DNA from: an uncultured Flavobacteriaceae bacterium | Lineage (GTDB): Bacteria; Bacteroidota; Bacteroidia; Flavobacteriales; Flavobacteriaceae | Length of the DNA stretch: 64,000 nucleotides | NCBI GenBank assembly: GCA_947502495.1 | Contig: CANNAC010000001.1 | Span: forward strand, 618,906-682,905 | Direction of reading: 5' to 3' | Shown: piece after piece, positions 1 through 64,000 of the stretch | Layout of the letters: every line of letters begins with the position of its first letter | Numbering within the stretch: the first letter of the stretch is position 1 | The notes under the pieces: generated by a model | What the model was told of the DNA's origin: nothing | Database searches by the model: none | What the model saw: only the letters and a program-made list of their open reading frames with translations | Translations under genes and position numbers: made by a program

Positions 1-2
1 CA

Positions 3-560
3 TTAACCGTGATTGGTGATAACGTTACTATTAGAGAGTGCGTAACTATTAATCGTGGTACTACAGATAAAATGAAAACGGTAATTGGTGACAATTGCTT
101 AATAATGGCTTATTGTCATATTGCACATGATTGTGTGGTTGGTAACAATTGTATTTTTTCTAATAATAGTACATTGGCAGGACATATCACCGTTGGTGAT
201 TATGTAGTATTAGCTGGAATGACAGCAGTACACCAGTTTTGTTCTATTGGTAATCATGCCTTTGTAACTGGTGGATCTTTAGTAAGAAAAGATGTTCCTC
301 CTTTTGTAAAAGCGGGTCGTGAACCTTTATCTTATGTCGGAATTAATTCTGTAGGATTGAGAAGAAGAGGTTTTACCACCGAAAAAATCAGAGAAATACA
401 AGATATATACAGAATGTTATATCAGAAAAACTATAATAATACACAAGCTTCAGATTTAATTGAAGCAGAAATGGAGGCAACCCATGAACGTGATGAAATT
501 CTTCAGTTTATTAAGAATTCGCATCGTGGTATTATGAAAGGGTACTTCAAATCAAATTAA
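3..560 (+). CDS. lpxA: UDP-N-acetylglucosamine O-acyltransferase LpxA, 5'-truncated by window edge
   Basis: Hexapeptide repeats, RECVTINRGT, AYCHIAHDC and VHQF motifs; frame is open to the window start; upstream of efp. Confidence 0.93.
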   Translation, partial: LTVIGDNVTIRECVTINRGTTDKMKTVIGDNCLIMAYCHIAHDCVVGNNCIFSNNSTLAGHITVGDYVVLAGMTAVHQFCSIGNHAFVTGGSLVRKDVPPFVKAGREPLSYVGINSVGLRRRGFTTEKIREIQDIYRMLYQKNYNNTQASDLIEAEMEATHERDEILQFIKNSHRGIMKGYFKSN

Positions 561-581
561 AATTAAAAGATAAAAATTTAG

Positions 582-1148
582 ATGGCAACAACTTCAGATA
601 TTAGAAACGGACTTTGTTTAAAATATAACAATGATATTTATAAAATCATTGAATTTTTACACGTAAAACCTGGTAAAGGTCCTGCTTTTGTTAGAACAAA
701 AATGAAAAGTGTAACTAGTGGAAAAGTATTAGATAATACCTTTTCTGCAGGTCACAAATTAGAAGATGTACGAGTAGAAACGCACAAGTTTCAATACTTA
801 TATAATGATGGTGAGTTTTATCACTTTATGAATGAAGCAGATTATACGCAAATTCGTTTATTAGAAGCTGCTTTAGATAAGCCGGAATTAATGAAAGAAG
901 GAGAAATTGTAACTGTTTTAATTAATACAGAAGATAATATGCCGCTTTCTGTAGATCTACCTGCAAGTGTTATACTTGAAGTTACAGCTACAGAACCTGG
1001 AGTTAAAGGGAATACAGCAACCAATGCTACAAAACCTGCAACGATGGAAACTGGAGCATCTGTGAATGTGCCTTTATTTATAAACGAAGGGGACAAGATA
1101 AAAGTAGAAACAGAAAAAGGTACGTATAAAGAACGTGTAAAAGAATAA
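582..1148 (+). CDS. efp: Elongation factor P
   Basis: HVKPGKGPAFVRTK loop and PGVKGNTAT motif; 188 aa. Confidence 0.97.
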   Translation: MATTSDIRNGLCLKYNNDIYKIIEFLHVKPGKGPAFVRTKMKSVTSGKVLDNTFSAGHKLEDVRVETHKFQYLYNDGEFYHFMNEADYTQIRLLEAALDKPELMKEGEIVTVLINTEDNMPLSVDLPASVILEVTATEPGVKGNTATNATKPATMETGASVNVPLFINEGDKIKVETEKGTYKERVKE

Positions 1149-1157
1149 ACCTTATTA

Positions 1158-1216
1158 ATTCCTTCCCTTTTTTAAGGGAAGGTGGATTTCCATTTGTTTG
1201 AATGGAAAGACGGAAT
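1158..1216. repeat. Intergenic double-hairpin palindromic element (REP-like)
   Basis: CCTTCCCTT/AAGGGAAGG (1161-1182) followed by TTTCCATT/AATGGAAA (1187-1208). Confidence 0.6.
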
Positions 1217-1267
1217 GGTTAAAGTCACCATGCAAATTCTAATATTATCTACGGATATACTAAATAT

Positions 1268-2203
1268 ATGAAATTCCCAAAACCTCATACACTTAAACAA
1301 ATTGCAGACTTAATTGATTGTAGACACGTTGGAGATGCTAATTTTCAAGTTTTAGGTATTAATGAAATTCATGTAGTTGAAAGTGGAGATGTAGTATTTG
1401 TAGATCATCCTAAGTACTACGATAAAGCTTTACAATCTGCTGCAACTATTGTGCTTATCAACAAAGAAGTAGATTGTCCAGAAGGAAAAGCATTACTTAT
1501 AAGTGATGATCCTTTTAGAGATTTTAATAAAATCACACAACATTTTAAACCTTTTCAGGCTTCTAATGTAGCAATTGCAGCTTCCGCAAAAATTGGTGAA
1601 AACACCATTATTCAACCCAATTGTTTTATAGGTAATAATGTGACCATTGGTGATAATTGCATTATTCATCCCAACGTAACCATTTATGATGATGCCGTAA
1701 TTGGCAATAATGTTACTATTCATTCAGGAACCATTTTAGGTGCTTCTGCTTTTTATTATAAAAAACGTCCAGAAGGATTTGATCCTTTACTATCCGGAGG
1801 AAGAGTAGTTATAAAAGACAATGTAGATATTGGTGCGCTTTGTACCATAGATAAAGGAGTTACTGGAGATACAATTATTGGTGAAGGCTCTAAATTAGAT
1901 AATCAAATTCAGGTTGGTCATGATACTGTAATTGGTAAAAAATGTCTAATAGCATCCCAAACAGGAATTGCTGGTTGTTGTATTATTGAAGATGAAGTTA
2001 CCATTTGGGGACAAGTTGGTACCACAAGTGGAATTACAATTGGAGAAAAAGCGATTGTACTTGGGCAAACTGGAGTCACTAAATCTATCGCAGGCGGTAA
2101 AACGTATTTTGGAACTCCTATTGAAGAAGCAAGAGTCAAATTAAAAGAATTAGCTTATATCAAGAAAATTCCTGAAATTGTAGAACAATTAAAAAAGAAA
2201 TAG
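1268..2203 (+). CDS. lpxD: LpxD-family UDP-3-O-acylglucosamine N-acyltransferase
   Basis: LpxD-type N-terminal domain, hexapeptide repeats, TIDKG and [11 protein letters not shown] motifs; may be a second paralog. Confidence 0.82.
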
Positions 2204-2596
2204 ATGACACCTAAAGAAGTTGTTCAGCAATTTTATAGTTCCGATTTAGCAAACAATACAGAAGCTGTAGAGCTTTGTTTTCATAAAGATTGCACCTTAA
2301 GTTGGCATAGTAGTAAAGGTTTTAATGTGTTAGATTTTAATGCTTTAAAATTGGTTTTTGAAGAAGTTAGAAAAATGTACGAAACACTACGTTTTGAAAC
2401 GAGCCATTTATTAGTAGAGGGAAACATGGTGACCATACGTTACACTTCTTATTTTACAACCGTCGAAAACCCTAACGAGGAAATGCCATTAGCGCATTTC
2501 ACTACTATTTGGGAAGTGAAAGACGATAAAATCATCAAAGGATTTCAAATGAGTCAACTAGCAGATAGTTGCTCAGAAAGCCTAAATTCTTTTTAA
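2204..2596 (+). CDS. NTF2/SnoaL-like family protein
   Basis: 130 aa, PKEVVQQFY start, EGNMVTIRY and WEVKDDKI strands typical of the fold. Confidence 0.7.
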   Translation: MTPKEVVQQFYSSDLANNTEAVELCFHKDCTLSWHSSKGFNVLDFNALKLVFEEVRKMYETLRFETSHLLVEGNMVTIRYTSYFTTVENPNEEMPLAHFTTIWEVKDDKIIKGFQMSQLADSCSESLNSF

Positions 2597-2639
2597 GAAA
2601 TAAAAATACAAATCACTTTAAAAATTCTTTTCAAAATCT

Positions 2640-2647
2640 TACTTTTG
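2640..2647 (+). promoter_or_regulatory. Bacteroidota housekeeping -7 promoter element for sucD
   Basis: TACTTTTG matches TAnnTTTG, 70 nt upstream of the ATG. Confidence 0.55.
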
Positions 2648-2716
2648 CAGTAAGAGTTTTAATTTTTAGTAAAGGAATTCTTAAACAAATATTAAACAAT
2701 TTTAATCTAAACATAA

Positions 2717-3589
2717 ATGAGCGTTTTAGTAAATAAAGATTCAAAAATAATAGTTCAAGGATTTACAGGTAGTGAAGGTACTTTTCACGCTGGACAAATG
2801 ATTGAATACGGAACAAATGTTGTTGGTGGAGTTACTCCAGGAAAAGGTGGTCAAACACATTTAGATAAACCAGTTTTTAATACAGTTTCAGAAGCTGTAG
2901 AAAAAGTAGGAGCAGACACAACCATTATTTTTGTACCACCAGCTTTTGCTGCAGATGCTATTATGGAAGCTGCAGATGCAGGAATTAAAGTAATTATTAC
3001 TATTACAGAAGGAATTCCAGTAGCAGATATGATTAAAACTGCTGCTTATATTAAAGATAAAGATTGTAGATTAATTGGACCTAACTGTCCAGGAGTTATT
3101 ACTCCAGGAGAAGCTAAAGTTGGTATTATGCCAGGTTTCGTTTTCAAAAAAGGAAAAGTTGGTATTGTATCTAAATCAGGTACATTAACGTATGAAGCTG
3201 CAGACCAAGTGGTAAAACAAGGTTTAGGTATCACAACAGCAATTGGTATTGGTGGAGATCCTATTATTGGAACTACAACCAAAGAAGCTGTAGAGTTATT
3301 AATTAACGATCCAGAAACAGAAGCGGTAGTAATGATTGGTGAAATTGGTGGACAATTAGAAGCAGATGCTGCTAATTGGTATAAAGCTAGTGGAAGCAAG
3401 AAACCAGTAATTGGTTTTATCGCAGGAGAAACTGCACCTGCAGGACGTACAATGGGTCACGCTGGAGCAATTGTTGGTGGTAGTGATGATACTGCACAAG
3501 CAAAAAAGAAAATCATGAGAGAATGTGGTATTCACGTTGTGGATTCACCAGCTGAGATTGGTAAAAAAGTTGCTGAAGTTTTAGGCTAA
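2717..3589 (+). CDS. sucD: Succinate-CoA ligase alpha subunit
   Basis: [20 protein letters not shown] and MGHAGA (phospho-His) motifs. Confidence 0.97.
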
Positions 3590-3610
3590 GCACAATCACA
3601 TATATATGTT

Positions 3611-3644
3611 AAAAACCTCACATTATTTTGTGAGGTTTTTTTAT
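3611..3644 (+). terminator. Intrinsic terminator after sucD
   Basis: AAAAACCTCACA/TGTGAGGTTTTT stem followed by T run. Confidence 0.85.
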
Positions 3645-3664
3645 TTGATGCAATTTGTATTTAT

Positions 3665-3672
3665 TATATTTG
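3665..3672 (+). promoter_or_regulatory. Housekeeping -7 promoter element for fabG
   Basis: TATATTTG matches TAnnTTTG; TTTG at 3644-3647 may be the -33 element. Confidence 0.5.
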
Positions 3673-3768
3673 AATAGAATAAAGAGGCTTTAATAAAAGC
3701 TTTAAAGTTTAAATTAAAATTATCATTCCTGTAAAATCAGGAATCTAACTTAATTGAAGTTACTACAT

Positions 3769-4515
3769 ATGAAATTATTAGAAGGGAAAACAGCCATTAT
3801 TACTGGAGCGAGTAGAGGAATAGGAAAAGGAATCGCTCAAGTATTTGCGCAACAAGGTGCTAATGTAGCATTTACATATAGCGCTTCTGTGGAAGCTGCT
3901 AACGAACTAGAAAAAGAATTAACAGCTTTAGGTGTTAAGGCAAAAGGATACCAAAGTAATGCGGCAGATTTTAAGCAATCGCAAAAATTAGCCGAAGATG
4001 TAGTTGCAGAATTTGGAAGCATAGACATTCTTATTAATAACGCAGGAATAACGAAAGACAATCTTTTAATGCGTATTAGTGAAGAAGATTTTGATACGGT
4101 TATTGAAGTAAACTTAAAGTCGGTTTTCAACATGACCAAAGCGGTACAACGTACTATGCTTAAGCAACGTAAAGGTTCTATCATTAATATGAGTTCGGTT
4201 GTTGGTGTAAAAGGAAACGCCGGACAAACCAATTATGCTGCTTCTAAAGCAGGAATTATAGGTTTTTCTAAATCAGTAGCCTTAGAGTTAGGTTCTAGAA
4301 ATATTAGAAGCAACGTGATTGCTCCTGGTTTTATTGAAACAGAAATGACAGCAAAACTAGACGAAGAAACCGTGAAAGGTTGGAGAAATGCTATACCATT
4401 AAAACGTGGTGGTACGCCAGAAGATATTGCAAATGTTTGTGTTTTTCTTGCAAGTGATATGTCTGCTTATGTTACAGGGCAAACCATTAACGTAGATGGA
4501 GGAATGCTAACTTAA
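3769..4515 (+). CDS. fabG: 3-oxoacyl-ACP reductase
   Basis: TGASRGIG, NNAGIT and YAASK SDR motifs; start moved from the track's TTG 3754 to ATG 3769. Confidence 0.92.
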   Translation: MKLLEGKTAIITGASRGIGKGIAQVFAQQGANVAFTYSASVEAANELEKELTALGVKAKGYQSNAADFKQSQKLAEDVVAEFGSIDILINNAGITKDNLLMRISEEDFDTVIEVNLKSVFNMTKAVQRTMLKQRKGSIINMSSVVGVKGNAGQTNYAASKAGIIGFSKSVALELGSRNIRSNVIAPGFIETEMTAKLDEETVKGWRNAIPLKRGGTPEDIANVCVFLASDMSAYVTGQTINVDGGMLT

Positions 4516-4548
4516 TATTGTCAATCAACCTATAAAACGAAACTATCC

Positions 4549-5094
4549 ATGAAAAAAGTATTATTTGTAATCACGCTATTTTTAGTCGCAACCGTAAATG
4601 TCAATGCACAAGATTGGATAGATTATAAATCGGAAGATTTAGCTTTTATTGCTAAATTTCCAAACGAACCAGAAAGATCGGCACAAGATGTAGAATCGGC
4701 GATAGGAACTCTTAAGATACATATGGCCATGTATACTCCTCCTGTAGATAGCAATGATGAGAATCAAGTGTATAGCGTAATTAGAAGCGATTACCCTAAA
4801 TCTTATTTTGAAGATGCTGATGAAGCGTCTAATAATGATGTATTAGATGGTGCTGTAGAAGGTGCCGTAACTAATGTGCAAGGAAAATTAGTTTTTGATG
4901 ATAAAATTACGTTTAATGGTTTTCCAGGACGAAATTTTAAAATCGAAATTGATGGAGGTTTTATTTATATGAAGACGTTTTTAGTGGAAAATAAAATGTT
5001 TATAGCACAAGTTCTTTGCTTAACAGATAAGGATGATAATGATAATATTAATCGCTTTCTAAACTCTTTTGATATTTTAAAAGTAAAAGAATAA
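4549..5094 (+). CDS. Secreted hypothetical protein
   Basis: Sec signal ending VNA-Q; 181 aa; family not recognised. Confidence 0.75.
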   Translation: MKKVLFVITLFLVATVNVNAQDWIDYKSEDLAFIAKFPNEPERSAQDVESAIGTLKIHMAMYTPPVDSNDENQVYSVIRSDYPKSYFEDADEASNNDVLDGAVEGAVTNVQGKLVFDDKITFNGFPGRNFKIEIDGGFIYMKTFLVENKMFIAQVLCLTDKDDNDNINRFLNSFDILKVKE

Positions 5095-7128
5095 TTGACG
5101 ACACAAACCATTTTTTACATCATACTTGCTGGAATCATAGCACTATCACTAGCGCTATTTCAGTATAGTTTAAAAAAGAAGAACAGAACATCTAAAAGTG
5201 TTCTGTTTACCTTTTTAAGGTTTATATCTATTTTTTCACTTTTATTATTGCTTATCAATCCTAAATTTGAAAAAATAAGCTACTATACCGAAAAACCTAA
5301 TTTAGTGGTTGCTGTAGATAATTCAAGTTCGATAATACATTTAAATCAGAAAGAAAACGTACTTCAATTAGTAGCTTCCATTCAGAATAATGCGGCGCTT
5401 TCCGAAAAATTTAATCTAGACTTTTTTACCTTCGGAAATACTATAGAAACATCCGATTCTTTAACTTTTCTAGATAAGCAAACCAATATTGATAAGGCTT
5501 TTAGTGACTTTTCACAGATTTATAAAAACACAACTTCCCCAATACTTTTACTAACAGACGGAAACCAAACCTTTGGTAACGATTATGTGTTTTCAGCAGA
5601 AAAAGTAAAACAACCCATATTCCCCATTATTCTTGGAGATACTATTACGTACACAGATTTAAAATTACAACAGCTTAATGTCAATAAATATGCTTTTTTA
5701 AAGAATAAGTTTCCTGTAGAGGCTATTGTAACCTATAATGGAAATGCTATTGTGAATTCTAAATTTGTAGTTACTTCAGGTAAAGCGACGGTGTATTCTC
5801 AAAATATAACTCTAAATAACACAAATAATTCTAAAGTTTTAAACTTTACTTTACCAGCAAATCGGGTAGGAGTACAAGCGTATAAAACACAAATTCTTCC
5901 TATAGAAAGTGAGAAAAACACGATTAATAATTACAAGAATTTTGCTGTAGAAGTTATCGATCAGAAAACAAATGTTGCCATAATTAGCGATTTTATGCAT
6001 CCAGATATAGGTGCTTTCAAAAAGAGTATTGAAAGCAATGAGCAACGCGAAGTTTCTATCGTTACTCCGAGGGAGTATTTATTGCAAAAAAATGAATTTC
6101 AATTAGTTATATTGTATCAGCCAAATAATAAGTTTAAGCTTGTTTTTGAGGATTTAAAAAAAGATAACACTAATAAATTTGTTGTTTTAGGAGCGAAAAC
6201 GGACTATGCTTTTGTGAATACAATCACTTCCGATTTTAAACAGGATATTACAAAACAAACCGAAGAATATCAAGCAAGTTTAAATGCAAACTATAATACT
6301 TTTATTATAGACGATTTAGATTTTGAATCTTTTCCTCCGTTACAATCTTCTTTCGGGAGCGCTACTTTTTCTATTCCTGCGGAAACTATTTTGAATAAAA
6401 AAATTGGAAGCTTAGAAACGCAAGATCCTTTGCTAGTTACTTTTGAAAGTAAAAGTAGGAGAGAAGCGGTACTTTTTGGTGAAAATATCTGGAAATGGAG
6501 AGCGCAGAGCTATTTAAACAGCAAGAGCTTTAATACTTTCGATAACTTTATTGGTAAAATGGTACAGTACTTGGCTTCCAATAAAAGGAAAAATCGCTTA
6601 AATGTAGATTATGAATACTTTTACCAAGGAAATTCTAATGTCCTTGTTAAAGCACAGTTTTTCAATAAGAACTATGAGTTTGATGTAAAGGAAATTTTAA
6701 ATATTTCGGTTAAAAATAAGGACACGAAAGAAACTAGCACTTTTCCTTTAATTTTAAAAGGAAATAATTACCAAGTAGACTTGAGTCATTTGCCAGCAGG
6801 AGATTATAGTTTCACCGTAGAGGCAACAAACGAAAACATTTCGAAATCTGGTGAATTTCAAATCTTAGAATATAACATAGAACAACAATTTTTAAATGCG
6901 AATGTTACGAAGCTTCAGCAAGTTGCTAAAAACACAAATGCAAGCAGTTATTTTGTTGCAAACACAAATACTTTGATAAATGACTTATTAAAGGACGAAC
7001 GCTTCGCTATCATGCAGAAAAGCAGTAAAAATGTTGTACCTTTGATTGATTTTGAACACCTATTAGCTTTGCTTATTTTGAGTTTGGCTTTAGAATGGTT
7101 TTTAAGAAAATATAATGGATTAATCTAA
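5095..7128 (+). CDS. Membrane-anchored VWA-domain protein
   Basis: Two N-terminal TM helices, MIDAS DNSSS and LLTDG, C-terminal TM ending EWFLRK; TTG start abuts upstream stop. Confidence 0.8.
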   Translation: MTTQTIFYIILAGIIALSLALFQYSLKKKNRTSKSVLFTFLRFISIFSLLLLLINPKFEKISYYTEKPNLVVAVDNSSSIIHLNQKENVLQLVASIQNNAALSEKFNLDFFTFGNTIETSDSLTFLDKQTNIDKAFSDFSQIYKNTTSPILLLTDGNQTFGNDYVFSAEKVKQPIFPIILGDTITYTDLKLQQLNVNKYAFLKNKFPVEAIVTYNGNAIVNSKFVVTSGKATVYSQNITLNNTNNSKVLNFTLPANRVGVQAYKTQILPIESEKNTINNYKNFAVEVIDQKTNVAIISDFMHPDIGAFKKSIESNEQREVSIVTPREYLLQKNEFQLVILYQPNNKFKLVFEDLKKDNTNKFVVLGAKTDYAFVNTITSDFKQDITKQTEEYQASLNANYNTFIIDDLDFESFPPLQSSFGSATFSIPAETILNKKIGSLETQDPLLVTFESKSRREAVLFGENIWKWRAQSYLNSKSFNTFDNFIGKMVQYLASNKRKNRLNVDYEYFYQGNSNVLVKAQFFNKNYEFDVKEILNISVKNKDTKETSTFPLILKGNNYQVDLSHLPAGDYSFTVEATNENISKSGEFQILEYNIEQQFLNANVTKLQQVAKNTNASSYFVANTNTLINDLLKDERFAIMQKSSKNVVPLIDFEHLLALLILSLALEWFLRKYNGLI

Positions 7129-7137
7129 AAAAGAAAT

Positions 7138-7950
7138 ATGGATAAATTACCTAAGATTGCAGTACCTTTTATAGTCGGACTTGTGTTCCTAATCATTTTA
7201 ATATCTAAATCCGCAGTGACCATTGGTCCAGGAGAAGGTGGTGTTTTATTTGAACGTTTTGGAGATGGTATTAATACAGAACATACCTATGGTGAAGGTT
7301 TTCATATTGTTGCTCCATGGAATGACATGTTGGTGCAAACGGTACGTCAGCAATCGGTTTCCGATGAAATGAATGTGCTTTCAGTTAATGGACTAGAAGT
7401 AAAAGTATTCGGTACTATATGGTATGAGCCAGAGTTTTCTAACCTTGGAAAATTAATTAAAACCAAAGGAGCAGATTACGAAAGAGAATTATTAGATCCT
7501 GCAATTAATGCTGCAGCAAGAAGTGTGGTTGGTAGATATACACCAGAACAATTATATTCTAGTAAAAGAGATGTTATTGAACAAGAAATTTTAGAGGAAG
7601 TAACTACGCTTTTAGACGGACAGTTTTTAACAGTGAAAAGAGTTTTAGTAGAAGATGTAAAACTACCAGCTACTATTAAAGATGCTATTGAACGTAAATT
7701 AAAGCAAGAACAAGAATCATTAGAATACGAGTTTAGACTAGTTACAGCTTCAAAAGAAGCAGAGAAAGTAATTATTGATGCAAAAGGTAAAGCAGAGTCG
7801 AATCGTATTTTAAGTGCATCATTAACCGATAAAATTTTACAAGATAAAGGTATTGAAGCAACCGTTAAGTTGTCTGAATCTCCTAACAGTAAAGTGATTA
7901 TTATTGGTTCTGGTGATTCTGGAATGCCTATTATATTAGGAAATCAATAA
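7138..7950 (+). CDS. SPFH/prohibitin (band 7) family protein
   Basis: N-terminal TM, GEGFHIVAPW, RSVVGRY, LYSSKR, coiled-coil C-terminus. Confidence 0.9.
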   Translation: MDKLPKIAVPFIVGLVFLIILISKSAVTIGPGEGGVLFERFGDGINTEHTYGEGFHIVAPWNDMLVQTVRQQSVSDEMNVLSVNGLEVKVFGTIWYEPEFSNLGKLIKTKGADYERELLDPAINAAARSVVGRYTPEQLYSSKRDVIEQEILEEVTTLLDGQFLTVKRVLVEDVKLPATIKDAIERKLKQEQESLEYEFRLVTASKEAEKVIIDAKGKAESNRILSASLTDKILQDKGIEATVKLSESPNSKVIIIGSGDSGMPIILGNQ

Positions 7951-8016
7951 AAACATTAAAAAATGTTTGGAATTGTAATTATATTTTACAAATATTTGTA
8001 GACAACATAAAAGAAC

Positions 8017-8073
8017 ATGAATTTTATTCAACTACATCATCATCATTTTCATACTGGCACTCAAGCGAGCTAA
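8017..8073 (+). CDS. hisL: his operon leader peptide MNFIQLHHHHFHTGTQAS
   Basis: Read directly: ATG 8017, five CAT codons in six positions (8035-8052), TAA 8071-8073, upstream of hisG; absent from the ORF track. Confidence 0.9.
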   Translation: MNFIQLHHHHFHTGTQAS

Positions 8074-8102
8074 AAATGTATTGAATAAAAACAAAATATT
8101 TT

Positions 8103-8138
8103 AAAAACCGTTTGACTAAATCAAGCGGTTTTTTATTT
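8103..8138 (+). terminator. his attenuator terminator
   Basis: AAACCGTTTGA-CTAAA-TCAAGCGGTTT stem (one G-U) plus T run between leader and hisG. Confidence 0.88.
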
Positions 8139-8193
8139 CCATAAAATTGGAAATTCTTCCTTAAGATTTACTCAAACACATTAAAAGAAAAAA

Positions 8194-9051
8194 ATGAGTA
8201 AATTAAAAATTGCAATTCAAAAATCAGGTAGACTAAACGAAGATTCTCTAAAACTCCTTAAAGACATTGGTGTTTCTATAGATAATGGTAAAGACCAGTT
8301 GAAAGCTTCTGCTAGAAATTTTCCTTTAGAAGTATTTTATTTAAGAAATGGCGATATTCCACAATACCTAAAAGATGGTATCGTAGACGCTGCTATTATT
8401 GGAGAAAATGTACTTATCGAAAAAGGAGGAACTATTCCGGTAGTAGAAAAATTAGGTTTTTCTACTTGTAAAGTATCCATCGCTATACCTAAATCGGCAT
8501 CCTACAAATCCATTCAAGATTTACAAGGAAAACGTATTGCAACGTCCTATCCAAATACCGTAAATCAATTTTTAAAAGAAAATAATGTCGAAGCCCAATT
8601 GCACATTATTAATGGTTCTGTCGAAATTGCGCCAAATATTGGTTTGGCAGATGCTATTGTAGATATTGTTTCCAGCGGAAGTACTTTATTTAAAAACGGA
8701 TTGAAAGAAGTAGAAGTACTTCTTAAATCGGAAGCAGTTCTTGCTGTTTCTCCATTAATTTCAGAAGAAAATAAAAGCATTTTAAATAAGATTCAATTTC
8801 GATTACAATCGGTTTTAAAAGGAAGACAAAGCAAATATGTATTGCTTAATGCGCCCAATGAAAAGATAGAGGACATTATTAATATCCTTCCAGGAATGAA
8901 TAGTCCTTCCGTATTACCACTTGCAAGAACAGGTTGGAGTTCTATACACTCGGTGATAAACAAAAATGAGTTTTGGGAAGTAATTGATGAACTAAAAGAA
9001 AATGGAGCAGAAGGTATCTTAGTTTGCCCAATTGAAAACATGGTAGTTTAG
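8194..9051 (+). CDS. hisG: ATP phosphoribosyltransferase (long form)
   Basis: IAIQKSGRL, RIATSYP, GSVEIAP, DIVSSGSTL. Confidence 0.97.
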   Translation: MSKLKIAIQKSGRLNEDSLKLLKDIGVSIDNGKDQLKASARNFPLEVFYLRNGDIPQYLKDGIVDAAIIGENVLIEKGGTIPVVEKLGFSTCKVSIAIPKSASYKSIQDLQGKRIATSYPNTVNQFLKENNVEAQLHIINGSVEIAPNIGLADAIVDIVSSGSTLFKNGLKEVEVLLKSEAVLAVSPLISEENKSILNKIQFRLQSVLKGRQSKYVLLNAPNEKIEDIINILPGMNSPSVLPLARTGWSSIHSVINKNEFWEVIDELKENGAEGILVCPIENMVV

Positions 9052-9086
9052 AACTATTGAATACAAATATCTTAAGACAATTAGAA

Positions 9087-10370
9087 ATGAAGACAATTGA
9101 AAATCCTAGTAAGCAAGATTGGCAAACTATTATAAAGAGACCAACGCTATCTGTGAGCGATATAGAGTCTACAGTTACCAAAATATTTAGTGATATATCT
9201 CAAAATGGGGATGTAGCTATTGCAAAATATACCGAGAAATTTGATGGTGTAGTTTTAGATAATATGTTGGTTACAACTTTAGAAATAGAGGAAGCTTCTA
9301 ATAATGTACCTTCTAATTTAAAGGAAGCAATTCTAAAAGCGAAAGCAAATATTGAAAAATTTCATAGCGCACAAAAAACGCCGAAAGTAGAAGTCGAAAC
9401 GACCGAAGGTGTACGTTGTTGGCAAGAAAAACGCGCCATTCAAAAAATTGGTTTGTATATTCCTGGTGGAACAGCGCCTTTATTTTCTACCGTCTTAATG
9501 CTTGCCGTTCCAGCACAAATTGCAGGATGCAAAGAAATCGTTTTATGTACACCTCCTAATAAAGAAGGGGAAATTGCAAATGAAATATTATACGCAGCTA
9601 AAATTTGTGGGGTTTCAAAAATTTTTAAGGTTGGTGGTATTCAGGCAATTGCTGGTTTAACTTTTGGAACAGAAACCATTTCAAAAGTGTCTAAGATTTT
9701 CGGACCAGGAAATCAGTACGTGACGGTTGCAAAACAATTAGCAACAAAATATGGTACAGCAATCGATATGCCTGCCGGACCAAGTGAGTTGTTAGTAATG
9801 GCTGATAATTCTGCAAATCCTGCTTATGTGGCTTCCGATTTGTTAAGTCAGGCAGAACATGGCGCAGATAGCCAAGTGATTTTGGTTTCCGATACGAAAG
9901 ATTTTATTTCTGAAGTTTCCAATGAGATAGAAAAACAACTCTTAGAATTACCAAGAAAAGAAATTGCAACATTAGCATTGCAAAATGCACGTGCCATTTT
10001 ATTGGAAACGGCAACCGATGCATTAGATTTTGTTAATGAATATGCCGCAGAACACCTTATTATAGCGACCAAAAACAACGACTTTTTTATGGATAATATT
10101 ACCAATGCAGGTTCTGTTTTTATTGGTAATTACACACCAGAAAGTGCTGGAGATTATGCTTCTGGGACCAACCATACATTACCAACTAATGGCTATAGTA
10201 AAGCATACTCTGGAGTAAATTTAGATAGTTTTTTAAAGAGTATTACCTTTCAAAAAATAAGTAAAAAAGGATTGCTAAATATTGGAAACACGATAGAGTT
10301 AATGGCAGAAGCCGAAGGCTTACAAGCGCATAAAAATGCAGTTTCCATCCGTTTAAAAGATTTAAGTTAA
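9087..10370 (+). CDS. hisD: Histidinol dehydrogenase
   Basis: GLYIPGG, GPGNQYV, DMPAGPSE, SQAEHG, GTNHTLPT; ATG 9087 preferred to TTG 9057. Confidence 0.97.
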   Translation: MKTIENPSKQDWQTIIKRPTLSVSDIESTVTKIFSDISQNGDVAIAKYTEKFDGVVLDNMLVTTLEIEEASNNVPSNLKEAILKAKANIEKFHSAQKTPKVEVETTEGVRCWQEKRAIQKIGLYIPGGTAPLFSTVLMLAVPAQIAGCKEIVLCTPPNKEGEIANEILYAAKICGVSKIFKVGGIQAIAGLTFGTETISKVSKIFGPGNQYVTVAKQLATKYGTAIDMPAGPSELLVMADNSANPAYVASDLLSQAEHGADSQVILVSDTKDFISEVSNEIEKQLLELPRKEIATLALQNARAILLETATDALDFVNEYAAEHLIIATKNNDFFMDNITNAGSVFIGNYTPESAGDYASGTNHTLPTNGYSKAYSGVNLDSFLKSITFQKISKKGLLNIGNTIELMAEAEGLQAHKNAVSIRLKDLS

Positions 10371-10375
10371 TACGC

Positions 10376-10402
10376 TGTCATTCCGCATTGGATGCGGAAT
10401 CC
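10376..10402. repeat. TGTC-tagged palindromic repeat (REP-like)
   Basis: TGTC-ATTCCGCA-TTGGA-TGCGGAAT-CC between hisD and hisC. Confidence 0.65.
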
Positions 10403-10416
10403 AATTAGAATTAAAT

Positions 10417-11454
10417 ATGAAAAATAATTTCAACATAAACAATCTCGTAAGAGCTAACATAAAAGCATTAAAAGCCTATTCTTCCGCAAGAGATGAATTT
10501 AAAGGCACTGCAGATGTGTTTTTAGATGCAAATGAGAATCCGTTTGGAGACTTAAATAGGTATCCAGATCCACAACAAAGAGAAATTAAAGAAAAGTTAT
10601 CTGCCATAAAAAAAGTAGAAACAAATCAGATTTTTGTTGGCAATGGTAGTGACGAAGTTATCGATTTAGCATTTCGTATTTTTTGTGAACCAGGAAAAGA
10701 TAAGGTATTAACCTTTTCGCCAACGTACGGAATGTACGATGTGTCTGCAAATATTAATAATATCGAGGTTATAGAGCAGCCGCTAATTAACGATTTTCAA
10801 ATTAGTCTTAATCAATTACAACCGTATTTAGATTTCGAAGAGCTAAAAATTATTTTTATATGTTCTCCAAATAACCCAACAGGAAATAGTATTAATCCCG
10901 AGGATATAGAATATATTTTAGAAAATTTCAATGGTATTGTGATTGTAGATGAAGCCTATATCGATTTTAGTTCGCAAGCATCCTTCATTAAAAAAATAGA
11001 CAAATACAATAATCTAATTGTTAGTCAGACCTTTAGTAAAGCTTGGGGTTTAGCAGGTGTTAGAGTAGGAGTTGCCTATGCCAATGAAGCTATTATTAAA
11101 CTTTATAATCGTGTAAAACCACCTTATAATGTGAGTACTTTAAACCAAGAAGCGGTTTTAAAAAGCTTAAATAATGTAGAAGAAGTTACTCAGAATATCG
11201 ATACCATTCTTTTAGAAAGAACAAAGTTAAAAGACGCTTTAAGTACCCTTTCTGTGGTGAAAAAAGTATATCCTACAGATGCCAATTTTTTGTTGGTTGA
11301 AGTGGATGATGCTAATAAAACGTATCAATATTTAATTGAAAAAAAAGTAATTATTCGTAATAGAAATACACAAGTCGAAAATTGTATTCGTATTACTGTT
11401 GGTACTAAAGAAGAGAATGAGAAGTTAATTAGCGAATTAAAGAATATTAATTAA
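10417..11454 (+). CDS. hisC: Histidinol-phosphate aminotransferase
   Basis: [42 protein letters not shown] (PLP Lys). Confidence 0.97.
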
Positions 11455-11482
11455 AAGATTACCGCTTTCGCGGAAACTAAAG

Positions 11483-12622
11483 ATGAAAAAAGTATTATTT
11501 ATAGATAGAGACGGAACATTGGTATTAGAACCACCAGTAGATTATCAATTAGATAGCTTAGATAAGTTAGAATTCTACCCAAAAGTATTTCAATATATGG
11601 CTAAAATAGCTTCAGAATTGGATTATGAATTGGTTATGGTAACGAATCAAGACGGATTAGGGACAGATTCTTTTCCAGAGGATACCTTTTGGCCTGCGCA
11701 AAACAAAGTAATAACTGCTTTTGAAAAGGAAGGTGTTGTTTTTTCTGAAGTGTGTATCGATAGAACTTTTCCACATGAAAATGCAGAAACTCGTAAGCCA
11801 AGAACTGGTTTACTAACCAAGTATTTGGATAAAGAAAACTATGATTTAGAAAATTCTTTCGTTTTAGGAGACCGAATCACAGATATGGAATTGGCTAAAA
11901 ACCTAGGTGCCAAAGGAATCTTTTTATCTGAAAATCCAGAATTAGGAGCAGACGAAATTGAAACTTCCAAACAAGCTATTTTAGATGCTATTGCTTTAAC
12001 AAGTACCGACTGGAAAGCAATATATGAATTTTTAAAACTCGAAGATCGTGTTCAAGAGATTACTAGAAATACAAACGAAACCAACATTTACATTAAGTTA
12101 AATTTAGATGGTTCTGGTAAAAATGACATCGATACTGGTTTATCCTTTTTCGATCATATGTTAGACCAAATTGGTCGTCATGGTGCAATGGATTTAACGA
12201 TTAAAGTGGATGGAGATTTAAATGTAGATGAACACCATACCATCGAAGATACCATGATTGCTTTGGGGGAATTATTTAATAAAGCCTTAGGGAATAAATT
12301 AGGAATAGAACGTTACGGTTTTTGTTTGCCAATGGACGACTGTTTAGCACAAGTAGCTGTTGACTTTGGAGGTAGAAACTGGTTAGAATGGGAAGCTGAT
12401 TTTAAACGTGAGAAAATAGGAGACATGCCAACCGAAATGTTTTTCCATTTGTTTAAATCGTTCACAGACGGCGCAAAATGTAACCTAAATATTAAAGCGG
12501 AAGGAACCAACGAACATCATAAAATTGAAGGTATTTTTAAGGCATTTGCTAAAGCGATGAAAATGGCGGTAAAACGCGATTCTAATAAAATGTTTTTACC
12601 AAGTACTAAAGGAATGTTATAA
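11483..12622 (+). CDS. hisB: Bifunctional histidinol-phosphatase / imidazoleglycerol-phosphate dehydratase
   Basis: HAD DRDGT N-terminus; [14 protein letters not shown] and NEHHKIE IGPD motifs. Confidence 0.97.
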
Positions 12623-12624
12623 TA

Positions 12625-12667
12625 TCACTTCGAGTGATTTTGGGGAACGAAAAATAGTATCGAGAAG
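12625..12667. repeat. Copy of the (G)TCACTTCGAGTG...TATCGAGAAG repeat family
   Basis: Same terminal motifs as the copies at 49043-49225. Confidence 0.8.
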
Positions 12668-12668
12668 A

Positions 12669-13250
12669 ATGAAAATAGTAATTATAGATTACGGGGCAGG
12701 AAATATTAAAAGCATTCAGTTTGCTTTTAAACGACTAGGACTGGAAGCGCTTCTGTCGAAGGATCCAGAAGAAATAAAAGCAGCAGATAAGATTATATTT
12801 CCAGGAGTAGGAGAAGCGAGTAGCGCAATGAAAATGCTTAGAAAAAGTAAGTTAGATATATTAATCCCGACTCTAACACAGCCTGTTTTAGGGATCTGTT
12901 TAGGTATGCAATTATTATGTAAAACTACAGAAGAAGGAAATGCCGAAGGATTAGGTATTTTTGATGTCCACGTGAAGCGATTTAATGCTTGTGTAAAAGT
13001 GCCGCAAATGGGTTGGAATACGGTAAGTAATTTAAAATCAGATTTGTTTAAAAACATAAATGACAAAAGCTATATGTATCTTGTGCATAGTTATTACGCA
13101 GAGAATTGTAATGAAGCTATAGCAACAACAGACTATGAGGTAGTATATGCTTCCGCATTGCAAAAAAACAACTTTTATGGCGTGCAATTTCACCCAGAAA
13201 AAAGTAGTGATGCAGGAGAACAATTATTAAAGAATTTTATAGCGTTATAA
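12669..13250 (+). CDS. hisH: Imidazole glycerol phosphate synthase glutaminase subunit
   Basis: DYGAGN, PGVG, GICLGMQ, QFHPEKS triad motifs. Confidence 0.97.
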   Translation: MKIVIIDYGAGNIKSIQFAFKRLGLEALLSKDPEEIKAADKIIFPGVGEASSAMKMLRKSKLDILIPTLTQPVLGICLGMQLLCKTTEEGNAEGLGIFDVHVKRFNACVKVPQMGWNTVSNLKSDLFKNINDKSYMYLVHSYYAENCNEAIATTDYEVVYASALQKNNFYGVQFHPEKSSDAGEQLLKNFIAL

Positions 13251-13334
13251 TGCCCTGCGAGGTTTTAAAAAGCTTGTAGGTATAAAAAAGAAGTTTAATT
13301 AAAAGAGAGATTTCCACTTTTGTGGAAAAGGAAT

Positions 13335-14063
13335 ATGAGAATAATACCAGCAATAGATATTATAGACGGAAAATGTGTTCGACTTACTAAAGGCGATTAC
13401 AATACGAAAAAGATATACAATGAAAATCCTTTAGAAGTAGCAAAACAATTTGAAGCTTCCGGAATTCAATATTTACATTTAGTAGATTTAGATGGGGCAA
13501 AAGCAAATCATATTGTAAACTATAAAGTACTAGAGCAAATTGCATCTAAAACCAATTTAAAGATTGATTTTGGTGGTGGTTTAAAAACAGATGAAGATTT
13601 GCATATCGCTTTTAATTCTGGAGCAAGACAAATTACAGGAGGTAGTATTGCGGTGCAAGACACCAATACTTTTGATAGCTGGATTTCTAAATATGGCGCA
13701 CAAAAAATTATACTTGGTGCCGATTGTAGAAATGAAAAAGTTGCTATTAGCGGTTGGATGGAAGAAAGCAATTTAGAAGTAATTCCTTTTGTGCAAGGCT
13801 ACCAGAAAAAGAACATTCAATATGTTATTTGTACCGATATTGCCAAAGATGGTATGTTAGAAGGTCCGTCGATAGAACTATACAAAAAGATGATAGAAAG
13901 CTGTTCTGCTAATAATCAAACGATCAAACTAATAGCTTCAGGTGGCGTTACCACTATTGATGACATCAATTTATTAGAAAAAATTGGTTGTGAAGGAGTC
14001 ATTATAGGTAAAGCTTTATATGAAGGAAATATACGTTTAACCGATTTAGAAACCATTTATTAA
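13335..14063 (+). CDS. hisA: ProFAR isomerase
   Basis: [34 protein letters not shown]; ATG 13335 preferred. Confidence 0.96.
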
Positions 14064-14064
14064 A

Positions 14065-14820
14065 ATGCTAGCAAAAAGAATTATTCCATGCTTGGATATT
14101 AAAGATGGTCGGACTGTAAAAGGCGTGAATTTTGTTGGTTTGCGAGATGCAGGAGATCCTGTTTCACTAGCCAAAAAATATGCAATCCTTGGTGCAGATG
14201 AGTTGGTTTTACTGGATATTTCTGCAACATTAGAAGGTAGAAAAACCATGTTAGATATGGTTCTAAAAGTAGCCGAACAAGTAAATATTCCGTTTACCGT
14301 TGGTGGAGGAATTTCTTCTATTGAAGATGTCGATGCCCTTTTAAAATCTGGAGCAGATAAAGTTTCTATAAATTCTTCGGCAATTAAACGTCCAGAATTA
14401 ATAAATGAATTGGCTAATAAATTTGGAAACCAATGTATTACCGTTGCTATTGATGCAAAACAAATAGATGGAAATTGGATTGTGCACGTGGCTGGAGGAA
14501 GTATTCCTACCGAATTAGATTTATTTTCGTGGGCGAAAGAAGCAGAAGAACGTGGTGCTGGAGAAATACTTTTTACATCTATGAATAATGACGGTACTAA
14601 AAATGGTTTTGCTAACGAAGCATTATCTAGGCTGTCTACAGAATTAAATATTCCTATAATAGCTTCTGGTGGCGCAGGAAACATGTCACATTTTGTGGAT
14701 GCTTTTCATGTAGGGAAAGCAGATGCAGCATTGGCGGCAAGTGTTTTTCATTTTGGTGAAATTGAAATAAAAGATTTAAAAAAGGAATTAAAGAATAATA
14801 ATATAGAAGTGCGATTATAA
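14065..14820 (+). CDS. hisF: Imidazole glycerol phosphate synthase cyclase subunit
   Basis: [38 protein letters not shown]. Confidence 0.97.
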
Positions 14821-15419
14821 TGAATATAGATTTCAATAAAAATAACGACGGATTAGTGCCTGCCATCATTCAAGATGCAACAACCAATAAAGTATTAATG
14901 TTGGGCTATATGAATGCAGAAGCCTTCAGCAAAACAAAAGAAACAAAACAGGTTACTTTTTTCAGCAGAACCAAAAAACGCCTTTGGACAAAAGGAGAAG
15001 AAAGTGGTAACTTTTTAAACCTTGTAGATTACAAATTAGATTGCGATAATGACACCTTACTAATTCAGGTAAACCCAGTAGGAGCAACTTGTCATAAAGG
15101 ATCAGACACCTGCTGGAATGCAGAAAATAAAGAAAGTTTCGGTTTTATTTCTAAATTAGAAAATACTATCGAAAGTAGAGTGCAGGCAGGAGATTCTGAA
15201 AAATCGTATGTTGCTTCCTTATTTGCTTCAGGTATTAATAAAGTAGCTCAAAAAGTAGGAGAGGAAGCTGTGGAAGTGGTTATTGAAGCTATGGATAATA
15301 ATGACGATTTATTTCTTAGCGAAAGTGCCGATTTACTATTTCATTATTTAATGCTACTTCAAGCGAAAGGCTATAAGTTAGAAGATGTAGTTTCGGTTTT
15401 AAAAACTAGAGAAAAATAA
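14820..15419 (+). CDS. hisI: Bifunctional PR-AMP cyclohydrolase / PR-ATP pyrophosphatase HisIE
   Basis: WTKGEESGN, DCDNDTLL, TCHKG, KVGEEAVE, ADLLFH. Confidence 0.96.
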   Translation: MNIDFNKNNDGLVPAIIQDATTNKVLMLGYMNAEAFSKTKETKQVTFFSRTKKRLWTKGEESGNFLNLVDYKLDCDNDTLLIQVNPVGATCHKGSDTCWNAENKESFGFISKLENTIESRVQAGDSEKSYVASLFASGINKVAQKVGEEAVEVVIEAMDNNDDLFLSESADLLFHYLMLLQAKGYKLEDVVSVLKTREK

Positions 15420-15542
15420 TAGCAATTAAAAAGCCTTCTGTTTTTTAATTAGATACGCTTTTGTTACTAGCATATCCGTTATGAAAATTTTGTTAGATGT
15501 AATAAAATAGGTTACTTGCCGGATTAAAGAGATTCTTAAAAT

Positions 15543-16325
15543 ATGTTTGATAAACGTTACTACTATCTAGTCAAAATACAATATTTAGGTTACCGTTTTC
15601 ACGGTTGGCAAAAACAGCCAAAATTGAAAACAGTGCATTTAATGATTGATAGAACTTTTAATTACATTTTAGAAGGCAAACGTTTTAAAACCCTAGCTTC
15701 TGGTAGAACAGATGCCATGGTTTCTGCAAATGCTTCGGCTTTTGAGCTTTTTTTATATGAGCCTATTGAAGATCAAGAAGCTTTTTTAGCACTTTTTAAT
15801 CACAATCTACCACAGGATATTCGCGCATTATCTATTGAAGAAGTAGATGCGAAATTCAATATTATTCAGCATTCTAAAACAAAAGAGTATTTATACCTCT
15901 TTACATACGGAGAGAAATGCCATCCGTTTTGTGCGCCAATTCTAACTACTATTTTAGAGGATTTAGATATTGCAGCAATGCAAGAAGGAGCAAAACTATT
16001 TCAGGGTACACATAACTTTAAAACCTATTGTTATAAAGCGACTAATGAAGGTTTATATACTAGAGAAGTTAGTACTTGTGAGTTAGTCGAGAATACAGTA
16101 TTTAGTGCGAATTTTTTCCCAGAAAAAACATATATGCTTCGTGTAAAAGGAAAAGGTTTTGGTAGAAATCAAATTAGATTAATGATGGGAGCACTTATAA
16201 AATTAGGAAGAGCAGAGATCACTTTAGAGTATATTAGAACTACATTACTACCAGAAAGTACAGAAGTGATGGACTATATTGCTCCAGCTTCTGGTTTAGT
16301 CTTAAATAACATAGAATTCGAATAA
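15543..16325 (+). CDS. truA: TruA-family tRNA pseudouridine synthase
   Basis: YLGYRFHGWQ, SGRTDA (catalytic Asp), GKGFGRNQIR, APASGL; divergent, may be a paralog. Confidence 0.75.
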   Translation: MFDKRYYYLVKIQYLGYRFHGWQKQPKLKTVHLMIDRTFNYILEGKRFKTLASGRTDAMVSANASAFELFLYEPIEDQEAFLALFNHNLPQDIRALSIEEVDAKFNIIQHSKTKEYLYLFTYGEKCHPFCAPILTTILEDLDIAAMQEGAKLFQGTHNFKTYCYKATNEGLYTREVSTCELVENTVFSANFFPEKTYMLRVKGKGFGRNQIRLMMGALIKLGRAEITLEYIRTTLLPESTEVMDYIAPASGLVLNNIEFE

Positions 16326-16357
16326 ACTTTAGTATTTTTATATTAATTATAAAAGAT

Positions 16358-17443
16358 ATGGCGCAAAAGAATCGTAAAAGTACCAAACGTAAAAAAACAT
16401 ATAAAACGGTAAACTCTGTTCCTGGAACCGTTGCTTATATTGGTAATAAACAATCTCTAGAAACCAAAATAGATATTGTAAACTACAATAAAGATGCTTG
16501 CGATTTTAGAATTTCTAATAATGTAGAAGATGCTTTTCATTTTAAGGGACAAGAACATGTTACTTGGATTAATATTAACGGTTTAAATAATACCGCAGAA
16601 ATAGAAAAACTAGGTAAACATTACAATTTGCATCCTTTAGTATTAGAAGATATTGTAACCACCAACCAGAGAGCAAAATTGGAAGAATACGAGGATTATT
16701 TGTTTATCGTATTTAAAATGTTACACTTTAAAAGTGAAGATGAAATAGTTTACGAACACATGAGTATGGTTGTAGGAGAAAACTATGTACTTACTTTTCA
16801 AGAAGCCGATGGCGATGTTTTTGATGATTTAAGAGATCGGATTAAAAATGCCAAAGGAAGAGTGCGAAATGCGAAAGCAGATTATCTTATGTACACCATT
16901 TTAGATGCTGTTGTAGATAATTATTTTACGGTTATTGAAGCGGAAGGTGATAAAATAGAAGATTTAGAAGAAACTCTTTTTATTGAAGAATCTAACTCAA
17001 ATACAACAACTACAAGTATTCAAAACCAAAAACGCGAAATACTAAAAATACGAAGAACCGTTTTTCCTTTTCGTGAAGTGGTTAACAAATTGGAAAAATC
17101 GGAAATCGATTTTATAGAAGATAAAACCAAAAACTACCTTCGTAATTTATACGACCACATGATACAAGTAAACGAAAGTATAGACTTGTATCGTGAAATG
17201 ATTTGGGGACTTATGGATTTATACATGACCAATATTAGTAATAAAATGAACGAGGTGATGAAGGTGCTAACTATTATAGCAACTATCTTTATTCCGTTAA
17301 CTTTTATTGCAGGTATTTACGGTATGAATTTCACCAATATGCCAGAACTTTCTAGTCCGTATGGCTATTATATTGTTTGGGCAGTGATGATTATTATACT
17401 CATAATTATGTTAATTTATTTCAGAAAAAAGAAGTGGTTTTAA
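16358..17443 (+). CDS. corA: Magnesium/cobalt transporter CorA
   Basis: LHPLVLEDI, two C-terminal TMs with GIYGMNF signature. Confidence 0.95.
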   Translation: MAQKNRKSTKRKKTYKTVNSVPGTVAYIGNKQSLETKIDIVNYNKDACDFRISNNVEDAFHFKGQEHVTWININGLNNTAEIEKLGKHYNLHPLVLEDIVTTNQRAKLEEYEDYLFIVFKMLHFKSEDEIVYEHMSMVVGENYVLTFQEADGDVFDDLRDRIKNAKGRVRNAKADYLMYTILDAVVDNYFTVIEAEGDKIEDLEETLFIEESNSNTTTTSIQNQKREILKIRRTVFPFREVVNKLEKSEIDFIEDKTKNYLRNLYDHMIQVNESIDLYREMIWGLMDLYMTNISNKMNEVMKVLTIIATIFIPLTFIAGIYGMNFTNMPELSSPYGYYIVWAVMIIILIIMLIYFRKKKWF

Positions 17444-17566
17444 CTTAATTTATGTTAAAAAAATCTTAAAACAGTTAAAACCTGTTAAAGGACTTGACAA
17501 AAGTGAGATTTCTCATAGTTTATATAGTGTTCGAACAAAACAAACACTTTAAAACAATATATAATT

Positions 17567-18067
17567 ATGAGTTATTTGAATATGCAAGATGAGAAATTAT
17601 TACCTGTAGTTGTAGAACTAAATACACTACTAGCAGATTACCACATTTATTACCAAAAACTAAGAAATTTTCACTGGAACATTTTAGGAGAAAACTTCTT
17701 TGACCTTCACAATAAGTTTGAAGAACTTTACAAAGATGCACAACTTAAGATTGATGAAATTGCAGAACGCATTCTAACTTTAAGATTTCATCCGATGAGT
17801 AAATACAGCAATTATTTAAAAATTTCGGCTGTAGAAGAAGCGAAGTCTTTAAAATCGGATACGTATATGGTTTCCGAAATTATTAAAGATCACAAAATAA
17901 TATTAGCACAAATGTCTCGTGTTATTGAGAAAGCAGAAGAAGCTTCAGATGAAGGTACCATAGATCTTATTGGTGCTTATATACGCGATTTAGAAAAAGC
18001 AAGCTGGATGTTAGATGCTTGGACAAAAAAGACTTCCGATAAGTTACAGAGTGTAGAAGTGAATTAA
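17567..18067 (+). CDS. dps: Dps DNA-protection/ferroxidase protein
   Basis: RNFHWN, LHNKFEELY and IDEIAERI ferroxidase motifs. Confidence 0.93.
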   Translation: MSYLNMQDEKLLPVVVELNTLLADYHIYYQKLRNFHWNILGENFFDLHNKFEELYKDAQLKIDEIAERILTLRFHPMSKYSNYLKISAVEEAKSLKSDTYMVSEIIKDHKIILAQMSRVIEKAEEASDEGTIDLIGAYIRDLEKASWMLDAWTKKTSDKLQSVEVN

Positions 18068-18124
18068 GTTTTTAGTAGGTATTAAAAACAAAAAAAATCA
18101 CTTCACCTTTAAAACTTATTATAC

Positions 18125-19030
18125 ATGAAATTACAATTTCAAACCGCATTAGATGGCCTTATTGAGAAATTAGAAAACTGGTTTACAGCTATTGTGCAAA
18201 TGTTGCCAAATTTACTAATTGCTATTTTAGTATTAGTAACCGCTTATTTTACGGCAAAGTTTGTTAAAAAAATTGTTACAAAACTAGTATCTAAGAAAAT
18301 AGAACAAGATTCCATTAGTAATATTATTGGAAAAGTATCTGCAATAGCAGTGGTAGTAGCCGGATTACTTCTAGCTTTAGGAATCTTAGACCTTAGTAAA
18401 ACATTATCCTCATTATTAGCAGGTGCTGGTGTTGTAGGTTTAGCTATTGGTTTAGCATTACAAGGAACATTATCTAATACTTTTGCTGGATTAGTATTAT
18501 CCTTTAAGCAAAAAATTGAAATAGGAAATTGGGTAGAAACCAATGGATTTTCAGGAGAGGTTATGGATATTAATCTAAAGGATTTCACCATAAAAGAAGC
18601 AGATAATAATATGGTAATCATACCCAATAAAACCATATTAGAAAATCCAATGAAAAACTATTCACTTACTACAAAAATGCGTGTCATGCTAGAGTGTGGT
18701 GTTGGTTATGAGTCTGATTTAGAACATGTAGAGCAACTTACCAAACAAACCATAGCAAATGTTTTTAGTCAAGTAAAAGAAGCTAACGAAGTAGAATTCT
18801 ATTATACCGAATTTGGGGGAAGTTCAATAAATTACTTATGTAGATTTTGGATTGATGCAGATAGTGCATTAGAAAAACTAAGAGCAAAAAGTACTGCCAT
18901 TATTGAAATTAAGAAGGCATACGATAAAGAAAATATCAATATTCCTTTTCCTATTAGAACATTGCAATTTGATAACGAACTATCCTTGCAAAAATCGGGA
19001 TCACCTCAGGAAGAATTCTCTAAGAATTAG
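18125..19030 (+). CDS. mscS: Small-conductance mechanosensitive channel
   Basis: GAGVVGLAIGLALQGTLSN TM3, IPNK, IPFPIR. Confidence 0.9.
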   Translation: MKLQFQTALDGLIEKLENWFTAIVQMLPNLLIAILVLVTAYFTAKFVKKIVTKLVSKKIEQDSISNIIGKVSAIAVVVAGLLLALGILDLSKTLSSLLAGAGVVGLAIGLALQGTLSNTFAGLVLSFKQKIEIGNWVETNGFSGEVMDINLKDFTIKEADNNMVIIPNKTILENPMKNYSLTTKMRVMLECGVGYESDLEHVEQLTKQTIANVFSQVKEANEVEFYYTEFGGSSINYLCRFWIDADSALEKLRAKSTAIIEIKKAYDKENINIPFPIRTLQFDNELSLQKSGSPQEEFSKN

Positions 19031-19096
19031 AGTGAGAGTATACTAAGAATTCACAAAGTATAGTCTATTACATTACAATTTTAAAACCTTAAAGAT

Positions 19097-19261
19097 ATGT
19101 TACGATGGACAATCACGTTTATAATAATTGCATTTATCGCAGGAATTTTAGGATTTAGCGGAATTGCAGGAGCATCGGCAGGAATTGCCAAAATACTATT
19201 CTTCGTATTTATAGTATTATTTATTCTATCTCTAATTAGAGATGTTATAAGAAAATCCTAA
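19097..19261 (+). CDS. DUF1328 (YtjA-like) small membrane protein, 54 aa
   Basis: Read directly: [54 protein letters not shown]; below the ORF-track cutoff. Confidence 0.9.
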
Positions 19262-19296
19262 AAACAAAACAATTAATAATCACAAAAAAGATAATC

Positions 19297-19497
19297 ATGA
19301 AAAAATTAATATTTGCAGTAGTACTAATGTTTTCAATCGCAACCGTATTTACAAGTTGTAGAGAAGAAAAGAAAACACCAAAAGAAAAAATAGAAGCAGC
19401 AGCAGAAGATACAAGAGATGCCATTGAAGATGCGGCAGATGATGTTAAAGACGAAATGGAAGATGTTAAAGAAGAAATAGAAGATGAAGTAGAATAA
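19297..19497 (+). CDS. Small acidic lipoprotein with amphipathic repeats
   Basis: Lipobox FTS-C; AAEDTRDAIED/AADDVKDEMED repeats. Confidence 0.8.
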   Translation: MKKLIFAVVLMFSIATVFTSCREEKKTPKEKIEAAAEDTRDAIEDAADDVKDEMEDVKEEIEDEVE

Positions 19498-19552
19498 CAG
19501 CTACTTAGTCTTTACAATCAAAAGTTTAACCATTAAAATTTAAAACCAAAAA

Positions 19553-20104
19553 ATGAAAAATTTAGTATTTATATTTAGTTTATTAATGAGTGCAGGTATT
19601 TACGCACAAAATAATAATCCTGTAGATGTTACAGATGAAACTATTGTGAAAACAGTACAAGTAAAAGAAGACGGGGAAATTATAGAAAAGAAAGTAAAAG
19701 TAAACACCGTACAAAAGCAAGAAGTAAAAATCGATCCAAAAGATAGATATAAGCTTAACGGATATCGAATGGACACACCAGTAAAAGTAACCAAAACGGT
19801 AATGGTGGATAATGATAGAGATCCACAATATGATACCAAAACAAAAGTGACCTACTACAAGTTTAACGAGGTAGATTATGCTTTTGTTCCGGATGAAAAA
19901 GGGTTCATCGTTTCGGTAAAAAAAGGGGAGAAAAAAATCCCTTTTGGTAAAGCCAGATACTCCGCTAGAAACATGAGTTATATTGTTACCACAGAGGAAT
20001 ACACAGGAGTTGGATACTTTGATAAAGATAAAACTTTTGTAATAGAATATTATGATGGTGAAAGTGATGGATTGATAACCAAGGAGTTTAAAGTTACTAA
20101 GTAA
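19553..20104 (+). CDS. Secreted hypothetical protein
   Basis: Signal peptide ending IYA-Q; family not recognised. Confidence 0.7.
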   Translation: MKNLVFIFSLLMSAGIYAQNNNPVDVTDETIVKTVQVKEDGEIIEKKVKVNTVQKQEVKIDPKDRYKLNGYRMDTPVKVTKTVMVDNDRDPQYDTKTKVTYYKFNEVDYAFVPDEKGFIVSVKKGEKKIPFGKARYSARNMSYIVTTEEYTGVGYFDKDKTFVIEYYDGESDGLITKEFKVTK

Positions 20105-20159
20105 ATTTTATGTTAGTGGATGGCAGTTTTTAATTAAACCCGCTATCGATTAATAGCAG

Positions 20160-20188
20160 AAAAGCCTCGATTTTTTCGAGGCTTTTTG
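20160..20188 (+). terminator. Intrinsic terminator
   Basis: AAAAGCCTCGA/TCGAGGCTTTT stem. Confidence 0.8.
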
Positions 20189-20217
20189 TATTTTTAAGCC
20201 TATTTAATATTTGTATT

Positions 20218-20895
20218 ATGAACGAAACGATACCAAGAGAAACCTTCGACTTTTTTAAACGATTAGAAAAAAATAATAATCGAGAATGGTTTAACGAAAA
20301 CAAGAAAGAATTTAAAGAAATAGAGGCAGAGGTAAAGCAAGTTTATAATCAGTTGTTTAACATGCTTACTGCGCAGGATGAAATAGATAAAATGAAGATG
20401 TTTCGTATTTATCGCGATGTGCGTTTTTCTAAAAACAAACTACCATATAAAACCCATTTTGGAGGTTCGTTTAGCAGAGTAAAACCTAATTTAAGAGGTG
20501 GTTATTATCTACACATTCAGCCAAATAATGAAAGTTTTATTGCTACCGGATTTTGGGAACCAAACAAAGAAGATTTATTGCGAATTAGAAAAGAGTTTGA
20601 ACAAGACGATTCCGAAATTAGAGAAATAATTAACAACAAAAAGTTTAAATCGGTTTGGGGTGAACTTGTTGGAGACGAAGTAAAAACAGCACCTCGTAAC
20701 TTTGATAAAGAACACAAAGCCATCGATTTAATCAAGAAAAAACAATTTATTTTTACCAAAAAATATACGGATAAAGAAGTGATTTCTCCAGGCTTTTTAA
20801 AGGATGTAGAAAAGGCGTTTATAGCTATCAGACCTTATTTTAATTATATGAGTGATGTGCTAACTACAGATTTAAATGGCGTATCGTTAATTTAA
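20218..20895 (+). CDS. DUF2461 (TIGR02453-like) protein
   Basis: NNNREWF, FRIYRDVRFSKNKLPYK signature. Confidence 0.9.
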   Translation: MNETIPRETFDFFKRLEKNNNREWFNENKKEFKEIEAEVKQVYNQLFNMLTAQDEIDKMKMFRIYRDVRFSKNKLPYKTHFGGSFSRVKPNLRGGYYLHIQPNNESFIATGFWEPNKEDLLRIRKEFEQDDSEIREIINNKKFKSVWGELVGDEVKTAPRNFDKEHKAIDLIKKKQFIFTKKYTDKEVISPGFLKDVEKAFIAIRPYFNYMSDVLTTDLNGVSLI

Positions 20896-20917
20896 TTACT
20901 GCGTTTAAACGTTTTCT

Positions 20918-22051
20918 CTAATAGTTTTTCCACCAATTGGTGTAGGTGTTAATAGTGTCTTTCACGTTAATGATTTCACCAATTTCAGGAGTAATAACTT
21001 CTAGGTTTAATGTTGCAGCTTTGGTTTTTACACGTTCTATTGGATCTGTCCAATCGTGCAAAGCTAGTTTAAAACCAGCCCAATGAATGGCCATTATTTT
21101 TTTAGCCTTGACATCTATTCCTGCTTGCGCAGTTTCTTCTGGCATCATGTGTATGTCCGGCCACATTTCATTGTATTGTCCGCATTCCATTAAAGCAAGA
21201 TCAAAAGGACCATATTTTTCACCAATTTGGGAAAAGTGTGGTGCGTAACCACTATCACCACTAAAGTAAATGTTTTCTGTTTTAGATTGTATCACCCAAG
21301 AACTCCATAAAGTACTTTGTGAATTATTAAATTTTCTTCCAGAAAAATGCTGTGCCGGAGTACAGACAAAAGTTAATGCTTCTAATTTTGTTTCTTCCCA
21401 CCAATCTAATTCGGTTATAATATCTGGGGAAACATGCCATGCTTTTAAATGTGCACCAACACCTAACGGCACATAAAAACGTTGTGTTTTGTCTTTTATT
21501 TTTAATATGGTTTCATAATCTAAATGATCATAATGGTCATGCGAAAATAGCACTGCATCTATTTGCGGTAGTTTTTCAATATCTAAAGGAAATTCTTCAT
21601 TAAATCGATTGCCACCAAGTAACGTATGCGGAGCAGCAACTTTTCCAAACATGGGATCTAATAAAATGTTTTTGCCGTCTATTTGTAATAAAAAAGAAGA
21701 ATGTCCGAACCAAATCATTCTAGCTTCGCCTTTATAATCGGCAACATTTGTCGAATCTATTTTATTTGCTTTTAAATTTTCATTAGGTCTTCCGTTTGGT
21801 ACTTTGGTGGTAAAAAAAGTGTAGGCTAGTTGTATCGTTTCCGAAAAGCTTAAGTCTTTAGGTACCGCTTTCGTATTGGTGAATTTTCCGTTATTAAACT
21901 GCTCCGATTCCTTATAAATTAGTTGTTGTTCTTTAGAAGTATCTCCACCAAAACTCGGATAATAAGTAGTAAACAAGAAATAGATTATTACTAAAAGACC
22001 AATAATACTAAGGATAGCTATCAACATGCGCTTTACAATTTTTTTAAGCAT
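20918..22051 (-). CDS. MBL-fold metallo-hydrolase, RomA/NAPE-PLD-like, membrane-anchored
   Basis: SHDHYDHLD, PAQHFSGR, SGDSGY, IHWAGF; CAT at 22106-22108 and CTA at 20918-20920 show minus strand (track says +); start MLKK at 22051 lies downstream of a minus-strand TATTTTTG at 22086-22093. Confidence 0.88.
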   Translation of the reverse strand: MLKKIVKRMLIAILSIIGLLVIIYFLFTTYYPSFGGDTSKEQQLIYKESEQFNNGKFTNTKAVPKDLSFSETIQLAYTFFTTKVPNGRPNENLKANKIDSTNVADYKGEARMIWFGHSSFLLQIDGKNILLDPMFGKVAAPHTLLGGNRFNEEFPLDIEKLPQIDAVLFSHDHYDHLDYETILKIKDKTQRFYVPLGVGAHLKAWHVSPDIITELDWWEETKLEALTFVCTPAQHFSGRKFNNSQSTLWSSWVIQSKTENIYFSGDSGYAPHFSQIGEKYGPFDLALMECGQYNEMWPDIHMMPEETAQAGIDVKAKKIMAIHWAGFKLALHDWTDPIERVKTKAATLNLEVITPEIGEIINVKDTINTYTNWWKNY

Positions 22052-22099
22052 TTTATTTAAGTTTACCGACATCGAGTTTGGTGCACAAAAATAATATGC

Positions 22100-22131
22100 G
22101 CTGTTCATTTATTTTAAAAGGAATGAACAGC
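22100..22131 (-). terminator. Hairpin downstream of the 22197-22613 gene
   Basis: GCTGTTCATT/AATGAACAGC inverted repeat. Confidence 0.55.
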
Positions 22132-22196
22132 ACAAAATTAGTACAATTATTAAGTATAATGGAATTTTAAAGGATAGATAATTATAGGCTTTATAT

Positions 22197-22613
22197 TTAA
22201 ACAGCAGCTAGCAATTCTGCTTTATCCAAAAGTTGTATGTTACCAATTAATTGGTCTTTAACTATAGACATCATCCGTTTGTTTAAAGCGGAAGAATTTT
22301 TAATGTAAATAAGATATTCTTCTGAGGTAAATAAGCCAATCATCATTCCTTTTAAGGCGTTTCTAAGCTTCATATCTTTTTGTAACGCATTTTCAATATA
22401 AAGGATGCGTTTTTCAATAGATAACTCGTAAAAAACGTTTTTATGCTTTTTGGTATAATTTTTAAAAACTTCAATAAATAAAGGTACTTGTAGTTTTGCT
22501 ATTGGTCTAAGTACAAGATTTTGAAAACGTTCGTCACTGCTCATATCTTCACTAATAATTATAGAAGCAATTTCTGGACGAGCTTGTTTTAAATTTAAGT
22601 CTCTAGTATTCAT
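22197..22613 (-). CDS. Conserved Bacteroidota hypothetical protein
   Basis: 138 aa; ERFQNLVLRPIAKLQ and KGMMIGLFTSEEY look family-conserved; function unknown. Confidence 0.75.
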   Translation of the reverse strand: MNTRDLNLKQARPEIASIIISEDMSSDERFQNLVLRPIAKLQVPLFIEVFKNYTKKHKNVFYELSIEKRILYIENALQKDMKLRNALKGMMIGLFTSEEYLIYIKNSSALNKRMMSIVKDQLIGNIQLLDKAELLAAV

Positions 22614-22674
22614 GGCTGTAAGTTTTTATTAAAATTAGATATTTTATAACCCTGAAAATAACATCCCATTTTTA

Positions 22675-22698
22675 CTTGTTAACCAGTTTATTAACAAG
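22675..22698. promoter_or_regulatory. Candidate operator in a divergent promoter region
   Basis: Perfect CTTGTTAA-N8-TTAACAAG inverted repeat. Confidence 0.4.
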
Positions 22699-22744
22699 CT
22701 ATATTTTGGTATCTTTACCTAAAGTTTTTCAATACAAATAAAAC

Positions 22745-23632
22745 ATGAAGTTTGGAAGCGTAGAACACCCAGAATTAATAGATTTTACATTACCTCAAGA
22801 TCATAAAGATACGCTTAGCGTTTTAAATAATGTAAAAGTAAAACAGGATCCAGAGATTTTTGTTGGTTGTGCAAAATGGAATAGAGCAGATTTAAAAGGC
22901 TTTTATCCAAGAGGTACTAAAGATGAATTGGGTTATTATTCTAGTCAGTTTAATGCCATCGAATTGAATGCTACGTTTTACAGAATTTTTTCTGCGGAAC
23001 AATTTGCAACTTGGTATGAAAAAACGCCAAAGGGATTTAAATTCTTTCCGAAGCTAAACCAAGAAATTAGCCATTGGAAACGTTTAAATGAAGTAGGAGA
23101 GGTTGTTAATAATTATCTCAATAATGCCGTTAATCTGAAAGAAAAATTAGGAACGATCTTTTTACAAATGCATAGTAATTTTGCTCCAAAGGATTTTAAT
23201 AAAGTTGTGGCCTTTGTCGAATCCTGGCCAAAAGAAATTCCTTTAGCAATAGAGTTTAGACATACCAATTGGTATAATGATGCTGCTGTTGCAGAAGACT
23301 TGTATTCGCTTTTGGAAGAAAACAATATCTCTAATGTTATTGTAGATACTGCTGGTAGAAGAGATTTAATGCATATGCGACTAACCAATAGCACTGCTTT
23401 TGTACGATATGTTGGTGCAAACCATGAAAGTGATTATGCAAGATTAGACGATTGGATTGAAAGGTTAAAAATATGGAACGAACAAGGTGTAAAGGAAATT
23501 GATTTTTTTATTCATCAAAATATTGAAAAAGAATCTCCTTTACTTTCTGCTTATTTTATTGAAAAATTAAACAAAGAATTAAACTGCAATCTTAAAATAC
23601 CAAATCAAGATTTGCAACAAAAACTATTATAA
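22745..23632 (+). CDS. DUF72 family protein
   Basis: YYSSQFNAIELNATFYR, AIEFRH, YVRYVG-type motifs. Confidence 0.9.
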   Translation: MKFGSVEHPELIDFTLPQDHKDTLSVLNNVKVKQDPEIFVGCAKWNRADLKGFYPRGTKDELGYYSSQFNAIELNATFYRIFSAEQFATWYEKTPKGFKFFPKLNQEISHWKRLNEVGEVVNNYLNNAVNLKEKLGTIFLQMHSNFAPKDFNKVVAFVESWPKEIPLAIEFRHTNWYNDAAVAEDLYSLLEENNISNVIVDTAGRRDLMHMRLTNSTAFVRYVGANHESDYARLDDWIERLKIWNEQGVKEIDFFIHQNIEKESPLLSAYFIEKLNKELNCNLKIPNQDLQQKLL

Positions 23633-23635
23633 TAT

Positions 23636-24025
23636 ATGAGATTTCATACAAGAAAATGGATAAAACCAGAAGATTTAAACCCAAACGGAACCTTATTTGG
23701 TGGTCGACTTTTAGAATGGATAGATGAAGAAGCTGCATTGTATACTATTGTGCAATTAGAGAATAGATTCATTGTTACTAAACTGATAACGGAAATAGAC
23801 TTTAAAAGTTCGGCAAGACAAGGGGATATTATAGAAATAGGTATTGAAGCTACAAAGTTTGGAAGGTCTTCTTTAACCATGCGTTGTGAAGTAAGAAATA
23901 TGATGACAAGAGAAACTATTATTACTATTGAGAAAATAGTAATGGTCAACTTAGATAAAGACGGAAAAGCTAACCCACACAACAAAACTAAGGTAGAATT
24001 TGTGGGAGATAGGTTAAACAATTAG
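23636..24025 (+). CDS. Hotdog-fold acyl-CoA thioesterase
   Basis: DLNPNGTLFGGRLLEWIDEEA, GRSSL. Confidence 0.9.
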   Translation: MRFHTRKWIKPEDLNPNGTLFGGRLLEWIDEEAALYTIVQLENRFIVTKLITEIDFKSSARQGDIIEIGIEATKFGRSSLTMRCEVRNMMTRETIITIEKIVMVNLDKDGKANPHNKTKVEFVGDRLNN

Positions 24026-24143
24026 TAATTAAACGAGTAAAAAAACAGAATAACGATAATAAGAGGAAGTTACAGTTTTAGTTAGCATATTGCAGCATAT
24101 TAATTGTTAGTACAACACTATCAATACGTTAAGAAAGAAAGAT

Positions 24144-25505
24144 ATGCTATTAATCACTTTTCGAAATGTAGTGTTTAACTATTTTTATAATTTTAAGCTC
24201 CATTTGTTTTTTTTGCTTGTTTTATTTAATAGTATAAACCTACATTCCCAAACTACCTCCATTCCCGACTCAACTTTTGAGCAAGCGCTTATTTCATTAA
24301 ATATAGATACCAACGGTTTAAATGGTAATATATTAAATAGTGATGCATCTTCTGTGACTTCGTTGTTTATTGGTAATATTGGTGTAACCGACCTTTCTGG
24401 AATAGAAGCTTTTAAAAACTTAAAATATTTGTTTGCTTATAATAATCATTTAACAACATTAGATTTAAGTTTTAATCCATATTTAGAAATATTAGATGCA
24501 GATAATAATGATTTATCTTTATTAAATGTGGCTTCCAATAGTGCCTTAAGAAGTATTTTTATTAGTAATAATAATTTGAGTAGTTTAGATGTTAGTAATA
24601 ATTCGCAATTACAATACTTATATTGCAATCTAAATAGCATTAGTATTTTAGACGTGTCTTCAAATCCGAATTTAAAAGATCTAAGATGTTACTATAATAA
24701 CCTTTCTAACCTAAACTTTGCAAGTAACTTAAATTTAGAGCATTTATTTATTTCTGAAAATAACTTAAGTACATTGGATGTTTCTGCAAATACTGCTTTG
24801 GAAACGTTAACATGCGATAACAATAACTTAAGTACTATAAATGTTTCTAGTAATGCTTCTTTAAGCTATTTAAGTTGCACAAATAACAATTTAAGTAATT
24901 TAGACATCAGTGGTAATACCGACTTAAAAAGATTACTTTGTAATAATAACAACCTTACCAGTCTTGATATAAGTAATACTTCCGATTTGTTTTTACTATA
25001 TACACAAAACAATCAAATTCAAAGTTTAGATATTTCTAATAATCCAGATGTGAAATATATAAATGCCGAGAATAACTTGTTAACGGATATAGATATTAGA
25101 AATGGAAATAACCATCGTATAAACCAGTTTGTCGTAACGCAAAACCAGAGTTTAACTTGTGTTTTTGTAGATAATACTTCTGCTAGTTATTTAAATGATT
25201 GGGAAGTAGATGCTACTTGTAATTTTGTTGCAGATGAAGGAGAATGTCAAACCTTGTCTACACAAGAAATAGCAGATATCAATTTTAAAATGTACCCTAA
25301 TCCGGTAACAACGCAAGTAAACATTCATTTAAATGTTCCTGCTGCACAATTAGCGTTGTACACCGTAAGCGGTCAGTTTCTTTTGGAAAAACAAATACAA
25401 CAAGGGAATAATACGTTAGATGTATCTAGCTTAAGTGGTGGTTTATATATAGCAACTATTATTACAGCAGATTCTACAAGTACTAAAAAGCTAGTAATAC
25501 AATAA
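24144..25505 (+). CDS. Leucine-rich-repeat protein with T9SS type A sorting domain
   Basis: About ten 21-aa LxxLxxxNNxLxxLD repeats; C-terminal MYPNP...GLYI...KKLVIQ CTD. Confidence 0.9.
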   Translation: MLLITFRNVVFNYFYNFKLHLFFLLVLFNSINLHSQTTSIPDSTFEQALISLNIDTNGLNGNILNSDASSVTSLFIGNIGVTDLSGIEAFKNLKYLFAYNNHLTTLDLSFNPYLEILDADNNDLSLLNVASNSALRSIFISNNNLSSLDVSNNSQLQYLYCNLNSISILDVSSNPNLKDLRCYYNNLSNLNFASNLNLEHLFISENNLSTLDVSANTALETLTCDNNNLSTINVSSNASLSYLSCTNNNLSNLDISGNTDLKRLLCNNNNLTSLDISNTSDLFLLYTQNNQIQSLDISNNPDVKYINAENNLLTDIDIRNGNNHRINQFVVTQNQSLTCVFVDNTSASYLNDWEVDATCNFVADEGECQTLSTQEIADINFKMYPNPVTTQVNIHLNVPAAQLALYTVSGQFLLEKQIQQGNNTLDVSSLSGGLYIATIITADSTSTKKLVIQ

Positions 25506-25507
25506 GT

Positions 25508-26677
25508 TTATTCGTTTAGTAACTCTTTAATTCTGTTTTCTAATGTGCTACCAGAAATTTTTCCGCTAGCAATTCGACCTTGTTTATCTACTAGCATTTT
25601 ATAGGGTATAGACTCTACGCCATATCTAAAAGCAATGGTTTTATTTTTATCTAGAATATGCGTATTCCAAGTTAGTTTGTCTGTTTCAATAGCACGCAAC
25701 CATTCTGGTGATCCTTTATCTTCACTAACGCTTAAAATAACAAGTCCTCTGTCTTTATATTTATTATATAATTGCACAAGATTTGGATTCGTAGCTCGGC
25801 AAGGAGCACACCAACTCGCCCAAAAATCGACAAGAACTACTTTTCCTTTTAAAGAAGCCAAAGACATGGTTTGCCCGTTAGTATTTGGCCCACTTAAGGT
25901 GTAAGCCATAGGTCTGTAGGTTTCCGTTTTACTTCGTTGCAGTTCTTTTTCTTCTAGACTAATAATATCTTTATGGATTAACTTAATAGCAGCCACATTT
26001 TTAATCTCATCAGTTAATGTATCGTGAAGCTTTCTTAAGTTTTCTGTAGAAAAACTATGATAATTTTCTTTTAAAACAAAAGGAGTAAAGTGCGAATTAT
26101 TATTCGCAGCAATAAATTCCATAACAAATGTTATTTTTTCAATTTGTAAGTTTTCTAAATCGGTATTTAGAATGGAAGTTCTTTTGTTTGCCGTTTGCGG
26201 AGATTTGTATTTTAAGAATAATGCACGTTCCTTATAATCAAAATCATCCATTTTAGATTTATAATCAAAATACACTTTTTGAGTATCCGAATTGGAAGAA
26301 GTAGAGGAAAGAAATAAATTGGTATTTAAAAACATATTTATTTCAGATGCATCTACTAAAAATTTGTACATCACATCACTTTCATCCACTTTAATCGCAT
26401 AAAACTCCGGTTGATTAGATATACCTTTATAAGTAAAAGCCTTTTCCTTAATAGAAATAGTATCCATTAAAGTAAGTGTATCGCTTTCTACTTTATAAAT
26501 ATAAGCCGTGTTTAAATGGTTGTTAAAAGTGGTTCCTCTAACAACAAATTCGTTTGCTAATAAAGCTTCCGGAGCTTTATTGTTTTCATTTACTGTTATA
26601 GACTTCTCTTTTTCACAGCTTGATAAAGCCAATAGTAAAAGAGAAAGTACTAGAAAATGAGGGAGTTTTTTTAGCAT
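25508..26677 (-). CDS. TlpA/ResA-type thiol-disulfide oxidoreductase lipoprotein (DUF4369-like N-terminus)
   Basis: Lipobox LSS-C; DFWASWCAPCR CxxC; YGVESIP cis-Pro loop. Confidence 0.88.
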   Translation of the reverse strand: MLKKLPHFLVLSLLLLALSSCEKEKSITVNENNKAPEALLANEFVVRGTTFNNHLNTAYIYKVESDTLTLMDTISIKEKAFTYKGISNQPEFYAIKVDESDVMYKFLVDASEINMFLNTNLFLSSTSSNSDTQKVYFDYKSKMDDFDYKERALFLKYKSPQTANKRTSILNTDLENLQIEKITFVMEFIAANNNSHFTPFVLKENYHSFSTENLRKLHDTLTDEIKNVAAIKLIHKDIISLEEKELQRSKTETYRPMAYTLSGPNTNGQTMSLASLKGKVVLVDFWASWCAPCRATNPNLVQLYNKYKDRGLVILSVSEDKGSPEWLRAIETDKLTWNTHILDKNKTIAFRYGVESIPYKMLVDKQGRIASGKISGSTLENRIKELLNE

Positions 26678-26705
26678 TTCAAAGTATATTTAATATGCTA
26701 TATTA

Positions 26706-26993
26706 CTAAATATTTTTTAGATATTTCTTTTCTATATAAAAAGTAGCAAACGGTAGAATAGAAGCTAGGAGTACAATAAACATTGTTTTTTTATTCCATT
26801 TATGCTCCATACCAAATAGAATTGCTAAAACAACATAAGCAACAAAAAGTAATCCATGAGGCATTCCTAATAGCTTTACAAAGTAATCATCCCCATTAGG
26901 CATGCGTTTATAAATAGCCGCAACCATTAGCAATAAGTAAGAAACACCTTCTAATATAGCCACTAAACGAAAAATATTTTTTAACGAAAACAT
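26706..26993 (-). CDS. DUF3817 membrane protein
   Basis: FRLVAILEGVSYLLL, GMPHGLLF, ASILPF. Confidence 0.85.
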   Translation of the reverse strand: MFSLKNIFRLVAILEGVSYLLLMVAAIYKRMPNGDDYFVKLLGMPHGLLFVAYVVLAILFGMEHKWNKKTMFIVLLASILPFATFYIEKKYLKNI

Positions 26994-27092
26994 ACATTTT
27001 AAATTTAAGAGGCAAAGATATTAATAGTTTTTTAACGTATCTTTAAAAATCAAGTTATTAAATTTAAAAGCTATTAATCAAACCAATTAAAA

Positions 27093-29948
27093 ATGAAACT
27101 AACTTCACTAGCGGTAGTGCTACTCGTACTTACCTGTATTTCATGCAAAAAAGAACCAGAACCAATCTCTCAAGAAGAAACCGTATTTAAGATCGATTAT
27201 GAAAAATTTGTTTTAGATAATGGATTAGAAGTGATATTACACGAAGATCATAGCGATCCCATTGTTGCTGTTGCAACGATGATGCATGTGGGATCTAATC
27301 GTGAAAAACCAGGAAAAACAGGGTTTGCTCATTTTTTTGAGCATATGAGTTTTAATGATTCTGAAAATGTTCCAGTTGGTGCAAACCGAAAAATGATTCC
27401 GGAATGGGGAGGAAGTCGAAATGGTGGAACTTGGAGCGATGGTACAGTATACTACGAAGTGGTACCTAAAGATGCCTTCGAAAAAATTCTGTGGATTGAC
27501 TCCGATCGTTTTGGTTACATGATTAATACCGTAACAAAAGAAGCTTTAGAACGCGAAAAGCAAGTGGTTAAAAATGAAAAACGACAACGTGTAGATAATG
27601 CGGCGTATGGTTATACCGATGAAATTATTAGAAAAAACCTATATCCAGAAGGACATCCTTATAGTTGGACGGTTATTGGTGCTTTGCCAGATTTACAAGC
27701 AGCAACTATTGATGATGTGAAGGAATTTTATAATCAATATTATGGAGCAAGCAATGCGTCTTTAGTGATTGCAGGAGATATCGATATAGAAGAAACCAAA
27801 GCGCTTGTAGAAAAATGGTTTGGAGAAATACCTAGCGGACCAGAAGTAGAGCAACTTCAGCCAGATCCCGTTCTATTAGAGGAAACAAAGTCTTTATTTT
27901 TTGAAGATAATTTTGCGAAACTTCCAGAACTAAGAATGGTCATTCCAACAGTAGAAGAATACCACGAAGATGTATATGCTTTACAAATTCTTGGACAACT
28001 TTTAAGCGGAAGTAAAAGTGCTCCGTTGTATAATGTGATAGTCGAAGAACAAAAACTGGCCCCTAATGTTGGTACATACCAATCTAGTAATGAAATAGCA
28101 GGAGAGTTTATTTTTATAATAAGAGCAAATGCGAATATTGATTTAGATGACGTTAAAAATGCAATAGAAGAAGGTTTAACCAAATTTGAAACGGATGGCG
28201 TTAATACAAGCGATTTAAAACGAATTAAAGCAGAATTAGAAACCAATTTATATCAAGGTATTAGTACCGTTTTAAACAAAGCTTTCCAATTAGTACAAGA
28301 CAACGAGTTTAAAGGAGATCCTGGTTTTGTTGTAGAAAGTGCGAAGCTAACCGAAGCGGTAACCGCAGAAGATGTAATGCGTGTGTACAACCAGTACATT
28401 AAAGATAAAAATTATGTAATGACCAGTGTTGTACCTAAAGGGCAAATAGATTTAGCTGTTTCAGATGCAAAACCAGCAACGGTTTGGTTAGAAAGAGTAC
28501 GATACAATGTCGCGAATGAAGAAGTTGGTCAAGGCGCCGAAGCGGTTTATGATAAAACAGAAACCAAACACGATAGAAGTGAACCTGCGTTTAGCGAACT
28601 TCCTTTATTTAAAGCACCAACCATTTGGACAGGTGTCCTAGAAAGCGGATTAAGTTTGTATGGTATAGAAAATTACGAAGTGCCTTTAGTAGAGTTTGAT
28701 ATTACCATTCCGGGCGGAGAATTATTAGATCCAATTGGTAAAGAAGGAGTCGCAAGTTTATTAAGTAATTTGATGATGGAAGGAACAGCAACCAAAACTC
28801 CTGCGCAATTAGAAGAAGCAATTGGTATGTTAGGTGCCTCGATAAGTATGTATAGTTCAAAAGAAGATTTTCATATAACAGGTTCTTGCTTAGTGAAGAA
28901 TTTTGAAGGAACCATGGCTTTAGTGAATGAAATTATATTAGAACCGCGTTGGGATGAAAAAGAATTTGAGCGCTTAAAATTAGCTTTAGAAACGAATTTA
29001 AAAGGACGAGAAGCCAATCCGAATGTGATTGCTTCCAATGTTTTTAATAAATTGATTTATGGAGATAATCATCGTTTTGGTATTTCAGGTTCCGGAACAT
29101 TACAAAGCACGAATGGGATTACTTTAAAGGATTTAAAATCGTATTACAATAACCTTTCTCCAAAAGAAGCTAAGTTTCATATTGCAGGTGCAATTACTAA
29201 AGACCAAACCGAAAATGTAGTTGGTGTTTTAAATACTTGGAATGGATACAAAATAGCAGTCCCACATTACAATTTACCTATTAGTAATAACCAAGGGAAG
29301 GTCTATTTTATTGATGTTCCAGACGCAAAACAATCTGTGATACAAATTGGGAAATTGGCAGTTGCTGCAAACGATAAGCATGCGAATAAACTTGAATTTG
29401 CTAATGAAATTTTAGGTGGTGGTTCTAGTGGTAGATTATTTCAAACCTTACGAATAGAAAAAGGATATACCTACGGCGCTTATTCTGGTTTTTCAAAAAG
29501 TAATGAAGTTGCACCTTTCACGGTAAGATCTAGTGTTAGAGCGAATGCAACTCTAAAGTCTTTAGAAATCATTAAAGAGATGCTAAGCAATTACCAAGCA
29601 AGTTTTACAGACACCGAAGTAGCCTTAACTAAAAATAAAATCCTAAAAGGAAATACGCGAGCTTTCGAAAGTTTAAGAGCGCAATTATCTGTTTTAAAAA
29701 ATATAAGTAAATACAATAAACTAGAAACCTATATTGTAGAGGAACAAGAGGAATTGGTAAACATGACTTTAGAAGATTATAAAACCACTATTAAAAACTA
29801 TTTAAACGAAGAAGAAATGATTTACGTGATTGTGGGAGATAGAAAAACACAATTATTAGAAATCGAAAAACTTGGAAAACCAATTATAGAATTAGATATT
29901 TATGGTAATCCAATAGCATTTGACAGATACGGAAACGTTATAGAGTAA
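27093..29948 (+). CDS. M16 (pitrilysin-family) zinc peptidase lipoprotein
   Basis: Inverted HFFEH zinc motif; LDNGL start; four-domain length; LFQTLRIEKGYTYGA. Confidence 0.92.
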   Translation: MKLTSLAVVLLVLTCISCKKEPEPISQEETVFKIDYEKFVLDNGLEVILHEDHSDPIVAVATMMHVGSNREKPGKTGFAHFFEHMSFNDSENVPVGANRKMIPEWGGSRNGGTWSDGTVYYEVVPKDAFEKILWIDSDRFGYMINTVTKEALEREKQVVKNEKRQRVDNAAYGYTDEIIRKNLYPEGHPYSWTVIGALPDLQAATIDDVKEFYNQYYGASNASLVIAGDIDIEETKALVEKWFGEIPSGPEVEQLQPDPVLLEETKSLFFEDNFAKLPELRMVIPTVEEYHEDVYALQILGQLLSGSKSAPLYNVIVEEQKLAPNVGTYQSSNEIAGEFIFIIRANANIDLDDVKNAIEEGLTKFETDGVNTSDLKRIKAELETNLYQGISTVLNKAFQLVQDNEFKGDPGFVVESAKLTEAVTAEDVMRVYNQYIKDKNYVMTSVVPKGQIDLAVSDAKPATVWLERVRYNVANEEVGQGAEAVYDKTETKHDRSEPAFSELPLFKAPTIWTGVLESGLSLYGIENYEVPLVEFDITIPGGELLDPIGKEGVASLLSNLMMEGTATKTPAQLEEAIGMLGASISMYSSKEDFHITGSCLVKNFEGTMALVNEIILEPRWDEKEFERLKLALETNLKGREANPNVIASNVFNKLIYGDNHRFGISGSGTLQSTNGITLKDLKSYYNNLSPKEAKFHIAGAITKDQTENVVGVLNTWNGYKIAVPHYNLPISNNQGKVYFIDVPDAKQSVIQIGKLAVAANDKHANKLEFANEILGGGSSGRLFQTLRIEKGYTYGAYSGFSKSNEVAPFTVRSSVRANATLKSLEIIKEMLSNYQASFTDTEVALTKNKILKGNTRAFESLRAQLSVLKNISKYNKLETYIVEEQEELVNMTLEDYKTTIKNYLNEEEMIYVIVGDRKTQLLEIEKLGKPIIELDIYGNPIAFDRYGNVIE

Positions 29949-29968
29949 GATCTATAAGCAATAAACAA

Positions 29969-30020
29969 AAATATAAAAAAAACGCAACCTAAATCATTAG
30001 GTTGCGTTTTTTTTATATTT
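29969..30020. terminator. Bidirectional terminator between convergent genes
   Basis: Perfect 24-bp inverted repeat (29969-29992 / 29997-30020), ATCA loop. Confidence 0.9.
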
Positions 30021-30034
30021 AAAAATAAAAGGTA

Positions 30035-30889
30035 TTAATTATCCGAAGCCATTAAAGCAAAAAACTTATCAATATTTGGTAAAATAATAATTCTAGTTCT
30101 TCGGTTTCTAGCTCTGTCTTCTCTTGTATCATTACTAACTAATGGCTGGTAACTACTACGTCCAGAAGCAATTAATTTTTCAGGAGCTACCTTGTATTGT
30201 TGTTGTAATTTTCTAACAACAGAAGTTGCTCTTAAAACACTCAAGTCCCAATTGTCTTGTAATTTATCTGTATTAATACTTCTAGCATCGGTATGGCCTT
30301 CTACCATCACATCAATACTAGATTCAGAGTTTACCACATCTGCTATTTTTTGTAAAATATCATTTGCTTTATTACTAATTCTATAGCTTCCAGAATTAAA
30401 TAACATTTTATCAGAAATAGAAATCATAACCACAGTTTCATCGATGCTAATTGCGATATCATCACTTTCATCAAAATCAGAATTGTTTATTCTTTTCTTT
30501 AAATTATAAGAAATCGCCAAGTCCATAGAATCTTTTAACGTTTTTGCCTGACTTACTAAATTAGGATCCACTTTAGTTAAAGTTTCACGCATCTTTACTT
30601 TCGTATTATTGGACATTACTGCAACATTAGCAACCGTTTCCATTTTAGTGTTGTTCTCTTCACTTAAAGAATTGTTTAAAGAAGCTAAAGTATTAATTTT
30701 AGTATTGTATTCATCTACACGCTCTTGGATAGCGGCAAACTTACCTTCAAGATCTTCTTTTGCTACTTTCGTTTTAGTTAGTTCACTTTTTATTTCTCCG
30801 TTTTCATGTTCTAAAGCAAGAAATTTCTTTTTAGATACACAAGACGTTAAAACAACAGCAACAAGTAATAATATTGAAAATTTTTTCAT
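30035..30889 (-). CDS. OmpA/MotB-family peptidoglycan-binding lipoprotein with coiled coil
   Basis: Lipobox LTS-C; VEGHTD, NWDLSVLRA and NRRTRII motifs. Confidence 0.88.
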   Translation of the reverse strand: MKKFSILLLVAVVLTSCVSKKKFLALEHENGEIKSELTKTKVAKEDLEGKFAAIQERVDEYNTKINTLASLNNSLSEENNTKMETVANVAVMSNNTKVKMRETLTKVDPNLVSQAKTLKDSMDLAISYNLKKRINNSDFDESDDIAISIDETVVMISISDKMLFNSGSYRISNKANDILQKIADVVNSESSIDVMVEGHTDARSINTDKLQDNWDLSVLRATSVVRKLQQQYKVAPEKLIASGRSSYQPLVSNDTREDRARNRRTRIIILPNIDKFFALMASDN

Positions 30890-31023
30890 AATAAATTTAT
30901 AGTTTTTGTTTTCTTTATGTACGCATAGAATCTAATAATAGATTATCGGTATAGCACTTTTTTATTTCCATAAAAAAAAGCTACCTAATAAAAGATTGCG
31001 TTTCAGTTATTTATGAGAATGAT

Positions 31024-31326
31024 TTATTCCGATAAAATCTCTAGATCTACAATGGTTAAGACTTCCATATTGTTTTCCATTTCATCCATAATCGTTTCTG
31101 AGGTGTACGTGATTTTAAAGGTCTGACCATTATATTTTTCATTAGAAAGATCAAATTTCTTAATAGCTTCTTCAGTCATAGCATCAAAAATATGCGTTTC
31201 ATCTGCATCATCACTAAAGTAATATACTTCATTTTCTATACCATCAAATATAGCGGTAACTGTTGTTTTTTCTTGCATACTAGAAAAAGACACAAGTGTA
31301 AATAAGATAATCCAAAACGTTTTCAT
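31024..31326 (-). CDS. Small acidic secreted hypothetical protein
   Basis: ATG at 31326 (MKTFWIILF) gives a signal peptide; the track's TTG extension is unlikely. Confidence 0.65.
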   Translation of the reverse strand: MKTFWIILFTLVSFSSMQEKTTVTAIFDGIENEVYYFSDDADETHIFDAMTEEAIKKFDLSNEKYNGQTFKITYTSETIMDEMENNMEVLTIVDLEILSE

Positions 31327-31457
31327 AGGTGTGTATTTAAAGTTATATGGTATATACGTTTTTGTAGAATCTTTAGACTTGCAGGCCATACCATTTAACA
31401 CAATTAACAATTTAAAATCTATTGGTGATTACTGCTAAACGATAGCTGCATATTTCA

Positions 31458-31465
31458 TACTTTTG
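31458..31465 (+). promoter_or_regulatory. Housekeeping -7 promoter element
   Basis: TACTTTTG just upstream of ATG 31479. Confidence 0.55.
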
Positions 31466-31478
31466 CAAAAATATTTTT

Positions 31479-32705
31479 ATGCAGTTTACAAGATCTTTTT
31501 CTACCACAAATACCAGTCAGCGTATTGCCGTTAAATTAAATGCTAATGGAGAGAGATCTGTAATGCAAGCACATCCTTGGGTTTTTTCAGATAGTATTAT
31601 AAAAACGAATAAAGATCCACAAACAGGAGATTTAGCCATTATTTTTGGGAAGAATAAAAACAAAATTATTGGCTTTGGTTTATTTGATTTAGCGTCACCT
31701 ATTCGAATTAAAATGATTCATCATGGCGATCCAATTGCTATTGATGCTACTTTTTTTAACCATAAAATAGCGGAAGCTTTTAGTAAAAGGTCTTCATTAT
31801 TAAAAACAAACACCAATAGTTATAGACTGCTTTTTGGCGAAAATGATGGTTTCCCAGGTTTGATTGCCGATGTATATGATACTGTTTTGGTGGTAAAAGT
31901 ATATTCAGAAATTTGGCTAAATGATTTACAAAGTATTTTAGAAGCACTTATAAAAATGAGTAATTGTAAAACAGTTGTTTTACGACTAAGCAGAAGCCTA
32001 GAGCAAAGTAAAGCACATGATTTAAAAGATGGAGAAGTTGTTTATGGCGTTTTAGAAAATGAAGTAGTACAGTTTGTAGAACATGGTGTGCAATTTTCTG
32101 CCAATGTTATTCACGGACATAAAACGGGATATTTTTTAGATCATAGATTAAACCGAAAGCAAGTAGGAGCATGGAGTCGTGGTAAAACGGTTTTAGATGT
32201 CTTTAGTTATGCTGGCGGATTTTCGGTACATGCTTTAGCGAATCAAGCAAAAGAGGTTACCAGTTTAGATATTAGTAAACAAGCGCTAGAAATGGCAGTT
32301 GCTAATGGAAAATTAAACACTTATTCTGGAACACATAAAACCATTGCAGGAGATGCTTTTGTTGCAATGAAACAATTAATAAAAGAGAACACCACTTTTG
32401 ATGTGGTAGTTATAGATCCACCAAGTTTTGCAAAACAACAAAGCGAAATAGATTTAGCCAAGAAAAAATACGCACAACTAGCTAGTTTAGGCTTACAGTT
32501 AACTGCAGAAAATGGCTTGTTGGTTTTGGCTTCTTGTTCTAGTAGAATTCTAGCACAGACTTTTTTCGATATCAATGCACAAGTTTTAAGAGATTCGAAC
32601 AGAAATTATAAAGTGATTTTAAAAACAGAGCACGATACAGACCATCCAATCGGATTTCCAGAAGGTGCCTATTTAAAATGTGGTTATTATAGATTAGAAA
32701 AATAA
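31479..32705 (+). CDS. Class I SAM-dependent rRNA methyltransferase (RlmI/RlmK-like)
   Basis: PUA-like N-terminus with HPWVF; GENDGFPGL, KTGYFLDHR, LDVFSYAGGF, DPPSF. Confidence 0.88.
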   Translation: MQFTRSFSTTNTSQRIAVKLNANGERSVMQAHPWVFSDSIIKTNKDPQTGDLAIIFGKNKNKIIGFGLFDLASPIRIKMIHHGDPIAIDATFFNHKIAEAFSKRSSLLKTNTNSYRLLFGENDGFPGLIADVYDTVLVVKVYSEIWLNDLQSILEALIKMSNCKTVVLRLSRSLEQSKAHDLKDGEVVYGVLENEVVQFVEHGVQFSANVIHGHKTGYFLDHRLNRKQVGAWSRGKTVLDVFSYAGGFSVHALANQAKEVTSLDISKQALEMAVANGKLNTYSGTHKTIAGDAFVAMKQLIKENTTFDVVVIDPPSFAKQQSEIDLAKKKYAQLASLGLQLTAENGLLVLASCSSRILAQTFFDINAQVLRDSNRNYKVILKTEHDTDHPIGFPEGAYLKCGYYRLEK

Positions 32706-32745
32706 CTTTGTTACGAAAATGAAAAGTATTTAATTATTATAAGTT

Positions 32746-33255
32746 TTGTATATGGCAGATCCAGATAGTATATCCAATATTTTTGATTTTAAATCCAAAG
32801 AAGATACCAATAATTGGTATGTTATTAATGATGGTGTCATGGGAGGACTTTCTTCAAATTCCTTAGAAATTATGGCGGATGGAAAAGCACTATTTAAAGG
32901 TTCTGTAACTACAGAAAATAATGGTGGTTTTGCTTCCGTTCGATATGCTTTTTCTAAAAAAGAGGTTTCCAAGTTTACCCATATAGTACTGCGAATTAAA
33001 GGAGATGGTAAAGACTATCAATTCCGAATTAAAGAAGAACAACAGCAACGTCATTCTTATATTACTCCTTTTTCTACTTTAGGAAAGTGGGAAATCATTA
33101 AAATTTCGTTTTCCAAATTTTATCCCAGTTTTAGAGGAAACACATTAGACATTCCAAATTTTTCAGGAAAGTACATAGAAGAAATTGCATTTCTAATTGC
33201 TAATAAAACAAAAGAATCTTTTCAACTAGAAATAGAGTCTATTTTACTGGAATAA
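32746..33255 (+). CDS. CIA30 family protein
   Basis: WYVINDGVMGGLS, ENNGGFASVR, GDGKDYQF, FRG motifs. Confidence 0.9.
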   Translation: MYMADPDSISNIFDFKSKEDTNNWYVINDGVMGGLSSNSLEIMADGKALFKGSVTTENNGGFASVRYAFSKKEVSKFTHIVLRIKGDGKDYQFRIKEEQQQRHSYITPFSTLGKWEIIKISFSKFYPSFRGNTLDIPNFSGKYIEEIAFLIANKTKESFQLEIESILLE

Positions 33256-33523
33256 AAAAAATAAATGGGCAGAAATAACGAAAAATCTACACAAATATAA
33301 ATTCATGCTTTTTTCTTTTTGTTTGCTTTATAGTCTAAAATTGGATACAAGAAACGGAGTGTAATGGCCTAGTTTAAACCGAATACTCGGAATTTGGTGT
33401 TCCTTTCATCGTGTTTTTTTGAATAAAATTCCTGTTCATCGTGTATTTTTATAGTTCATAAGATTTTTTGTGCGCTATTGTGCTGAATATTATAGTTTTA
33501 ACCTCTTGAAACTATCAAATATT

Positions 33524-34156
33524 ATGAAAAGCTTAGTTACTATTTTTTGTTGTACCCTTTTTTTCGGAGCATGTCAAACGTTACATGCACAAGATTCTGC
33601 AGATAATTCTATAGCACTTACAATTAACATTCAAAAAGATTTCACGGATACGAATTCCGAAATAAAGGAATTTAGTAAAAATACAGATAGTGTTCCCGAT
33701 TTTAGGTTAAAAGAACAAAAAATTAAGATTGTTGGAACCATTTTTCAAGCCGATGGAATAACGCCTGCCAATAATATAACACTTTCTATATCGCAACCAG
33801 ATGAAGATGGTTATTATAGTATTCAAAAAGAGAAGGACAAACGTCATATATATCATAGCGCTTCTATAACAACGGATGTGGATGGTACGTATACTTTTTA
33901 CACTTTTATCCCTGGAACGGTACATAGAAGTGGCCATGTAAAGTCCATTCGTCCTGTTATAAAAGAAGAAGGGAAGGAAGCATATGAGCTAAACGCTTTT
34001 TATTTTGATAATGATCCTTTGCTAACTAAATATCGTATTAAACGATTAACTAAAAAAGGGCTAGATAAAAGTATTTTGAAATTAGAAAAAAAAGAAAATA
34101 TGTTTGTTGCAAATAAAGATATTATTCTTGGTAAAGATCTTCTAGACTGCAAATAA
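33524..34156 (+). CDS. Secreted intradiol dioxygenase-like protein, apparently degenerate
   Basis: GTIFQADGITP, QPDEDGYY, TDVDGTYTFYT..PG; iron-binding HIH motif not evident; ATG 33524 preferred. Confidence 0.65.
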   Translation: MKSLVTIFCCTLFFGACQTLHAQDSADNSIALTINIQKDFTDTNSEIKEFSKNTDSVPDFRLKEQKIKIVGTIFQADGITPANNITLSISQPDEDGYYSIQKEKDKRHIYHSASITTDVDGTYTFYTFIPGTVHRSGHVKSIRPVIKEEGKEAYELNAFYFDNDPLLTKYRIKRLTKKGLDKSILKLEKKENMFVANKDIILGKDLLDCK

Positions 34157-34183
34157 AAATAGGACTTTAAAACCTTATTATAT

Positions 34184-34216
34184 AAAACATCTTGAAACAA
34201 ACACAAGATGTTTTTT
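34184..34216 (+). terminator. Intrinsic terminator
   Basis: AAAACATCTTG/CAAGATGTTTT stem. Confidence 0.7.
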
Positions 34217-34367
34217 GCTTTAGTATCCTTTTTCTGGAGCTAAATATCCTAAAAAGTTAAATTTTGTTTTTTATCTAAATAATATTAAAACAGGCAGTAG
34301 AAAGAATATTCAGATAATATTCGTTTTATTTGTGTACAATTAATAGTAAAATAGATTAGAACCCATT

Positions 34368-35486
34368 ATGGCATCATTTTCAGAATTAGGTATTCATAAA
34401 AACTACGTGAAATCCTTAAAAGAATTAGGGATTAAAGCACCTACGGAAATTCAGGAACAAGCAATTCCTATTTTAATACAATCTAAAACAGATTTAGTAG
34501 GATTAGCCCAAACAGGTACAGGGAAAACTGCTGCCTATGGTTTGCCTGTTTTACATCGAATTAATCCTAAAAAACCAGAAATTCAAGCCTTAATTTTAGC
34601 ACCTACAAGAGAACTTGTACAACAAATTAAGAAACAACTCTTTAAATTTACCAAGTATAATGATGCTAAAATATTTTGCGAAGGTGTTTATGGAGGAGAG
34701 AAAATAGATATCCAAATTAAAAATTTAAAACGTACAACGCATATTATTGTTGCCACTCCGGGACGTTTGGTAGATTTAATAAATCGCGAAATTCTAGATT
34801 TAAAAAATGTAGAAACTTTAGTTTTAGACGAAGCAGATGAAATGCTAAGCATGGGTTTTAAAGAGGATTTAACAACCATTTTAAAAACGACTAAAAGCTC
34901 TAAAAACACCTGGTTATTTTCTGCAACAATGCCAGAATCTTTAAAAGATATTGTAAAACGTTATATTAAACCAGATGCTGTTCGACTGGAAATAGACAGA
35001 AACAGTTTGGTTAACGCTAATATTTCTCACTTTTTTGTAGAAACAACCATACAAAATAAAATAAACGTGTTAGTAACGCTATTAGAAGAGCGCGATGAAG
35101 AAAGAGGTATCATTTTCTGCAAAACAAAAGCTGGTACACAAGCTTTAACACATCAATTACAACAAGAAGGTTTTAGTGTTGGTGCTTTAGAAGGTGATAT
35201 GCAACAAAGAGAACGTGAAAAAGTAATGCGTGCTTTTAAAAACACAAGTGTTCAAATACTAATCTCTACAGATGTATCTGCAAGAGGAATAGATGTAAAT
35301 AATCTAGGTTATATTATTCATTATCAATTACCAGAACATCTAGAATATTATACACACAGATCTGGTAGAACAGCAAGAGCTGGAAAAACAGGAGAATCTA
35401 TTGCTTTGGTGTTATCTAACGAAGTTTCAAGAGTACATGAAATTGAAAAAGCACTAGGTATTAAAATGAAACAAAAAACAGTGTAA
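34368..35486 (+). CDS. DEAD-box RNA helicase (core only)
   Basis: Q motif, AQTGTGKT, PTREL, TPGRL, DEAD, SAT, ARGID, HRSGRTAR. Confidence 0.95.
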   Translation: MASFSELGIHKNYVKSLKELGIKAPTEIQEQAIPILIQSKTDLVGLAQTGTGKTAAYGLPVLHRINPKKPEIQALILAPTRELVQQIKKQLFKFTKYNDAKIFCEGVYGGEKIDIQIKNLKRTTHIIVATPGRLVDLINREILDLKNVETLVLDEADEMLSMGFKEDLTTILKTTKSSKNTWLFSATMPESLKDIVKRYIKPDAVRLEIDRNSLVNANISHFFVETTIQNKINVLVTLLEERDEERGIIFCKTKAGTQALTHQLQQEGFSVGALEGDMQQREREKVMRAFKNTSVQILISTDVSARGIDVNNLGYIIHYQLPEHLEYYTHRSGRTARAGKTGESIALVLSNEVSRVHEIEKALGIKMKQKTV

Positions 35487-35523
35487 ATAATTTCTAGTCA
35501 TTAGAAGTATTTAAAGTACGTAT

Positions 35524-36102
35524 TTGGAAGAACAAGATTTTATAGATGATTTAAGAGCAGGAAAGCAATTTGCCTATGGAAAGCTATTGGATTTATTTCA
35601 GCAAAAAGTATTCGCTACTTGCATCTCCTTTGTTCCAAATAAAGAGGATGCCGAAGATATTGCACAAGACGTTTTTGTAGAAGTTTTTAATTCGATACAT
35701 AAGTTTAAAGGAAACTCTAAATTATCTACTTGGATTTATAGAATCACTACCAATAAGTGTCTGGAATTTATTCGGAAAAAGAATACGAAAAAGCGTTTTG
35801 CGTTTTTACAATCGTTAACCGGAAATGATATTGCATTAGATAAAACAAATTACTTTACAGAGATAAATCATCCAGGAATTGTCTTAGAACAGAAAGAAAC
35901 TAGTGACACCTTATTTCTTGCAATTAATAAACTACCAGAAGCACAACGAATAGTATTTACATTAAATAAAATAGACGATAAAAGCTATAAGGAAATTAGC
36001 GAAATTACGGATAAAAGTATCAGTTCTATTGAGTCTTTATTGTTTAGAGCAAAGAAGAATTTACAAATCTCATTAGAACATTTTTATAAAAATGAAAAGT
36101 AA
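35524..36102 (+). CDS. ECF sigma-70 factor
   Basis: DAEDIAQDVF, STWIYRITTN (region 2); LPEAQR..FTL, SYKEISE, SLLFRAKK (region 4); TTG start. Confidence 0.93.
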   Translation: MEEQDFIDDLRAGKQFAYGKLLDLFQQKVFATCISFVPNKEDAEDIAQDVFVEVFNSIHKFKGNSKLSTWIYRITTNKCLEFIRKKNTKKRFAFLQSLTGNDIALDKTNYFTEINHPGIVLEQKETSDTLFLAINKLPEAQRIVFTLNKIDDKSYKEISEITDKSISSIESLLFRAKKNLQISLEHFYKNEK

Positions 36103-36133
36103 GCGCAAGTTTTTACAAATTTATGCATCTTAA
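36103..36133 (+). promoter_or_regulatory. Candidate ECF promoter P1
   Basis: GCGCAAGT-N15-CATCTTAA; CAAGT 36106-36110, CATCT 36126-36130. Confidence 0.7.
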
Positions 36134-36138
36134 TATAT

Positions 36139-36450
36139 ATGGAATCAAATAAAAACATACAAGAAAAAATAGATAACGCGTTTAAAGCTGCCGAAGCTAT
36201 AGAGCCAGTATCTGTATCTCCTTTTTTTAAAGATAAAACCATGCAACGAATGTTCTCTGTAAAAGAAGAAGAAAAAGTTGCTTGGTCTTGGTTCTCACCA
36301 AAATTACAGCTTGCTACTTTGGCTTGTGTGATTGTCATAAATGTAATAGCATTTACGCAAGTAAATAAAACAAGTTATGATGAGAATATTAATCAATTTG
36401 CAGAATCGTACGGTTTAAAGACTAGCGACTCTAACTCTTTATTAAATTAA
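36139..36450 (+). CDS. Putative anti-sigma factor (single TM)
   Basis: Directly downstream of the ECF sigma; short cytoplasmic N-terminus, VSPFFKDK, one TM. Confidence 0.6.
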   Translation: MESNKNIQEKIDNAFKAAEAIEPVSVSPFFKDKTMQRMFSVKEEEKVAWSWFSPKLQLATLACVIVINVIAFTQVNKTSYDENINQFAESYGLKTSDSNSLLN

Positions 36451-36983
36451 TGAATATGAAAAAAAATACCGTTTTATATATTTTACTTGTCTTTTTAGTC
36501 CTTTTTAATGGTTTTTTTCTTTTTAACTTTTTAGGAGAAATAAGTTCCGATAAAGGGAACGAAACGAAAGACCCAATGCGCTTTGTAAGGCAGCAATTAA
36601 ATTTGAGTGCATCGCAAATAGAAACTTTTGAAATTATAAACAAAGAACATCATCAAAAAATGAGGGGTTTTAATGATGATTTAAGAGGCTTAAAAGACGC
36701 GTTGTTTAATAATATTTCTGAAAATTCTTTAGATGAAGAAAGTGTCGACTCTATTGTAACCTTAATTGGTGAAAAGCAAAAGGTAAAAGAAATGGAAATT
36801 TATGATCACTTTAAAAGTATTCAAGAACTTTGTGATGCAAAACAAAAAGAAAAATTCAAGAAGATATTAAAAGATGCTATTCGTAGAGGTGATGGAAATA
36901 GACCTCCGCATCCAGAAGGTCAAAAAGGTCAAAAAGGTCGAGAAGGAAATGGGCATAGACCGCCTCCACCAAACGATTTTTAA
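36450..36983 (+). CDS. Spy/CpxP/ZraP-like periplasmic heavy-metal-sensor protein
   Basis: N-terminal TM, QLNLSASQ (LTxxQ-like), helical body, Pro/Gly-rich tail. Confidence 0.75.
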   Translation: MNMKKNTVLYILLVFLVLFNGFFLFNFLGEISSDKGNETKDPMRFVRQQLNLSASQIETFEIINKEHHQKMRGFNDDLRGLKDALFNNISENSLDEESVDSIVTLIGEKQKVKEMEIYDHFKSIQELCDAKQKEKFKKILKDAIRRGDGNRPPHPEGQKGQKGREGNGHRPPPPNDF

Positions 36984-36999
36984 TACCTAAATAATAAGT

Positions 37000-37032
37000 A
37001 AAAGACTCTTCCATAGGAAGGGTCTTTTTTTT
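37000..37032 (+). terminator. Intrinsic terminator
   Basis: AAAAGACTCTTCC/GGAAGGGTCTTTT stem (one G-U) plus T run. Confidence 0.8.
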
Positions 37033-37054
37033 GGCTTTTATTTAACAATAACCC

Positions 37055-37085
37055 GCACAAGTAATTTCAATTAATACCATCTAAA
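37055..37085 (+). promoter_or_regulatory. Candidate ECF promoter P2
   Basis: GCACAAGT-N15-CATCTAAA; CAAGT 37058-37062, CATCT 37078-37082. Confidence 0.7.
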
Positions 37086-37113
37086 AGTACATAACAAATA
37101 AAATATTACAATT

Positions 37114-37398
37114 ATGAAAAGTAGCACATTTAAAACAATAGTATTGGTTTTCGGACTAACAGTATGTATGTCAAATTCTAGTTTTGCACAATCGCAAGAC
37201 AGACAACAAAAGACACCTCCAACCTTTAGTGAGTTAGTAAAAGAAATGGATGCCAATGAGGATGGGAAACTTTCAGAAGATGAACTTAAAGGACCTTTAA
37301 AAGATAATTTCGATAAAATAGATACCGATGAAGATGGGTTTATTACAGAAGAAGAATTTGACAAAGCACCAAAACCAAAAGGTAGAGGAAAGAGCTAA
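37114..37398 (+). CDS. Secreted two-EF-hand protein
   Basis: Signal ending SFA-Q; loops DANEDGKLSEDE and DTDEDGFITEEE. Confidence 0.9.
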   Translation: MKSSTFKTIVLVFGLTVCMSNSSFAQSQDRQQKTPPTFSELVKEMDANEDGKLSEDELKGPLKDNFDKIDTDEDGFITEEEFDKAPKPKGRGKS

Positions 37399-37446
37399 AA
37401 AAAGTAGAAGATAGTTTTTTTGAGTGATTAGTAAATTGTTATTAAG

Positions 37447-37474
37447 GCTTCGTAAGTAATTACGAAGCTTTTTT
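37447..37474 (+). terminator. Intrinsic terminator
   Basis: GCTTCGTAA/TTACGAAGC stem plus T run. Confidence 0.75.
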
Positions 37475-37518
37475 AAAACTACAAAATGTAATAAATAATA
37501 GAATTAAAGAAAACAATA

Positions 37519-38235
37519 ATGAAACAAATAAAAAGAGGTATCCATTTTCTTTTTGTGTCTTTAACATGTAGCACTTCCTTACTAACTTTCCATGCTTGTA
37601 CTAGCGATGACGTTATTACAACAACAGTAGAAGAAGTAGACGACACCGATTTTGAACCAACAGATTGGACTACAATAACACATAGTAGTGATGTAGACCC
37701 CAATATGGAAGAGGTTTTTGATGACAACACCGTAAAAAAACTAGAAATTGTTATTACAGAAGCGCGTTGGCAAAGTATGCTAGAGGATATGACAGAAACC
37801 TATGGAGCATTTGGAGCAGGCGCAGCTACCAGAACAATGAATACCAAAGAAGGTTCGATTTTTGTTCCTGCTGGAGTATTCTATAAAGGACTAGAATGGT
37901 ACCGAGTTGGTGTGTCTTTTAAAGGGGATTCTAGTTTACAAAGTAGTTGGCAAAATGGGATTTTAAAACTATCCTTCAAATTAGATTTCGACTTGTTCGA
38001 TAAGGATTACCCACAAATAGAAAACCAACGCTTTTATGGTTTTAAAAAATTAAATCTTAACAATAATTTTGATAACAAATCCATGTTGCGGGAAAATGCA
38101 ATTAGTGATGTCGATAAAGATTCAGGAATGGTACCATCTTATACAGCTTTTTATAAAGTGTATATAAATCATGGAGATGGAACTGAGTATTTTGGTTTAT
38201 ATACTCTGGTGGAAGAAGTGGATGATACCGTTTAA
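37519..38235 (+). pseudogene. CotH-kinase-family lipoprotein, 3'-truncated
   Basis: Lipobox FHA-C; VGVSFKGDSSL, KLSFKLDFD, FYGFKKLNL, YFGLYTLVEEVD; stops immediately after this motif, before the DxD catalytic region. Confidence 0.7.
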
Positions 38236-38268
38236 CATAATTTCTATAGCTTTTCAAACAAATAAACA

Positions 38269-39018
38269 ATGAAGATATTCAGAAAAATAAGAAGAACTTT
38301 AATTGCTTCGGGTAAAACTAAAAGTTATATCATCTATGCTTTTGGAGAGATTCTATTAATTGTTATTGGGATATTAATTGCTTGGAAGATTAATAGTATA
38401 AATGAAATCCGAAAAAATAGAATTGTAGAAGTAAAAATATACCAAAGTTTAAATGAAGAGTTAAATACTAATTTAATACTATTAGATTCTTCTATTGTTC
38501 GCTATGCAAGAAATGTACAAACCATTCAAAACACAATAAAAAGTATTCGTTCGCAACCGCAGGAAATTACAGAAGAACTAAAAGAAGGAATTATTAATGT
38601 TAAGTTTCAGTCCACAAAACTGCAAAGTGCATCTATAAACTCGGTAAGTAGTACCAACAAATTTGAATTTATTAAAAGTGACTTACTAAGAGATTTAATT
38701 GCTTCGTACCCAAATGAGTTAAATAATTTTGAAAACCAAGATGCTAAAATCGGAAATATTATTATAAACCGTTTGCAGCCAGTAATAGAATCTCATGTTT
38801 CATTAATTGATATTTTATTAAATCGGGAATCAAAATATAATAAAAATACTTCTTTTTCGGGAACATCCGATTATGTAAAACTATTAAACAATAGAGCATA
38901 CCAAAATGTATTGGTAGACAGGCTAATACAAACAGAAAATCAATTGATAATTGGTAATAACTTAAGAGACAAAACACAAATAATAGCTTATAAGCTGAAT
39001 AAAGAATTAGGTAATTAA
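38269..39018 (+). CDS. DUF6090-like protein
   Basis: MKIFRKIRR..YAFGEILLIVIGILIAWKINSINE N-terminal signature. Confidence 0.8.
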   Translation: MKIFRKIRRTLIASGKTKSYIIYAFGEILLIVIGILIAWKINSINEIRKNRIVEVKIYQSLNEELNTNLILLDSSIVRYARNVQTIQNTIKSIRSQPQEITEELKEGIINVKFQSTKLQSASINSVSSTNKFEFIKSDLLRDLIASYPNELNNFENQDAKIGNIIINRLQPVIESHVSLIDILLNRESKYNKNTSFSGTSDYVKLLNNRAYQNVLVDRLIQTENQLIIGNNLRDKTQIIAYKLNKELGN

Positions 39019-39034
39019 AAATAAGTACTAGAAA

Positions 39035-39065
39035 GCACAAGTTTTTTGATAATAACACATCTAAA
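39035..39065 (+). promoter_or_regulatory. Candidate ECF promoter P3
   Basis: GCACAAGT-N15-CATCTAAA; CAAGT 39038-39042, CATCT 39058-39062. Confidence 0.7.
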
Positions 39066-39091
39066 GATTAAATCAATAATATCATTCCAAT

Positions 39092-39628
39092 ATGAATAAC
39101 AACAACTTAAAAACAACCATAACCATATTTAGCATGTTACTATGTTTTAGCCTTTTTGCGCAAGGACCTCCAGGAGGCGGACAAGGTGGTAGAGGCGGTG
39201 GAAAAGGACAGCAAAGAGAAAAACCAGATGCATCCGAAATTCTAGACAAACTAGATACCAATAGAGATAACCTTATTGATAAAGACGAAGCTGCTGCAGA
39301 TAAACGTGGAAAAATTGCAGAAGATTTTTATGAAATAGATACCAATGATGATGGGTTTATTGATTTAGAAGAACTGAAAGATTCTTTAAACGACAGAAAG
39401 AAACCGAAGAAAATTTCCGCTAAAAAAATAATAGAGGAAGTAGATGATAATGGAGATGAAACCTTAAACGAATTAGAGGTTGCAGCAAAAGGAAAGAAAG
39501 CACTTTTTGAGAATTTTAGAGAAATAGATACGAATGAAGATGGAGAACTGGATCTAGAAGAACTAAAAGTGTTTTTCAAAAAAGATGCGGATGACGATAA
39601 AAAATCAAAGCGTAAAAAAAGAGATTAA
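39092..39628 (+). CDS. Secreted four-EF-hand protein
   Basis: Signal ending LFA-Q; Gly-rich linker; loops DTNRDNLIDKDE, DTNDDGFIDLEE, DDNGDETLNELE, DTNEDGELDLEE. Confidence 0.9.
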   Translation: MNNNNLKTTITIFSMLLCFSLFAQGPPGGGQGGRGGGKGQQREKPDASEILDKLDTNRDNLIDKDEAAADKRGKIAEDFYEIDTNDDGFIDLEELKDSLNDRKKPKKISAKKIIEEVDDNGDETLNELEVAAKGKKALFENFREIDTNEDGELDLEELKVFFKKDADDDKKSKRKKRD

Positions 39629-39637
39629 TTATTCAAA

Positions 39638-40738
39638 ATGGGTAAAATGAGAAATGTATATAAAGCAGTAACCATAGTGTTAATGGGTATATTTGTTGGT
39701 TGCAAAAGCAATTCACATAGTCATGATGGTTCCGAAGCGCATACACATGCTACGGATTCTAAATCTATAAATAATACAGATTATTTTGGGGAGTACGATC
39801 TAGAAGATGCAAGTTATGGTACAAAAACAAAAGTAACTATTAAAGGCGATCAACGTGTAATGGTAACAAATGCATTACCAAATCATAAAACTGGGGAGTT
39901 TCCAAATTCAGGAAACCCTAATACCATTTCGGTACAAAATAAAACCTATAGTTTTCCTGTAAATCCAAAATATAAAGGAAATGCAAAATGGGTAAGAGAG
40001 CCTGGTGTGGCTTTAAATGGAATAAAATTCGAACCAGGAACTGCCGAAGTTGTAGTTTGTGATACCGGCGAAAACTATCGTGTGGAAGCGCTTCAAGATG
40101 TTATTGATCTGGGATTAGATTTTAATCATGCACATGTACAACCAACTGGTGCATACCATTATCATGGTACACCAACTTCTGTTATTGCAGATTTTGATAG
40201 CGGACAAGATTTAGTGCATGTTGGATTTGCGCATGATGGTTTTCCTATGTATTACTCCAAAAGTGGTAAATATAAACCAAGCTACAAACTTTTAGACGGA
40301 GACCGAGAAGGCGAAGATTGTACATACAGTACGCATAAAACTATTGACATTTCTGTAGGTGGACATCATGATGGAACCTATGGTTCCGATTTTGAATATG
40401 TAGAAGATTCAGGTGATTTAGATGCTTGTAACGGAATTACTATAGATGGAAATTATATGTATTTAGTGACTACCGAATTTCCATACATCAGCAGATGTTT
40501 AATGGGCGATTATGAAGAAGCTAGGCCTCAAGGTGCTGAAGGAAGAAGAGCAAATGGAGGAAATGGAGGACGTCCAAATATTTCAGAATTAATTAGTGAA
40601 ATGGATACGAACAAAGATGGAAAACTATCCAAGGAGGAAGTGAAAGGACCGCTAGCCGAGGATTTTTCAAAAATAGATTTGAATAAAGATACGTTTCTTA
40701 CTAAAGCCGAATTGGAAAAAGGACAAAGTAAACGCTAG
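39638..40738 (+). CDS. YHYH-domain lipoprotein with His-rich N-terminus and two C-terminal EF-hands
   Basis: Lipobox FVG-C; SHSHDGSEAHTH; NALPNH, GVALNG, GAYHYHG, GDLDACNG; DTNKDGKLSKEE and DLNKDTFLTKAE. Confidence 0.88.
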   Translation: MGKMRNVYKAVTIVLMGIFVGCKSNSHSHDGSEAHTHATDSKSINNTDYFGEYDLEDASYGTKTKVTIKGDQRVMVTNALPNHKTGEFPNSGNPNTISVQNKTYSFPVNPKYKGNAKWVREPGVALNGIKFEPGTAEVVVCDTGENYRVEALQDVIDLGLDFNHAHVQPTGAYHYHGTPTSVIADFDSGQDLVHVGFAHDGFPMYYSKSGKYKPSYKLLDGDREGEDCTYSTHKTIDISVGGHHDGTYGSDFEYVEDSGDLDACNGITIDGNYMYLVTTEFPYISRCLMGDYEEARPQGAEGRRANGGNGGRPNISELISEMDTNKDGKLSKEEVKGPLAEDFSKIDLNKDTFLTKAELEKGQSKR

Positions 40739-40802
40739 AAAAGGCTTTTAGGCGCAAAAAAAGAGGAAAAGCAAAAAGTCTCAAAAATTATTTTAAAAAA
40801 TA

Positions 40803-40833
40803 ACGCAAGTTAATTTCACTAAAGACATCTAAA
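40803..40833 (+). promoter_or_regulatory. Candidate ECF promoter P4
   Basis: ACGCAAGT-N15-CATCTAAA; CAAGT 40806-40810, CATCT 40826-40830. Confidence 0.7.
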
Positions 40834-40857
40834 TATCAAATACTAAAAATTTATACT

Positions 40858-41628
40858 ATGAAAAACTTATTTAAATTAACATTTCTAGCACTGTTTTTAA
40901 TAACAGGATTCATTGCTTGCTCGAGCGATGACAGTAATTCTTTAGTCGATGGAGAAGAGGAAGAAGGAGGAGAAGAAGAAGTGGTAACAGAATTACATGC
41001 AGCATACGCAGCATTTAATACCGAAGCTGTAGATATTTATTTATCTAATGATGGCGCATCTGTAACGATAGAAACCACTGGTTTACCAAATCACGAAACC
41101 GTGTATTGGGGAGAAGGTAATGCACTTTACAGAGCAGAACCAGATGTGGATTTAACACCATCTATTATGTCTAGTAATAACAATGCAGTAAGTATTACTG
41201 TAGATGCTGTGCCAGATTTAACAGGTAGCACAGTAAGTACCAATTTTGATACGATAGGTATTGCCGTTAGTGGAGCATCTATTTTTAATGATCAAGAAGG
41301 TGGCGGTGCTTTAGATGCAGCAGCGGCTAGTTTAGATTGGACGGGAGCACACATTGGCCCTGGAGTTTACCACTACCATTTAGAGCCTAAAGCATTTTCA
41401 GATGACGATGAAAATCTAGTTGGTGTATTATTAGATGGCGTTTTTCTTTACGGAAGAAAGTGTAATGCAGCAGGATCTTATCCTTCAGATTTAGATGCAT
41501 CAGGTGGTCATACAACTGCTACGCAATATACAGATGGTCAAGAAGAATACCATTACCATATTATTAACGAATTATATTCAAATACAGGTTCATATATCGC
41601 ATTTGCAGGACCTTACCAAGGATACTAA
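40858..41628 (+). CDS. YHYH-domain lipoprotein
   Basis: Lipobox FIA-C then SSDD; TGLPNH, IGIAVSG, GVYHYHLEP, DLDASGGH, EYHYH. Confidence 0.88.
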   Translation: MKNLFKLTFLALFLITGFIACSSDDSNSLVDGEEEEGGEEEVVTELHAAYAAFNTEAVDIYLSNDGASVTIETTGLPNHETVYWGEGNALYRAEPDVDLTPSIMSSNNNAVSITVDAVPDLTGSTVSTNFDTIGIAVSGASIFNDQEGGGALDAAAASLDWTGAHIGPGVYHYHLEPKAFSDDDENLVGVLLDGVFLYGRKCNAAGSYPSDLDASGGHTTATQYTDGQEEYHYHIINELYSNTGSYIAFAGPYQGY

Positions 41629-42246
41629 ATGAAAGCTTTTAAACTATATTTATTACTTATTTCTATTTTTCTTATTGCTTGTGACAGTACAACCAACAAG
41701 AAAGATATCACTGCTGGCGCTATAGCTAAAACGCAAATAGATACTGCTGCCGTGGTTAATAAAGATAGTTTAATTTTAAATGGAAATAAAGGAGTTTGGT
41801 CTTATAAAGATCAACCGTTTACAGGCTATGCGGTTCGATTCTATGCCAATGATTCTTTAAAAGAAAGAACAGGTTTTTTAAATGGTAAAAAACAAGGAGT
41901 CTATAACGTTTGGTTTGAAAACGGCGTTTTGAAATTAGAATCTAATTATAGTCACAATGTATTGGAAGGCATATACAAAACATGGTGGAATAACGGTGTT
42001 TTAGCATCGGAAACTAACTATGTAAAAGGGAAAAAACAAGGGGTAGAACAAAAATGGTTTTCTAATGGGGAATTATCCAAAAAAAGCAATTTATTAGAAG
42101 GTAAAGAAGATGGTTTACAGCAAGCTTGGCTAGAAAACGGAAAGCTATATGTAAACTATGAAGCTAAAAACGGACGTATTTTTGGAATGCGTCGTGCGAA
42201 CTCTTGTTACCAATTAAAAGACGAAGTGGTTATTAGAAAAAAATAA
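41629..42246 (+). CDS. MORN-variant repeat lipoprotein (YwqK-like annotation)
   Basis: Lipobox LIA-C; tandem NGKKQGVYNVWFENG-type repeats. Confidence 0.85.
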   Translation: MKAFKLYLLLISIFLIACDSTTNKKDITAGAIAKTQIDTAAVVNKDSLILNGNKGVWSYKDQPFTGYAVRFYANDSLKERTGFLNGKKQGVYNVWFENGVLKLESNYSHNVLEGIYKTWWNNGVLASETNYVKGKKQGVEQKWFSNGELSKKSNLLEGKEDGLQQAWLENGKLYVNYEAKNGRIFGMRRANSCYQLKDEVVIRKK

Positions 42247-42250
42247 GCTT

Positions 42251-42916
42251 ATGAAAAATCTATTTATTATTACGCTAATCCTTTTTACAAGTTGTAATAC
42301 GGAAGTAAAAAAAGAAAATATTAAAGTTGTTGAAAATAGCAGAGTAGCTTATTTACCTTTTTATGATGACGAATCGTTTACGCCCAAATGGATAACTCCA
42401 AATACGGAAGAAGAAAAAACATTTCATAAAATCCCAGATTTTTCATTAACCAATCAATTAGGAGAAACGGTAAGTCAAAATACATTTGAAAATAAGATAT
42501 ATGTAACCGATTTCTTTTTTACTAGCTGCCCAGGTATTTGTCCGAAAATGACAGGTAATATGGCACTAATTCAGGAAGCATTCAAGGACGATAACGAGGT
42601 TTTATTATTATCGCATTCTGTAATGCCAACTACAGATTCTGTATCTGTTTTAAATACCTATGCTAAAACCTATGGAGTTATAGAGAATAAATGGCATTTG
42701 GTTACTGGAGATAAAAAGGATATTTATACCTTAGGAAGAGAGCAGTATTTTGTGGAAAATGATTTGGGAGAACCAAAAAATATAAACGATTTTTTACATA
42801 CCGAAAACTTTCTGCTAATAGATAAAAACAAGCACATTAGAGGCATTTATAATGGCTTAAATAGAGCTTCCGTAGCACAGTTAATTACCGATATAAAAGC
42901 ACTTAAAACGGAATAA
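42251..42916 (+). CDS. SCO1/SenC-family copper chaperone lipoprotein
   Basis: DFFFTSCPGICPKM (CxxxC) and FLHTENF conserved His. Confidence 0.93.
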   Translation: MKNLFIITLILFTSCNTEVKKENIKVVENSRVAYLPFYDDESFTPKWITPNTEEEKTFHKIPDFSLTNQLGETVSQNTFENKIYVTDFFFTSCPGICPKMTGNMALIQEAFKDDNEVLLLSHSVMPTTDSVSVLNTYAKTYGVIENKWHLVTGDKKDIYTLGREQYFVENDLGEPKNINDFLHTENFLLIDKNKHIRGIYNGLNRASVAQLITDIKALKTE

Positions 42917-42988
42917 AACAACCGATAATAGAATAAATGAAACGGATTACTTTTAAAAGCTTAGTTATTTTTATCTTAGAGCAATTAA

Positions 42989-45900
42989 ATGTATCCAATA
43001 ATGTCGAAAAAATTATTCTGTAAACTTTCTATTTTTTTATTTCTTTGTTCTTGTGCGACCTATAAAGCACAGTACAATACCAACACTTCAAATACTAGTT
43101 TTCCGGATAAAGAAATCGAGCATTCGTTCTATTTAATTGGGGATGGAGGTAATTCGCCTATGGGAGAATCTTCCAAAACACTACAAGCTTTTAAAGCGGA
43201 ATTGGCAAAAGCTACCAAAAATAGTACAGCACTTTTTCTAGGAGATAATATTTATCCGAAAGGATTACCTAAAGAAGAAGCGGAAGGTAGAGCACTTGCA
43301 GAACATCAGTTAAATATTCAAACGCAAACCACAGCAGATTTTAAAGGAAAGGCTATTTTTATTCCTGGAAATCACGATTGGTATAGCAACGGACTTAAAG
43401 GATTAAAACGCCAAGAGAAGTATATCGAGAATATTTTAGGTAAAGACACTTTTTTACCAGAAAATGGCTGTCCTATAGAAAAAATACATGTTTCCGATGA
43501 TGTCGAATTAATACTTATTGATACACAATGGTTTGTTACCAATTGGGATAATCATCCAACCATTAATGACGATTGTGAGATTAAGACTAGAGCATTGTTT
43601 TTTGACGAATACAGTAGTTTAATAAAAAAAGCTAGAGGTAAAACAACCATCGTAGCTCTGCATCATCCTATGTATACCAACGGTATTCATGGCGGTCAAT
43701 ATGATTTTAAAAGTCATATGTCACCTGTTCCTGTTTTGGGGTCTCTTAAAAATCTACTGCGAATCACTACTGGAGTTGCGAATGCAGATATACAAAACAA
43801 ACGATATAATGAATTAAGAAAACGACTGATAACTATTTCGCAAGAAAACAGTAAAATCGTTTTTGTTTCTGGGCATGAGCATAATTTACAGTATTTAGTA
43901 GAAGATAATTTACGTCAAATTGTAAGTGGTTCTGGTTCTAAAGTTACTGCTACTAGAAATGTTGGTGGTGGTCAGTTTTCTTACGGAACGCCAGGATATA
44001 CCAGATTAGATGTGTTTAAAGATGGTTCTTCATATGTACGTTTTTATTCGGTAGAAGACGATAAAATTGTATTTGAAACCGAAGTACTAAAGCCAGATAC
44101 AGATAAAACAGATACCATGTATCCGAAAACATTTCCGAAAGAAATGACTGCTTCTATTTATTCCGAAGAAGAAACCGATAAATCTGGTTTAACAAAATTT
44201 CTTTGGGGAGAAAGATATAGAAGTACCTACAGCACAAAGGTTACCGTGCCAACAGTAGATTTAGACACGCTTTTTGGAGGTGTAACTCTTGGTCGTCGTG
44301 GCGGTGGAACACAATCTAAATCCTTACGTCTTATTACTAAAGATGGGAAAAAACAATATGTAATGCGTGCCATGCGAAAACTTGGTACACAGTATTTACA
44401 AGCTGCATTTTTTAAAGATCAATATCTGGATGGTAAGTTCGACGATACCGCAGCAGAAGATTTAATTTTAGATGTATTTACGGGTTCGCATCCGTATGCA
44501 CTTTTTACGGTTGGTGATTTATCGGATGCTGCAGGCATTTATCATTTAAATCCAAAACTATATTATGTTCCGAAGCAAAATGCACTAGGAGATTATAACG
44601 AACAATTTGGGGATGCTTTATATATGATTGAAGAACATGCTTCTGATGGGCATGGAGATCAAGCAAGTTTCGGATTTTCGAATACCGTTTTAAGCACTAC
44701 AGATGTGATGAAAGAGCTTCATCAAGATGAAGATATGGTCATGGATGAAGCAGCTTATATTCGTGCGCGTTTATTCGATATGTTAATTGGCGATTGGGAT
44801 AGACATCAAGATCAATGGCGTTGGTTAGAGTTTAAAGAAAATGGTAAAAAAGTATACCGACCTTTACCAAGAGATAGAGATCAAGTGTTTTCTATCATGT
44901 CGGATGGTGCAATGCTAACCTCGGCCGTAGCTCTTATTCCTACCGCTAGATTGTTACGAAGATATGATGATGATTTAGTAGATGTTCAAGGTGTAAATGT
45001 AGAACCGTATCCTTTAGATATGGAATTTATTATGCAATCGGATAAAGGTGTTTGGGATGCCCAAGTAAAAGTCATTCAAGAAGGGGTTACCGATGCCGTT
45101 ATTGATACCGCTTTTTTAAATTTCCCAGAAGAAGTTAGGGGAGAAGTAACCGATAAAATTAAAGCAACTTTAAAAGCACGTCGCGCTAATCTTCAAAAAA
45201 TATCGGATAGATATTACGACTTGGTAAATAAATTCGCAGTTATAAAAGGTACAAATAAAGACGATTGGTTTGATGTGGAGCGTTTGTCTAACGGAAAAAC
45301 AAAGGTTACAGCATATCGAATTAAAGGTGGAGAAAAAGCAGATATATTTCATGAATGTATTTATGATAATGAGAAAACTAAAGAAGTATGGATTTATGGT
45401 TTAGATGACGATGATACTTTTCATGTCTTTGGAAAGGATACCAAAAACCAAATGCGTGTGCGTTTAATTGGCGGACAGAATAATGATGTATATAATATTG
45501 AAGAAGGAAAACGTATTACGTATTACGATTATAAGTCTAAAGAAAATACCATTATTACTAATAAAGGGCATCAAAAATTTTCAGACGATTACGAAACGAA
45601 TGTGTACGATTACAAGAAATTAAAAAATAATATAAATCAGATTATTCCAACCATTGGTTCGAATCCAGATGATGGCTTGAAAATAGGGGTTTCTAATACC
45701 TATACGGTTTATGGTTTTGAACGCAATCCTTTTACATCACAACATACACTTTCTGCTGCTTATTATTTTGCAACTAATGGTTTCGAATTGGATTATAAAG
45801 GAGAATTTGCTAATGTATTTAAAGGATTGAATTTCGGATTAGATCTTCATTTTAACAGTCCGAACTATTCAATAAACTTCTTTGATTATGGGAACTCTAC

Positions 45901-46702
45901 TCCAAATTTTGAAGCAGATGATAACGAGGCTTTCGATGTCGATTTAGATTATAACCGAGTTAAAATAAGAACATTTTTTGCGATGCCTTCTTTAGTATGG
46001 CGCGGACAATTAGGAGGTTATTTTAAAGTTGGTGTTTTATTTGAAAACAATGAAGTAGAAAGAACTAACGGACGATTTATTAACTCATTTATAGGAGATG
46101 GAAACGAAGTAAGTAACACTTTTTATGGTGCAGATGCTGCATATTCTTTTGAAAATAAAGACAATGAAGCATTCCCAACTTTAGGGATGCAATTTGGTTT
46201 ACAAGTTGGTTTTAAAAACAATATAGATTCTAATAAAGGATTTGGGTATATCATTCCAGAATTAGGTTTTGATTATAAATTAATCCCGAGTGGTAAATTA
46301 GTTTTGGCAACCAATTTTAGCGGTCATTTTAATTTAGGAGATAATTTTGAGTTTTATCAAGCAGCAACTTTAGGGGCAAATACTGGGTTACGTGGGTATA
46401 GAAACGAACGTTTTACCGGTAAAAGTGCATTTGTGCAGAGTACCGATTTACGTCTTAATTTTTTAAGTCTTAAAACCAACTTATTGCCAATAAGCCTTGG
46501 TGTTTATGGTGGTGCCGATTATGGTCGTATTTGGGTAGATAATGATTTGGTAGCAAATAGTTCTTATAATAGCGACAGTTGGAACACTTCCTTTGGGGGT
46601 GGTGTTTTTGTTACTATGGTAGAAATGTTTACTGCAAATGTATCTGCTTTTAATAGTGACGATGGGATGCGTTTCGCTTTTAAATTAGGCTTTGGGTTTT
46701 AA
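42989..46702 (+). CDS. Lipoprotein: metallophosphoesterase + kinase-like domain + C-terminal beta-barrel
   Basis: Lipobox LCS-C; GD, GDNIY, GNHDW, HH, GHEH phosphoesterase motifs; GDWDRH and DRD; amphipathic strands ending FKLGFGF. Confidence 0.85.
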   Translation: MYPIMSKKLFCKLSIFLFLCSCATYKAQYNTNTSNTSFPDKEIEHSFYLIGDGGNSPMGESSKTLQAFKAELAKATKNSTALFLGDNIYPKGLPKEEAEGRALAEHQLNIQTQTTADFKGKAIFIPGNHDWYSNGLKGLKRQEKYIENILGKDTFLPENGCPIEKIHVSDDVELILIDTQWFVTNWDNHPTINDDCEIKTRALFFDEYSSLIKKARGKTTIVALHHPMYTNGIHGGQYDFKSHMSPVPVLGSLKNLLRITTGVANADIQNKRYNELRKRLITISQENSKIVFVSGHEHNLQYLVEDNLRQIVSGSGSKVTATRNVGGGQFSYGTPGYTRLDVFKDGSSYVRFYSVEDDKIVFETEVLKPDTDKTDTMYPKTFPKEMTASIYSEEETDKSGLTKFLWGERYRSTYSTKVTVPTVDLDTLFGGVTLGRRGGGTQSKSLRLITKDGKKQYVMRAMRKLGTQYLQAAFFKDQYLDGKFDDTAAEDLILDVFTGSHPYALFTVGDLSDAAGIYHLNPKLYYVPKQNALGDYNEQFGDALYMIEEHASDGHGDQASFGFSNTVLSTTDVMKELHQDEDMVMDEAAYIRARLFDMLIGDWDRHQDQWRWLEFKENGKKVYRPLPRDRDQVFSIMSDGAMLTSAVALIPTARLLRRYDDDLVDVQGVNVEPYPLDMEFIMQSDKGVWDAQVKVIQEGVTDAVIDTAFLNFPEEVRGEVTDKIKATLKARRANLQKISDRYYDLVNKFAVIKGTNKDDWFDVERLSNGKTKVTAYRIKGGEKADIFHECIYDNEKTKEVWIYGLDDDDTFHVFGKDTKNQMRVRLIGGQNNDVYNIEEGKRITYYDYKSKENTIITNKGHQKFSDDYETNVYDYKKLKNNINQIIPTIGSNPDDGLKIGVSNTYTVYGFERNPFTSQHTLSAAYYFATNGFELDYKGEFANVFKGLNFGLDLHFNSPNYSINFFDYGNSTPNFEADDNEAFDVDLDYNRVKIRTFFAMPSLVWRGQLGGYFKVGVLFENNEVERTNGRFINSFIGDGNEVSNTFYGADAAYSFENKDNEAFPTLGMQFGLQVGFKNNIDSNKGFGYIIPELGFDYKLIPSGKLVLATNFSGHFNLGDNFEFYQAATLGANTGLRGYRNERFTGKSAFVQSTDLRLNFLSLKTNLLPISLGVYGGADYGRIWVDNDLVANSSYNSDSWNTSFGGGVFVTMVEMFTANVSAFNSDDGMRFAFKLGFGF

Positions 46703-46712
46703 TCCCAATTTT

Positions 46713-47057
46713 TTATATCGCCATTTCTCCTTTTTCCGTAACTACAGAAACACCCCAATCAGCAATAGCTTGGATTAGCGGTATTAAAGTTTTACCAAAA
46801 TCGGTTAACGAATACTCTACTTTTAAAGGTGGTTTAGAAGTGTATACCTTTCTTTTTACTATGTCATCTTCTTCCAAAGTCTTTAACTGTAAGCTTAACG
46901 TGCGCTCGGTAACCGTAGGCATTTGTTTTCTTAATTCGCTGTATCGAAGGGTTTCATCTATTAAATGAAATAAAATGACAGTCTTCCATTTACCGCCAAT
47001 TATTCCCATGGTTAAACTTGCGCAACATGGGTATTCTTTTCCTTTAAATTGATACAT
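46713..47057 (-). CDS. HxlR-family winged-HTH redox sensor
   Basis: YPCC N-terminal Cys, IGGKWKTVIL, LRYSEL, PLKVEYSLT. Confidence 0.92.
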   Translation of the reverse strand: MYQFKGKEYPCCASLTMGIIGGKWKTVILFHLIDETLRYSELRKQMPTVTERTLSLQLKTLEEDDIVKRKVYTSKPPLKVEYSLTDFGKTLIPLIQAIADWGVSVVTEKGEMAI

Positions 47058-47129
47058 AATATATGGGATAAATTTTAATATGGATATTTACTAACGCTAC
47101 AAAGATATAATACTATATTTAATTACACA

Positions 47130-47146
47130 ACTATACTTTTTATAGT
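47130..47146. promoter_or_regulatory. Candidate HxlR operator 1
   Basis: Perfect ACTATA-N5-TATAGT in the divergent intergenic region. Confidence 0.65.
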
Positions 47147-47244
47147 AAAAATACATAGTTATAACACGTTGTATTTCAGCAGGTTGTAATAAAATTTATA
47201 TACTATCCTTTTTGACCGTTATTGTGAGTTTTAATAACTATACT

Positions 47245-47271
47245 TACTTTTGTCACTATAAAAAATATAGT
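47245..47271 (+). promoter_or_regulatory. -7 promoter element plus candidate HxlR operator 2
   Basis: TACTTTTG (47245-47252) immediately followed by ACTATA-N5-TATAGT (47255-47271). Confidence 0.7.
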
Positions 47272-47301
47272 ACATTAAGTAAAATCCTAAATATCATAAA
47301 A

Positions 47302-47976
47302 ATGAATACACCAAACATTGCAAAAGAAGATATATTAAACGCATTTAACTTTAGACATGCTACCAAAGAATTTGACGCTACTAAAAAAGTTTCCGATGAA
47401 GACATGAAATTTATCCTAGAAACAGCACATTTATCACCTAGTTCATTTGGTTTCGAACCTTGGCATTTTATTGTTGTTCAAGACAAAGAATTACGTGAGT
47501 TATTAAAACCTGTAGCTTGGGGAGCACCTTTAAAACTAGATACTGCAAGTCATTTTGTATTGGGTTTAAGCATGAAAGCACCAATGGTAAAACATGATGC
47601 AGATTACATTATGCACATGATGAAAGATGTAAAACAATTACCTGCAGATGTTATTGAAATGTATTCTAAATTCTATAGAGAATTTCAAGAAAATGATTTT
47701 GATTTAGATACAGATAAAAAGTTATTCGATTGGTCATCTAAACAAACCTACATTGCTTTAGGTAATATGATGACAGCTGCTGCTTTAACAGGAATTGATT
47801 CTTGTCCGATAGAAGGTTTTCATCAAGAAAAAGCAGAAGCATTATTAAAAGAGAAGTTTGGAGTAGATACCGATAAATATGGTTTATCCTTTATGACTGC
47901 TTTTGGGTATAGAAAAGCCGATCCAGAATTCGGAAAATCAAGACGTAATTTTGAAGATATCGTAACATTCAAGTAA
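47302..47976 (+). CDS. Nitroreductase-family NAD(P)H oxidoreductase
   Basis: FRHATKEFD, SPSSFGFEPWHF, GIDSCPIEGF, AFGYR; ATG 47302 is downstream of the promoter (track TTG 47212 is upstream of it). Confidence 0.92.
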   Translation: MNTPNIAKEDILNAFNFRHATKEFDATKKVSDEDMKFILETAHLSPSSFGFEPWHFIVVQDKELRELLKPVAWGAPLKLDTASHFVLGLSMKAPMVKHDADYIMHMMKDVKQLPADVIEMYSKFYREFQENDFDLDTDKKLFDWSSKQTYIALGNMMTAAALTGIDSCPIEGFHQEKAEALLKEKFGVDTDKYGLSFMTAFGYRKADPEFGKSRRNFEDIVTFK

Positions 47977-48003
47977 GCAATTCCATCTAAAAAATACAAA
48001 AAA

Positions 48004-49011
48004 ATGAAAGCAATAGGATATAAAGAGAATCTTCCAATTGAAGATAAAAACGCATTACAAGACATAGAATTAAACACATCAAAAGCTACTGGAAAAGATA
48101 TTTTAGTAGAAATTAAAGCCATTTCTGTAAATCCAGCAGATTATAAAGTACGTGCAGGAATGCCAGTAGATGGTGATGATTGGAAAATTATTGGTTGGGA
48201 TGCTACCGGAATTGTAAAAGAAGTTGGAGAGGATGTCTCTTTATTTAAAGTTGGAGACGAAGTTTGGTATGCAGGTGATTTTACACGTCAAGGGAGTTAT
48301 GCGCAATACCAAGTTGTAGACGAACGTATTGTTGGTAAAAAACCAGCTAGTTTGTCGTATGCGGAAGCTGCAGCTTTACCGTTAACAACACTTACAGCTT
48401 ACGAAATGTTATTTGATAGATTACAAGTTGCAAAAGAGGATGCTAGCAAATCCATTTTAGTTATTGGTGCTGCTGGAGGTGTTGGTTCCATATTAGTACA
48501 ATTGGCTAAAAAGCTAACAAAACTGAATATTATTGGAACTGCTTCTCGCGAAGAAACTACAGGTTGGTTAAAAGATTTAGGTGCAGATTCTGTAATAAAT
48601 CACAGAAATAAATTAAGTGAAGAGTTTGAGAAGTACAACCTTCCTGCACCAGATTATGTAGTGAGTTTAAATGCGACTGAACAACATGCAGATGAGATTG
48701 TTAAAGTAATAAAGCCACAAGGAAGATTTGGTTTTATTGACGATCCCAAAACGTTTAATGTGATGCCTTTTAAAGCAAAAGCAGTGTCTACGCATATTGA
48801 GTTTATGTTTACACGTTCTATGTTTCAAACGGAAGATATGATAGAGCAGCATAATATTTTAAATGAAGTTTCTAGTTTAATTGACAACGGAACGATTAAA
48901 ACCACTTTAGGTGAAAACTTCGGAATTATCAATGCAGAAAACCTTCGTAAAGCACATGCTTTCTTAGAAACAGGAAAAGCAAAAGGTAAAATAGTTTTAG
49001 AAGGATTTTAG
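48004..49011 (+). CDS. MDR-family (zinc-binding ADH-like) NADPH:quinone oxidoreductase
   Basis: AISVNPADYK, GWDATG, AALPLTTLTAYE, GAAGGVG, GKIVL. Confidence 0.9.
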   Translation: MKAIGYKENLPIEDKNALQDIELNTSKATGKDILVEIKAISVNPADYKVRAGMPVDGDDWKIIGWDATGIVKEVGEDVSLFKVGDEVWYAGDFTRQGSYAQYQVVDERIVGKKPASLSYAEAAALPLTTLTAYEMLFDRLQVAKEDASKSILVIGAAGGVGSILVQLAKKLTKLNIIGTASREETTGWLKDLGADSVINHRNKLSEEFEKYNLPAPDYVVSLNATEQHADEIVKVIKPQGRFGFIDDPKTFNVMPFKAKAVSTHIEFMFTRSMFQTEDMIEQHNILNEVSSLIDNGTIKTTLGENFGIINAENLRKAHAFLETGKAKGKIVLEGF

Positions 49012-49042
49012 TTTGTTAGCGAACTGAAATTTTAATTACATA

Positions 49043-49225
49043 GTCACTTCGAGTGAATTTTGAGGCACGAGAAATTAGTATCGAGAAGTTTAGATAAAGT
49101 TGAATTTTTAATAATATGTCACTTCGAGTGTTTTTATTGAAATGCAATGAAAATGTATCGAGAAGCTTATTAACTCTAATGGTTCTCGATACAAAATTCT
49201 AAAAGAGAATTTCACTCGAACGGAC
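49043..49225. repeat. Cluster of three REP-like repeats (two direct, one inverted)
   Basis: GTCACTTCGAGTG...TATCGAGAAG at 49043-49088 and 49118-49165; inverted GTCCGTTCGAGTG...TATCGAGAAC at 49183-49225. Confidence 0.85.
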
Positions 49226-49245
49226 AAAAAATAAACACTAAAAAA

Positions 49246-49722
49246 ATGAATTTCAAATCCATTATAGCAACATTAGCAGTAATAGCAATGTTTGTAAGTA
49301 ATACGGTAAATGCACAAGTGACAACTAAAGATTCTATAGCAACTTCAAAAGTGCAACATTTCAATTTTGAAGATATGGAATCTGAAACTATTGGAGAAGG
49401 AATAAAACGTAAATGGTTTCATGGTGAAAAAGGACAAATGACCATTTTCAATTTAGAAAAAGGAGCTCATATTCCTTGGCACCAGCATCCAAACGAGCAG
49501 ATTACTTATATCATGTCTGGTAAAGTAAAAATCAAAACTATTATTGATGGTAAAGAAACTTTTGTAGAAGTTGCGGCAGGAGAAGTTATTGTTTTTCCAG
49601 AAAATGTACCACATGAGTTTTGGGCTTTAGAAGAAACAGTAGATTTAGATGTACATGTTCCTGTGCGTGAAGATTGGTTATCTAAAGAGTTACCAAGTTA
49701 CTTAAAGAAAACAAAACAATAA
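49246..49722 (+). CDS. Secreted cupin-domain protein
   Basis: Signal ending VNA-Q; WHQHPNEQ and VPHEF metal motifs. Confidence 0.88.
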   Translation: MNFKSIIATLAVIAMFVSNTVNAQVTTKDSIATSKVQHFNFEDMESETIGEGIKRKWFHGEKGQMTIFNLEKGAHIPWHQHPNEQITYIMSGKVKIKTIIDGKETFVEVAAGEVIVFPENVPHEFWALEETVDLDVHVPVREDWLSKELPSYLKKTKQ

Positions 49723-49747
49723 ATTGCTAAAACATAAAATTACCGAT

Positions 49748-50581
49748 ATGAAAAAAAATATTTTAATTGTATTAACATTAGTTTTTGGTGTGTTTGTAAA
49801 CGCACAAACACCGGCAACAGACGATATTAAGTCTGTAAACGAAGTAGTAACCGCAGATAATATAGAATGGGGTTGGTTAAATCCTTTACGAGGCGATAAA
49901 AGTCCAGCAGCAGGAAAACTTTGGGGAGACCGTACCAAAAACGAACCAGCAGGGTTTTTAGTGAAATTTAAAAAAGGATTCTCTTCGCCACCACATATAC
50001 ACAATATTACCTATCGTGGTGTGGTGATAAAAGGTTTACTACATAATGATGATGAAAATGCTGAAAAACAATGGTTGCCAGCTGGGTCATACTGGCAACA
50101 ACCTGCTGGAGAAGCACACATTACAGCGGCGGATGGGGAAAATAATATGGCGTTTTTAGATATTCAAGAAGGTCCGTATTTGGTAAAACCTACGTCAGAA
50201 GCTTTTGATAATGCCGAAAGACCTGTAAATGTTGACAAAACAAACTTGGTTTGGTTAAATGCTAACGACATCGAATGGGTTTCTGAAAAGAGCAATGTAG
50301 AAACTGCATTTTTATGGGGAAGTCACCAAAAAAATCAGCTACGTGCAACACTTTTAAAGTTGCCAGCTGGTTTTAAAGGAAAAATCAAAAATTTAAGTCC
50401 AAATTTAAGAGCAGTAGTTATTTCTGGAGGGATTTCACACCAGTTTTCTAAAAAAGAAGATAAAAAGGAATTAAATGCACCATCTTATTTTGGAGCTGAG
50501 GAAAACGCAACTTCAATCATTTCAGCAGAAAAAGAAACTGTTCTTTATATTAGAAGTAACGGAGAATTTGAGGTAAAATAA
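49748..50581 (+). CDS. DUF4437 cupin-like secreted protein
   Basis: WGWLNPLRGDKSP, LWGDRT, SPPHIHNITYRGVVI; ATG 49748. Confidence 0.82.
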   Translation: MKKNILIVLTLVFGVFVNAQTPATDDIKSVNEVVTADNIEWGWLNPLRGDKSPAAGKLWGDRTKNEPAGFLVKFKKGFSSPPHIHNITYRGVVIKGLLHNDDENAEKQWLPAGSYWQQPAGEAHITAADGENNMAFLDIQEGPYLVKPTSEAFDNAERPVNVDKTNLVWLNANDIEWVSEKSNVETAFLWGSHQKNQLRATLLKLPAGFKGKIKNLSPNLRAVVISGGISHQFSKKEDKKELNAPSYFGAEENATSIISAEKETVLYIRSNGEFEVK

Positions 50582-50583
50582 TC

Positions 50584-51690
50584 ATGAAAAACTTAAGTTT
50601 CATAATACTAGTATTCGCTTCAGTAATGGCTGTAAATTCACAAAACACATTGACTGAAGCGGAAACTTTTGCAACTACAGCGCAAGCAGTTGGTAATATT
50701 ACCTTTACGGATACTGGCGATTTGGTGTACAGTCATCATCCATTTTTTTCTCCAGAAAATAGAGTGATGATTATGGATGTAAAAACCAAAGAAAGCAAAG
50801 CATTTCCTAATAAAGCGTGGAATACACCACGAACTACAGACGATAATTATCTAAGTAATGTTCTAGGTATTAGAAACGATGAAAATGGCATTGTTTGGAT
50901 GTTAGATATGGCGCAACGCGATAATGTAACACCTAAAATAATGGGTTGGAACACAAAAACTAATCAGTTAGAACGTATTTATTATTTGCCTAAATCTTCC
51001 ATGCCAAAGTACGCGCAACCAAATGATATGGTTGTTGATACTAAAAACGGTTATTTTATAATTGCGGATGAAGGTATTGGTAATGGAGGAGACGGAAGTA
51101 AAGCAGCTTTCATTATTGTGGATATGAAAACCGGTAAAACACGTCGTATTTTAGAAGGAACACGAACAACAAAACCAGAAAACACACCAACCATTATTAA
51201 AGGCAAACATTTGGCAGTTAATGGAAAGGATCTATTGGTTGGTAACGACGGAATTACTGCAAATAAAGATTTTGAATACATTTATTATGGTCCGTTAAAC
51301 GGAACTAAAATCTACAGAATTAAAACTTTAGATTTAGTAAATGAAGGTTTTACAGAAGCAGAATTAGATGGCAAAATAGAAACCTATTCCGAAAAACCAA
51401 ACAATGGCGGAATGAGTATGGATACAGCAGGAAATATTTATTTAACCGCTTTAGAAACCAATAGTGTTGCTGTAGTTTTAGCAAAAGATAGAAGTGTAAA
51501 AACCATGACTTTTGATGAAAATATGGTTTGGCCAGATGGTGTTAGTTACAATCATGCAGATGGTTACATGTACGTTTCTGCAGCACAAGTTAATAAAGGT
51601 GCTGTTTTTAATGACGGAAAAGATCAGTCTACAAAACCTTTCTATATTTTTAGATTTAAACCACTTGTAGAAGGTGTTTCATTTAGATAA
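50584..51690 (+). CDS. Major royal jelly protein/Yellow-family beta-propeller, secreted
   Basis: VLGIRNDENGIVWMLDM, NDMVVD, DGITA, WPDGVS. Confidence 0.85.
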   Translation: MKNLSFIILVFASVMAVNSQNTLTEAETFATTAQAVGNITFTDTGDLVYSHHPFFSPENRVMIMDVKTKESKAFPNKAWNTPRTTDDNYLSNVLGIRNDENGIVWMLDMAQRDNVTPKIMGWNTKTNQLERIYYLPKSSMPKYAQPNDMVVDTKNGYFIIADEGIGNGGDGSKAAFIIVDMKTGKTRRILEGTRTTKPENTPTIIKGKHLAVNGKDLLVGNDGITANKDFEYIYYGPLNGTKIYRIKTLDLVNEGFTEAELDGKIETYSEKPNNGGMSMDTAGNIYLTALETNSVAVVLAKDRSVKTMTFDENMVWPDGVSYNHADGYMYVSAAQVNKGAVFNDGKDQSTKPFYIFRFKPLVEGVSFR

Positions 51691-51801
51691 AAAATAAGTT
51701 GATTGATAGTTGAATCCCTAATTATTGATTAATAGCAGGAAGAAGTCACAGTTTTGTGGCTTTTTCTATTTTATATATTTTGTAACTTTATAAAAAAAAA
51801 T

Positions 51802-52665
51802 ATGGCTAGAACGATTATTGAAAACATTGTGATTGCGCAATACAAAAAACAAACATTTTTTGAATTTTGTAAATACACAACCATTCGTTTTTTTGAAATC
51901 GTCTATTTCGAAGAAGGCTCAGGTGCCATAAAAATAAATGGTAAAACAGTAAAATATTCTGCTAACAGCATTTTTGTGTTTATTCCAGATGACATTTATA
52001 TTGTAAATCCAGAAACAGAAACAACAATTGTAGCTATTAAGTTTTTAAAGAGTTTTTTCAGAAATACGGCTTCTCAAAATGAAACACTTCCCGTGAATGA
52101 TTGGTTTCGTAAAATTGAAGAAATTTTAAATAGCGAAAGTCACGAACTTCGTGAAATGCAGTTCGAGACTGATGCAGATCGTACGCATTTAGTTGCTTTA
52201 GTAAATATGGTTGCTACTGAATACTTAAATAAGCAATCCTTCGATATCTTCATCATTCAAAATTCATTGTCTGTTATTTTGCATCTCATTGCTCGAAACA
52301 TTCAATTTATAAACACTTCAGATTCTGTAAAAGAAGTGAAATCGTCTAAAATTCAGCAAATCATTAATTATATCCATTCTAATATTTATAATTCTGAATT
52401 GTTATCTACTAAAAGTTTAGCAGAAGAGTTTCATATGGCAGATAATTATATCAGTGAATATTTTAAAAAACATACCGATGTTTCTTTAAAAAAGTACATC
52501 ATCAACTATAAATTAAAACTTGTTGAAACGCGTTTAAAATATACCGATTTACAATATTCCGAAATTGCTGCCGAACTTGGTTTTACAGATTCGAGTCATT
52601 TAAGCAAAACATTTCAAAGTTATAAAAGCACGAGTTTAAGTGCTTTTAGAGCAAGTTTAGCTTAA
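51802..52665 (+). CDS. AraC-family transcriptional regulator
   Basis: C-terminal INYIH..YISEYFKKH..EIAAELGFTDSSHLSKTF; ATG 51802. Confidence 0.92.
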   Translation: MARTIIENIVIAQYKKQTFFEFCKYTTIRFFEIVYFEEGSGAIKINGKTVKYSANSIFVFIPDDIYIVNPETETTIVAIKFLKSFFRNTASQNETLPVNDWFRKIEEILNSESHELREMQFETDADRTHLVALVNMVATEYLNKQSFDIFIIQNSLSVILHLIARNIQFINTSDSVKEVKSSKIQQIINYIHSNIYNSELLSTKSLAEEFHMADNYISEYFKKHTDVSLKKYIINYKLKLVETRLKYTDLQYSEIAAELGFTDSSHLSKTFQSYKSTSLSAFRASLA

Positions 52666-52736
52666 TTATATACAGAAACCTTTTTTTTTACTAATACCAC
52701 TTTGTTTTCTACCAAAATAAGGATTGGTTCCTATTT

Positions 52737-52744
52737 TAAATTTG
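52737..52744 (+). promoter_or_regulatory. Housekeeping -7 promoter element
   Basis: TAAATTTG, 42 nt before ATG 52786. Confidence 0.5.
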
Positions 52745-52785
52745 CAGTGTAATTAATACACACTAACAACTTAAAATAAGATACC

Positions 52786-53631
52786 ATGGACTACAAGAAT
52801 TTTCAAACATTTACAGCAAAACAAGAGGGAGGAATTTTAACCGTAGATATTAACTTCGGATCAGTAAACGTTCAGGGACAAGAAATGCTTGCAGATTTAA
52901 GCAGTCTTTGTTTACGATTAGAGCGTGATAGAAGCGTAAAAGTAGTTGTTTTTGAATCTTCAAATCCAGGATATTGGGTATGTCATTATGATACCAACTT
53001 ACTTAGAGATATGTCTATGGAAGCGGTGACAAGAAACGAAGTACAATTATTAGACTTACAATTGGTGCTAGAAAGATTAAGCAATGTACCACAAGCAACC
53101 ATAGCAAAAATTGAAGGTTTTGCACGTGGTGGCGGACACGAAATGGCATTGGCATTAGATATGCGTTTTGCGGCAAAAGGAAAAGCCAAATTTATGCAAA
53201 TGGAAGTAGGTATGGGCATTTTACCTTGTGGTGGCGGAGCTTCACGTATGGCAAGGCAAACAGGTTTAGGAAAAGCACTGGAAATTATTTTAGGTGCCAA
53301 AGATTGGGATGCGGACGAGGCTGAAAAATTCGGAACCATAAATAAAGCTTTAGATGCAGATGAAATAGGAGCTTATGTTGATGCTTTGGCAGAACGGATC
53401 TCTAAATTCCCCGCAGATTCTATTGCGGCCAGTAAGCGTGCGGTTTATGCGTCTATTGACTTACCAATTAAAGAAGCATTAAAAGAAGAAGCTTACCAAT
53501 TGTTTCAGGCAACAAGTAGAACGCCAGCAATAAAAAGATTCACCTATGCAGATGAAAATGGTGCTCAGTTTGACCATAACAACCAAAAGAATTGGGAACA
53601 AATGGTGATGGATATTCAAGATATAAATTAA
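52786..53631 (+). CDS. Enoyl-CoA hydratase/isomerase (crotonase) family
   Basis: IAKIEGFARGGGHE, DMRFA, QMEVGMGILP; both catalytic Glu positions present. Confidence 0.92.
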   Translation: MDYKNFQTFTAKQEGGILTVDINFGSVNVQGQEMLADLSSLCLRLERDRSVKVVVFESSNPGYWVCHYDTNLLRDMSMEAVTRNEVQLLDLQLVLERLSNVPQATIAKIEGFARGGGHEMALALDMRFAAKGKAKFMQMEVGMGILPCGGGASRMARQTGLGKALEIILGAKDWDADEAEKFGTINKALDADEIGAYVDALAERISKFPADSIAASKRAVYASIDLPIKEALKEEAYQLFQATSRTPAIKRFTYADENGAQFDHNNQKNWEQMVMDIQDIN

Positions 53632-53672
53632 TAAAACAAGAATTATAATTAAATAAAACAAGAAGATTAAAT

Positions 53673-54656
53673 ATGAAAGCAATGTTATTGAACAGTTATG
53701 GAGAAAATGCAACATTTACGGCAACTGAAATTGAAAAACCAGCAGTAAAAGGAAATCACGTATTGGTGAAAATAGCGGCATCTAGTGTAAATACAATAGA
53801 TACTATGATTAAAAATATGGGAACCGATTTACCATTATCACCAGCTGCACCGGCCTTATTGGGAATGGATTTCTCGGGAACTGTAGAGTCGGTTGGCGAT
53901 GGTGTAGCAGGTTTTAAAGTAGGCGATGAAGTGTACGGTTGCGCTGGCGGTTTAGCCGATTTACCAGGAACTTTAACAGAATATATTGTAGCCGATAGCA
54001 GCCTTGTAGCGCACAAACCAAAAGGCTTAACAATGCGCGAAACTGCAGCATTACCATTAGTAGCTATTACAGCCTTCGAAGGTTTAACAAGAGCAGGAGT
54101 AAAAGAGGGACAAAAAGTATTGGTACATGGTGGTTCTGGTGGTGTTGGTCACTTAGCGGTACAACTGGCTAAATATTTTGGAGCAGAAGTTTTTGCTACA
54201 GGTACAGGTGACAATCAGAAAGCTATTGTTGAAAAATTTGGTGCCACGTTCATCGATTTTAAAATTGAAAAGGTAGCCGATTATACTGCAAAATATACCG
54301 ATGGTGGTTTTGATGTGGTTTTTGATACTGTTGGTGGAGCAAACCTGAACAATTCTATTGAAGCTGTTGCCTTAAACGGACACATTTCAACTACGGTTTC
54401 GTTATGTGAGTTAGATTTAACGCCGTTACACTTTAAAGGTGCATCATTACACGTGATATTTATGTTAATACCAATGTTACACAATTTTAAAAGAGATGCA
54501 CACGGAAAAATTTTAGAGCGTTTAGCTGAAATTTCTAATGAAGGACATTTAACTCCAATAATAGATGAAAACAAGTTTTCACTAGAACAAGTGGGTGACG
54601 CTTACGCACATTTACAAAGTGGCAAAGCTATTGGTAAAATAGTAGTTGAGAACTAA
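53673..54656 (+). CDS. MDR-family NADPH:quinone reductase-like oxidoreductase
   Basis: SSVNTID, LGMDFSG, HGGSGGVG, VVFDTVGG, GKIVV. Confidence 0.9.
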   Translation: MKAMLLNSYGENATFTATEIEKPAVKGNHVLVKIAASSVNTIDTMIKNMGTDLPLSPAAPALLGMDFSGTVESVGDGVAGFKVGDEVYGCAGGLADLPGTLTEYIVADSSLVAHKPKGLTMRETAALPLVAITAFEGLTRAGVKEGQKVLVHGGSGGVGHLAVQLAKYFGAEVFATGTGDNQKAIVEKFGATFIDFKIEKVADYTAKYTDGGFDVVFDTVGGANLNNSIEAVALNGHISTTVSLCELDLTPLHFKGASLHVIFMLIPMLHNFKRDAHGKILERLAEISNEGHLTPIIDENKFSLEQVGDAYAHLQSGKAIGKIVVEN

Positions 54657-54864
54657 AAACAAATAAGGATTTGAAGTGTATCCTTATGGTTGATTAATAG
54701 TGTTAAATGCCTCTTTTTAGAGGTGTTTTTCATTTAAAAAATAGAAAACCTTGTTTTTTACTAAAACCACCATTTTTACTACCAAAGCTCAACAGCCGTT
54801 TGTGCTTAATTTTGTTATAGATAAAAAATACAATAGCAGTAAGATATACTTAAAACATATAATT

Positions 54865-55827
54865 ATGAAAACAATAGAACATATAAATGCACTTGCAGAA
54901 GCTCGTGCTCTAGAAGTACCATCACGAGAATTATCATTGAGACGCGATCCATCTGTATCTCAATTTTGGAACAATAACCAGAAAATATTGGAACATGCTT
55001 GGGCAGAATGGGAAATTGAAAACAAGAACGATTTACTAATTCCTAATGAATCACTGCTTGATGCCCGTTTACGAAAGGCAATTAAAGAGGCTTGGGAAAA
55101 CCCAGAAAAAGAAAATGCTGTTGCCGATTTATGGGAAGAAATTATTCCTGGTGTTTATTCTGCACAGTTTTTTAACCCTGAACGCTTAGCGGATTTTCGT
55201 AAATATTTAGAAGCTGTAGTAAATTCACAAATTCCTAAACGAGCACCCTACGGAATACAATTGAATCGTTATGGCGTTATGCTTGATCCACGCTCAGAAG
55301 GCTATCTTGCAGCCCCTAATTTTCAGGCATTTTATAACGATATTATGGACCGTTATATGCGTCCGATTGCACGTTTGTTATTAGGTACTTATGGTTATGA
55401 CAACCAAACATTTGGTTTTTCTATTCAGTACAATCCAGATAAAGACAAGGATTTACATGCGCATACTGATGCTTCGGCTGTTACCTTGAATATCAATATG
55501 AACTTACCTGATGAAGCATTTACAGGTTCGCAAGTTGATTTCTATGATAAAACCACAGGAAAAACGGTGCAAACTACTTTTGAATCAGGGAAAGCAATAA
55601 TTCACAGAGGTGATGTAGCACATGCAACGCACCCAATTAGCAGCGGGCAGCGTAGTAATTTGGTTGTGTGGTTATACGGAGACCGTATGCAAATCCCAAG
55701 AAGTGGAGCAAGTAGCTACGGTAGTGTGGATAACTCAGCATCTAAAGTGGTTACATCAGAAAACATTAGTGCTCGCGAGCGTTGGAGTATACCAAAAAGT
55801 CCTAAAGACACCTCTGCACCTTTTTAA
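54865..55827 (+). CDS. 2-oxoglutarate/Fe(II) dioxygenase
   Basis: HTD...H facial triad (LHAHTDAS, AHATHP) and GQRSNLVVW 2OG-binding Arg; ATG 54865. Confidence 0.88.
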   Translation: MKTIEHINALAEARALEVPSRELSLRRDPSVSQFWNNNQKILEHAWAEWEIENKNDLLIPNESLLDARLRKAIKEAWENPEKENAVADLWEEIIPGVYSAQFFNPERLADFRKYLEAVVNSQIPKRAPYGIQLNRYGVMLDPRSEGYLAAPNFQAFYNDIMDRYMRPIARLLLGTYGYDNQTFGFSIQYNPDKDKDLHAHTDASAVTLNINMNLPDEAFTGSQVDFYDKTTGKTVQTTFESGKAIIHRGDVAHATHPISSGQRSNLVVWLYGDRMQIPRSGASSYGSVDNSASKVVTSENISARERWSIPKSPKDTSAPF

Positions 55828-55932
55828 AAAAGACTAGAAATCGTTTATCTTGCTTTATACAATCGTTATATGTAGAAATAGAGGAAAAACTAGTATCAGA
55901 ATTTTATAACAAGGTTCAAAAAAACATGAAAA

Positions 55933-55990
55933 TGTCACCTTGAGCGCAGTCGAAAGGTCTTTTTAGTTCACATCTACGCTCAAGGTGACA
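55933..55990. repeat. TGTC-tagged inverted repeat pair (REP-like)
   Basis: TGTCACCTTGAGCG (55933-55946) and perfect complement CGCTCAAGGTGACA (55977-55990). Confidence 0.8.
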
Positions 55991-56013
55991 CTTCAATAAA
56001 AAAATAAAAAATC

Positions 56014-56826
56014 ATGAGTAAAACAATAATAGTAACAGGAAGTACAGACGGTATTGGAAAGTTAACCGCTTTAAGCTTCGCTGAAAAAGGACATACGGTT
56101 TATGTACATGGAAGAAATGATGCAAAAGTGGACACGGTTGTTTCAGAAATAAAAGCAACAACAAACAATCAGAACATACATGGTTTGGTTGCAGATTTTT
56201 CCGATTTGGAAGCTGTTTCCAAATTAGCAGAACAGATTAAGAAAGACATTCCTAAAATAGATATACTTATAAATAATGCGGGAATTTTCAAAACGAAAGA
56301 AGTTCAGAATAAAAACGGATTAGACATCCGTATGGTTGTTAATTATTTAGCACCTTATGTGTTGACAAATGCCATACTAGAAAATATAAAGCAATCCGAA
56401 GCACCAAGAATTATCAATTTAAGTTCTGCTGCACAAGCACCAGTTTCTGAAGCTGTTTTGATAGGAAAGGAGCAAGATTCAGAAAATAGTACATACGCAC
56501 AAAGTAAGTTAGCACTAACCATGTGGAGTTTTAATCTAGCAAAACAAGAACCAAGTATTAATGTAATTGCTGTAAATCCCGGTTCATTATTAAATACCAA
56601 AATGGCTAATGAAGCGTATGGTCAACATTGGTCACCTGCAGAAAAAGGAGTGGATATTTTAATGGATTTAGCACTATCTGAAGCATATAAAAACGATTCC
56701 GGTAAGTATTTTGATAACGATAAAGGAGATCCGAAAGGTTATTTTGCACCAGCGCATCCAGATGCTTATGCGGATAGTAAAATAGAGATGTTATTAAGTA
56801 TAACTAATAGATTGTTAAAAGATTAA
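56014..56826 (+). CDS. SDR-family oxidoreductase
   Basis: TGSTDGIG, NNAGI, YAQSK. Confidence 0.92.
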   Translation: MSKTIIVTGSTDGIGKLTALSFAEKGHTVYVHGRNDAKVDTVVSEIKATTNNQNIHGLVADFSDLEAVSKLAEQIKKDIPKIDILINNAGIFKTKEVQNKNGLDIRMVVNYLAPYVLTNAILENIKQSEAPRIINLSSAAQAPVSEAVLIGKEQDSENSTYAQSKLALTMWSFNLAKQEPSINVIAVNPGSLLNTKMANEAYGQHWSPAEKGVDILMDLALSEAYKNDSGKYFDNDKGDPKGYFAPAHPDAYADSKIEMLLSITNRLLKD

Positions 56827-56874
56827 AGCTTTTAAATGTCTATTCTTTCTGATTTTATAACAATATATTTAGTA

Positions 56875-56912
56875 AAATGCTCCAATTAATTTAGTGATTA
56901 ATTGGAGCATTT
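56875..56912 (+). terminator. Intrinsic terminator
   Basis: 16-bp stem AAATGCTCCAATTAAT/ATTAATTGGAGCATTT. Confidence 0.8.
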
Positions 56913-57039
56913 CTTATATTATAAAACGAATAGAAATCGATTCAAATTTATAGTATTAAAACGATTCAAAAAAAAGACATAATTGCTTAGGTAATATAGA
57001 AGTAATTTAATTTTTTTGCAGACTAAAATTTAACCATTA

Positions 57040-57663
57040 ATGGATAACTTAATTACATTTTCAATTACTGTTTTTACAGCCTTTTTTGCTATAACAAATC
57101 CGATATCTAACATGACTGTCTTTGTATCTTTAACACAAGGTGCAGATAAGAAAACAAAGCATGATATTAATAAAAGATCCAATATTATAGCTTTTATTAT
57201 TGTCGCTGTTTTTGTGCTTCTAGGAAAGTATATTTTCGAATTATTTAATATCAGTATTCCAGCCTTTAAAATTACAGGTGGTATTTTGATCTTCTTTATT
57301 GGGTTTGATATGCTGCAATCTAAGCAGTCTAATGTAAAAACGCTAGATAACGTTCATGTGGATGAAAACATTGCTGTTTCTCCTTTAGCAATACCAATTT
57401 TAGCAGGACCAGGAACTATTGTTACCGCAATGAATTTTGTGTCTAATGTAGAAACGATTCATATTATTTTAGTGATTCTTATCTTTGGTTCCATGAGTTT
57501 ATTAACTTATTTCACATTTAGATTAAGTGATCTTATTGTGAAAATAGTCGGTCATAACGTGATTTCTGTTATAGGAAAAATAATGGGATTGATTATAGCA
57601 ATTATAGGAACAGGTATGATTATTCAAGGAATTAAAATTTCTTTTAATTTAATATCTATATAA
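57040..57663 (+). CDS. MarC-family inner membrane protein
   Basis: FFAITNP, FKITGGILIF, PLAIPILAGPG, KIMGLII. Confidence 0.92.
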   Translation: MDNLITFSITVFTAFFAITNPISNMTVFVSLTQGADKKTKHDINKRSNIIAFIIVAVFVLLGKYIFELFNISIPAFKITGGILIFFIGFDMLQSKQSNVKTLDNVHVDENIAVSPLAIPILAGPGTIVTAMNFVSNVETIHIILVILIFGSMSLLTYFTFRLSDLIVKIVGHNVISVIGKIMGLIIAIIGTGMIIQGIKISFNLISI

Positions 57664-57690
57664 ATATAGGGGTAATCTTTAGAACGAAAT

Positions 57691-58287
57691 ATGAAAAAAA
57701 TACTAGTACTATTTTCCCATCCTAAATATGAAAAATCTAGAGCAAATACCGCACTTGTTAATCATATAAAAGACATGGAAGGTGTTACTTTTCATGATTT
57801 ATACGAACGCTATCCAGATTTTCATATTGATGTTCCTGCCGAAAAAGAACTACTAAATGCCCATGATGTCATTATTTGGCATCATCCTTTTTATTGGTAT
57901 AGTTGTCCGCCATTAATGAAACAATGGATAGATATGGTTTTAGAGTTTGATTGGGCGTATGGTCCAAATGGAAAAGCCCTTCAAAACAAAACCTGCTTAA
58001 ATGTTATTACTACAGGTGGTTCTAGAGAAGTCTACTGTTCTGAAGGTAGTAATAGCTTTACAGTGAGTCAGTTTTTAAGACCTTTTGAGCAAACCGCAAA
58101 CTTGTGTGGTATGGAGTATTTATTGCCATTTACAGTAATGGAAACACATAAATTAAGTGAGGTTGATTTAAGTAATTACGCAATCCAATACGGAAATCTA
58201 ATTACACTACTTAAAGATAATCTGACCAAAAAAGACTGCAAAGGATTCTCTTTTTTAAATGATATTCCTAAACTGAAAAAACAATAA
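57691..58287 (+). CDS. KefF/KefG-like flavodoxin-fold NAD(P)H oxidoreductase
   Basis: HDLYERYPDF, HPFYWYSCP, KQWID, TTGG. Confidence 0.9.
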   Translation: MKKILVLFSHPKYEKSRANTALVNHIKDMEGVTFHDLYERYPDFHIDVPAEKELLNAHDVIIWHHPFYWYSCPPLMKQWIDMVLEFDWAYGPNGKALQNKTCLNVITTGGSREVYCSEGSNSFTVSQFLRPFEQTANLCGMEYLLPFTVMETHKLSEVDLSNYAIQYGNLITLLKDNLTKKDCKGFSFLNDIPKLKKQ

Positions 58288-58290
58288 ATT

Positions 58291-60180
58291 ATGACTGGAA
58301 GTATCCTTTTTGAAGCCATAGTTTTTCTTGCTGGCGCCATTATTTGCGTATCTATTGCCAAACGATTAGGCTTAAGTTCTGTAATAGGCTATTTATTAGC
58401 GGGTGTATTAATTGGTCCTTATGTATTAGGTTTTATTGGAAATGAAGGCGAAGATATTTTGCATTTTGCAGAATTTGGAGTGGTAATGATGCTGTTTTTA
58501 ATCGGACTAGAGATTGAGCCAAAAAATTTCTGGAACATGCGAAAAACCATACTTGGTATGGGCGGAATACAAGTAGGAGGAACCATGCTGCTATCGTATA
58601 TACTATTCACCCTTTTGGGTTTTGAATGGAAAGTTTCTTTGGTTATTTCTATGGCTGTAGCATTATCATCCACCGCAATTGCTATGCAAACCATAAAGGA
58701 AAAGAGATTAATGGATACTACCTTTGGTACGTCTGCTTTTTCCATTTTATTGTTTCAGGATATTATTGTGATTTTCATGTTGGGTTTTATTCCGCTGTTA
58801 TCGCATACAGAGGATAACGCTTCCGCGGAAAAACATAGCGAGCATGCTAATTTATTAGAGAATTTACCTATCGGTTTTCAAACATTAGCCATTCTTTTAT
58901 CGGTAGTTTTAATCATTATTGCTGGTCGTTATTTAATTGTACCCATGCTACGAAAAGTAGCCAAAACAGGTGTTCGAGAACTTTTAATTGCAGCGGCTTT
59001 TTTAATTGTTTTCGGGATTTCATTTATCATGGAATACGTTGGTATAAGTCCCGCTTTAGGAGCCTTTTTAGGTGGTGTAGTACTTTCTAATAGTGAGTTT
59101 AAACATGAACTTGAAAGTACGCTAGAGCCTTTTAAAAACTTACTTTTAGGTTTGTTTTTTATGGCTGTTGGTGCGTCTATTAACTTTATTGTTATTGCTA
59201 AAAGTCCGCTGACTATTGGAGGAATCTTAATTGCAATTATCGCTTTAAAAGCTGTTGTTTTATTTATAACAGGTTATATCTTTAAACTAAAACTCGATCA
59301 AAAATTAATGCTAACCTTTAGTTTAGCCCAAATTGGAGAATTTGCATTTGTATTGTTATCTTTTGCTTTCGGACTTAATATTTTAGAGCAAGATCAAATG
59401 GATATGCTATTAGTAATAACAGCATTAAGTATGTCGCTAACACCAATTATAGGTGTTATTAATGAGCGGTTTATTCTTCCAAGAATTGGTACAAAACAAT
59501 CTGTGAAACGTCCAATGGATCATATTGCAAAATCGCAAAAAATAATATTGGTAGGTTTTGGGCACTTTGGAAGTACTATCGGAAGGTTTTTGCGTTCGCA
59601 CGGAGTAGAAGCTACCATTTTAGATCACGATTCCAATCGTGTCGATTTTCTACGTAAAATGGGATTCGAAGTATATTATGGAGATGCTACACGTCTCGAT
59701 TTATTAGAATCTGCAGGAATTGCAGAAGCTAAAATAGTTATTTGCGCTACAAATAAGATTGAAGTTTCTAAAGCAATTAGTAAAATTATAAAAGAAAAGT
59801 ATCCGCATGTAGAATTAATGATTCGGACTAAAAATCGTTATGATGCCTATGAATTACTTAATCTAGGAAATGAAAATATCTATCGAGAATCTTTGGAAAC
59901 TTCCTTGACTTTAGCGAAAGACGTGCTGAGTAAAATGGGTTTCAGAAAGTATACCTTGAATAGGCAAGTACAGAATTTTATCAAATATGATGAAAACAGT
60001 TTAAGACGTTTAGCATCCGAGCCAAAACGGGAAGATGACTACATTTTTAAAGCAAGAAAAGAGCTAGAACAACAGGAGAAATTTTTAAATGAAGATTTTA
60101 AGAGAGGTATTGTAGAATACGATAGCCATTGGGATAGCGAACATATTAGAAAAGCCTTAGATAACACAACAGACCAATAA
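58291..60180 (+). CDS. KefB/KefC-like CPA2 potassium efflux antiporter with KTN domain
   Basis: AEFGVVMMLFLIGLE, LLFQD, GLFFMAVG, GFGHFG, YYGDATR. Confidence 0.92.
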   Translation: MTGSILFEAIVFLAGAIICVSIAKRLGLSSVIGYLLAGVLIGPYVLGFIGNEGEDILHFAEFGVVMMLFLIGLEIEPKNFWNMRKTILGMGGIQVGGTMLLSYILFTLLGFEWKVSLVISMAVALSSTAIAMQTIKEKRLMDTTFGTSAFSILLFQDIIVIFMLGFIPLLSHTEDNASAEKHSEHANLLENLPIGFQTLAILLSVVLIIIAGRYLIVPMLRKVAKTGVRELLIAAAFLIVFGISFIMEYVGISPALGAFLGGVVLSNSEFKHELESTLEPFKNLLLGLFFMAVGASINFIVIAKSPLTIGGILIAIIALKAVVLFITGYIFKLKLDQKLMLTFSLAQIGEFAFVLLSFAFGLNILEQDQMDMLLVITALSMSLTPIIGVINERFILPRIGTKQSVKRPMDHIAKSQKIILVGFGHFGSTIGRFLRSHGVEATILDHDSNRVDFLRKMGFEVYYGDATRLDLLESAGIAEAKIVICATNKIEVSKAISKIIKEKYPHVELMIRTKNRYDAYELLNLGNENIYRESLETSLTLAKDVLSKMGFRKYTLNRQVQNFIKYDENSLRRLASEPKREDDYIFKARKELEQQEKFLNEDFKRGIVEYDSHWDSEHIRKALDNTTDQ

Positions 60181-60184
60181 AGTA

Positions 60185-61066
60185 TTGATGCAAAAAGACA
60201 TTCCACATATTGTATTTGATTCCAAAAAACCAGATAATAATGGCATTGAAATATTAACAATTGAAAGTCTTTCTGTTCGAAAAAATAAAATAGCGCATAA
60301 TCCAGAAAAAGCACATCAATTGGCTTTTAATATGATTGTGTTTTATACCGAAGGAAAAAGTAAGCAGTTAGTAGATTTTGTATGGCATGAAGTAAAACCC
60401 AATACTATTATTCACTTATCTAAAGGACAAATTAATGCCTTTCAGTTTCATGAAGATTTAAAAGGGTATATCCTTTTGTTTACCGATGATTATTTAAAAA
60501 AACAGATTAATTCGTTACCTAAAAACGAGCTAATCCGATTGTTTAATGCACACTTATTTTCACCAATAATTCAGGTTCCTAAAGATTCTAATGTATCCAA
60601 ATATCTGCAATTATTTCATGAAGAATATGCTAATATCGAGGAAGATTACAATCCAGAAAACACCTATAATTCCTTGTATTCTATTATCTTTTCAAAATTA
60701 GAACGCTTAAAGCAGTACCAAACATTTCATCTAAAAACTTCCGATAAAATAAATACATTTTTAGCATTTAAATCGCTTTTGGAAAACTACTATACCCAAA
60801 GCAGGAATGCAGATTTTTATGCAGAGAAATTAAACATCACGTATAAACATCTAAACACCATTTGTAAGGAGACCCTTGCTATTACTGCCAAACAATTTAT
60901 TGATGCCTTTGTCGTGCTTGAAGCAAAACGCTTGCTAATCAATTCGGAAATAAAAAGTACAGAATTAGCCTATTCTTTAGGTTTTGAAGAACCAACTAAT
61001 TTTGTGAAATACTTCAAAAAGCATACAGGATTTACGCCAAACTCATTCAAAAAAGATTATCTCTAG
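60185..61066 (+). CDS. AraC-family transcriptional regulator
   Basis: FYAEKLNITYKHLN, ELAYSLGFEEPTNFVKYFKKHTG. Confidence 0.92.
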   Translation: MMQKDIPHIVFDSKKPDNNGIEILTIESLSVRKNKIAHNPEKAHQLAFNMIVFYTEGKSKQLVDFVWHEVKPNTIIHLSKGQINAFQFHEDLKGYILLFTDDYLKKQINSLPKNELIRLFNAHLFSPIIQVPKDSNVSKYLQLFHEEYANIEEDYNPENTYNSLYSIIFSKLERLKQYQTFHLKTSDKINTFLAFKSLLENYYTQSRNADFYAEKLNITYKHLNTICKETLAITAKQFIDAFVVLEAKRLLINSEIKSTELAYSLGFEEPTNFVKYFKKHTGFTPNSFKKDYL

Positions 61067-61144
61067 TTCTTTAGGTTCGATATTTACCGTTTTTGCGACT
61101 GTATTCACCTTTAATAAGTTCTAAAGTAATTCGAACTTTGTGTT

Positions 61145-61873
61145 ATGAGTTTAATAGAAAATATATTAAAAAAAGTAGTATTGCAAGACGCTATTATTAC
61201 TAGAAAAGAACAACTAACAGCTTCGGTTTATAAAATCACACTTCAAAGCGAAAGCATTAAAACAGCTAGCTTTCAACCTGGATACTTTTTACGCTTAGGC
61301 ATTGTTATTGGTAACGATGATGTCTCGTTTAAAGACAAAGTTAGAAGTTATAGTATTTGGGATATTAATCAAAATAAAGGCTATTTAGATTTAGCTATAG
61401 CTACAGATAGTAATGGTATTGGTTCGCAATGGGTTAAAAATTGTGAAGTAGGGGAAACGGTTTATTTTAAATGGAAAAAAGGGAATTTCCTATTAGACGA
61501 TACGGCAGATAGTTATTTAATGATTGGGGATTTATGCGCCTTATCGCATTTATATATTTTAAACCGAAATTTGTCAAGTAGCAAACAAGTAGAAAGTATT
61601 GTATATAGCTCAGATTTAAGCGATTTATTTAAAGATATAGATAATTCGAAACCTTTTGACTTTTATAGTGTAAAAGAAAATGCTATTGCAGAAATCTTCC
61701 ATTTATTACCTGAAAAAATAGCGAAACTTAAAGGGAATACAATCGTTTATATCGCGGGTGATAGTCGTGTTTGTGTCGCTTTAAATCATTATTTCCGGAT
61801 GGAGTTAAACTGGAATACTAAACAAATTAAAACCAAACCATTTTGGAATCCGGACAAAAAAGGATTAGAATAA
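61145..61873 (+). CDS. Siderophore-interacting-protein-like FAD-binding oxidoreductase
   Basis: FQPG, VRSYSIW, IGDLCAL, YIAGD, PFW C-terminus. Confidence 0.8.
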   Translation: MSLIENILKKVVLQDAIITRKEQLTASVYKITLQSESIKTASFQPGYFLRLGIVIGNDDVSFKDKVRSYSIWDINQNKGYLDLAIATDSNGIGSQWVKNCEVGETVYFKWKKGNFLLDDTADSYLMIGDLCALSHLYILNRNLSSSKQVESIVYSSDLSDLFKDIDNSKPFDFYSVKENAIAEIFHLLPEKIAKLKGNTIVYIAGDSRVCVALNHYFRMELNWNTKQIKTKPFWNPDKKGLE

Positions 61874-61998
61874 GTAATAATGAAATGTCGGCTAATATTT
61901 ACCATTTTCGTAAAGCTATTAGTCATAGTTAAATTGGATAAATAGTAGGCTTTTAAGATATAAATAAAACCCAGTATTCATTATAAAAATAATATGAT

Positions 61999-62853
61999 AT
62001 GAAAATAGCAGTAACATCAGCAAGTGGTAAATTAGGAGCTTCTATAGTGAAACACCTGATTAATTTAATAGGTAAAGAAAATGTGATAGGAATTGCTCGT
62101 ACACCAGAAAAAGCAGCGCATTTAGGAGTGGAAATTAGAAAAGGAGATTATAATAGTAGAGAACAGTTGAATACTGCATTACATGGAGTGGATGCTGTTT
62201 TATTAGTCTCTGGAATGGATGCGCCAGATAAAAGAATTGTGCAACATAAAAATGTTATTGAAGCTGCAAAACAAAATGGTGTTCAAAAAATAGTGTATAC
62301 CAGTATTGTTGGTGCAGAAAAAGACAATGCATTTAGTCCTATTGTACAAACCAATAGACAAACAGAAAAAGATATTCAAAACTCAGGACTAGATTGGAGT
62401 ATTGGAAGAAACGGGATTTATATTGAACCAGATTTAGAGTACATAGACACTTATGTAAAAGAAGGGGAAATAAGAAATTGTGCGGGAGATGGAAAATGTA
62501 CATACACAAGCCGTGAAGAATTGGCTTTTGCGTATGCAAAAATGCTAACAGAAGACAAACACAATAGGAAGATTTACAACCTTGTTGGGGAGGCAATTAC
62601 ACAAAGTCAATTAGCAGATTATATCAATCAAGTGTATCACACGAATTTAGAGTATACATCGGTGTCTGTGGCTGCTTATGCTAAAGAAAGAACAGCTGCT
62701 TTAGGGGATTTTATGGGAACTATAATTGCTGGAATTTATGAGGGTATTAAAAACGGAGCTAATAATGTGGATTCCGATTTTGAAACCGCAACAGGTAGAC
62801 CGCATAAATCGCCCATTGAAATGATGAACGTTTTTAAAAACGAACAAGAGTAG
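61999..62853 (+). CDS. NmrA/YtfG-like atypical SDR quinone oxidoreductase
   Basis: SASGKLG, RKGDY, LLVSG, IVYTS, RNGIY. Confidence 0.88.
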   Translation: MKIAVTSASGKLGASIVKHLINLIGKENVIGIARTPEKAAHLGVEIRKGDYNSREQLNTALHGVDAVLLVSGMDAPDKRIVQHKNVIEAAKQNGVQKIVYTSIVGAEKDNAFSPIVQTNRQTEKDIQNSGLDWSIGRNGIYIEPDLEYIDTYVKEGEIRNCAGDGKCTYTSREELAFAYAKMLTEDKHNRKIYNLVGEAITQSQLADYINQVYHTNLEYTSVSVAAYAKERTAALGDFMGTIIAGIYEGIKNGANNVDSDFETATGRPHKSPIEMMNVFKNEQE

Positions 62854-62992
62854 TCTTAAAACGTTTCTTGTGATATTTGAAAATGGTTCGATATTTACCA
62901 TTATTGCAACCATTTTCACCTTTAGTAAAGCGTATTGCTATAGTAATTTTGACCTTAGAATATAACGAACAAAAAAAAACTAAAAACAATAC

Positions 62993-63871
62993 ATGAAACA
63001 AACACTTTTAGCAGCAACACTAGTTGTAACATTAGCAGCTTGCAAATCGGAAAAAGGATTAGAAAAGGAATCACAAATAACAAAAGAAACTAAAATGGAA
63101 GTATCTATTAAAGAAAAAACCTTGGCCGTTTTAAAAAGTATTGAAACGGGCGATCCCCAAGGAATCAGTTATATTAATGCAACAAATTACAAACAACATA
63201 ATCTTGCTGTAGCAGATGGTTTAGATGGTTTTGGAGCTTTGTTGGCATTGGCGCCAGAAGATGGTTTTAAAGCACATACAGTACGTGCATTTGAAGATGG
63301 AGATTACGGATTTACACAAACGGAATACGATTTTTTCGGACCAAAAATTGGTTTTGATGTATTCCGTTTTGAAAACGGACAAGTGGTAGAACATTGGGAT
63401 AATTTAATCGAAAAATCTACTCCTAATCCAAGTGGTCACACGCAAACAGATGGCGCAACAACCGTTACGGATTTAGACAAAACGGAAGCAAATAAAACAC
63501 TAGTTTCTAATTTTGTAAACGACATTTTAGTACATGGTAAAATGGATAAAATTTCAAATTACTTTAATGGGGACAATTACATACAACACAACCCAAATAT
63601 TGCAGATGGTTTATCTGGCTTAGGTCAAGCTTTAGAGGCTATGGCAAAACAAGGTGTTAGCATGGAATTGGAAACCGTGCACAAAGTATTAGGTCAAGGT
63701 AATTTTGTGCTAACAATAAGCGAAGGTACATTTGCAGGACAACCAACTTCTTATTATGATTTATTTAGAGTAGAAGCTGGTAAAATAGCAGAACATTGGG
63801 ATGTTATGGAAACTATTGCACCAGAGGCAGATAGAAAAAATACTAACGGAAAGTTTAATTTTCCAAAATAA
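62993..63871 (+). CDS. Lipoprotein with tandem SnoaL/NTF2-like domains
   Basis: Lipobox LAA-C; two copies of YxQHN..ADG and DxFRxE.G..xEHWD. Confidence 0.88.
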   Translation: MKQTLLAATLVVTLAACKSEKGLEKESQITKETKMEVSIKEKTLAVLKSIETGDPQGISYINATNYKQHNLAVADGLDGFGALLALAPEDGFKAHTVRAFEDGDYGFTQTEYDFFGPKIGFDVFRFENGQVVEHWDNLIEKSTPNPSGHTQTDGATTVTDLDKTEANKTLVSNFVNDILVHGKMDKISNYFNGDNYIQHNPNIADGLSGLGQALEAMAKQGVSMELETVHKVLGQGNFVLTISEGTFAGQPTSYYDLFRVEAGKIAEHWDVMETIAPEADRKNTNGKFNFPK

Positions 63872-63877
63872 ATTCTA

Positions 63878-64000
63878 ATGAAATATATTCTTATAATTCT
63901 TACTAGTTTAACGATGTTAAGCTTCGGAAAAAAGGAAAAAGAAAACAATTCTTATATCATAGAAATTACCACCTTTAAAATAAAATCTACAGTAAATTCG
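63878..64000 (+). CDS. Secreted hypothetical protein, 3'-truncated by window edge
   Basis: Open frame MKYILIILTSLTMLSFGKKEKENNSYIIEITTFKIKSTVNS to the end of the window. Confidence 0.6.
   Translation, partial: MKYILIILTSLTMLSFGKKEKENNSYIIEITTFKIKSTVNS

Follow-up and report, generated by a model that had tools for sequence, protein, structure and literature searches.

A probable ECF sigma factor regulon of exported, putatively calcium- and metal-binding YHYH-family proteins in a marine flavobacterium

The window analysed here is a stretch of 64,000 nucleotides, and eleven open reading frames were found on its + strand between positions 35524 and 42916. These genes, the promoter-like sites and the hairpins between them are as follows.

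35524..36102, + strand: ECF (group 4) sigma factor, 192 aa, TTG start (Pfam Sigma70_r2 and r4_2, E about 5e-16)
36104..36133, + strand: promoter-like site P1 (CGCAAGTTTTT...GCATCTTAA), between the sigma gene and the anti-sigma-like gene
36139..36450, + strand: putative anti-sigma factor, 103 aa, single TM helix (position and architecture)
36450..36983, + strand: Spy/CpxP/CnrX-like protein, membrane-anchored, periplasmic, 177 aa (PF13801 below cut-off; orthologue profile)
37000..37038, + strand: intrinsic-terminator-like hairpin 3' of the first unit, 13-bp stem and T run
37056..37085, + strand: promoter-like site P2 (motif scan)
37114..37398, + strand: EF1, secreted, 94 aa, one EF-hand pair (loops 37249-37284 and 37321-37356)
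37447-37474: hairpin and T run 3' of EF1 (read off the sequence)
37519..38235, + strand: truncated CotH lipoprotein gene, 238 aa (CotH profile positions 2-92 of 322)
38269..39018, + strand: DUF6090-like single-pass membrane protein, 249 aa (PF19578, 20.7 bits, cut-off 23.5)
39036..39065, + strand: promoter-like site P3, perfect consensus match (motif scan)
39092..39628, + strand: EF2, secreted, 178 aa, four EF loops, Gly/Pro-rich N-terminus
39638..40738, + strand: YHYH_EF lipoprotein, 366 aa, YHYH domain and C-terminal EF-hand pair (PF14240, E=1e-52)
40804..40833, + strand: promoter-like site P4 (motif scan)
40858..41628, + strand: YHYH2 lipoprotein, 256 aa (PF14240, 32.6 bits)
41629..42246, + strand: MORN_2 (YwqK-like) repeat lipoprotein
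42251..42916, + strand: SCO1/SenC lipoprotein (PF02630, 87.8 bits)

An earlier note on this DNA had described ten co-oriented genes; the shared orientation stands and the count does not, and because about 59 of the 65 non-overlapped open reading frames of at least 100 aa in the window lie on the + strand, the orientation carries no weight here. The DUF6090-like gene, previously listed as a mere addition, is a conserved member rather than a bystander, with orthologues in 22 of the 80 related loci examined by cluster similarity, and in Zobellia this orthologue and the SCO gene share 4 nt. The stop codon of YHYH2 abuts the start codon of MORN_2, and SCO is translationally close-packed with both. 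Export signals, which had been claimed for nearly all the proteins, were recognised in the translations of ten of the eleven (five lipoboxes, two Sec signal peptides and three N-terminal membrane anchors), and the cluster encodes exactly the eight canonical 12-residue EF loops that had been counted before, split 2+4+2.

The whole window was scanned with the 17-base consensus CRCAAGTTT-N13-CATCTAAA, allowing up to 3 mismatches, and only four sites were found in the 64 kb, each just 5' of a cluster transcription unit; the earlier note had proposed one promoter-like motif shared by four units. For the core CAAGT-N15-CATCT, 0.74 occurrences would be expected on both strands together, and the + strand alone has four, at these same sites; 8-31 nt lie between the motif and the beginning of the gene that follows (anti-sigma-like, EF1, EF2 or YHYH2). 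Taken over the 80 loci and the window, the cluster strand carries 259 copies of the core motif and the opposite strand 12, and positions outside the search pattern were 94-100% conserved. The motif-preceded genes of these loci encode the anti-sigma-like protein, EF1, YHYH2, YHYH_EF, EF2, CotH, extra YHYH proteins and the ECF sigma factor; the P1 position is occupied in 54 of 59 loci, and the EF1 orthologue is preceded by a motif in 43 of 48 loci, the YHYH2 orthologue in 38 of 59. Within the window no motif was found upstream of the truncated CotH gene or of the sigma gene, which starts 37 nt after a DEAD-box helicase gene; elsewhere, 30 of 58 sigma orthologues carry it. At P1 the ATG at 36139 begins with the conserved A that lies 9 nt past CATCT, and the P1 mRNA would therefore be leaderless or nearly so. 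Judged from conservation, the four near-identical sites are apparently promoters that depend on this sigma factor.

The regulatory trio (sigma factor, anti-sigma-like protein and Spy/CpxP/CnrX-like protein) and the YHYH2-MORN-SCO trio are both present in 50 of the 63 related Flavobacteriaceae loci with full flanks, and only 4 of these 63 have flanking genes in common. All gene hits of the comparison (349 of 349) lie on one strand. Gene content, order and promoter motif, but not the flanks, are kept in at least 14 genera, which bears out the proposal of one system under an ECF sigma factor; a lack of conserved co-occurrence had been named beforehand as the finding that would count against it, and for the same reason this objection fails. 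The ECF/anti-sigma/CpxP-like trio adjoins YHYH genes also in Bacteroidota outside the Flavobacteriaceae (L072, L078). SCO is present in 60 of the 80 loci, and up to five or six YHYH paralogues occur per locus. Zobellia retains the effector core without the ECF motif, adjoining LytTR two-component systems, so the effectors are not tied to this sensor. From these comparisons, the cluster is very probably a genuine ECF regulon, whose regulatory part is of a known kind and whose effector set is undescribed.

The closest solved structures to the sigma factor are SigW and RpoE, and CnrH was matched with E=1e-7. The 103-aa protein consists of about 55 cytoplasmic residues (with the conserved VSPFFKDKTMQ), one TM helix (WSWFSPKLQLATL) and a short periplasmic tail in which FAESYGL is conserved in the alignment of orthologues; it matched nothing in Pfam, NCBIfam or the PDB, including any known anti-sigma domain, and its position and architecture suggest an anti-sigma role. 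The 177-aa protein scored 26.0 bits with Pfam Metal_resist PF13801, under the 29.2 cut-off, and its orthologue profile matched Spy at E=1.3e-4, CnrX at E=0.7 and NccX at E=1.1, the anchor included; the similarity to CnrX and NccX is marginal. It has two LTXXQ-like motifs, a Gly/Pro/Arg-rich tail ending in RPPPP and only one invariant His (His67), and the CnrX ligand set is absent. This protein is a candidate sensor or modulator of the anti-sigma factor, and its membership of the Spy/CpxP/CnrX superfamily makes metal responsiveness plausible. The trio shares the architecture of CnrYXH as described in PMC6851896, a logic that the earlier note had passed over, and we consider a CnrYXH-like three-protein switch somewhat more probable than not. 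A PF13801 protein at +2 of the ECF gene, the arrangement shared with ECF281/ECF290, is a recognised context that is said to seem related to heavy-metal stress (PMC7826278). The cluster differs from known metal-responsive ECF regulons in having no efflux pump, transporter or TonB receptor.

YHYH_EF has a lipobox Cys22 and a conserved His-rich N-terminal tail (HSHDGSEAHTH; HxH...HxH), and its more than 2000 homologues are all named merely 'YHYH protein'. YHYH2 has an acidic stretch past Cys21, two YHYH motifs and a single further Cys (C202), and a metatranscriptome contig of 240 nt covers 41076-41315 within its gene. The residues D161, H166, H174, H176, D200 and D262 are invariant throughout the family, which makes a His-ligated site plausible and agrees with the prediction in PMC7824862. 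Structure prediction gave pLDDT values of 68 and 40, at which the metal-site geometry is not usable. SCO carries CPGIC at residues 93-97 and His183, that is, both the CxxxC and the His. In the relatives, YHYH paralogues are paired with DUF6702-like proteins bearing a mature N-terminal His, and a DUF6702 member was reported to bind Ni, Co and Cu (PMC12537917); MbnH-like di-haem genes form part of the regulon in one locus (L040) and lie 3' of the trio in another (L115), and surface copper proteins are matured by MbnH and CorB partners (PMC11951088, PMC3912023). A metal role is plausible from the invariant His3/Asp site, the His-rich tail, SCO and these partners.

We tentatively prefer, at a little short of an even chance for the whole, a self-contained envelope ECF regulon with metal-loaded YHYH proteins. 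As the architecture suggests, the 103-aa single-pass protein would keep the sigma factor bound at the membrane, and the Spy/CpxP/CnrX-like protein would sense the periplasmic tail of the 103-aa protein (FAESYGL) in the way that CnrX reads CnrY. The sigma factor would be freed by a signal in the envelope, in the most likely case a transition-metal ion or the damage it causes, for transcription at the four promoters, of which the first would give negative feedback through the anti-sigma factor and the sensor, the second EF1, the third EF2 and YHYH_EF, and the fourth YHYH2, MORN and SCO, all products being exported or lipid-anchored. The YHYH proteins would be metalloproteins with a mononuclear site of three His and an Asp, loaded with the help of SCO and perhaps of the His-rich N-terminal tail, with a possible contribution, in relatives, from N-terminal-His DUF6702-like proteins and MbnH-like di-haem enzymes; the metal would then probably be copper, because SCO would help to load it. 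Taken separately, a metal signal together with metalloprotein maturation is likewise a tentative proposal at a little short of an even chance, and copper specifically, suggested mainly by SCO with indirect hints in relatives, is rather doubtful. The heterogeneous contexts of distant YHYH genes speak against the preferred reading. The EF-hand pairs would be calcium-stabilised structural or docking modules suited to seawater, and, judging by the domain fusions, the substrate or ligand of YHYH would be glycans on the cell surface or outside the cell, which may be sulfated.

Those fusions raise the strongest competing explanation, namely that the regulon remodels or attacks anionic or sulfated polysaccharides at or outside the cell surface, with YHYH proteins as catalytic modules (hydrolase, lyase or oxidase), EF-hands as calcium-dependent accessory modules and SCO in a cofactor or redox role. 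It partly overlaps the preferred reading, because it names a substrate and does not deny the metal. Among 117 diverse representatives, YHYH is fused to sulfatase (3), SLH (6), CBM60, ricin-B lectin, BACON and SGL domains, an association that the earlier note had missed; phage tail and lectin fusions, together with the predicted hydrolase role, have been reported (PMC7824862), although fusions concern a small minority of the family. Neighbouring genes in other loci encode a sulfatase (L132), GH16 (L086-L088) and TauE (L133), the motif precedes genes for an arylsulfotransferase and a Cthe_2159 carbohydrate-binding protein in relatives, and the identity of YHYH2 across genera (73-88%) is as expected of an enzyme. 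Judged from the sulfatase, CBM60, ricin, BACON and SLH fusions, YHYH may be a glycan-active metalloenzyme. However, no SusC/SusD pair, glycoside hydrolase or polysaccharide lyase was found in the 80 loci, and our search found no solved enzyme related to YHYH by fold or sequence. Bacteroidota polysaccharide loci are not known to be regulated through a Spy/CnrX-type ECF switch, and we regard a glycan-active regulon as unlikely, while the best of the alternatives.

A general envelope-stress response of the Cpx or sigma-E type is less probable still. On this view, misfolded or oxidised proteins of the periplasm would titrate the Spy/CpxP-like protein, which would not bind a metal, and the effectors would be protective, with SCO in thiol redox, a di-haem peroxidase in some lineages and the EF-hand and YHYH proteins as stabilisers. 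The chaperone Spy is indeed the best PDB match of the sensor profile, both LTXXQ-like motifs are retained, and the sigma factor is closest to envelope-stress factors of the SigW, RpoE and AlgU type. SCO proteins can also act as thiol-disulfide oxidoreductases, and this one weakly matches the AhpC-TSA and Redoxin families, both under cut-off; L040 and L115 also have di-haem CCP/MauG-family genes. But these di-haem genes best match MbnH/MauG-type protein-modifying enzymes, not canonical peroxidases, and the regulon lacks genes for proteases, for general chaperones and for the biogenesis of the outer membrane or of lipopolysaccharide; a dedicated function is favoured because one family, YHYH, and its partners dominate it.

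Calcium or mineral handling is improbable. On this reading Ca, together with phosphate or polyphosphate for instance, would be buffered or templated by the EF-hand proteins, and the CotH kinase would assist, as would proteins with a VTC polyphosphate-polymerase domain in relatives. Beyond the eight EF loops, the reading draws on the full-length CotH of most relatives (the form of about 475 aa in about 37 of 80 loci, the CotH-T9SS type in 16), with the motif upstream in 16 loci, and on motif-preceded VTC-domain genes in Polaribacter and Algibacter. The earlier note had included a CotH fragment in the module, but an active part for CotH is not supported here: the copy is an N-terminal half, aligning to residues 1-243 of a 474-aa orthologue (L013) with no remainder downstream, and lacks the region matching most of the kinase profile; Lacinutrix himadriensis (L023) shares the truncation, the closest relatives (L007, L012) lack the gene with the rest of the cluster intact, and the window cluster has no VTC gene. 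Seawater contains about 10 mM Ca, against which a few periplasmic EF-hand proteins cannot buffer. The proposed buffering or templating is further weakened by the EF-hand pairs fused to YHYH in 7 of the 117 representative clusters, and because these lineages are unrelated, the pair seems to be a module of the YHYH protein itself. Bound Ca is thought to be structural in CorA/MopE, the methanotroph surface copper proteins (PMC3912023). Finally, a chance neighbourhood of unrelated exported-protein genes on the leading strand, for which co-orientation is meaningless with about 90% of window genes on the + strand, is highly improbable and is contradicted by synteny in at least 14 genera with unconserved flanks, by the shared, strand-specific motif in relatives and by both trios in 50 of 63 loci.

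The preferred reading leaves a regulon in a marine flavobacterium that would produce exported, putatively calcium- and metal-binding YHYH-family proteins, whose role we infer.

The effector regulon of this cluster is undescribed in the literature searched, and the regulatory logic that governs it is already of a known kind. Eleven plus-strand ORFs lie within window 35524-42916. The earlier note had counted ten genes plus DUF6090; its family assignments were confirmed by Pfam and NCBIfam.

Genes of the cluster (window coordinates, strand, product and family evidence)
35524-36102, +, ECF sigma factor; Sigma70_r2 (residues 24-87) and r4_2 (residues 132-180), both above the Pfam cut-off
36139-36450, +, 103-aa single-pass protein, anti-sigma-like; no family match
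36450-36983, +, 177-aa Spy-like protein with N-terminal membrane anchor; weak Metal_resist match (PF13801, 26.0 bits vs a cut-off of 29.2)
37114-37398, +, EF1, secreted EF-hand pair protein; EF-hand families
37519-38235, +, CotH lipoprotein fragment; CotH profile positions 2-92 of 322
38269-39018, +, DUF6090-like single-pass protein; PF19578, 20.7 bits vs a cut-off of 23.5, N-terminal part only
39092-39628, +, EF2, secreted protein with four EF loops; EF-hand families
39638-40738, +, YHYH_EF, YHYH lipoprotein with C-terminal EF-hand pair; YHYH E=1e-52, 179.3 bits vs a cut-off of 25
40858-41628, +, YHYH2, second YHYH lipoprotein; PF14240, 32.6 bits vs a cut-off of 25
41629-42246, +, MORN_2 lipoprotein; MORN_2
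42251-42916, +, SCO1/SenC lipoprotein (SCO); PF02630, 87.8 bits; CPGIC at 93-97 and His183

The sigma factor also passes the TIGR02937 sigma70-ECF model with 95.8 bits (cut-off 42.9). As had been claimed from the first reading, export signals are nearly universal, a lipobox, signal peptide or membrane anchor being read from the translations of 10 of the 11 proteins, and a scan with the 12-residue pattern D-x-[DNS]-x-[DNS]-x-x-[ILV]-x-x-x-E returned exactly eight canonical EF-hand loops, arranged in four pairs. The co-orientation of the genes carries no weight, because, of the 65 non-overlapped ORFs in the window that reach 100 aa or more, about 59 (about 91%) are on the plus strand and the cumulative GC skew climbs monotonically along the whole window; this strand bias and steady skew place the window within one replichore, on the leading strand. 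No RNA families were found by Rfam in 34000-47500.

The shared promoter-like motif is real. CAAGT-N15-CATCT occurs at four plus-strand sites in the window, at 36106, 37058, 39038 and 40806, where 0.74 would be expected over the whole window and both strands, and all four fall in intergenic DNA, 8-31 nt 5' of a start codon. The consensus of the relatives, CRCAAGTTT-N13-CATCTAAA, recovers the same four sites and no others in the 64 kb with three mismatches allowed, so the four units sharing one motif in the earlier note are borne out, and they are confined to the cluster. A minus-strand match at 15495, with a 14-nt spacer, was taken as chance. Terminator-like hairpins follow the Spy-like gene (37000-37038) and EF1 (37447-37474, read from the sequence). 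The motif sites and hairpins together divide the cluster into four predicted transcription units, namely the anti-sigma-like and Spy-like genes; EF1; EF2 and YHYH_EF; and YHYH2, MORN and SCO. The CotH fragment and the DUF6090 gene lie between units and are not preceded by the motif, and the same holds for the sigma gene, which starts 37 nt 3' of a DEAD-box helicase gene. The site at 36106, between the sigma gene and the anti-sigma-like gene, would put the anti-sigma/sensor unit under the sigma factor and thus provide negative feedback.

YHYH_EF, scanned against one genome per species, gave 80 loci, almost all from marine Flavobacteriaceae (L-numbers below denote such homologous loci or contigs from other genomes or metagenomes). 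By tblastn with the window proteins, most loci have the order ECF, anti-sigma-like, Spy-like, EF1, (CotH), (DUF6090), EF2, YHYH_EF, YHYH2, MORN, SCO, and all 349 gene matches are on the strand of YHYH_EF. Among the 63 loci having 10 kb on each side, the regulatory trio of sigma, anti-sigma-like and Spy-like genes is present in 53, YHYH2-MORN-SCO likewise in 53, and both sets in 50, and the flanking genes of the window are shared with four close relatives only (Oceanihabitans and three Lacinutrix). The core motif AAGT-N15-CATCT was found 259 times on the cluster strand vs 12 times on the other in 1.6 Mb of loci plus the window. It precedes the anti-sigma-like gene in 54 of the 59 loci having that gene, EF1 in 43 of 48, YHYH2 in 38 of 59 and the ECF sigma gene in 30 of 58, and it is also found 5' of YHYH_EF, EF2, both CotH types and the extra YHYH paralogues of the relatives. 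In the half of the relatives with a motif 5' of the sigma gene, positive autoregulation is predicted to be added. Bases outside the search pattern are almost fixed in 192 aligned sites: C occupies -3 in 95% and -1 in 100%, CATCT is followed by AAA in 94-97%, and the position nine bases further on is A in 85%. Conserved co-occurrence, for which the earlier note had proposed a gene-neighbourhood analysis, was therefore found, and synteny and motif together argue for one regulon; that this is one sigma-controlled system is strongly supported by the comparison of genomes.

About ten cluster-strand matches several kb downstream in the relatives lie inside one conserved minus-strand gene and were set aside as chance. 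An extended-motif scan of metagenome contigs gave 42 matches, mostly chance as well; the relevant ones are those of L096 and L100, 5' of a YHYH_EF-like gene, and of L101 and L115, between the ECF gene and the anti-sigma-like gene. L115, with a sigma factor 50% identical to that of the window, continues with Spy-like and MbnH-like genes. Four other metagenome contigs (L107, L111, L122 and L128) carry a near-identical motif-like CGCAAGTTTTGGACTTCA(G/A)ACAGCATCTAAA 15 nt 5' of a 55-aa ORF, which has no similarity to the cluster in sequence. In the read data searched, the locus was found in metagenomes only. A metatranscriptome contributed just one contig, of 240 nt, which lies on YHYH2, and no RNA runs were found for Tamlana (L070).

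The composition of the regulon varies around its core. The relatives have extra members. Their additional YHYH paralogues number up to four, and behind each comes a ~200-aa protein whose mature form starts with His, which matches DUF6702 weakly and is anchored at its C-terminus. CotH is found as a full-length lipoprotein of 475 aa in about 37 loci and as a CotH-LTD-T9SS protein of 770 aa in 16. Others are VTC-domain proteins, an arylsulfotransferase, a Cthe_2159 carbohydrate-binding protein and an MbnH/MauG-like di-haem enzyme. Zobellia galactanivorans retains the effectors (EF-hand, YHYH, N-terminal-His protein, YHYH2, MORN, SCO and DUF6090) between LytTR two-component systems, has neither the ECF genes nor the motif, and its DUF6090 gene overlaps SCO by 4 nt. 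Relative to its regulator, the effector module is thus older or more mobile, and DUF6090, with clear orthologues in 22 loci besides Zobellia, forms part of it. The trio also adjoins YHYH in two Bacteroidota genomes outside Flavobacteriaceae (L072 and L078). Directly 3' of SCO, at 42989-46702 (+), the window encodes an exported protein of 1237 aa, in which a calcineurin-like metallophosphoesterase domain at the N-terminus is combined with an Omp85-like beta-barrel at the C-terminus; it is kept in the four closest relatives only and is therefore probably outside the regulon. The upstream neighbours at 32746-34156 are likewise conserved in the closest relatives only; one is a CIA30-domain protein, the other an exported protein that resembles intradiol dioxygenases weakly, at the cut-off.

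The regulatory trio could be compared with several known systems. The conserved 103-aa single-pass protein is found at +1 of the sigma gene in 58 loci and consists of a cytoplasmic part with VSPFFKDKTMQ, one membrane helix and a short periplasmic tail with FAESYGL; Pfam, NCBIfam and PDB profile searches returned nothing, an anti-sigma domain included. The 177-aa protein has two LTXXQ-like motifs, its L50..Q56 and ..Q132-KEKF segments align to the Spy motifs, and His67 is the sole invariant His in 32 orthologues. The profile of these orthologues against the PDB gave Spy as the best match (E=1.3e-4), followed by the marginal CnrX (E=0.7) and NccX (E=1.1), the NccX match spanning the membrane anchor too. 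Three tandem 9-nt units (AAGGTCAAA-like) at window 36900-36945 code for QKGQKG in the tail of this protein; a metagenome contig (run X8) is without one unit at 36916, so the copy number varies in nature. Modulators such as CpxP/CpxA, Spy and ZraP/ZraSR are induced by their own pathway and exert negative feedback. CpxP, Spy and ZraP are LTXXQ-type helical periplasmic proteins like that of the cluster, which differs in being membrane-anchored and in having an ECF anti-sigma factor, not a histidine kinase, as its predicted partner.

In architecture the trio comes nearest to CnrYXH of Cupriavidus metallidurans (ECF291, Ni/Co), in which the tail of a single-pass anti-sigma factor docks in a membrane-anchored sensor dimer and binding of Ni or Co frees the sigma factor (PMC6851896). 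Both combine an ECF sigma factor with two further proteins. The first is a small single-pass protein, in the cluster a putative anti-sigma factor, whose cytoplasmic domain measures about 45-55 aa and whose periplasmic tail is short; the second is an anchored periplasmic helical protein of the PF13801/Spy superfamily, in the cluster a candidate sensor. In both the sigma factor would also drive the promoter of the anti-sigma/sensor genes (PMC6851896), the cluster side being read from the motif. However, the order here is sigma, anti-sigma, sensor and there Y-X-H, the cluster sigma factor is nearer SigW and RpoE than CnrH, and its targets are not an RND efflux operon but genes for YHYH, EF-hand and SCO proteins that are exported. 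No equivalent of the CnrX ligand set His42/His46/Glu63/His119/Met123 is recognisable among the invariant positions of the 177-aa protein in the 32 orthologues, and no transporter gene was found in the window cluster, in the tblastn survey of 80 loci or among the extra genes of the handful scanned with Pfam. By ligand set and efflux targets, the trio falls outside CnrYXH proper. ECF281 and ECF290 have the same order as the cluster, with an anti-sigma factor at +1 and a PF13801 protein at +2 (here a PF13801-type protein below the cut-off), and are said to seem related to heavy-metal stress (PMC7826278), but their anti-sigma factors are zinc-finger or RskA-like and the +1 protein of the cluster matches no anti-sigma model. 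CnrYXH-like architecture and ECF281/ECF290 arrangement make the regulatory part one of a known kind, and no regulon with the content of the cluster is described in the ECF classification 2.0 paper (PMC7826278).

The YHYH family (PF14240) forms about 1600 representative clusters at 50% identity and is known from bacteria, diatoms, giant viruses and the tail proteins of cyanophages. In sets of 55 and 117 diverse members, D161, H166, Y173, H174, H176, D200 and D262 (YHYH_EF numbering) are invariant and H83 and C264 almost so; D161, H166, H174, H176 and D200 are present in both YHYH_EF and YHYH2. These residues agree with the metal site of three His and one Asp that was predicted, with a hydrolase role, for the 'enigmatic' YHYH domain (PMC7824862), and that prediction is all the full-text literature searches returned on function, with no tested one. 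Nor did the literature searched for YHYH, PF14240 and DUF6702 hold a functional study of the cluster. The YHYH_EF orthologues share a His-rich tail directly after the lipid-anchored Cys, and in YHYH2 a single free Cys is invariant. The family is without a solved structure, and YHYH matched nothing in the PDB at E<=10 by sequence or by profile. The AlphaFold2 model of YHYH_EF is moderate (mean pLDDT 67.9, conserved loops <50) and that of YHYH2 poor (pLDDT 40); Foldseek found nothing in the PDB for the YHYH part of the YHYH_EF model, and only viral YHYH proteins in BFVD. The gene contexts of distant YHYH genes have no single common theme. In L083 a YHYH gene lies 3-6 kb from a CopCD/multicopper-oxidase/CueR/CopA island, which we treat as an anecdote, and the representative library holds two giant proteins (P0361, 1631 aa; P0387, 3085 aa), one of them with 11 separate YHYH-matching stretches.

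A metal or copper reading of the YHYH regulon, as the earlier note favoured, is plausible. SCO, tightly packed with YHYH2 and MORN, is one indirect hint of copper. Like the SCO1/SenC chaperones of cytochrome oxidase assembly, the SCO protein belongs to PF02630, is lipid-anchored on the periplasmic side and has a CxxxC motif with a distal His, His183 lying 86 residues past the second Cys of CPGIC; unlike them it has no cox genes or PCuAC partner nearby, and its gene is tightly packed with YHYH and MORN lipoprotein genes in 53 of 63 loci. By analogy, the N-terminal-His partners of the relatives also hint at copper, as tight binding of Ni, Co and Cu is described for one member of DUF6702 (PMC12537917) and the mature N-terminal His is shared by the ~200-aa partners of the extra YHYH genes, but the DUF6702 matches of these partners fall short of the Pfam cut-off, and the partners are anchored in the membrane at the C-terminus and are absent from the window cluster. 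Pairs of a YHYH lipoprotein and a ~200-aa protein are repeated in L007 (4901-8128), L001 (11576-13231) and L082 (9231-9860), and signal-peptide cleavage leaves FA/HQPE.., FA/HNPL.. and SA/HSSQ.. (slash at the cleavage site), with a membrane helix at the end. MbnH-like genes in relatives hint at copper by a similar analogy. MopE/CorA and MbnP, exported or surface His-ligated copper-binding proteins (for YHYH copper is only predicted), are co-transcribed with a di-haem enzyme of the MauG family, CorB or MbnH (PMC3912023, PMC11951088), and MbnH-like genes are found in the regulon of L040 (7136-8293) and L115 (11982-13139, minus strand), directly 3' of the Spy-like gene, that of L040 with a regulon motif of its own. 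The MbnH family is the best match of these enzymes at about 256 bits vs a cut-off of 363. On the other hand, no sequence or fold relation of MopE/CorA and MbnP to YHYH is detectable, and the window is without a di-haem gene.

A second thread leads to glycans. YHYH fusions among 117 representatives include EF-hands (7), SLH (6) and sulfatases (3), and also CBM60, ricin-B, BACON and SGL domains; sulfatase, GH16 and TauE genes neighbour distant YHYH genes, and an arylsulfotransferase lies within the regulon of one relative. Enzymes that act on glycans outside the cell typically have such a pattern. Fusion of YHYH to formylglycine-type sulfatases, or adjacency to their genes, is seen in other taxa, sometimes with SLH cell-wall anchors (representative proteins P0257, P0271 and P0299; L132). 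The metal and glycan threads are compatible in a surface metalloenzyme with metallation helpers. In a more specific form, which we consider improbable, YHYH proteins would be new extracytoplasmic copper-dependent, possibly redox, enzymes acting on sulfated or anionic glycans, with a dedicated maturation pathway and under a CnrX-like ECF switch. SCO and MORN would then constitute the maturation pathway, which N-terminal-His DUF6702-like and MbnH-like proteins would join in the relatives. If true, the regulon would be the first genetic handle on the YHYH family.

The earlier note had also proposed that the module buffers or templates calcium, which we do not uphold. Seawater calcium is about 10 mM. 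EF-hand pairs recur as YHYH appendages in other lineages, and the Ca bound by CorA/MopE is interpreted as structural (PMC3912023). On these grounds the EF-hands are more readily seen as structural or docking modules than as a calcium buffer or template. A mineral reading is barely sustained by the association of CotH and VTC (polyphosphate) in relatives, and it cannot apply to the window genome, where CotH is broken and VTC absent. The CotH gene of the window stops at the equivalent of residue 243 of 474, short of a complete kinase domain. It is truncated at equal length in the window and Lacinutrix himadriensis only among the loci surveyed (237-238 aa at window 37519-38235 and L023 8177-8890, 71% identity); L013 has the full-length gene, and L007 and L012 lack it. 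The truncation is old, with the stump still an open reading frame, and CotH is thus probably a dispensable, decaying member in this lineage. VTC genes (polyphosphate-polymerase type) with the regulon motif were seen in L036 (16985-17734) and L020 (6323-7015), both Pfam-scanned, and motif-preceded 248-249-aa ORFs of other Polaribacter loci (L041, L049, L062, L073 and L076) are presumed VTC homologues; L036 and L041 have CotH nearby too. A galactose-oxidase-like Tyr/Cys/His copper site in YHYH and a dockerin-like role of the EF-hand pairs were considered as pure speculation and are not claimed.

At this locus two YHYH genes (as many as six in relatives) are linked to a defined promoter, to a dedicated sigma/anti-sigma/sensor trio and to the fixed partners SCO, MORN, EF-hand and DUF6090. 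The locus would enlarge the short list of CnrX-type ECF systems by a regulon that encodes periplasmic and surface proteins, not an efflux pump. Marine Flavobacteriaceae, the hosts of the cluster, are important in algal carbon turnover, and the main value of the locus is a tractable experimental entry to the function of the YHYH family.

Follow-up and report, generated by a model that had tools for sequence, protein, structure and literature searches.

Four copies of a bipartite motif, CAAGT and CATCT separated by 15 nt, stand before four transcription units in the genome of an uncultured Flavobacteriaceae bacterium. Comparison of sequences makes it very probable that this motif is a promoter read by RNA polymerase with the ECF sigma factor encoded at 35524–36102, and that this promoter drives all four units. 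Positions are those of the window, the whole 64-kb stretch of DNA that was analysed. The sequencing runs carrying the locus are DNA metagenome contigs; among RNA runs, neither this locus nor an orthologous one of Polaribacter was found.

The motif and the genes that follow it

The locus comprises the following features, all on the + strand.

35524–36102, +, gene of the ECF sigma factor, 192 aa from a conserved TTG (Sigma70_r2 and Sigma70_r4_2)
36103–36133, +, predicted promoter P1, GCGCAAGT-N15-CATCTTAA, beginning directly past the sigma stop codon (34.9 bits)
36139–36450, +, anti-sigma candidate (putative role), a single-pass membrane protein of 103 aa
36450–36983, +, Spy/CpxP-like (LTXXQ) protein, membrane-anchored or exported, with a Pro/Gly/His-rich tail
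37000–37036, +, intrinsic terminator closing the P1 unit (13-bp stem and T-run; folding z-score -4.0)
37055–37085, +, predicted promoter P2, GCACAAGT-N15-CATCTAAA (24.3 bits)
37114–37398, +, exported protein of 94 aa with two canonical EF-hands (Pfam EF-hand_1, EF-hand_5, EF-hand_6 and EF-hand_7, E ~1e-9)
37444–37478, +, terminator-like hairpin and T-run after the EF-hand gene (12-bp stem; z-score -2.9 over an 86-nt stretch)
39035–39065, +, predicted promoter P3, GCACAAGT-N15-CATCTAAA (37.5 bits, the top score in the window)
39092–39628, +, exported EF-hand protein of 178 aa (Pfam EF-hand_7, 3.9e-14)
39638–40738, +, YHYH lipoprotein with a C-terminal EF-hand (Pfam YHYH, 1.1e-52; EF-hand_5, 7.6e-8)
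40803–40833, +, predicted promoter P4, ACGCAAGT-N15-CATCTAAA (30.5 bits)
40858–41628, +, YHYH-domain lipoprotein (Pfam YHYH, 9.7e-8)
41629–42246, +, MORN-variant repeat lipoprotein, abutting the YHYH gene (Pfam MORN_2, 1.3e-11)
42251–42916, +, SCO1/SenC family protein, the final gene of the P4 unit (Pfam SCO1-SenC, 7.9e-25)

Exact matches to CAAGT-N15-CATCT begin at 36106, 37058, 39038 and 40806, all intergenic and all on the + strand, and these are the sole matches on either strand of the window. This agrees with an earlier note, made from the sequence alone, which had read four copies with a 15-nt spacer and had seen none elsewhere by eye. Base composition predicts about 0.13 exact matches per window. 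With up to one mismatch allowed, the window holds nine matches against 3.7 ± 1.7 in shuffled sequence, and none of 100 shuffles reached nine. The bit scores listed above come from a position weight matrix trained on orthologous loci only, with the window left out. It gives the four sites 24–37 bits and the rest of the window less than 8 bits, while on shuffled sequence (n = 20) it returned at most one match per shuffle, with a top score of 17.8 bits. The gap that separates the last base of CATCT from the ATG measures 8, 31, 29 and 27 nt at P1 to P4, matching the 9–32 nt before gene starts given previously. The genes assigned to each site in that note (anti-sigma candidate and Spy-like protein; EF-hand; EF-hand and YHYH; YHYH/MORN/SCO) were also correct.

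Similarity among the four copies is confined to the two boxes. The spacers and flanks differ, and a repeat finder reported no extended repeat around the sites; consequently, duplication of a segment does not account for them. The Bacteroidota sigma-A promoter (TTG at -33, TAnnTTTG at -7) operates in the same organisms and with short, A-rich 5′ leaders of like length (~20 nt), but its boxes and geometry are wholly unlike those of the motif. As the earlier note had claimed, TAnnTTTG is absent from the + strand of all four upstream intergenic regions (36103–36138, 36984–37113, 39019–39091 and 40739–40857).

Pfam finds Sigma70_r2 (4.5e-16) and Sigma70_r4_2 (5.8e-16) in the sigma factor and no further domain. 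The NCBIfam sigma70-ECF superfamily model scores 95.8 bits against a cut-off of 42.9, and the equivalog models fall far under theirs (SigW, 124 against 209; RpoE, 97 against 236). A DEAD-box helicase gene ends 37 nt before the sigma gene, and in this genome the two are probably co-transcribed. The motif is absent upstream of the sigma gene in the window, which indicates that the sigma factor is not autoregulated here.

The 103-aa protein directly follows the sigma gene and the motif in 73 loci, its N-terminus conserved from M1. We infer from its position, size and topology that it is an anti-sigma factor. Across 60 orthologues, Pfam gave no consistent match and recognised none of the known anti-sigma families (ZAS/RsrA, RseA, CnrY and others), and no relative was found in the PDB. 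The third gene is better defined. A profile of 60 orthologues matches Spy (3oeo) over the whole domain (E = 2.7e-4, profile positions 39–145), and this similarity across the helical-hairpin domain, together with two LTXXQ-type motifs, places the protein in the Spy/CpxP/LTXXQ family. The same profile did not retrieve CnrX, CpxP or ZraP from the PDB at E ≤ 10. Pfam assigns LTXXQ to 31 and Metal_resist to 26 of the 60 orthologues; the protein in the window, taken by itself, scores 26 bits, under the Pfam cut-off of 29.2. The stem of the terminator that closes this unit is kept in relatives through compensatory changes.

The YHYH/EF-hand lipoprotein gene at 39638–40738 starts after a 9-nt gap from the preceding EF-hand gene, and is probably co-transcribed with it from P3. 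In the P4 unit, the order YHYH, MORN, SCO is kept in most loci, including those of Cytophagales. All products of the putative regulon carry signal peptides or lipoboxes, and its output would therefore be a group of exported proteins that bind Ca2+ and handle metals.

Conservation of the motif with the sigma gene

Among 80 orthologous Flavobacteriaceae loci, CAAGT-N15-CATCT occurs 246 times on the strand of the sigma gene and once on the opposite strand. Spacers of 10–14 and 16–21 nt each yield 0–5 occurrences per strand, against the 246 at 15 nt. Sites begin at about -55 relative to the sigma gene and extend to more than 8 kb downstream, and the upstream halves of the loci (~7.8 kb) hold none. 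Positions outside the search pattern are conserved as well: C at -1 in 96%, R at 0 in 100%, T at positions 6–9 in 75–94%, and AAA after CATCT in 91–98%. The gap between CATCT and ATG peaks sharply at 27–30 nt before EF-hand and YHYH genes, and at 8–13 nt before the anti-sigma candidate. A phylogenetic footprint of P2 shows invariant boxes and a spacer free to vary between species.

All 80 loci have the site equivalent to P1, in the interval that separates the sigma gene from its downstream neighbour (72 exact, eight with one mismatch). A site before the sigma gene itself occurs in 31 of the 80. The reverse-strand control gives zero. The first genes after a site encode the anti-sigma candidate, EF-hand proteins, YHYH proteins and CotH; beyond P1-type sites the commonest is an EF-hand gene, with YHYH first in 48 cases.

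The earlier note had proposed a genome-wide scan. A blind motif scan of genomes from 185,579 species returned 118 stretches, almost exclusively from Bacteroidota. A homologue of the sigma factor is present in 91 of these, and most of the others hold EF-hand, YHYH, MORN, SCO or CotH genes. In Flagellimonas and Allomuricauda, whose sigma operon and EF-YHYH-MORN-SCO operon point away from each other, the motif takes the direction of its downstream gene. Overall, the motif is physically linked to orthologues of the 35524 sigma in about 170 genomes. The description of the regulon as local holds for roughly 90% of the blind matches, while other genomes show a few possible members at remote positions.

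Chlorobi loci of the ECF04 group extend this pattern. There, CAAGn-N15-CGTC occurs 103 times on the + strand and six times on the - strand, with a spacer of 15 nt only, and mostly directly past the sigma gene, the same position as P1. The variable letter of the -10 box tracks the sigma lineage, being A in 78 of 80 Flavobacteriaceae and G in 72 of 80 Chlorobi, and none crossed.

Known ECF systems and alternative readings

The sites show the features of ECF sigma-dependent promoters: a spacer fixed in length but variable in sequence, constant orientation and distance to the gene, and linkage to sigma and anti-sigma genes. The promoter of the RpoE type in E. coli reads GGAACTT-N16-TCAAA/TCTGA. 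Promoters of the RpoE and SigW types are likewise bipartite and rich in information, with a rigid spacer, and their sigma factors are likewise clustered with an anti-sigma factor, giving feedback transcription of the latter and an exported envelope output. They differ in having AAC in the -35 and CGTC or TC in the -10 box, where the motif here has AAG and CATC, and in their anti-sigma factors, since the candidate here is no relative of RseA or RsiW. CAAGT and CATCT thus lack the AAC and CGT usual for ECF boxes. The Chlorobi relatives have CGTC with the same -35 box and spacing. The motif is a variant of the usual ECF signature and not a separate class.

Recognition by the adjacent sigma factor, as the earlier note suggested, is supported comparatively by strand specificity, fixed spacing, a short set distance to genes, and linkage. 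The sites might instead be real promoters read by another ECF sigma encoded elsewhere, the adjacent one being a co-regulated passenger. Bacteroidetes carry about 22 ECF sigmas per genome on average (PMC7826278), and recognition by a paralogue is conceivable; several loci indeed have a second sigma gene nearby, about 30% identical, and the 35524 gene has no site upstream. Those second sigmas accompany only a minority of loci, however, whereas orthologues of the 35524 sigma co-localise with most of the blind matches. The -10 letter follows the lineage of this sigma without crossing, and the sites found before the sigma gene in other loci also count against the passenger role, which we consider unlikely.

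Conserved upstream motifs can also be transcription-factor sites, and the two boxes could form an operator for a DNA-binding repressor or activator in place of -35 and -10 elements. This we regard as very unlikely: the boxes form neither a palindrome nor a direct repeat, the motif is oriented strictly with its downstream gene at a tightly fixed distance from the start codon, and the geometry of GCAAGTT-N15-TCTAA is close to that of the RpoE-type promoter. Further, the four upstream regions offer no alternative sigma-A box, and the cluster has no conserved transcription-factor gene. The presence of four copies within 4.7 kb, beside paralogous EF-hand genes, could suggest that the motif belongs to a transcribed RNA that regulates in cis, or to a repeat that is mobile or has been duplicated. 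Rfam covariance models matched the window only once, at chance level (a snoRNA, E = 0.44, inside a coding region), and a 26-nt stretch just upstream of and overlapping the P3 start has no predicted structure. With no extended repeat, and with boxes that stay invariant between species while the spacer varies, this explanation is already largely refuted, and we give it hardly any credence.

By identity and published description, the sigma factor resembles members of ECF249, and is probably closest to subgroup s3. ECF249 absorbs the original group ECF04 in ECF classification 2.0 (Casas-Pastor et al. 2021). The protein shares 44% identity with ECF04_1609 from Chlorobium tepidum and 37% with a member of ECF249s16. 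Like ECF249, it has sigma2 and sigma4 domains only. The published neighbourhood, with a putative one-TM anti-sigma factor at +1 for the group and EF-hand and SCO1/SenC neighbours for s3, matches the locus in the window, and the conserved Cys published for sigma2 of s3 has a counterpart in a conserved Cys of the consensus here. The motif departs from the group-level motif, CGCAACTTT-Xn-GTT, in one position of the -35 box (CGCAAGTTT, G for C) and in a -10 box of CATCTAAA and not GTT, a comparison at group level, as a subgroup-specific motif may exist in the ECF Hub. The published summary infers autoregulation, whereas the site found in all loci here follows the sigma gene, and this genome has none upstream. 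The ECF249 description holds neither the multi-copy regulon (YHYH, MORN, CotH/VTC) nor the Spy-like third gene found here.

A predicted feedback circuit and its wider meaning

With the adjacent sigma factor as the reader of the motif, the extended consensus would be aC[R]CAAGTTTTt, about 10 nt, then [G/A]CATCTAAA. Region 4 of the sigma factor would read CRCAAGTTTT as the -35 element and region 2 would read CATCTAAA as the -10 element, with transcription predicted to start some 6–8 nt after CATCT. P1 would then yield a nearly leaderless mRNA for the anti-sigma candidate and the Spy-like periplasmic protein, providing negative feedback. P2 would drive the EF-hand protein, P3 the second EF-hand protein and the YHYH/EF-hand lipoprotein, and P4 the YHYH, MORN and SCO1 proteins. 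The sigma factor may be held inactive by the 103-aa membrane protein and set free by a signal, from the envelope or from metal ions, that the Spy-like protein helps to sense.

Comparable arrangements are known from CpxP-CpxA and from CnrH-CnrY-CnrX of Cupriavidus, in which a regulator is paired with a periplasmic protein of the Spy/CpxP fold. As there, the locus joins a regulator to a membrane partner that is very short and single-pass, and to an LTXXQ helical-hairpin protein of the periplasm. This last protein is likewise predicted to be transcribed from the regulated promoter, which would close the feedback loop. The locus differs from those systems in that sequence similarity is to Spy, and in its gene order of sigma, anti-sigma and Spy-like protein.

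As a bacterial stress regulon, the locus is of a solid but ordinary type, and it is conserved among marine Flavobacteriaceae. Its EF-hand and SCO1 neighbours are already published for ECF249s3, and its motif differs from the published group motif. We speculate, with the balance leaning somewhat against it, that it also reflects an ancient envelope-signalling module common to Bacteroidota, Ignavibacteriota and Chlorobiota. Such a module would comprise a sigma factor of the ECF04/ECF249 type, an unclassified anti-sigma factor of very small size and a Spy-like periplasmic protein, with one invariant sigma-dependent promoter between the sigma and anti-sigma genes. Between phyla, its -10 specificity would have changed from CGTC to CATC with no change in the -35 box and spacing, and a Ca2+-buffering and copper-handling regulon would have been recruited in marine Flavobacteriaceae. 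One invariant promoter in that position implies a feedback-first circuit with a nearly leaderless anti-sigma mRNA. Its location past the sigma gene would also explain why motif searches confined to the sequence before that gene gave no ECF04 promoter. If this proposal is true, the EF-hand, YHYH, MORN, SCO1 and CotH/VTC proteins would form the recruited periplasmic regulon, a dedicated response to divalent-cation or envelope stress.

The four sites and the genes behind them

A bipartite motif, in which a CAAGT box (proposed -35) and a CATCT box (proposed -10) stand 15 nt apart, occurs four times beside and beyond an ECF-type sigma factor gene. An earlier note had placed four such copies on the coding strand and had noticed none elsewhere. 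Re-reading bears out both observations, as the 64 kb window holds no further exact match on either strand. All four sites are intergenic and, as also claimed, lie a short distance before a start codon (8, 31, 29 and 27 nt to the ATG for P1, P2, P3 and P4).

Features of the sigma factor cluster
35524-36102, + strand: ECF-type sigma factor gene (Sigma70_r2 and r4_2 domains)
36103-36133, + strand: site P1, GCGCAAGT-N15-CATCTTAA
Next after the sigma gene: anti-sigma candidate, a 103-aa single-pass membrane protein without known family
After the anti-sigma candidate: 177-aa Spy-like protein with an N-terminal hydrophobic segment
37055-37085, + strand: site P2, GCACAAGT-N15-CATCTAAA
P2 unit: 94-aa EF-hand protein
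39035-39065, + strand: site P3, GCACAAGT-N15-CATCTAAA
P3 unit: 178-aa EF-hand protein, then a YHYH/EF-hand lipoprotein
40803-40833, + strand: site P4, ACGCAAGT-N15-CATCTAAA
P4 unit: YHYH lipoprotein, then a MORN-variant lipoprotein, then SCO1/SenC

When one mismatch is allowed, CAAGT-N15-CATCT has nine matches in the window, a number reached by none of 100 shuffles. The two boxes alone are common to P1-P4; the spacer sequences differ, and no extended repeat was found around the sites. A matrix built from orthologous loci, with the window excluded, recovers only these four sites (24-37 bits). TAnnTTTG, which the earlier note had found missing here, is indeed absent from the + strand of the four intergenic regions. 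An Rfam search found nothing. Among public sequencing runs, the matches obtained were DNA metagenomes of close relatives, whose contigs reveal polymorphisms and no 5′ ends. A sigma-70-type consensus, irrelevant for Bacteroidota, was also scanned and gave fewer matches in the window than in shuffles.

The anti-sigma candidate returned only noise in profile searches against PDB and Pfam. Orthologues of the 177-aa protein match the Pfam families LTXXQ and Metal_resist, and their profile matches the chaperone Spy (E = 2.7e-4). Terminators lie 3′ of the Spy-like gene and 3′ of the first EF-hand gene. The tail of the Spy-like gene contains a 9-nt tandem repeat (36905-36931; GGTCAAAAA GGTCAAAAA GGTCGAGAA), which is one unit shorter in three metagenome relatives, with 9 nt left out at 36916.

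Three other genes of the stretch have no motif site of their own. The CotH gene at 37519-38235 is a remnant: its 238 aa match residues 9-253 of an orthologue 485 aa long, and of the 322 positions in the Pfam model they cover no more than 2-92; the next gene begins 34 nt on. Full-length CotH directly follows a site in eight other genomes. Between the remnant and P3, a 249-aa DUF6090-like membrane protein (38269-39018) is a conserved cluster member in several genera (54-82% identity; loci L097, L114, L136, L139, L185 and L192). SCO1 is followed, after 72 nt, by the gene for a 1237-aa protein (42989-46702) whose N-terminal domain is a calcineurin-like phosphoesterase.

Conservation across Flavobacteriaceae and beyond

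The motif is strongly oriented. We compared 80 loci with sigmas 70-95% identical (1.25 Mb in total), from genera including Lacinutrix, Oceanihabitans, Algibacter, Olleya, Winogradskyella, Polaribacter, Kordia and Maribacter. On the sigma strand of these loci we counted 246 copies of CAAGT-N15-CATCT, against a single copy on the opposite strand; with the spacer set to any other length between 10 and 21, each strand gives 0-5 matches. The outermost sites lie about 55 nt ahead of the sigma gene and more than 8 kb past it, and the upstream halves of the loci (about 7.8 kb) contain none. Five loci lacking an exact match carry one-mismatch sites at the same places. Conservation also reaches beyond the searched boxes, with C at -1 (96%), a purine at 0 (100%), a T-run after CAAGT, G/A before CATCT and AAA after it, giving the extended consensus aC[R]CAAGTTTTt-N10-[G/A]CATCTAAA. 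The first genes after a site are mostly anti-sigma candidates (73), EF-hand (73) and YHYH proteins (48), and more rarely CotH (8), VTC-domain proteins (4) and a few others.

A site separates the sigma gene from the next gene in all 80 loci (72 exact). Only 31 of the 80 have one ahead of the sigma gene, and reverse-strand controls there have none. From this difference, the invariant of the circuit is probably that the sigma drives the genes for the anti-sigma candidate and the Spy-like protein, and not that it drives its own. The upstream site is absent from the window and from its three closest relatives (L001-L003), and the promoter reading is corrected accordingly: this genome has no autoregulatory site. 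In this clade a DEAD-box helicase gene precedes the sigma gene, with 37 nt between its end and the TTG start (window 35487-35526), a start codon conserved across genera. Ahead of the window's sigma gene, neither an ECF site nor, over 1.4 kb, a TAnnTTTG box was found, and no terminator is predicted from 35300 up to the sigma start. This suggests that the sigma gene is co-transcribed with the helicase gene.

The spacing to start codons is also characteristic. For EF-hand and YHYH genes, the distance from CATCT to the start codon has its peak at 27-30 nt; for the anti-sigma candidate, whose N-terminus is conserved from M1, it is 8-13 nt in most loci. Since transcription usually starts 6-8 nt past an ECF -10 box, the regulon genes are predicted to have leaders of about 20 nt, and the anti-sigma candidate one of 0-6 nt. 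At P2, comparison of six species reveals invariant boxes, a free spacer, a conserved short leader and a terminator stem maintained through compensatory changes. Two stretches outside the boxes are nearly invariant in these species: a block between terminator and -35 box (TTTTGGCTTTTATTTAACAAT, 37029-37054) and the leader (CATAACAATAAAAT, 37086-37113). The block may be an UP-like element, and the leader a region for translation initiation.

A blind scan with CRCAAGTTTTT-N11-CATCTAAA, in one genome for each of 185,579 species, returned at least 118 stretches, and among the matches listed nearly all were from Bacteroidota. Of the 118 listed 8-kb stretches, 91 encode a homologue of the window's sigma. 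Together with the strand bias (246 against 1) and the fixed spacer, this supports the proposal that the motif is the promoter read by the sigma at 35524, a probable assignment from comparative sequence evidence. Among the matches listed are distant sigmas (43-51% identity) from Arcicella, Emticicia, Saprospiraceae, a Porphyromonadaceae MAG and an Ignavibacteria MAG; the YHYH-MORN-SCO trio recurs at the Cytophagales loci (Arcicella, Emticicia). Where the sigma operon and the EF-YHYH-MORN-SCO operon diverge, as in Flagellimonas and Allomuricauda, motif direction tracks the downstream gene. Most remaining listed stretches contain EF-hand, YHYH, MORN, SCO or CotH genes. The regulon, described earlier as local, is thus mostly so, although not provably throughout, as about ten of the 118 listed stretches carry none of the cluster genes.

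Three loci in different genomes (L162, L178 and L181) encode homologous large secreted proteins 55-96 nt downstream of a motif site, in 8-kb stretches where tblastn detected no reference cluster gene. These proteins may be remote regulon members. Similar single cases are L117 (a haem-peroxidase-like lipoprotein, named from sequence reading only), L125 and L082.

Known ECF groups and the Chlorobi relatives

The sigma shares 44% identity with ECF04_1609 of Chlorobium tepidum (sequence from the PMC3817407 supplement), 37% with an ECF249s16 member and 31% with an ECF03 member. ECF04 has been merged into ECF249, for which the supplementary text of ECF classification 2.0 (Casas-Pastor et al. 2021) describes one-TM anti-sigmas at +1 and, in subgroup s3, EF-hand and SCO1/SenC neighbours. 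The gene context is therefore already on record. Compared with the predicted group motif (-35 CGCAACTTT, -10 GTT), ours has a single base changed at -35 and a wholly different -10. Rhodius et al. (2013) searched upstream of sigma genes only, obtaining motifs for 29 of 43 groups and no ECF04 promoter. The sole ECF motif reported in the Flavobacterium psychrophilum start-site atlas is CGT-type, unlike the window's. In the literature searched, we found no experimental study of an ECF249/ECF04 member and no paper linking YHYH or EF-hand proteins to ECF sigmas. The motif and predicted regulon are newly defined, and partly anticipated by the ECF249s3 description.

In 80 Chlorobi ECF04 loci (L199-L278), the corresponding motif is CAAGn-N15-CGTC, with 103 matches on the sigma strand, six on the other, and spacer 15 only. 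Most sites lie directly past the sigma stop codon (about 20-90 nt), the same place as P1, where the motif reads CAAGn-N15-CGTCA. One Chlorobi locus has the gene order of the window, with the sigma followed by a one-TM protein of 117 aa and a Spy-like protein of 186 aa. The -10 letter tracks sigma lineage without crossing, being A in 78 of 80 Flavobacteriaceae loci and G in 72 of 80 Chlorobi loci; the CATC form is absent from the Chlorobi loci, and the CGTC form from the Flavobacteriaceae loci. No sigma residue co-varies cleanly with this letter when the comparison takes in distant CATC-type sigmas. The loop preceding KLSTW reads K/R-G in the CATC lineages and R-E-E in Chlorobi, which is no more than suggestive. 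A second, GC-rich set of Chlorobi matches, situated 250-500 nt ahead of the sigma gene, may reflect coding conservation.

A predicted circuit and its significance

From the anatomy of the motif and its linkage to the sigma gene, we infer a circuit. RNA polymerase carrying the sigma would read CRCAAGTTTT as -35 and CATCTAAA as -10. The 103-aa membrane protein would sequester the sigma until a periplasmic signal, putatively sensed with the Spy-like protein, frees it. Freed sigma would then raise the anti-sigma candidate and Spy-like protein, providing feedback, and would also raise the exported EF-hand, YHYH, MORN and SCO1 proteins.

No regulators are more numerous in Bacteroidota than ECF sigma factors, and to our knowledge almost none of these has a defined promoter or regulon there. 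The motif offers a high-information promoter model that is directly testable, and an orthogonal sigma/promoter pair for Bacteroidota genetics. It also illustrates that a conserved site can escape motif searches limited to regions upstream of sigma genes. Promoter position and the -10 change between phyla are useful side results, and CATC and CGTC form a natural sigma/promoter variant pair for the evolution of -10 specificity. For exported EF-hand, YHYH and SCO1 proteins, for which we know of no role in these bacteria, the motif defines a compact predicted regulon.

Follow-up and report, generated by a model that had tools for sequence, protein, structure and literature searches.

Within the window, the whole 64,000-nt stretch of DNA from an uncultured Flavobacteriaceae bacterium that was analyzed, three adjacent genes encode a YHYH-domain protein, a MORN_2-repeat protein and an SCO1/SenC-family protein (YHYH, MORN and SCO in the following). 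Each protein scored above the curated Pfam cut-off for its family (PF14240 YHYH, 32.6 bits vs. 25; PF07661 MORN_2, 43.8 vs. 29.6; PF02630 SCO1/SenC, 87.8 vs. 22.8):

40858–41628, + strand: YHYH lipoprotein gene (256 aa; ORF call, Pfam PF14240)
41629–42246, + strand: MORN_2-repeat lipoprotein gene (205 aa; Pfam PF07661)
42251–42916, + strand: SCO1/SenC lipoprotein gene (221 aa; Pfam PF02630)

A first-pass annotation, made from the sequence alone, had described these genes as a tight lipoprotein operon remote from cytochrome oxidase genes, and our analysis bears out this description. YHYH and MORN are separated by 0 nt (...TAC TAA ATG...) and MORN and SCO by 4 nt (...TAA GCTT ATG...). All three signal peptides end in a lipobox (...GFIAC21 in YHYH, ...FLIAC18 in MORN, ...LFTSC15 in SCO), the Cys of which is conserved in 89/91, 80/86 and 86/87 relatives, respectively. 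No cytochrome oxidase gene emerged between ~21 and 56 kb when all ORFs of 110 aa or more were annotated with Pfam. Co-transcription of the operon is predicted; one metatranscriptome yielded only a 240-nt contig, which lies inside the YHYH gene. An Rfam search of the region from 35.0 to 47.2 kb returned no RNA family match, and we found no account of the YHYH-MORN-SCO operon in the literature.

The larger setting of these genes had been overlooked in the first reading. The operon is one unit of an ECF-sigma cluster that also includes EF-hand proteins and a canonical YHYH paralogue just upstream:

35524–36102, + strand: ECF-type sigma-70 factor gene (NCBIfam TIGR02937, 95.8 bits vs. a cut-off of 42.9)
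36106–36130, + strand: ECF-type promoter-like motif P1, CAAGT-N15-CATCT, 9 nt 5' of the anti-sigma start
36139–36450, + strand: putative anti-sigma factor gene (103 aa, one hydrophobic segment; role suggested by its conserved position between the sigma and CpxP-like genes)
36450–36983, + strand: gene for a membrane-anchored CpxP/Spy/CnrX-like periplasmic protein, a candidate sensor or chaperone (Pfam, NCBIfam)
37000–37028, + strand: intrinsic-terminator-like hairpin closing the sigma/anti-sigma/CpxP-like unit (13-bp stem, then a T run)
37058–37082, + strand: ECF-type promoter-like motif P2, 31 nt 5' of the EF-hand gene
37114–37398, + strand: gene for a secreted EF-hand pair protein (94 aa; EF-hand Pfam families)
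37519–38235, + strand: truncated CotH kinase-like gene, N-terminal part only (PF08757 profile positions 2–92 of 322)
39038–39062, + strand: ECF-type promoter-like motif P3, 29 nt 5' of the second EF-hand gene
39092–39628, + strand: gene for a secreted protein with several EF-hand motifs (178 aa; EF-hand Pfam families)
39638–40738, + strand: canonical YHYH lipoprotein gene (PF14240, E = 1.1e-52, plus EF-hand families)
40806–40830, + strand: ECF-type promoter-like motif P4, 27 nt 5' of the start codon of the operon YHYH gene

Orthologues of the sigma factor (61–81% identity, with two outliers near 40%) are encoded within 6 kb of the triplet in 33 of 79 related loci. A Bizionia protein at the anti-sigma position had no precomputed Pfam match. 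The CpxP-like protein exhibits LTxxQ-like motifs on reading of its sequence and matches PF13801 Metal_resist with an E-value of 1.1e-5 (26 bits, under the cut-off of 29.2), while its CpxP match is weak (E = 0.008). The succession of an ECF sigma factor, a small membrane protein and a periplasmic CpxP/CnrX-like protein, followed by extracytoplasmic metal-related genes, resembles the CnrH-CnrY-CnrX system; however, the Metal_resist match here stays under the Pfam cut-off and the output genes are not efflux pumps. The EF-hand pair gene lies within 6 kb of the triplet in 61 of the 79 loci and directly upstream in 26, and an EF-hand pair like that of the 94-aa protein is fused to the canonical YHYH paralogue. 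This paralogue bears a His-rich tail at its N-terminus and an EF-hand at its C-terminus and is devoid of a second His triad; in an alignment, it reads NGITID...YMYLV at the position of GGH...YHYH in the operon YHYH. ORFs orthologous to the CotH-like gene encode ~470–530 aa.

An exact CAAGT-N15-CATCT motif is found at four sites of the window, each on the + strand and all within 5 kb, where ~0.1 exact matches are expected by our own estimate from base frequency (a shuffle expectation covers only matches with at most one mismatch). One copy is located 5' of the YHYH operon and three 5' of neighboring genes that adjoin the ECF sigma gene. The motif recurs in related loci, of which ~160 were scanned: it precedes anti-sigma orthologues in 68 instances, EF-hand orthologues in 64 and the YHYH gene in 58. 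Of the 79 triplet-centered loci, 22 have it 5' of YHYH. A scan for the sigma-70 consensus gave fewer matches than shuffled sequence; Bacteroidota promoters differ from that consensus. Based on these results, we suggest that the three genes may be transcribed from their own ECF-type promoter, probably within the regulon of the neighboring ECF sigma/anti-sigma/CpxP-like set, with a start site expected just 3' of CATCTAAA, at ~40835–40840.

The order YHYH-MORN-SCO is retained in 79 of 79 related genome loci from Flavobacteriaceae, Flammeovirgaceae, Saprospiraceae, Roseivirga and Algoriphagus. It persists across several families from at least two Bacteroidota classes, in contrast to the freely shuffled flanking genes. 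Inferred junction gaps across the relatives have medians of 4 nt and -4 nt. Some genomes contain a second copy of the whole module, with identities to the first triplet of ~30%, 30% and 47%; in these second triplets all three genes have diverged together, as upon duplication as a block. Judged by sequence comparison, the arrangement is far beyond chance, and the data support the notion that the three genes constitute an obligate, co-inherited and co-duplicated unit. The operon is real and retained throughout marine Bacteroidota, probably under a stress sigma factor of its own, and it represents a good, if unproven, candidate for a new way of loading copper.

The YHYH domain is broadly distributed among bacteria, diatoms and cyanophages, and we know of no solved structure and no tested function for it. 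The motifs that the first-pass annotation had recognized in the operon YHYH are all present, i.e. LPNH (H79), AHIG (H165), YHYH (residues 171–174), GGH (H218) and a second YHYH (residues 231–234). The protein thereby contains two Asp + 3-His units, D160/H165/H172/H174 and D213/H218/H232/H234. Each motif His is at least 97% conserved among 91 relatives, and D160, H165, H172 and H174 are invariant in an alignment of both YHYH subfamilies. A conserved His triad plus Asp has been described for the YHYH domain (Iyer et al. 2021). The operon YHYH shares the signature D-x4-H-x6-YHYH plus LPNH with the PF14240 family, including cyanophage structural proteins; compared to canonical members, however, its subfamily adds a second complete Asp + 3-His unit and matches only the first 112 of 193 profile positions (6–112 in the operon YHYH).

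The second unit coincides with a particular gene neighborhood. YHYH genes encoding H218/H232/H234 are followed by MORN and SCO genes in 137 of 150 cases, and the loci of the remaining 13 all hold a MORN gene and, in 12 cases, also an SCO gene. For YHYH genes without the second triad, MORN-SCO comes next in 0 of 95 cases, a 137-vs-0 contrast that represents a few deep clades and not 245 independent events. These counts support the idea that MORN-SCO linkage tracks the second Asp + 3-His unit of YHYH.

An AlphaFold2 model of the operon YHYH, of moderate confidence (pLDDT 73.6), matched models of cyanophage YHYH domains in BFVD with an E-value of 2e-6, while a PDB fold search gave no match below E = 1. 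Scanning viral contigs with a tightened YHYH alignment yielded no relatives, and the phage link therefore rests on the BFVD matches and the literature. In cyanophages, YHYH domains are fused to tail or baseplate components, and phage YHYH domains have been predicted to act as tail-associated lytic hydrolases (PMC7824862); a Zn-dependent hydrolase is the sole function that has been predicted for the domain in print (PMC7824862). As virions with YHYH-domain proteins assemble without any SCO, the ancestral YHYH site cannot need SCO.

The N-terminus of the mature YHYH lipoprotein, C-S-S-D-D, had been likened to an acidic surface-export signal, and the comparison is apt. The lipoprotein export signals published for two Bacteroidetes, F. 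johnsoniae and C. canimorsus, read SDDFE and C-X-K-(D/E)2, respectively (PMC5080379). The operon YHYH likewise displays a polar residue after the lipobox Cys and acidic residues at ~+4/+5, and the consensus after the Cys among 89 relatives is S, S, D, D/S. We therefore predict that YHYH is exposed on the cell surface. MORN and SCO carry no such N-terminus; with a surface-exposed YHYH and periplasm-facing SCO and MORN, metal loading would have to precede export.

SCO proteins have chiefly been known for their part in assembling respiratory oxidases; non-respiratory clients are rare, with Streptomyces GlxA as the main example. The copper ligands pointed out in the first reading, a CxxxC motif and a His, are retained in all 87 SCO sequences compared, second modules included: CPGIC (C93, C97) and His183 align in register with B. 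subtilis Sco (1XZO, 1ON4), and the protein also aligns to 4HDE. With the Sco/SCO1/SenC oxidase-assembly chaperones, exemplified by B. subtilis YpmQ/Sco, the operon SCO has in common PF02630, a thioredoxin-like domain and the aligned CxxxC plus distal His, and both are membrane-tethered on the outer side of the cytoplasmic membrane. Unlike them, it is encoded away from oxidase genes, has a lipobox and an N-terminal LPxY...FTPxW motif, and is always partnered with YHYH and MORN. Among the Bacteroidota SCO types compared, only operon-type SCOs combine the lipoprotein anchor with LPxY...FTPxW; transmembrane-anchored SCOs are encoded in COX2-COX1-CyoE-COX3-COX3-COX4-SCO-DUF420 operons in Cytophagales and Chitinophagales, and one such SCO is encoded between RseP and FeoB in Flavobacteriaceae. 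Aequorivita sp. Q41 has both an SCO of the RseP-FeoB type and a triplet-type YHYH protein that is 79% identical to the YHYH in the window. These comparisons support the assignment of the module SCO as an additional paralogue of lipoprotein type that stands apart from the transmembrane-anchored SCOs.

An SCO client beyond the respiratory oxidases has been documented in Streptomyces, where the radical copper oxidase GlxA depends on Sco to mature (PMC4736821, PMC3603459). In the Sco/ECuC/DtpA system of S. lividans, an SCO is needed for metallation of an extracytoplasmic, non-respiratory enzyme and is encoded in an operon with copper-handling genes (PMC4736821, PMC3603459). There, however, Sco is shared with cytochrome oxidase, the client resembles galactose oxidase and a PCuAC-type chaperone is the partner, whereas here YHYH is the candidate client, with a MORN-repeat lipoprotein as partner and an SCO that appears to be a dedicated paralogue.

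The MORN protein was modeled by AlphaFold2 with a pLDDT of 84.6 (~98 in the core). A Foldseek search with this model retrieved MORN1, MORN4 and junctophilin with E-values of 1e-4. The C-terminal tail is conserved and modeled less confidently, and its Cys193 is invariant. In the model, the protein forms the single-layer, antiparallel β sheet of MORN repeats that also characterizes eukaryotic MORN adaptors (MORN1, MORN4-Myo3a, junctophilin) and bacterial YwqK-type MORN_2 proteins, a fold that fits an adaptor role. In contrast to these, it is a periplasm-facing lipoprotein with a conserved C-terminal tail and an invariant Cys, and it has no YwqJ-type toxin partner.

Several known protein classes could be discarded as identities of YHYH and MORN. 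YHYH is not a lytic polysaccharide monooxygenase, as the mature protein begins with the lipidated Cys21 and SSDD and offers no N-terminal His for a histidine brace; it also lacks a corresponding Pfam or PDB fold match. A multicopper oxidase or cupredoxin would need four HxH motifs, of which YHYH has only two, again with no Pfam match and no PDB fold below E = 1. Neither YHYH nor MORN matched PCuAC (DUF461) in Pfam, and reading of their sequences revealed no Met-rich motif (H(M)X10MX21HXM expected). MORN is not paired with a YwqJ-like toxin gene, as a YwqK-type antitoxin would be, its neighbors being YHYH and SCO in 79 of 79 loci; Pfam annotation of the window turned up no deaminase or nuclease toxin domain.

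We tentatively propose, at somewhat less than an even chance, that the operon embodies a new variant of copper loading, in which SCO loads YHYH with copper, MORN acts as adaptor and an ECF-type promoter drives expression. The three proteins would then constitute one extracytoplasmic metal-handling module. Lipid-anchored SCO would bind copper via Cys93, Cys97 and His183 and hand it to the YHYH lipoprotein, which would offer the second Asp + 3-His unit beside the ancestral D160/H165/H172/H174 one. MORN could serve as an elongated β-sheet adaptor that keeps SCO and YHYH together in a complex, its Cys193 tail possibly taking part in the metal transfer. Loading of YHYH would occur in the periplasm, and the acidic N-terminal export signal would then probably bring about its flipping to the cell surface. 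Several points count against this mechanism: Zn, Fe or Mn could equally occupy an Asp + 3-His site, making copper a candidate metal of YHYH; the published prediction for the domain is of a Zn enzyme; the ancestral site, as in phages, does without SCO; the other regulon members show no evident copper theme; and the export of folded, metal-loaded lipoproteins is an assumption. It is a long shot that the operon YHYH defines a new copper-protein class with an unsolved fold, its two Asp + 3-His sites perhaps binuclear, which would be loaded in the periplasm by an outer-envelope SCO paralogue and a MORN adaptor before surface export and would perform copper chemistry on extracellular polymers.

SCO proteins commonly obtain copper from a partner chaperone encoded alongside, as in PCuAC/PccA-Sco pairs, a precedent for flow in the opposite direction. 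YHYH might capture or sequester outer-envelope copper, at the surface or in the periplasm, and pass it via MORN to SCO for oxidase supply at scarcity or for detoxification, with the CpxP/CnrX-like sensor switching the regulon on by metal. The weak Metal_resist match of this adjacent candidate sensor, the His-rich N-terminal tail of the canonical YHYH paralogue, which is typical of metal-scavenging proteins, and the conditional expression implied by an ECF-type promoter would all agree with such capture or buffering. However, Bacteroidota already have transmembrane-anchored SCOs placed for inner-membrane oxidases, at least Aequorivita sp. Q41 having one beside a triplet-type YHYH, and a shared supply line does not require an SCO that is a lipoprotein and was duplicated with its YHYH. 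In addition, Pfam annotation and the related loci showed no outer-membrane transporter or efflux pump alongside the operon. We consider reverse flow, or a pure buffering role of the module, doubtful.

A thiol-disulfide oxidoreductase role of SCO strikes us as improbable. SCO would here not carry copper, but keep Cys193 of MORN or Cys202 of YHYH reduced or resolve mixed disulfides, with YHYH acting as a Zn-dependent hydrolase as published (PMC7824862). Its thioredoxin-like fold, weak AhpC/TSA and Redoxin matches in Pfam, the invariant Cys193 and the at least 90% conservation of Cys202 in the main YHYH subfamily are in line with this idea. Yet the copper-specific His183, superfluous for a pure reductase, is invariant in 87 of 87 SCOs; YHYH proteins of the second modules lack Cys202 and still keep MORN-SCO; and the linkage to the second His triad would be left unexplained.

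MORN orthologues carry the NCBI name 'toxin-antitoxin system YwqK family antitoxin', and MORN could accordingly be pictured as an inhibitor or immunity protein that holds a lytic, envelope-active YHYH enzyme inactive until export, a role combinable with any role of SCO. The predicted lytic activity of phage YHYH domains (PMC7824862) and the restriction of the export-signal-like N-terminus to YHYH would suit such a function. However, the antitoxin name stems only from the common MORN_2 repeat, no toxic YHYH activity is known and canonical YHYH paralogues in the same clusters do without a MORN partner, rendering inhibition highly improbable. That the three lipoproteins lack direct biochemical coupling and stay adjacent merely as co-regulated members of an envelope-stress regulon is hardly credible: although the rest of the regulon is heterogeneous, comprising EF-hand, CotH, VTC, ASST-like and carbohydrate-binding proteins with no evident copper theme, the gene order persists in all loci across families amid shuffling flanks, the gaps of 0–4 nt or short overlaps are conserved, the three genes were duplicated as a block and their linkage depends on the YHYH subfamily.

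If true, copper loading of YHYH by SCO would provide a first functional foothold on the YHYH domain of diatoms and cyanophage structural proteins. A dedicated SCO paralogue tied to an uncharacterized His-rich domain would add a branch to bacterial copper trafficking. From the contrast between YHYH proteins with a single and with a second Asp + 3-His unit, the residues to mutate can be read off directly, and the promoter motif delimits a regulon whose inducing signal can be sought.

The three lipoprotein genes each match their Pfam family above the curated cut-off:

40858-41628, forward strand: YHYH (PF14240), 256 aa
41629-42246, forward strand: MORN_2 (PF07661), 205 aa
42251-42916, forward strand: SCO1/SenC (PF02630), 221 aa

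The gaps of 0 and 4 nt reported by the first-pass annotation correspond to the junctions TAA ATG and TAA GCTT ATG. As it had also claimed, all three products carry a lipobox: a hydrophobic signal peptide, short in each case, runs up to a cysteine that is kept in 89 of 91 YHYH, 80 of 86 MORN and 86 of 87 SCO relatives. Every motif listed for YHYH (LPNH, AHIG, YHYH, GGH and a second YHYH) was found, and no cytochrome oxidase genes, claimed to be absent nearby, were detected by Pfam in the flanks (about 21-56 kb). The opposite strand at the operon holds no ORF of at least 60 aa, Rfam gave no match within 35.0-47.2 kb, and one 240-nt metatranscriptome contig lies inside the YHYH gene.

The order YHYH-MORN-SCO is preserved in 79 of 79 genome loci fetched through the YHYH protein; this and the other locus counts are approximate at the margins, as loci were gathered for their resemblance to the query genes and a longest-ORF rule was used to call ORFs. 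Among named organisms, Bizionia arctica is nearest (YHYH 88% identical), which places the window in a marine member of the Flavobacteriaceae; the loci span Flammeovirgaceae, Saprospiraceae, Roseivirga and Algoriphagus too. At loci whose start codons were assignable by alignment, the YHYH-MORN gap had a median of 4 nt (n = 74) and the MORN-SCO gap one of -4 nt (n = 34); of the inferred junction gaps, well over 90% fall about 20-35 nt or less from zero. The genes flanking the triplet differ widely. Several genomes contain a second module, with identities of about 30%, 30% and 47% between its three proteins and those of the first, indicating that the whole three-gene block diverged as a unit. Close module homologues (L073, P0443, P0137) labelled as Thalassovita (Alphaproteobacteria) and Porticoccaceae (Gammaproteobacteria) bins and a eukaryotic transcriptome most likely represent mis-binning or contamination, not transfer. 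Only here and in close relatives (L087, L092, L093, L103) is SCO followed by a gene (42989-46702) for a 1237-aa protein with an N-terminal calcineurin-like metallophosphoesterase and a C-terminal Omp85-like barrel. A thioredoxin-like/AhpC-TSA protein with DUF4369, encoded on the reverse strand about 15 kb upstream (25508-26677), appears unconnected to the operon.

Conserved among 91 YHYH relatives are C21, H79, D160, H165, Y171-H172-Y173-H174, D193, D213, H218 and Y231-H232-Y233-H234. One unit, L-D-x(3-4)-H-x(6-13)-Y-H-Y-H, appears twice in the protein (LDWTGAHIGPGVYHYH and LDASGGHTTATQYTDGQEEYHYH). A canonical paralogue upstream of the operon (39638-40738), a strong PF14240 member with a C-terminal EF-hand, retains the first unit, whereas its second (LDACNGITIDGNYMYLV) has kept the Asp and lost the three His. 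Across 160 loci we sorted 250 distinct YHYH ORFs by the second His triad:

Triad present: MORN and SCO directly after, 137; not directly after, 13
Triad absent: MORN and SCO directly after, 0; not directly after, 95 (plus 5 fragments)

Twelve of the 13 triad-bearing exceptions lie in a locus with a MORN-SCO pair and one beside a MORN gene only. The contrast of 137 versus 0, which reflects a few deep, phylogenetically non-independent clades and not separate events, is the most specific clue that MORN-SCO may serve the second YHYH site. An AF2 model of YHYH (150 sequences; pLDDT 73.6, pTM 0.72) had no structural neighbour in the PDB with E below 1 and matches predicted cyanophage YHYH-domain proteins (E 2e-6); the fold has no solved structure.

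The canonical paralogue, found near a YHYH-MORN-SCO module in 57 of 80 loci fetched through it, has a His-rich stretch directly after its lipobox cysteine (SNSHSHDGSEAHTHATDS). Its EF-hand is of the same type as a free 94-aa EF-hand protein; finding the two fused in one gene suggests that YHYH domains may cooperate with EF-hand proteins. The paralogue closes a cluster upstream of the operon:

35524-36102: ECF sigma factor
36139-36450: small membrane protein in the anti-sigma position
36450-36983: membrane-anchored CpxP/CnrX-like protein (Metal_resist match below cut-off)
37000-37028: strong terminator-like hairpin closing the CpxP/CnrX-like gene
next after the hairpin: secreted EF-hand pair protein
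37519-38235: truncated CotH kinase-like gene (238 aa, profile positions 2-92 of 322)
following CotH: DUF6090-like gene
following DUF6090: second EF-hand protein
39638-40738: canonical YHYH-EF-hand lipoprotein

Orthologous CotH ORFs measure about 470-530 aa; since a related metagenome contig is collinear over 37519-38235, the shortening is probably genuine rather than an artefact of assembly. The CpxP/CnrX-like protein has an unusual Gly/Pro/His-rich C-terminal tail (GDGNRPPHPEGQKGQKGREGNGHRPPPPNDF), with a 9-base length difference in related metagenome contigs.

Intergenic regions of this cluster share a promoter-like motif, (C)GCAAGT-N15-CATCTAAA. The 64-kb window has exactly four copies of its core, CAAGT-N15-CATCT, each intergenic and upstream of cluster genes, against about 0.1 exact matches expected by chance (a base-frequency estimate; shuffles covered up to one mismatch):

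36106-36130, forward strand: motif copy
37058-37082, forward strand: motif copy
39038-39062, forward strand: motif copy
40806-40830, forward strand: motif copy

Three of the four end 27-31 nt ahead of a start codon. Copies on the cluster strand also occur across related loci, here counted by the gene downstream of the motif:

anti-sigma gene: 68
EF-hand gene: 64
operon YHYH: 58
sigma factor gene: 28
canonical YHYH: 24
CotH: 12

It also precedes further YHYH paralogues in related loci. From this recurrence we assign the operon to a conserved candidate regulon, with an ECF-type promoter of its own that the adjacent sigma factor presumably recognises. Other motif-preceded genes in related genomes (L022 8156-8905, L051 8164-9618, L058 1330-2916, L082 1836-4619) encode VTC (polyphosphate), arylsulfotransferase-like, Cthe_2159 carbohydrate-binding and full-length CotH-LTD proteins, the last with a type IX secretion signal. 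At a single locus (L120 4702-5859), the motif accompanies a di-haem cytochrome c peroxidase of the CCP/MauG family, upstream of an EF-hand gene and a canonical YHYH-EF-hand paralogue. Enzymes of the MauG type modify partner proteins, a chemistry of possible relevance here, although this is one case only.

The operon SCO aligns to Bacillus subtilis Sco (1XZO, 1ON4) and a Bacillus lipoprotein SCO (4HDE) with E values of 1e-18 to 1e-20, its C93-PGI-C97 and H183 in register with the copper ligands of these structures. C93, C97 and H183 are invariant across 87 SCO sequences, second modules among them. Related SCOs are numerous, as judged from cluster representatives in an exhaustive search. Cytophagales and Chitinophagales encode an SCO anchored by a transmembrane helix in COX2-COX1-CyoE-COX3-COX3-COX4-SCO-DUF420 operons. 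In Flavobacteriaceae, a different transmembrane-anchored paralogue, possibly with a role in oxidase assembly, has a conserved place between the site-2 protease RseP and the ferrous iron transporter FeoB (L217 6791-7492; L230 6827-7495); Aequorivita sp. Q41 has this type together with a triplet-type YHYH (P0012) 79% identical to that of the window. In direct alignment, a lipobox with an N-terminal LPxY...FTPxW was found only in operon-type SCOs, of both modules, which marks the operon SCO as an additional, differently anchored paralogue; this anchoring would argue against a role as oxidase assembly factor.

The MORN protein is confidently modelled by AF2 as a run of β-hairpins (pLDDT 84.6 overall, about 98 in the core). 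Foldseek matched it to MORN1, SET7/9, MORN4-Myo3a and junctophilin, folds that serve as protein- or membrane-interaction modules. The tail beyond the last strand is less confidently modelled and contains a conserved G-M-R-R-A-N-S-C-Y, with Cys193 invariant. Databases name the orthologues YwqK-family antitoxins; no YwqJ-type toxin lies nearby, and the name therefore reflects the shared repeat only.

The S-S-D-D following the lipidated cysteine of YHYH, previously likened to an acidic export signal, indeed fits published Bacteroidetes lipoprotein export signals (PMC5080379), with S, S, D, D/S as the consensus of 89 relatives at these positions. In MORN and SCO, the residue directly after the cysteine is usually Lys, and the acidic pair is missing. 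On the simplest reading of these N-termini, YHYH would reside on the cell surface and MORN and SCO would face the periplasm, so that any hand-over would precede export.

The first-pass observation thus held in every particular and is considerably strengthened; its interpretation, dedicated metallation of YHYH by SCO, is plausible, if unproven, and now more sharply testable. The best-supported model, to which we give slightly less than an even chance, is a dedicated copper-insertion module under ECF control, in which the lipoprotein SCO would load the second Asp plus three-His site of YHYH with copper and the MORN sheet would act as adaptor. The closest precedent for an SCO client outside respiration is Streptomyces Sco, which the copper oxidase GlxA requires in order to mature (PMC4736821, PMC3603459). 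That copper flows in reverse, or that the module buffers copper, seems unlikely. In the only published statement on the YHYH domain (PMC7824862), a His triad plus Asp is predicted to bind Zn, and the domain is predicted to be a tail-associated hydrolase in jumbo phages; this corresponds to the first unit of the operon YHYH. That SCO acts as a thiol-disulfide oxidoreductase on such a Zn-hydrolase system we consider somewhat less probable still. MORN as inhibitor of a lytic YHYH, an idea compatible with the other readings, is improbable, and co-regulation without biochemical coupling of the three proteins is the hardest to credit. We found no description of the operon in the searchable literature; SCO-dependent metallation is itself known, and what is new is a candidate client and a candidate adaptor for it.
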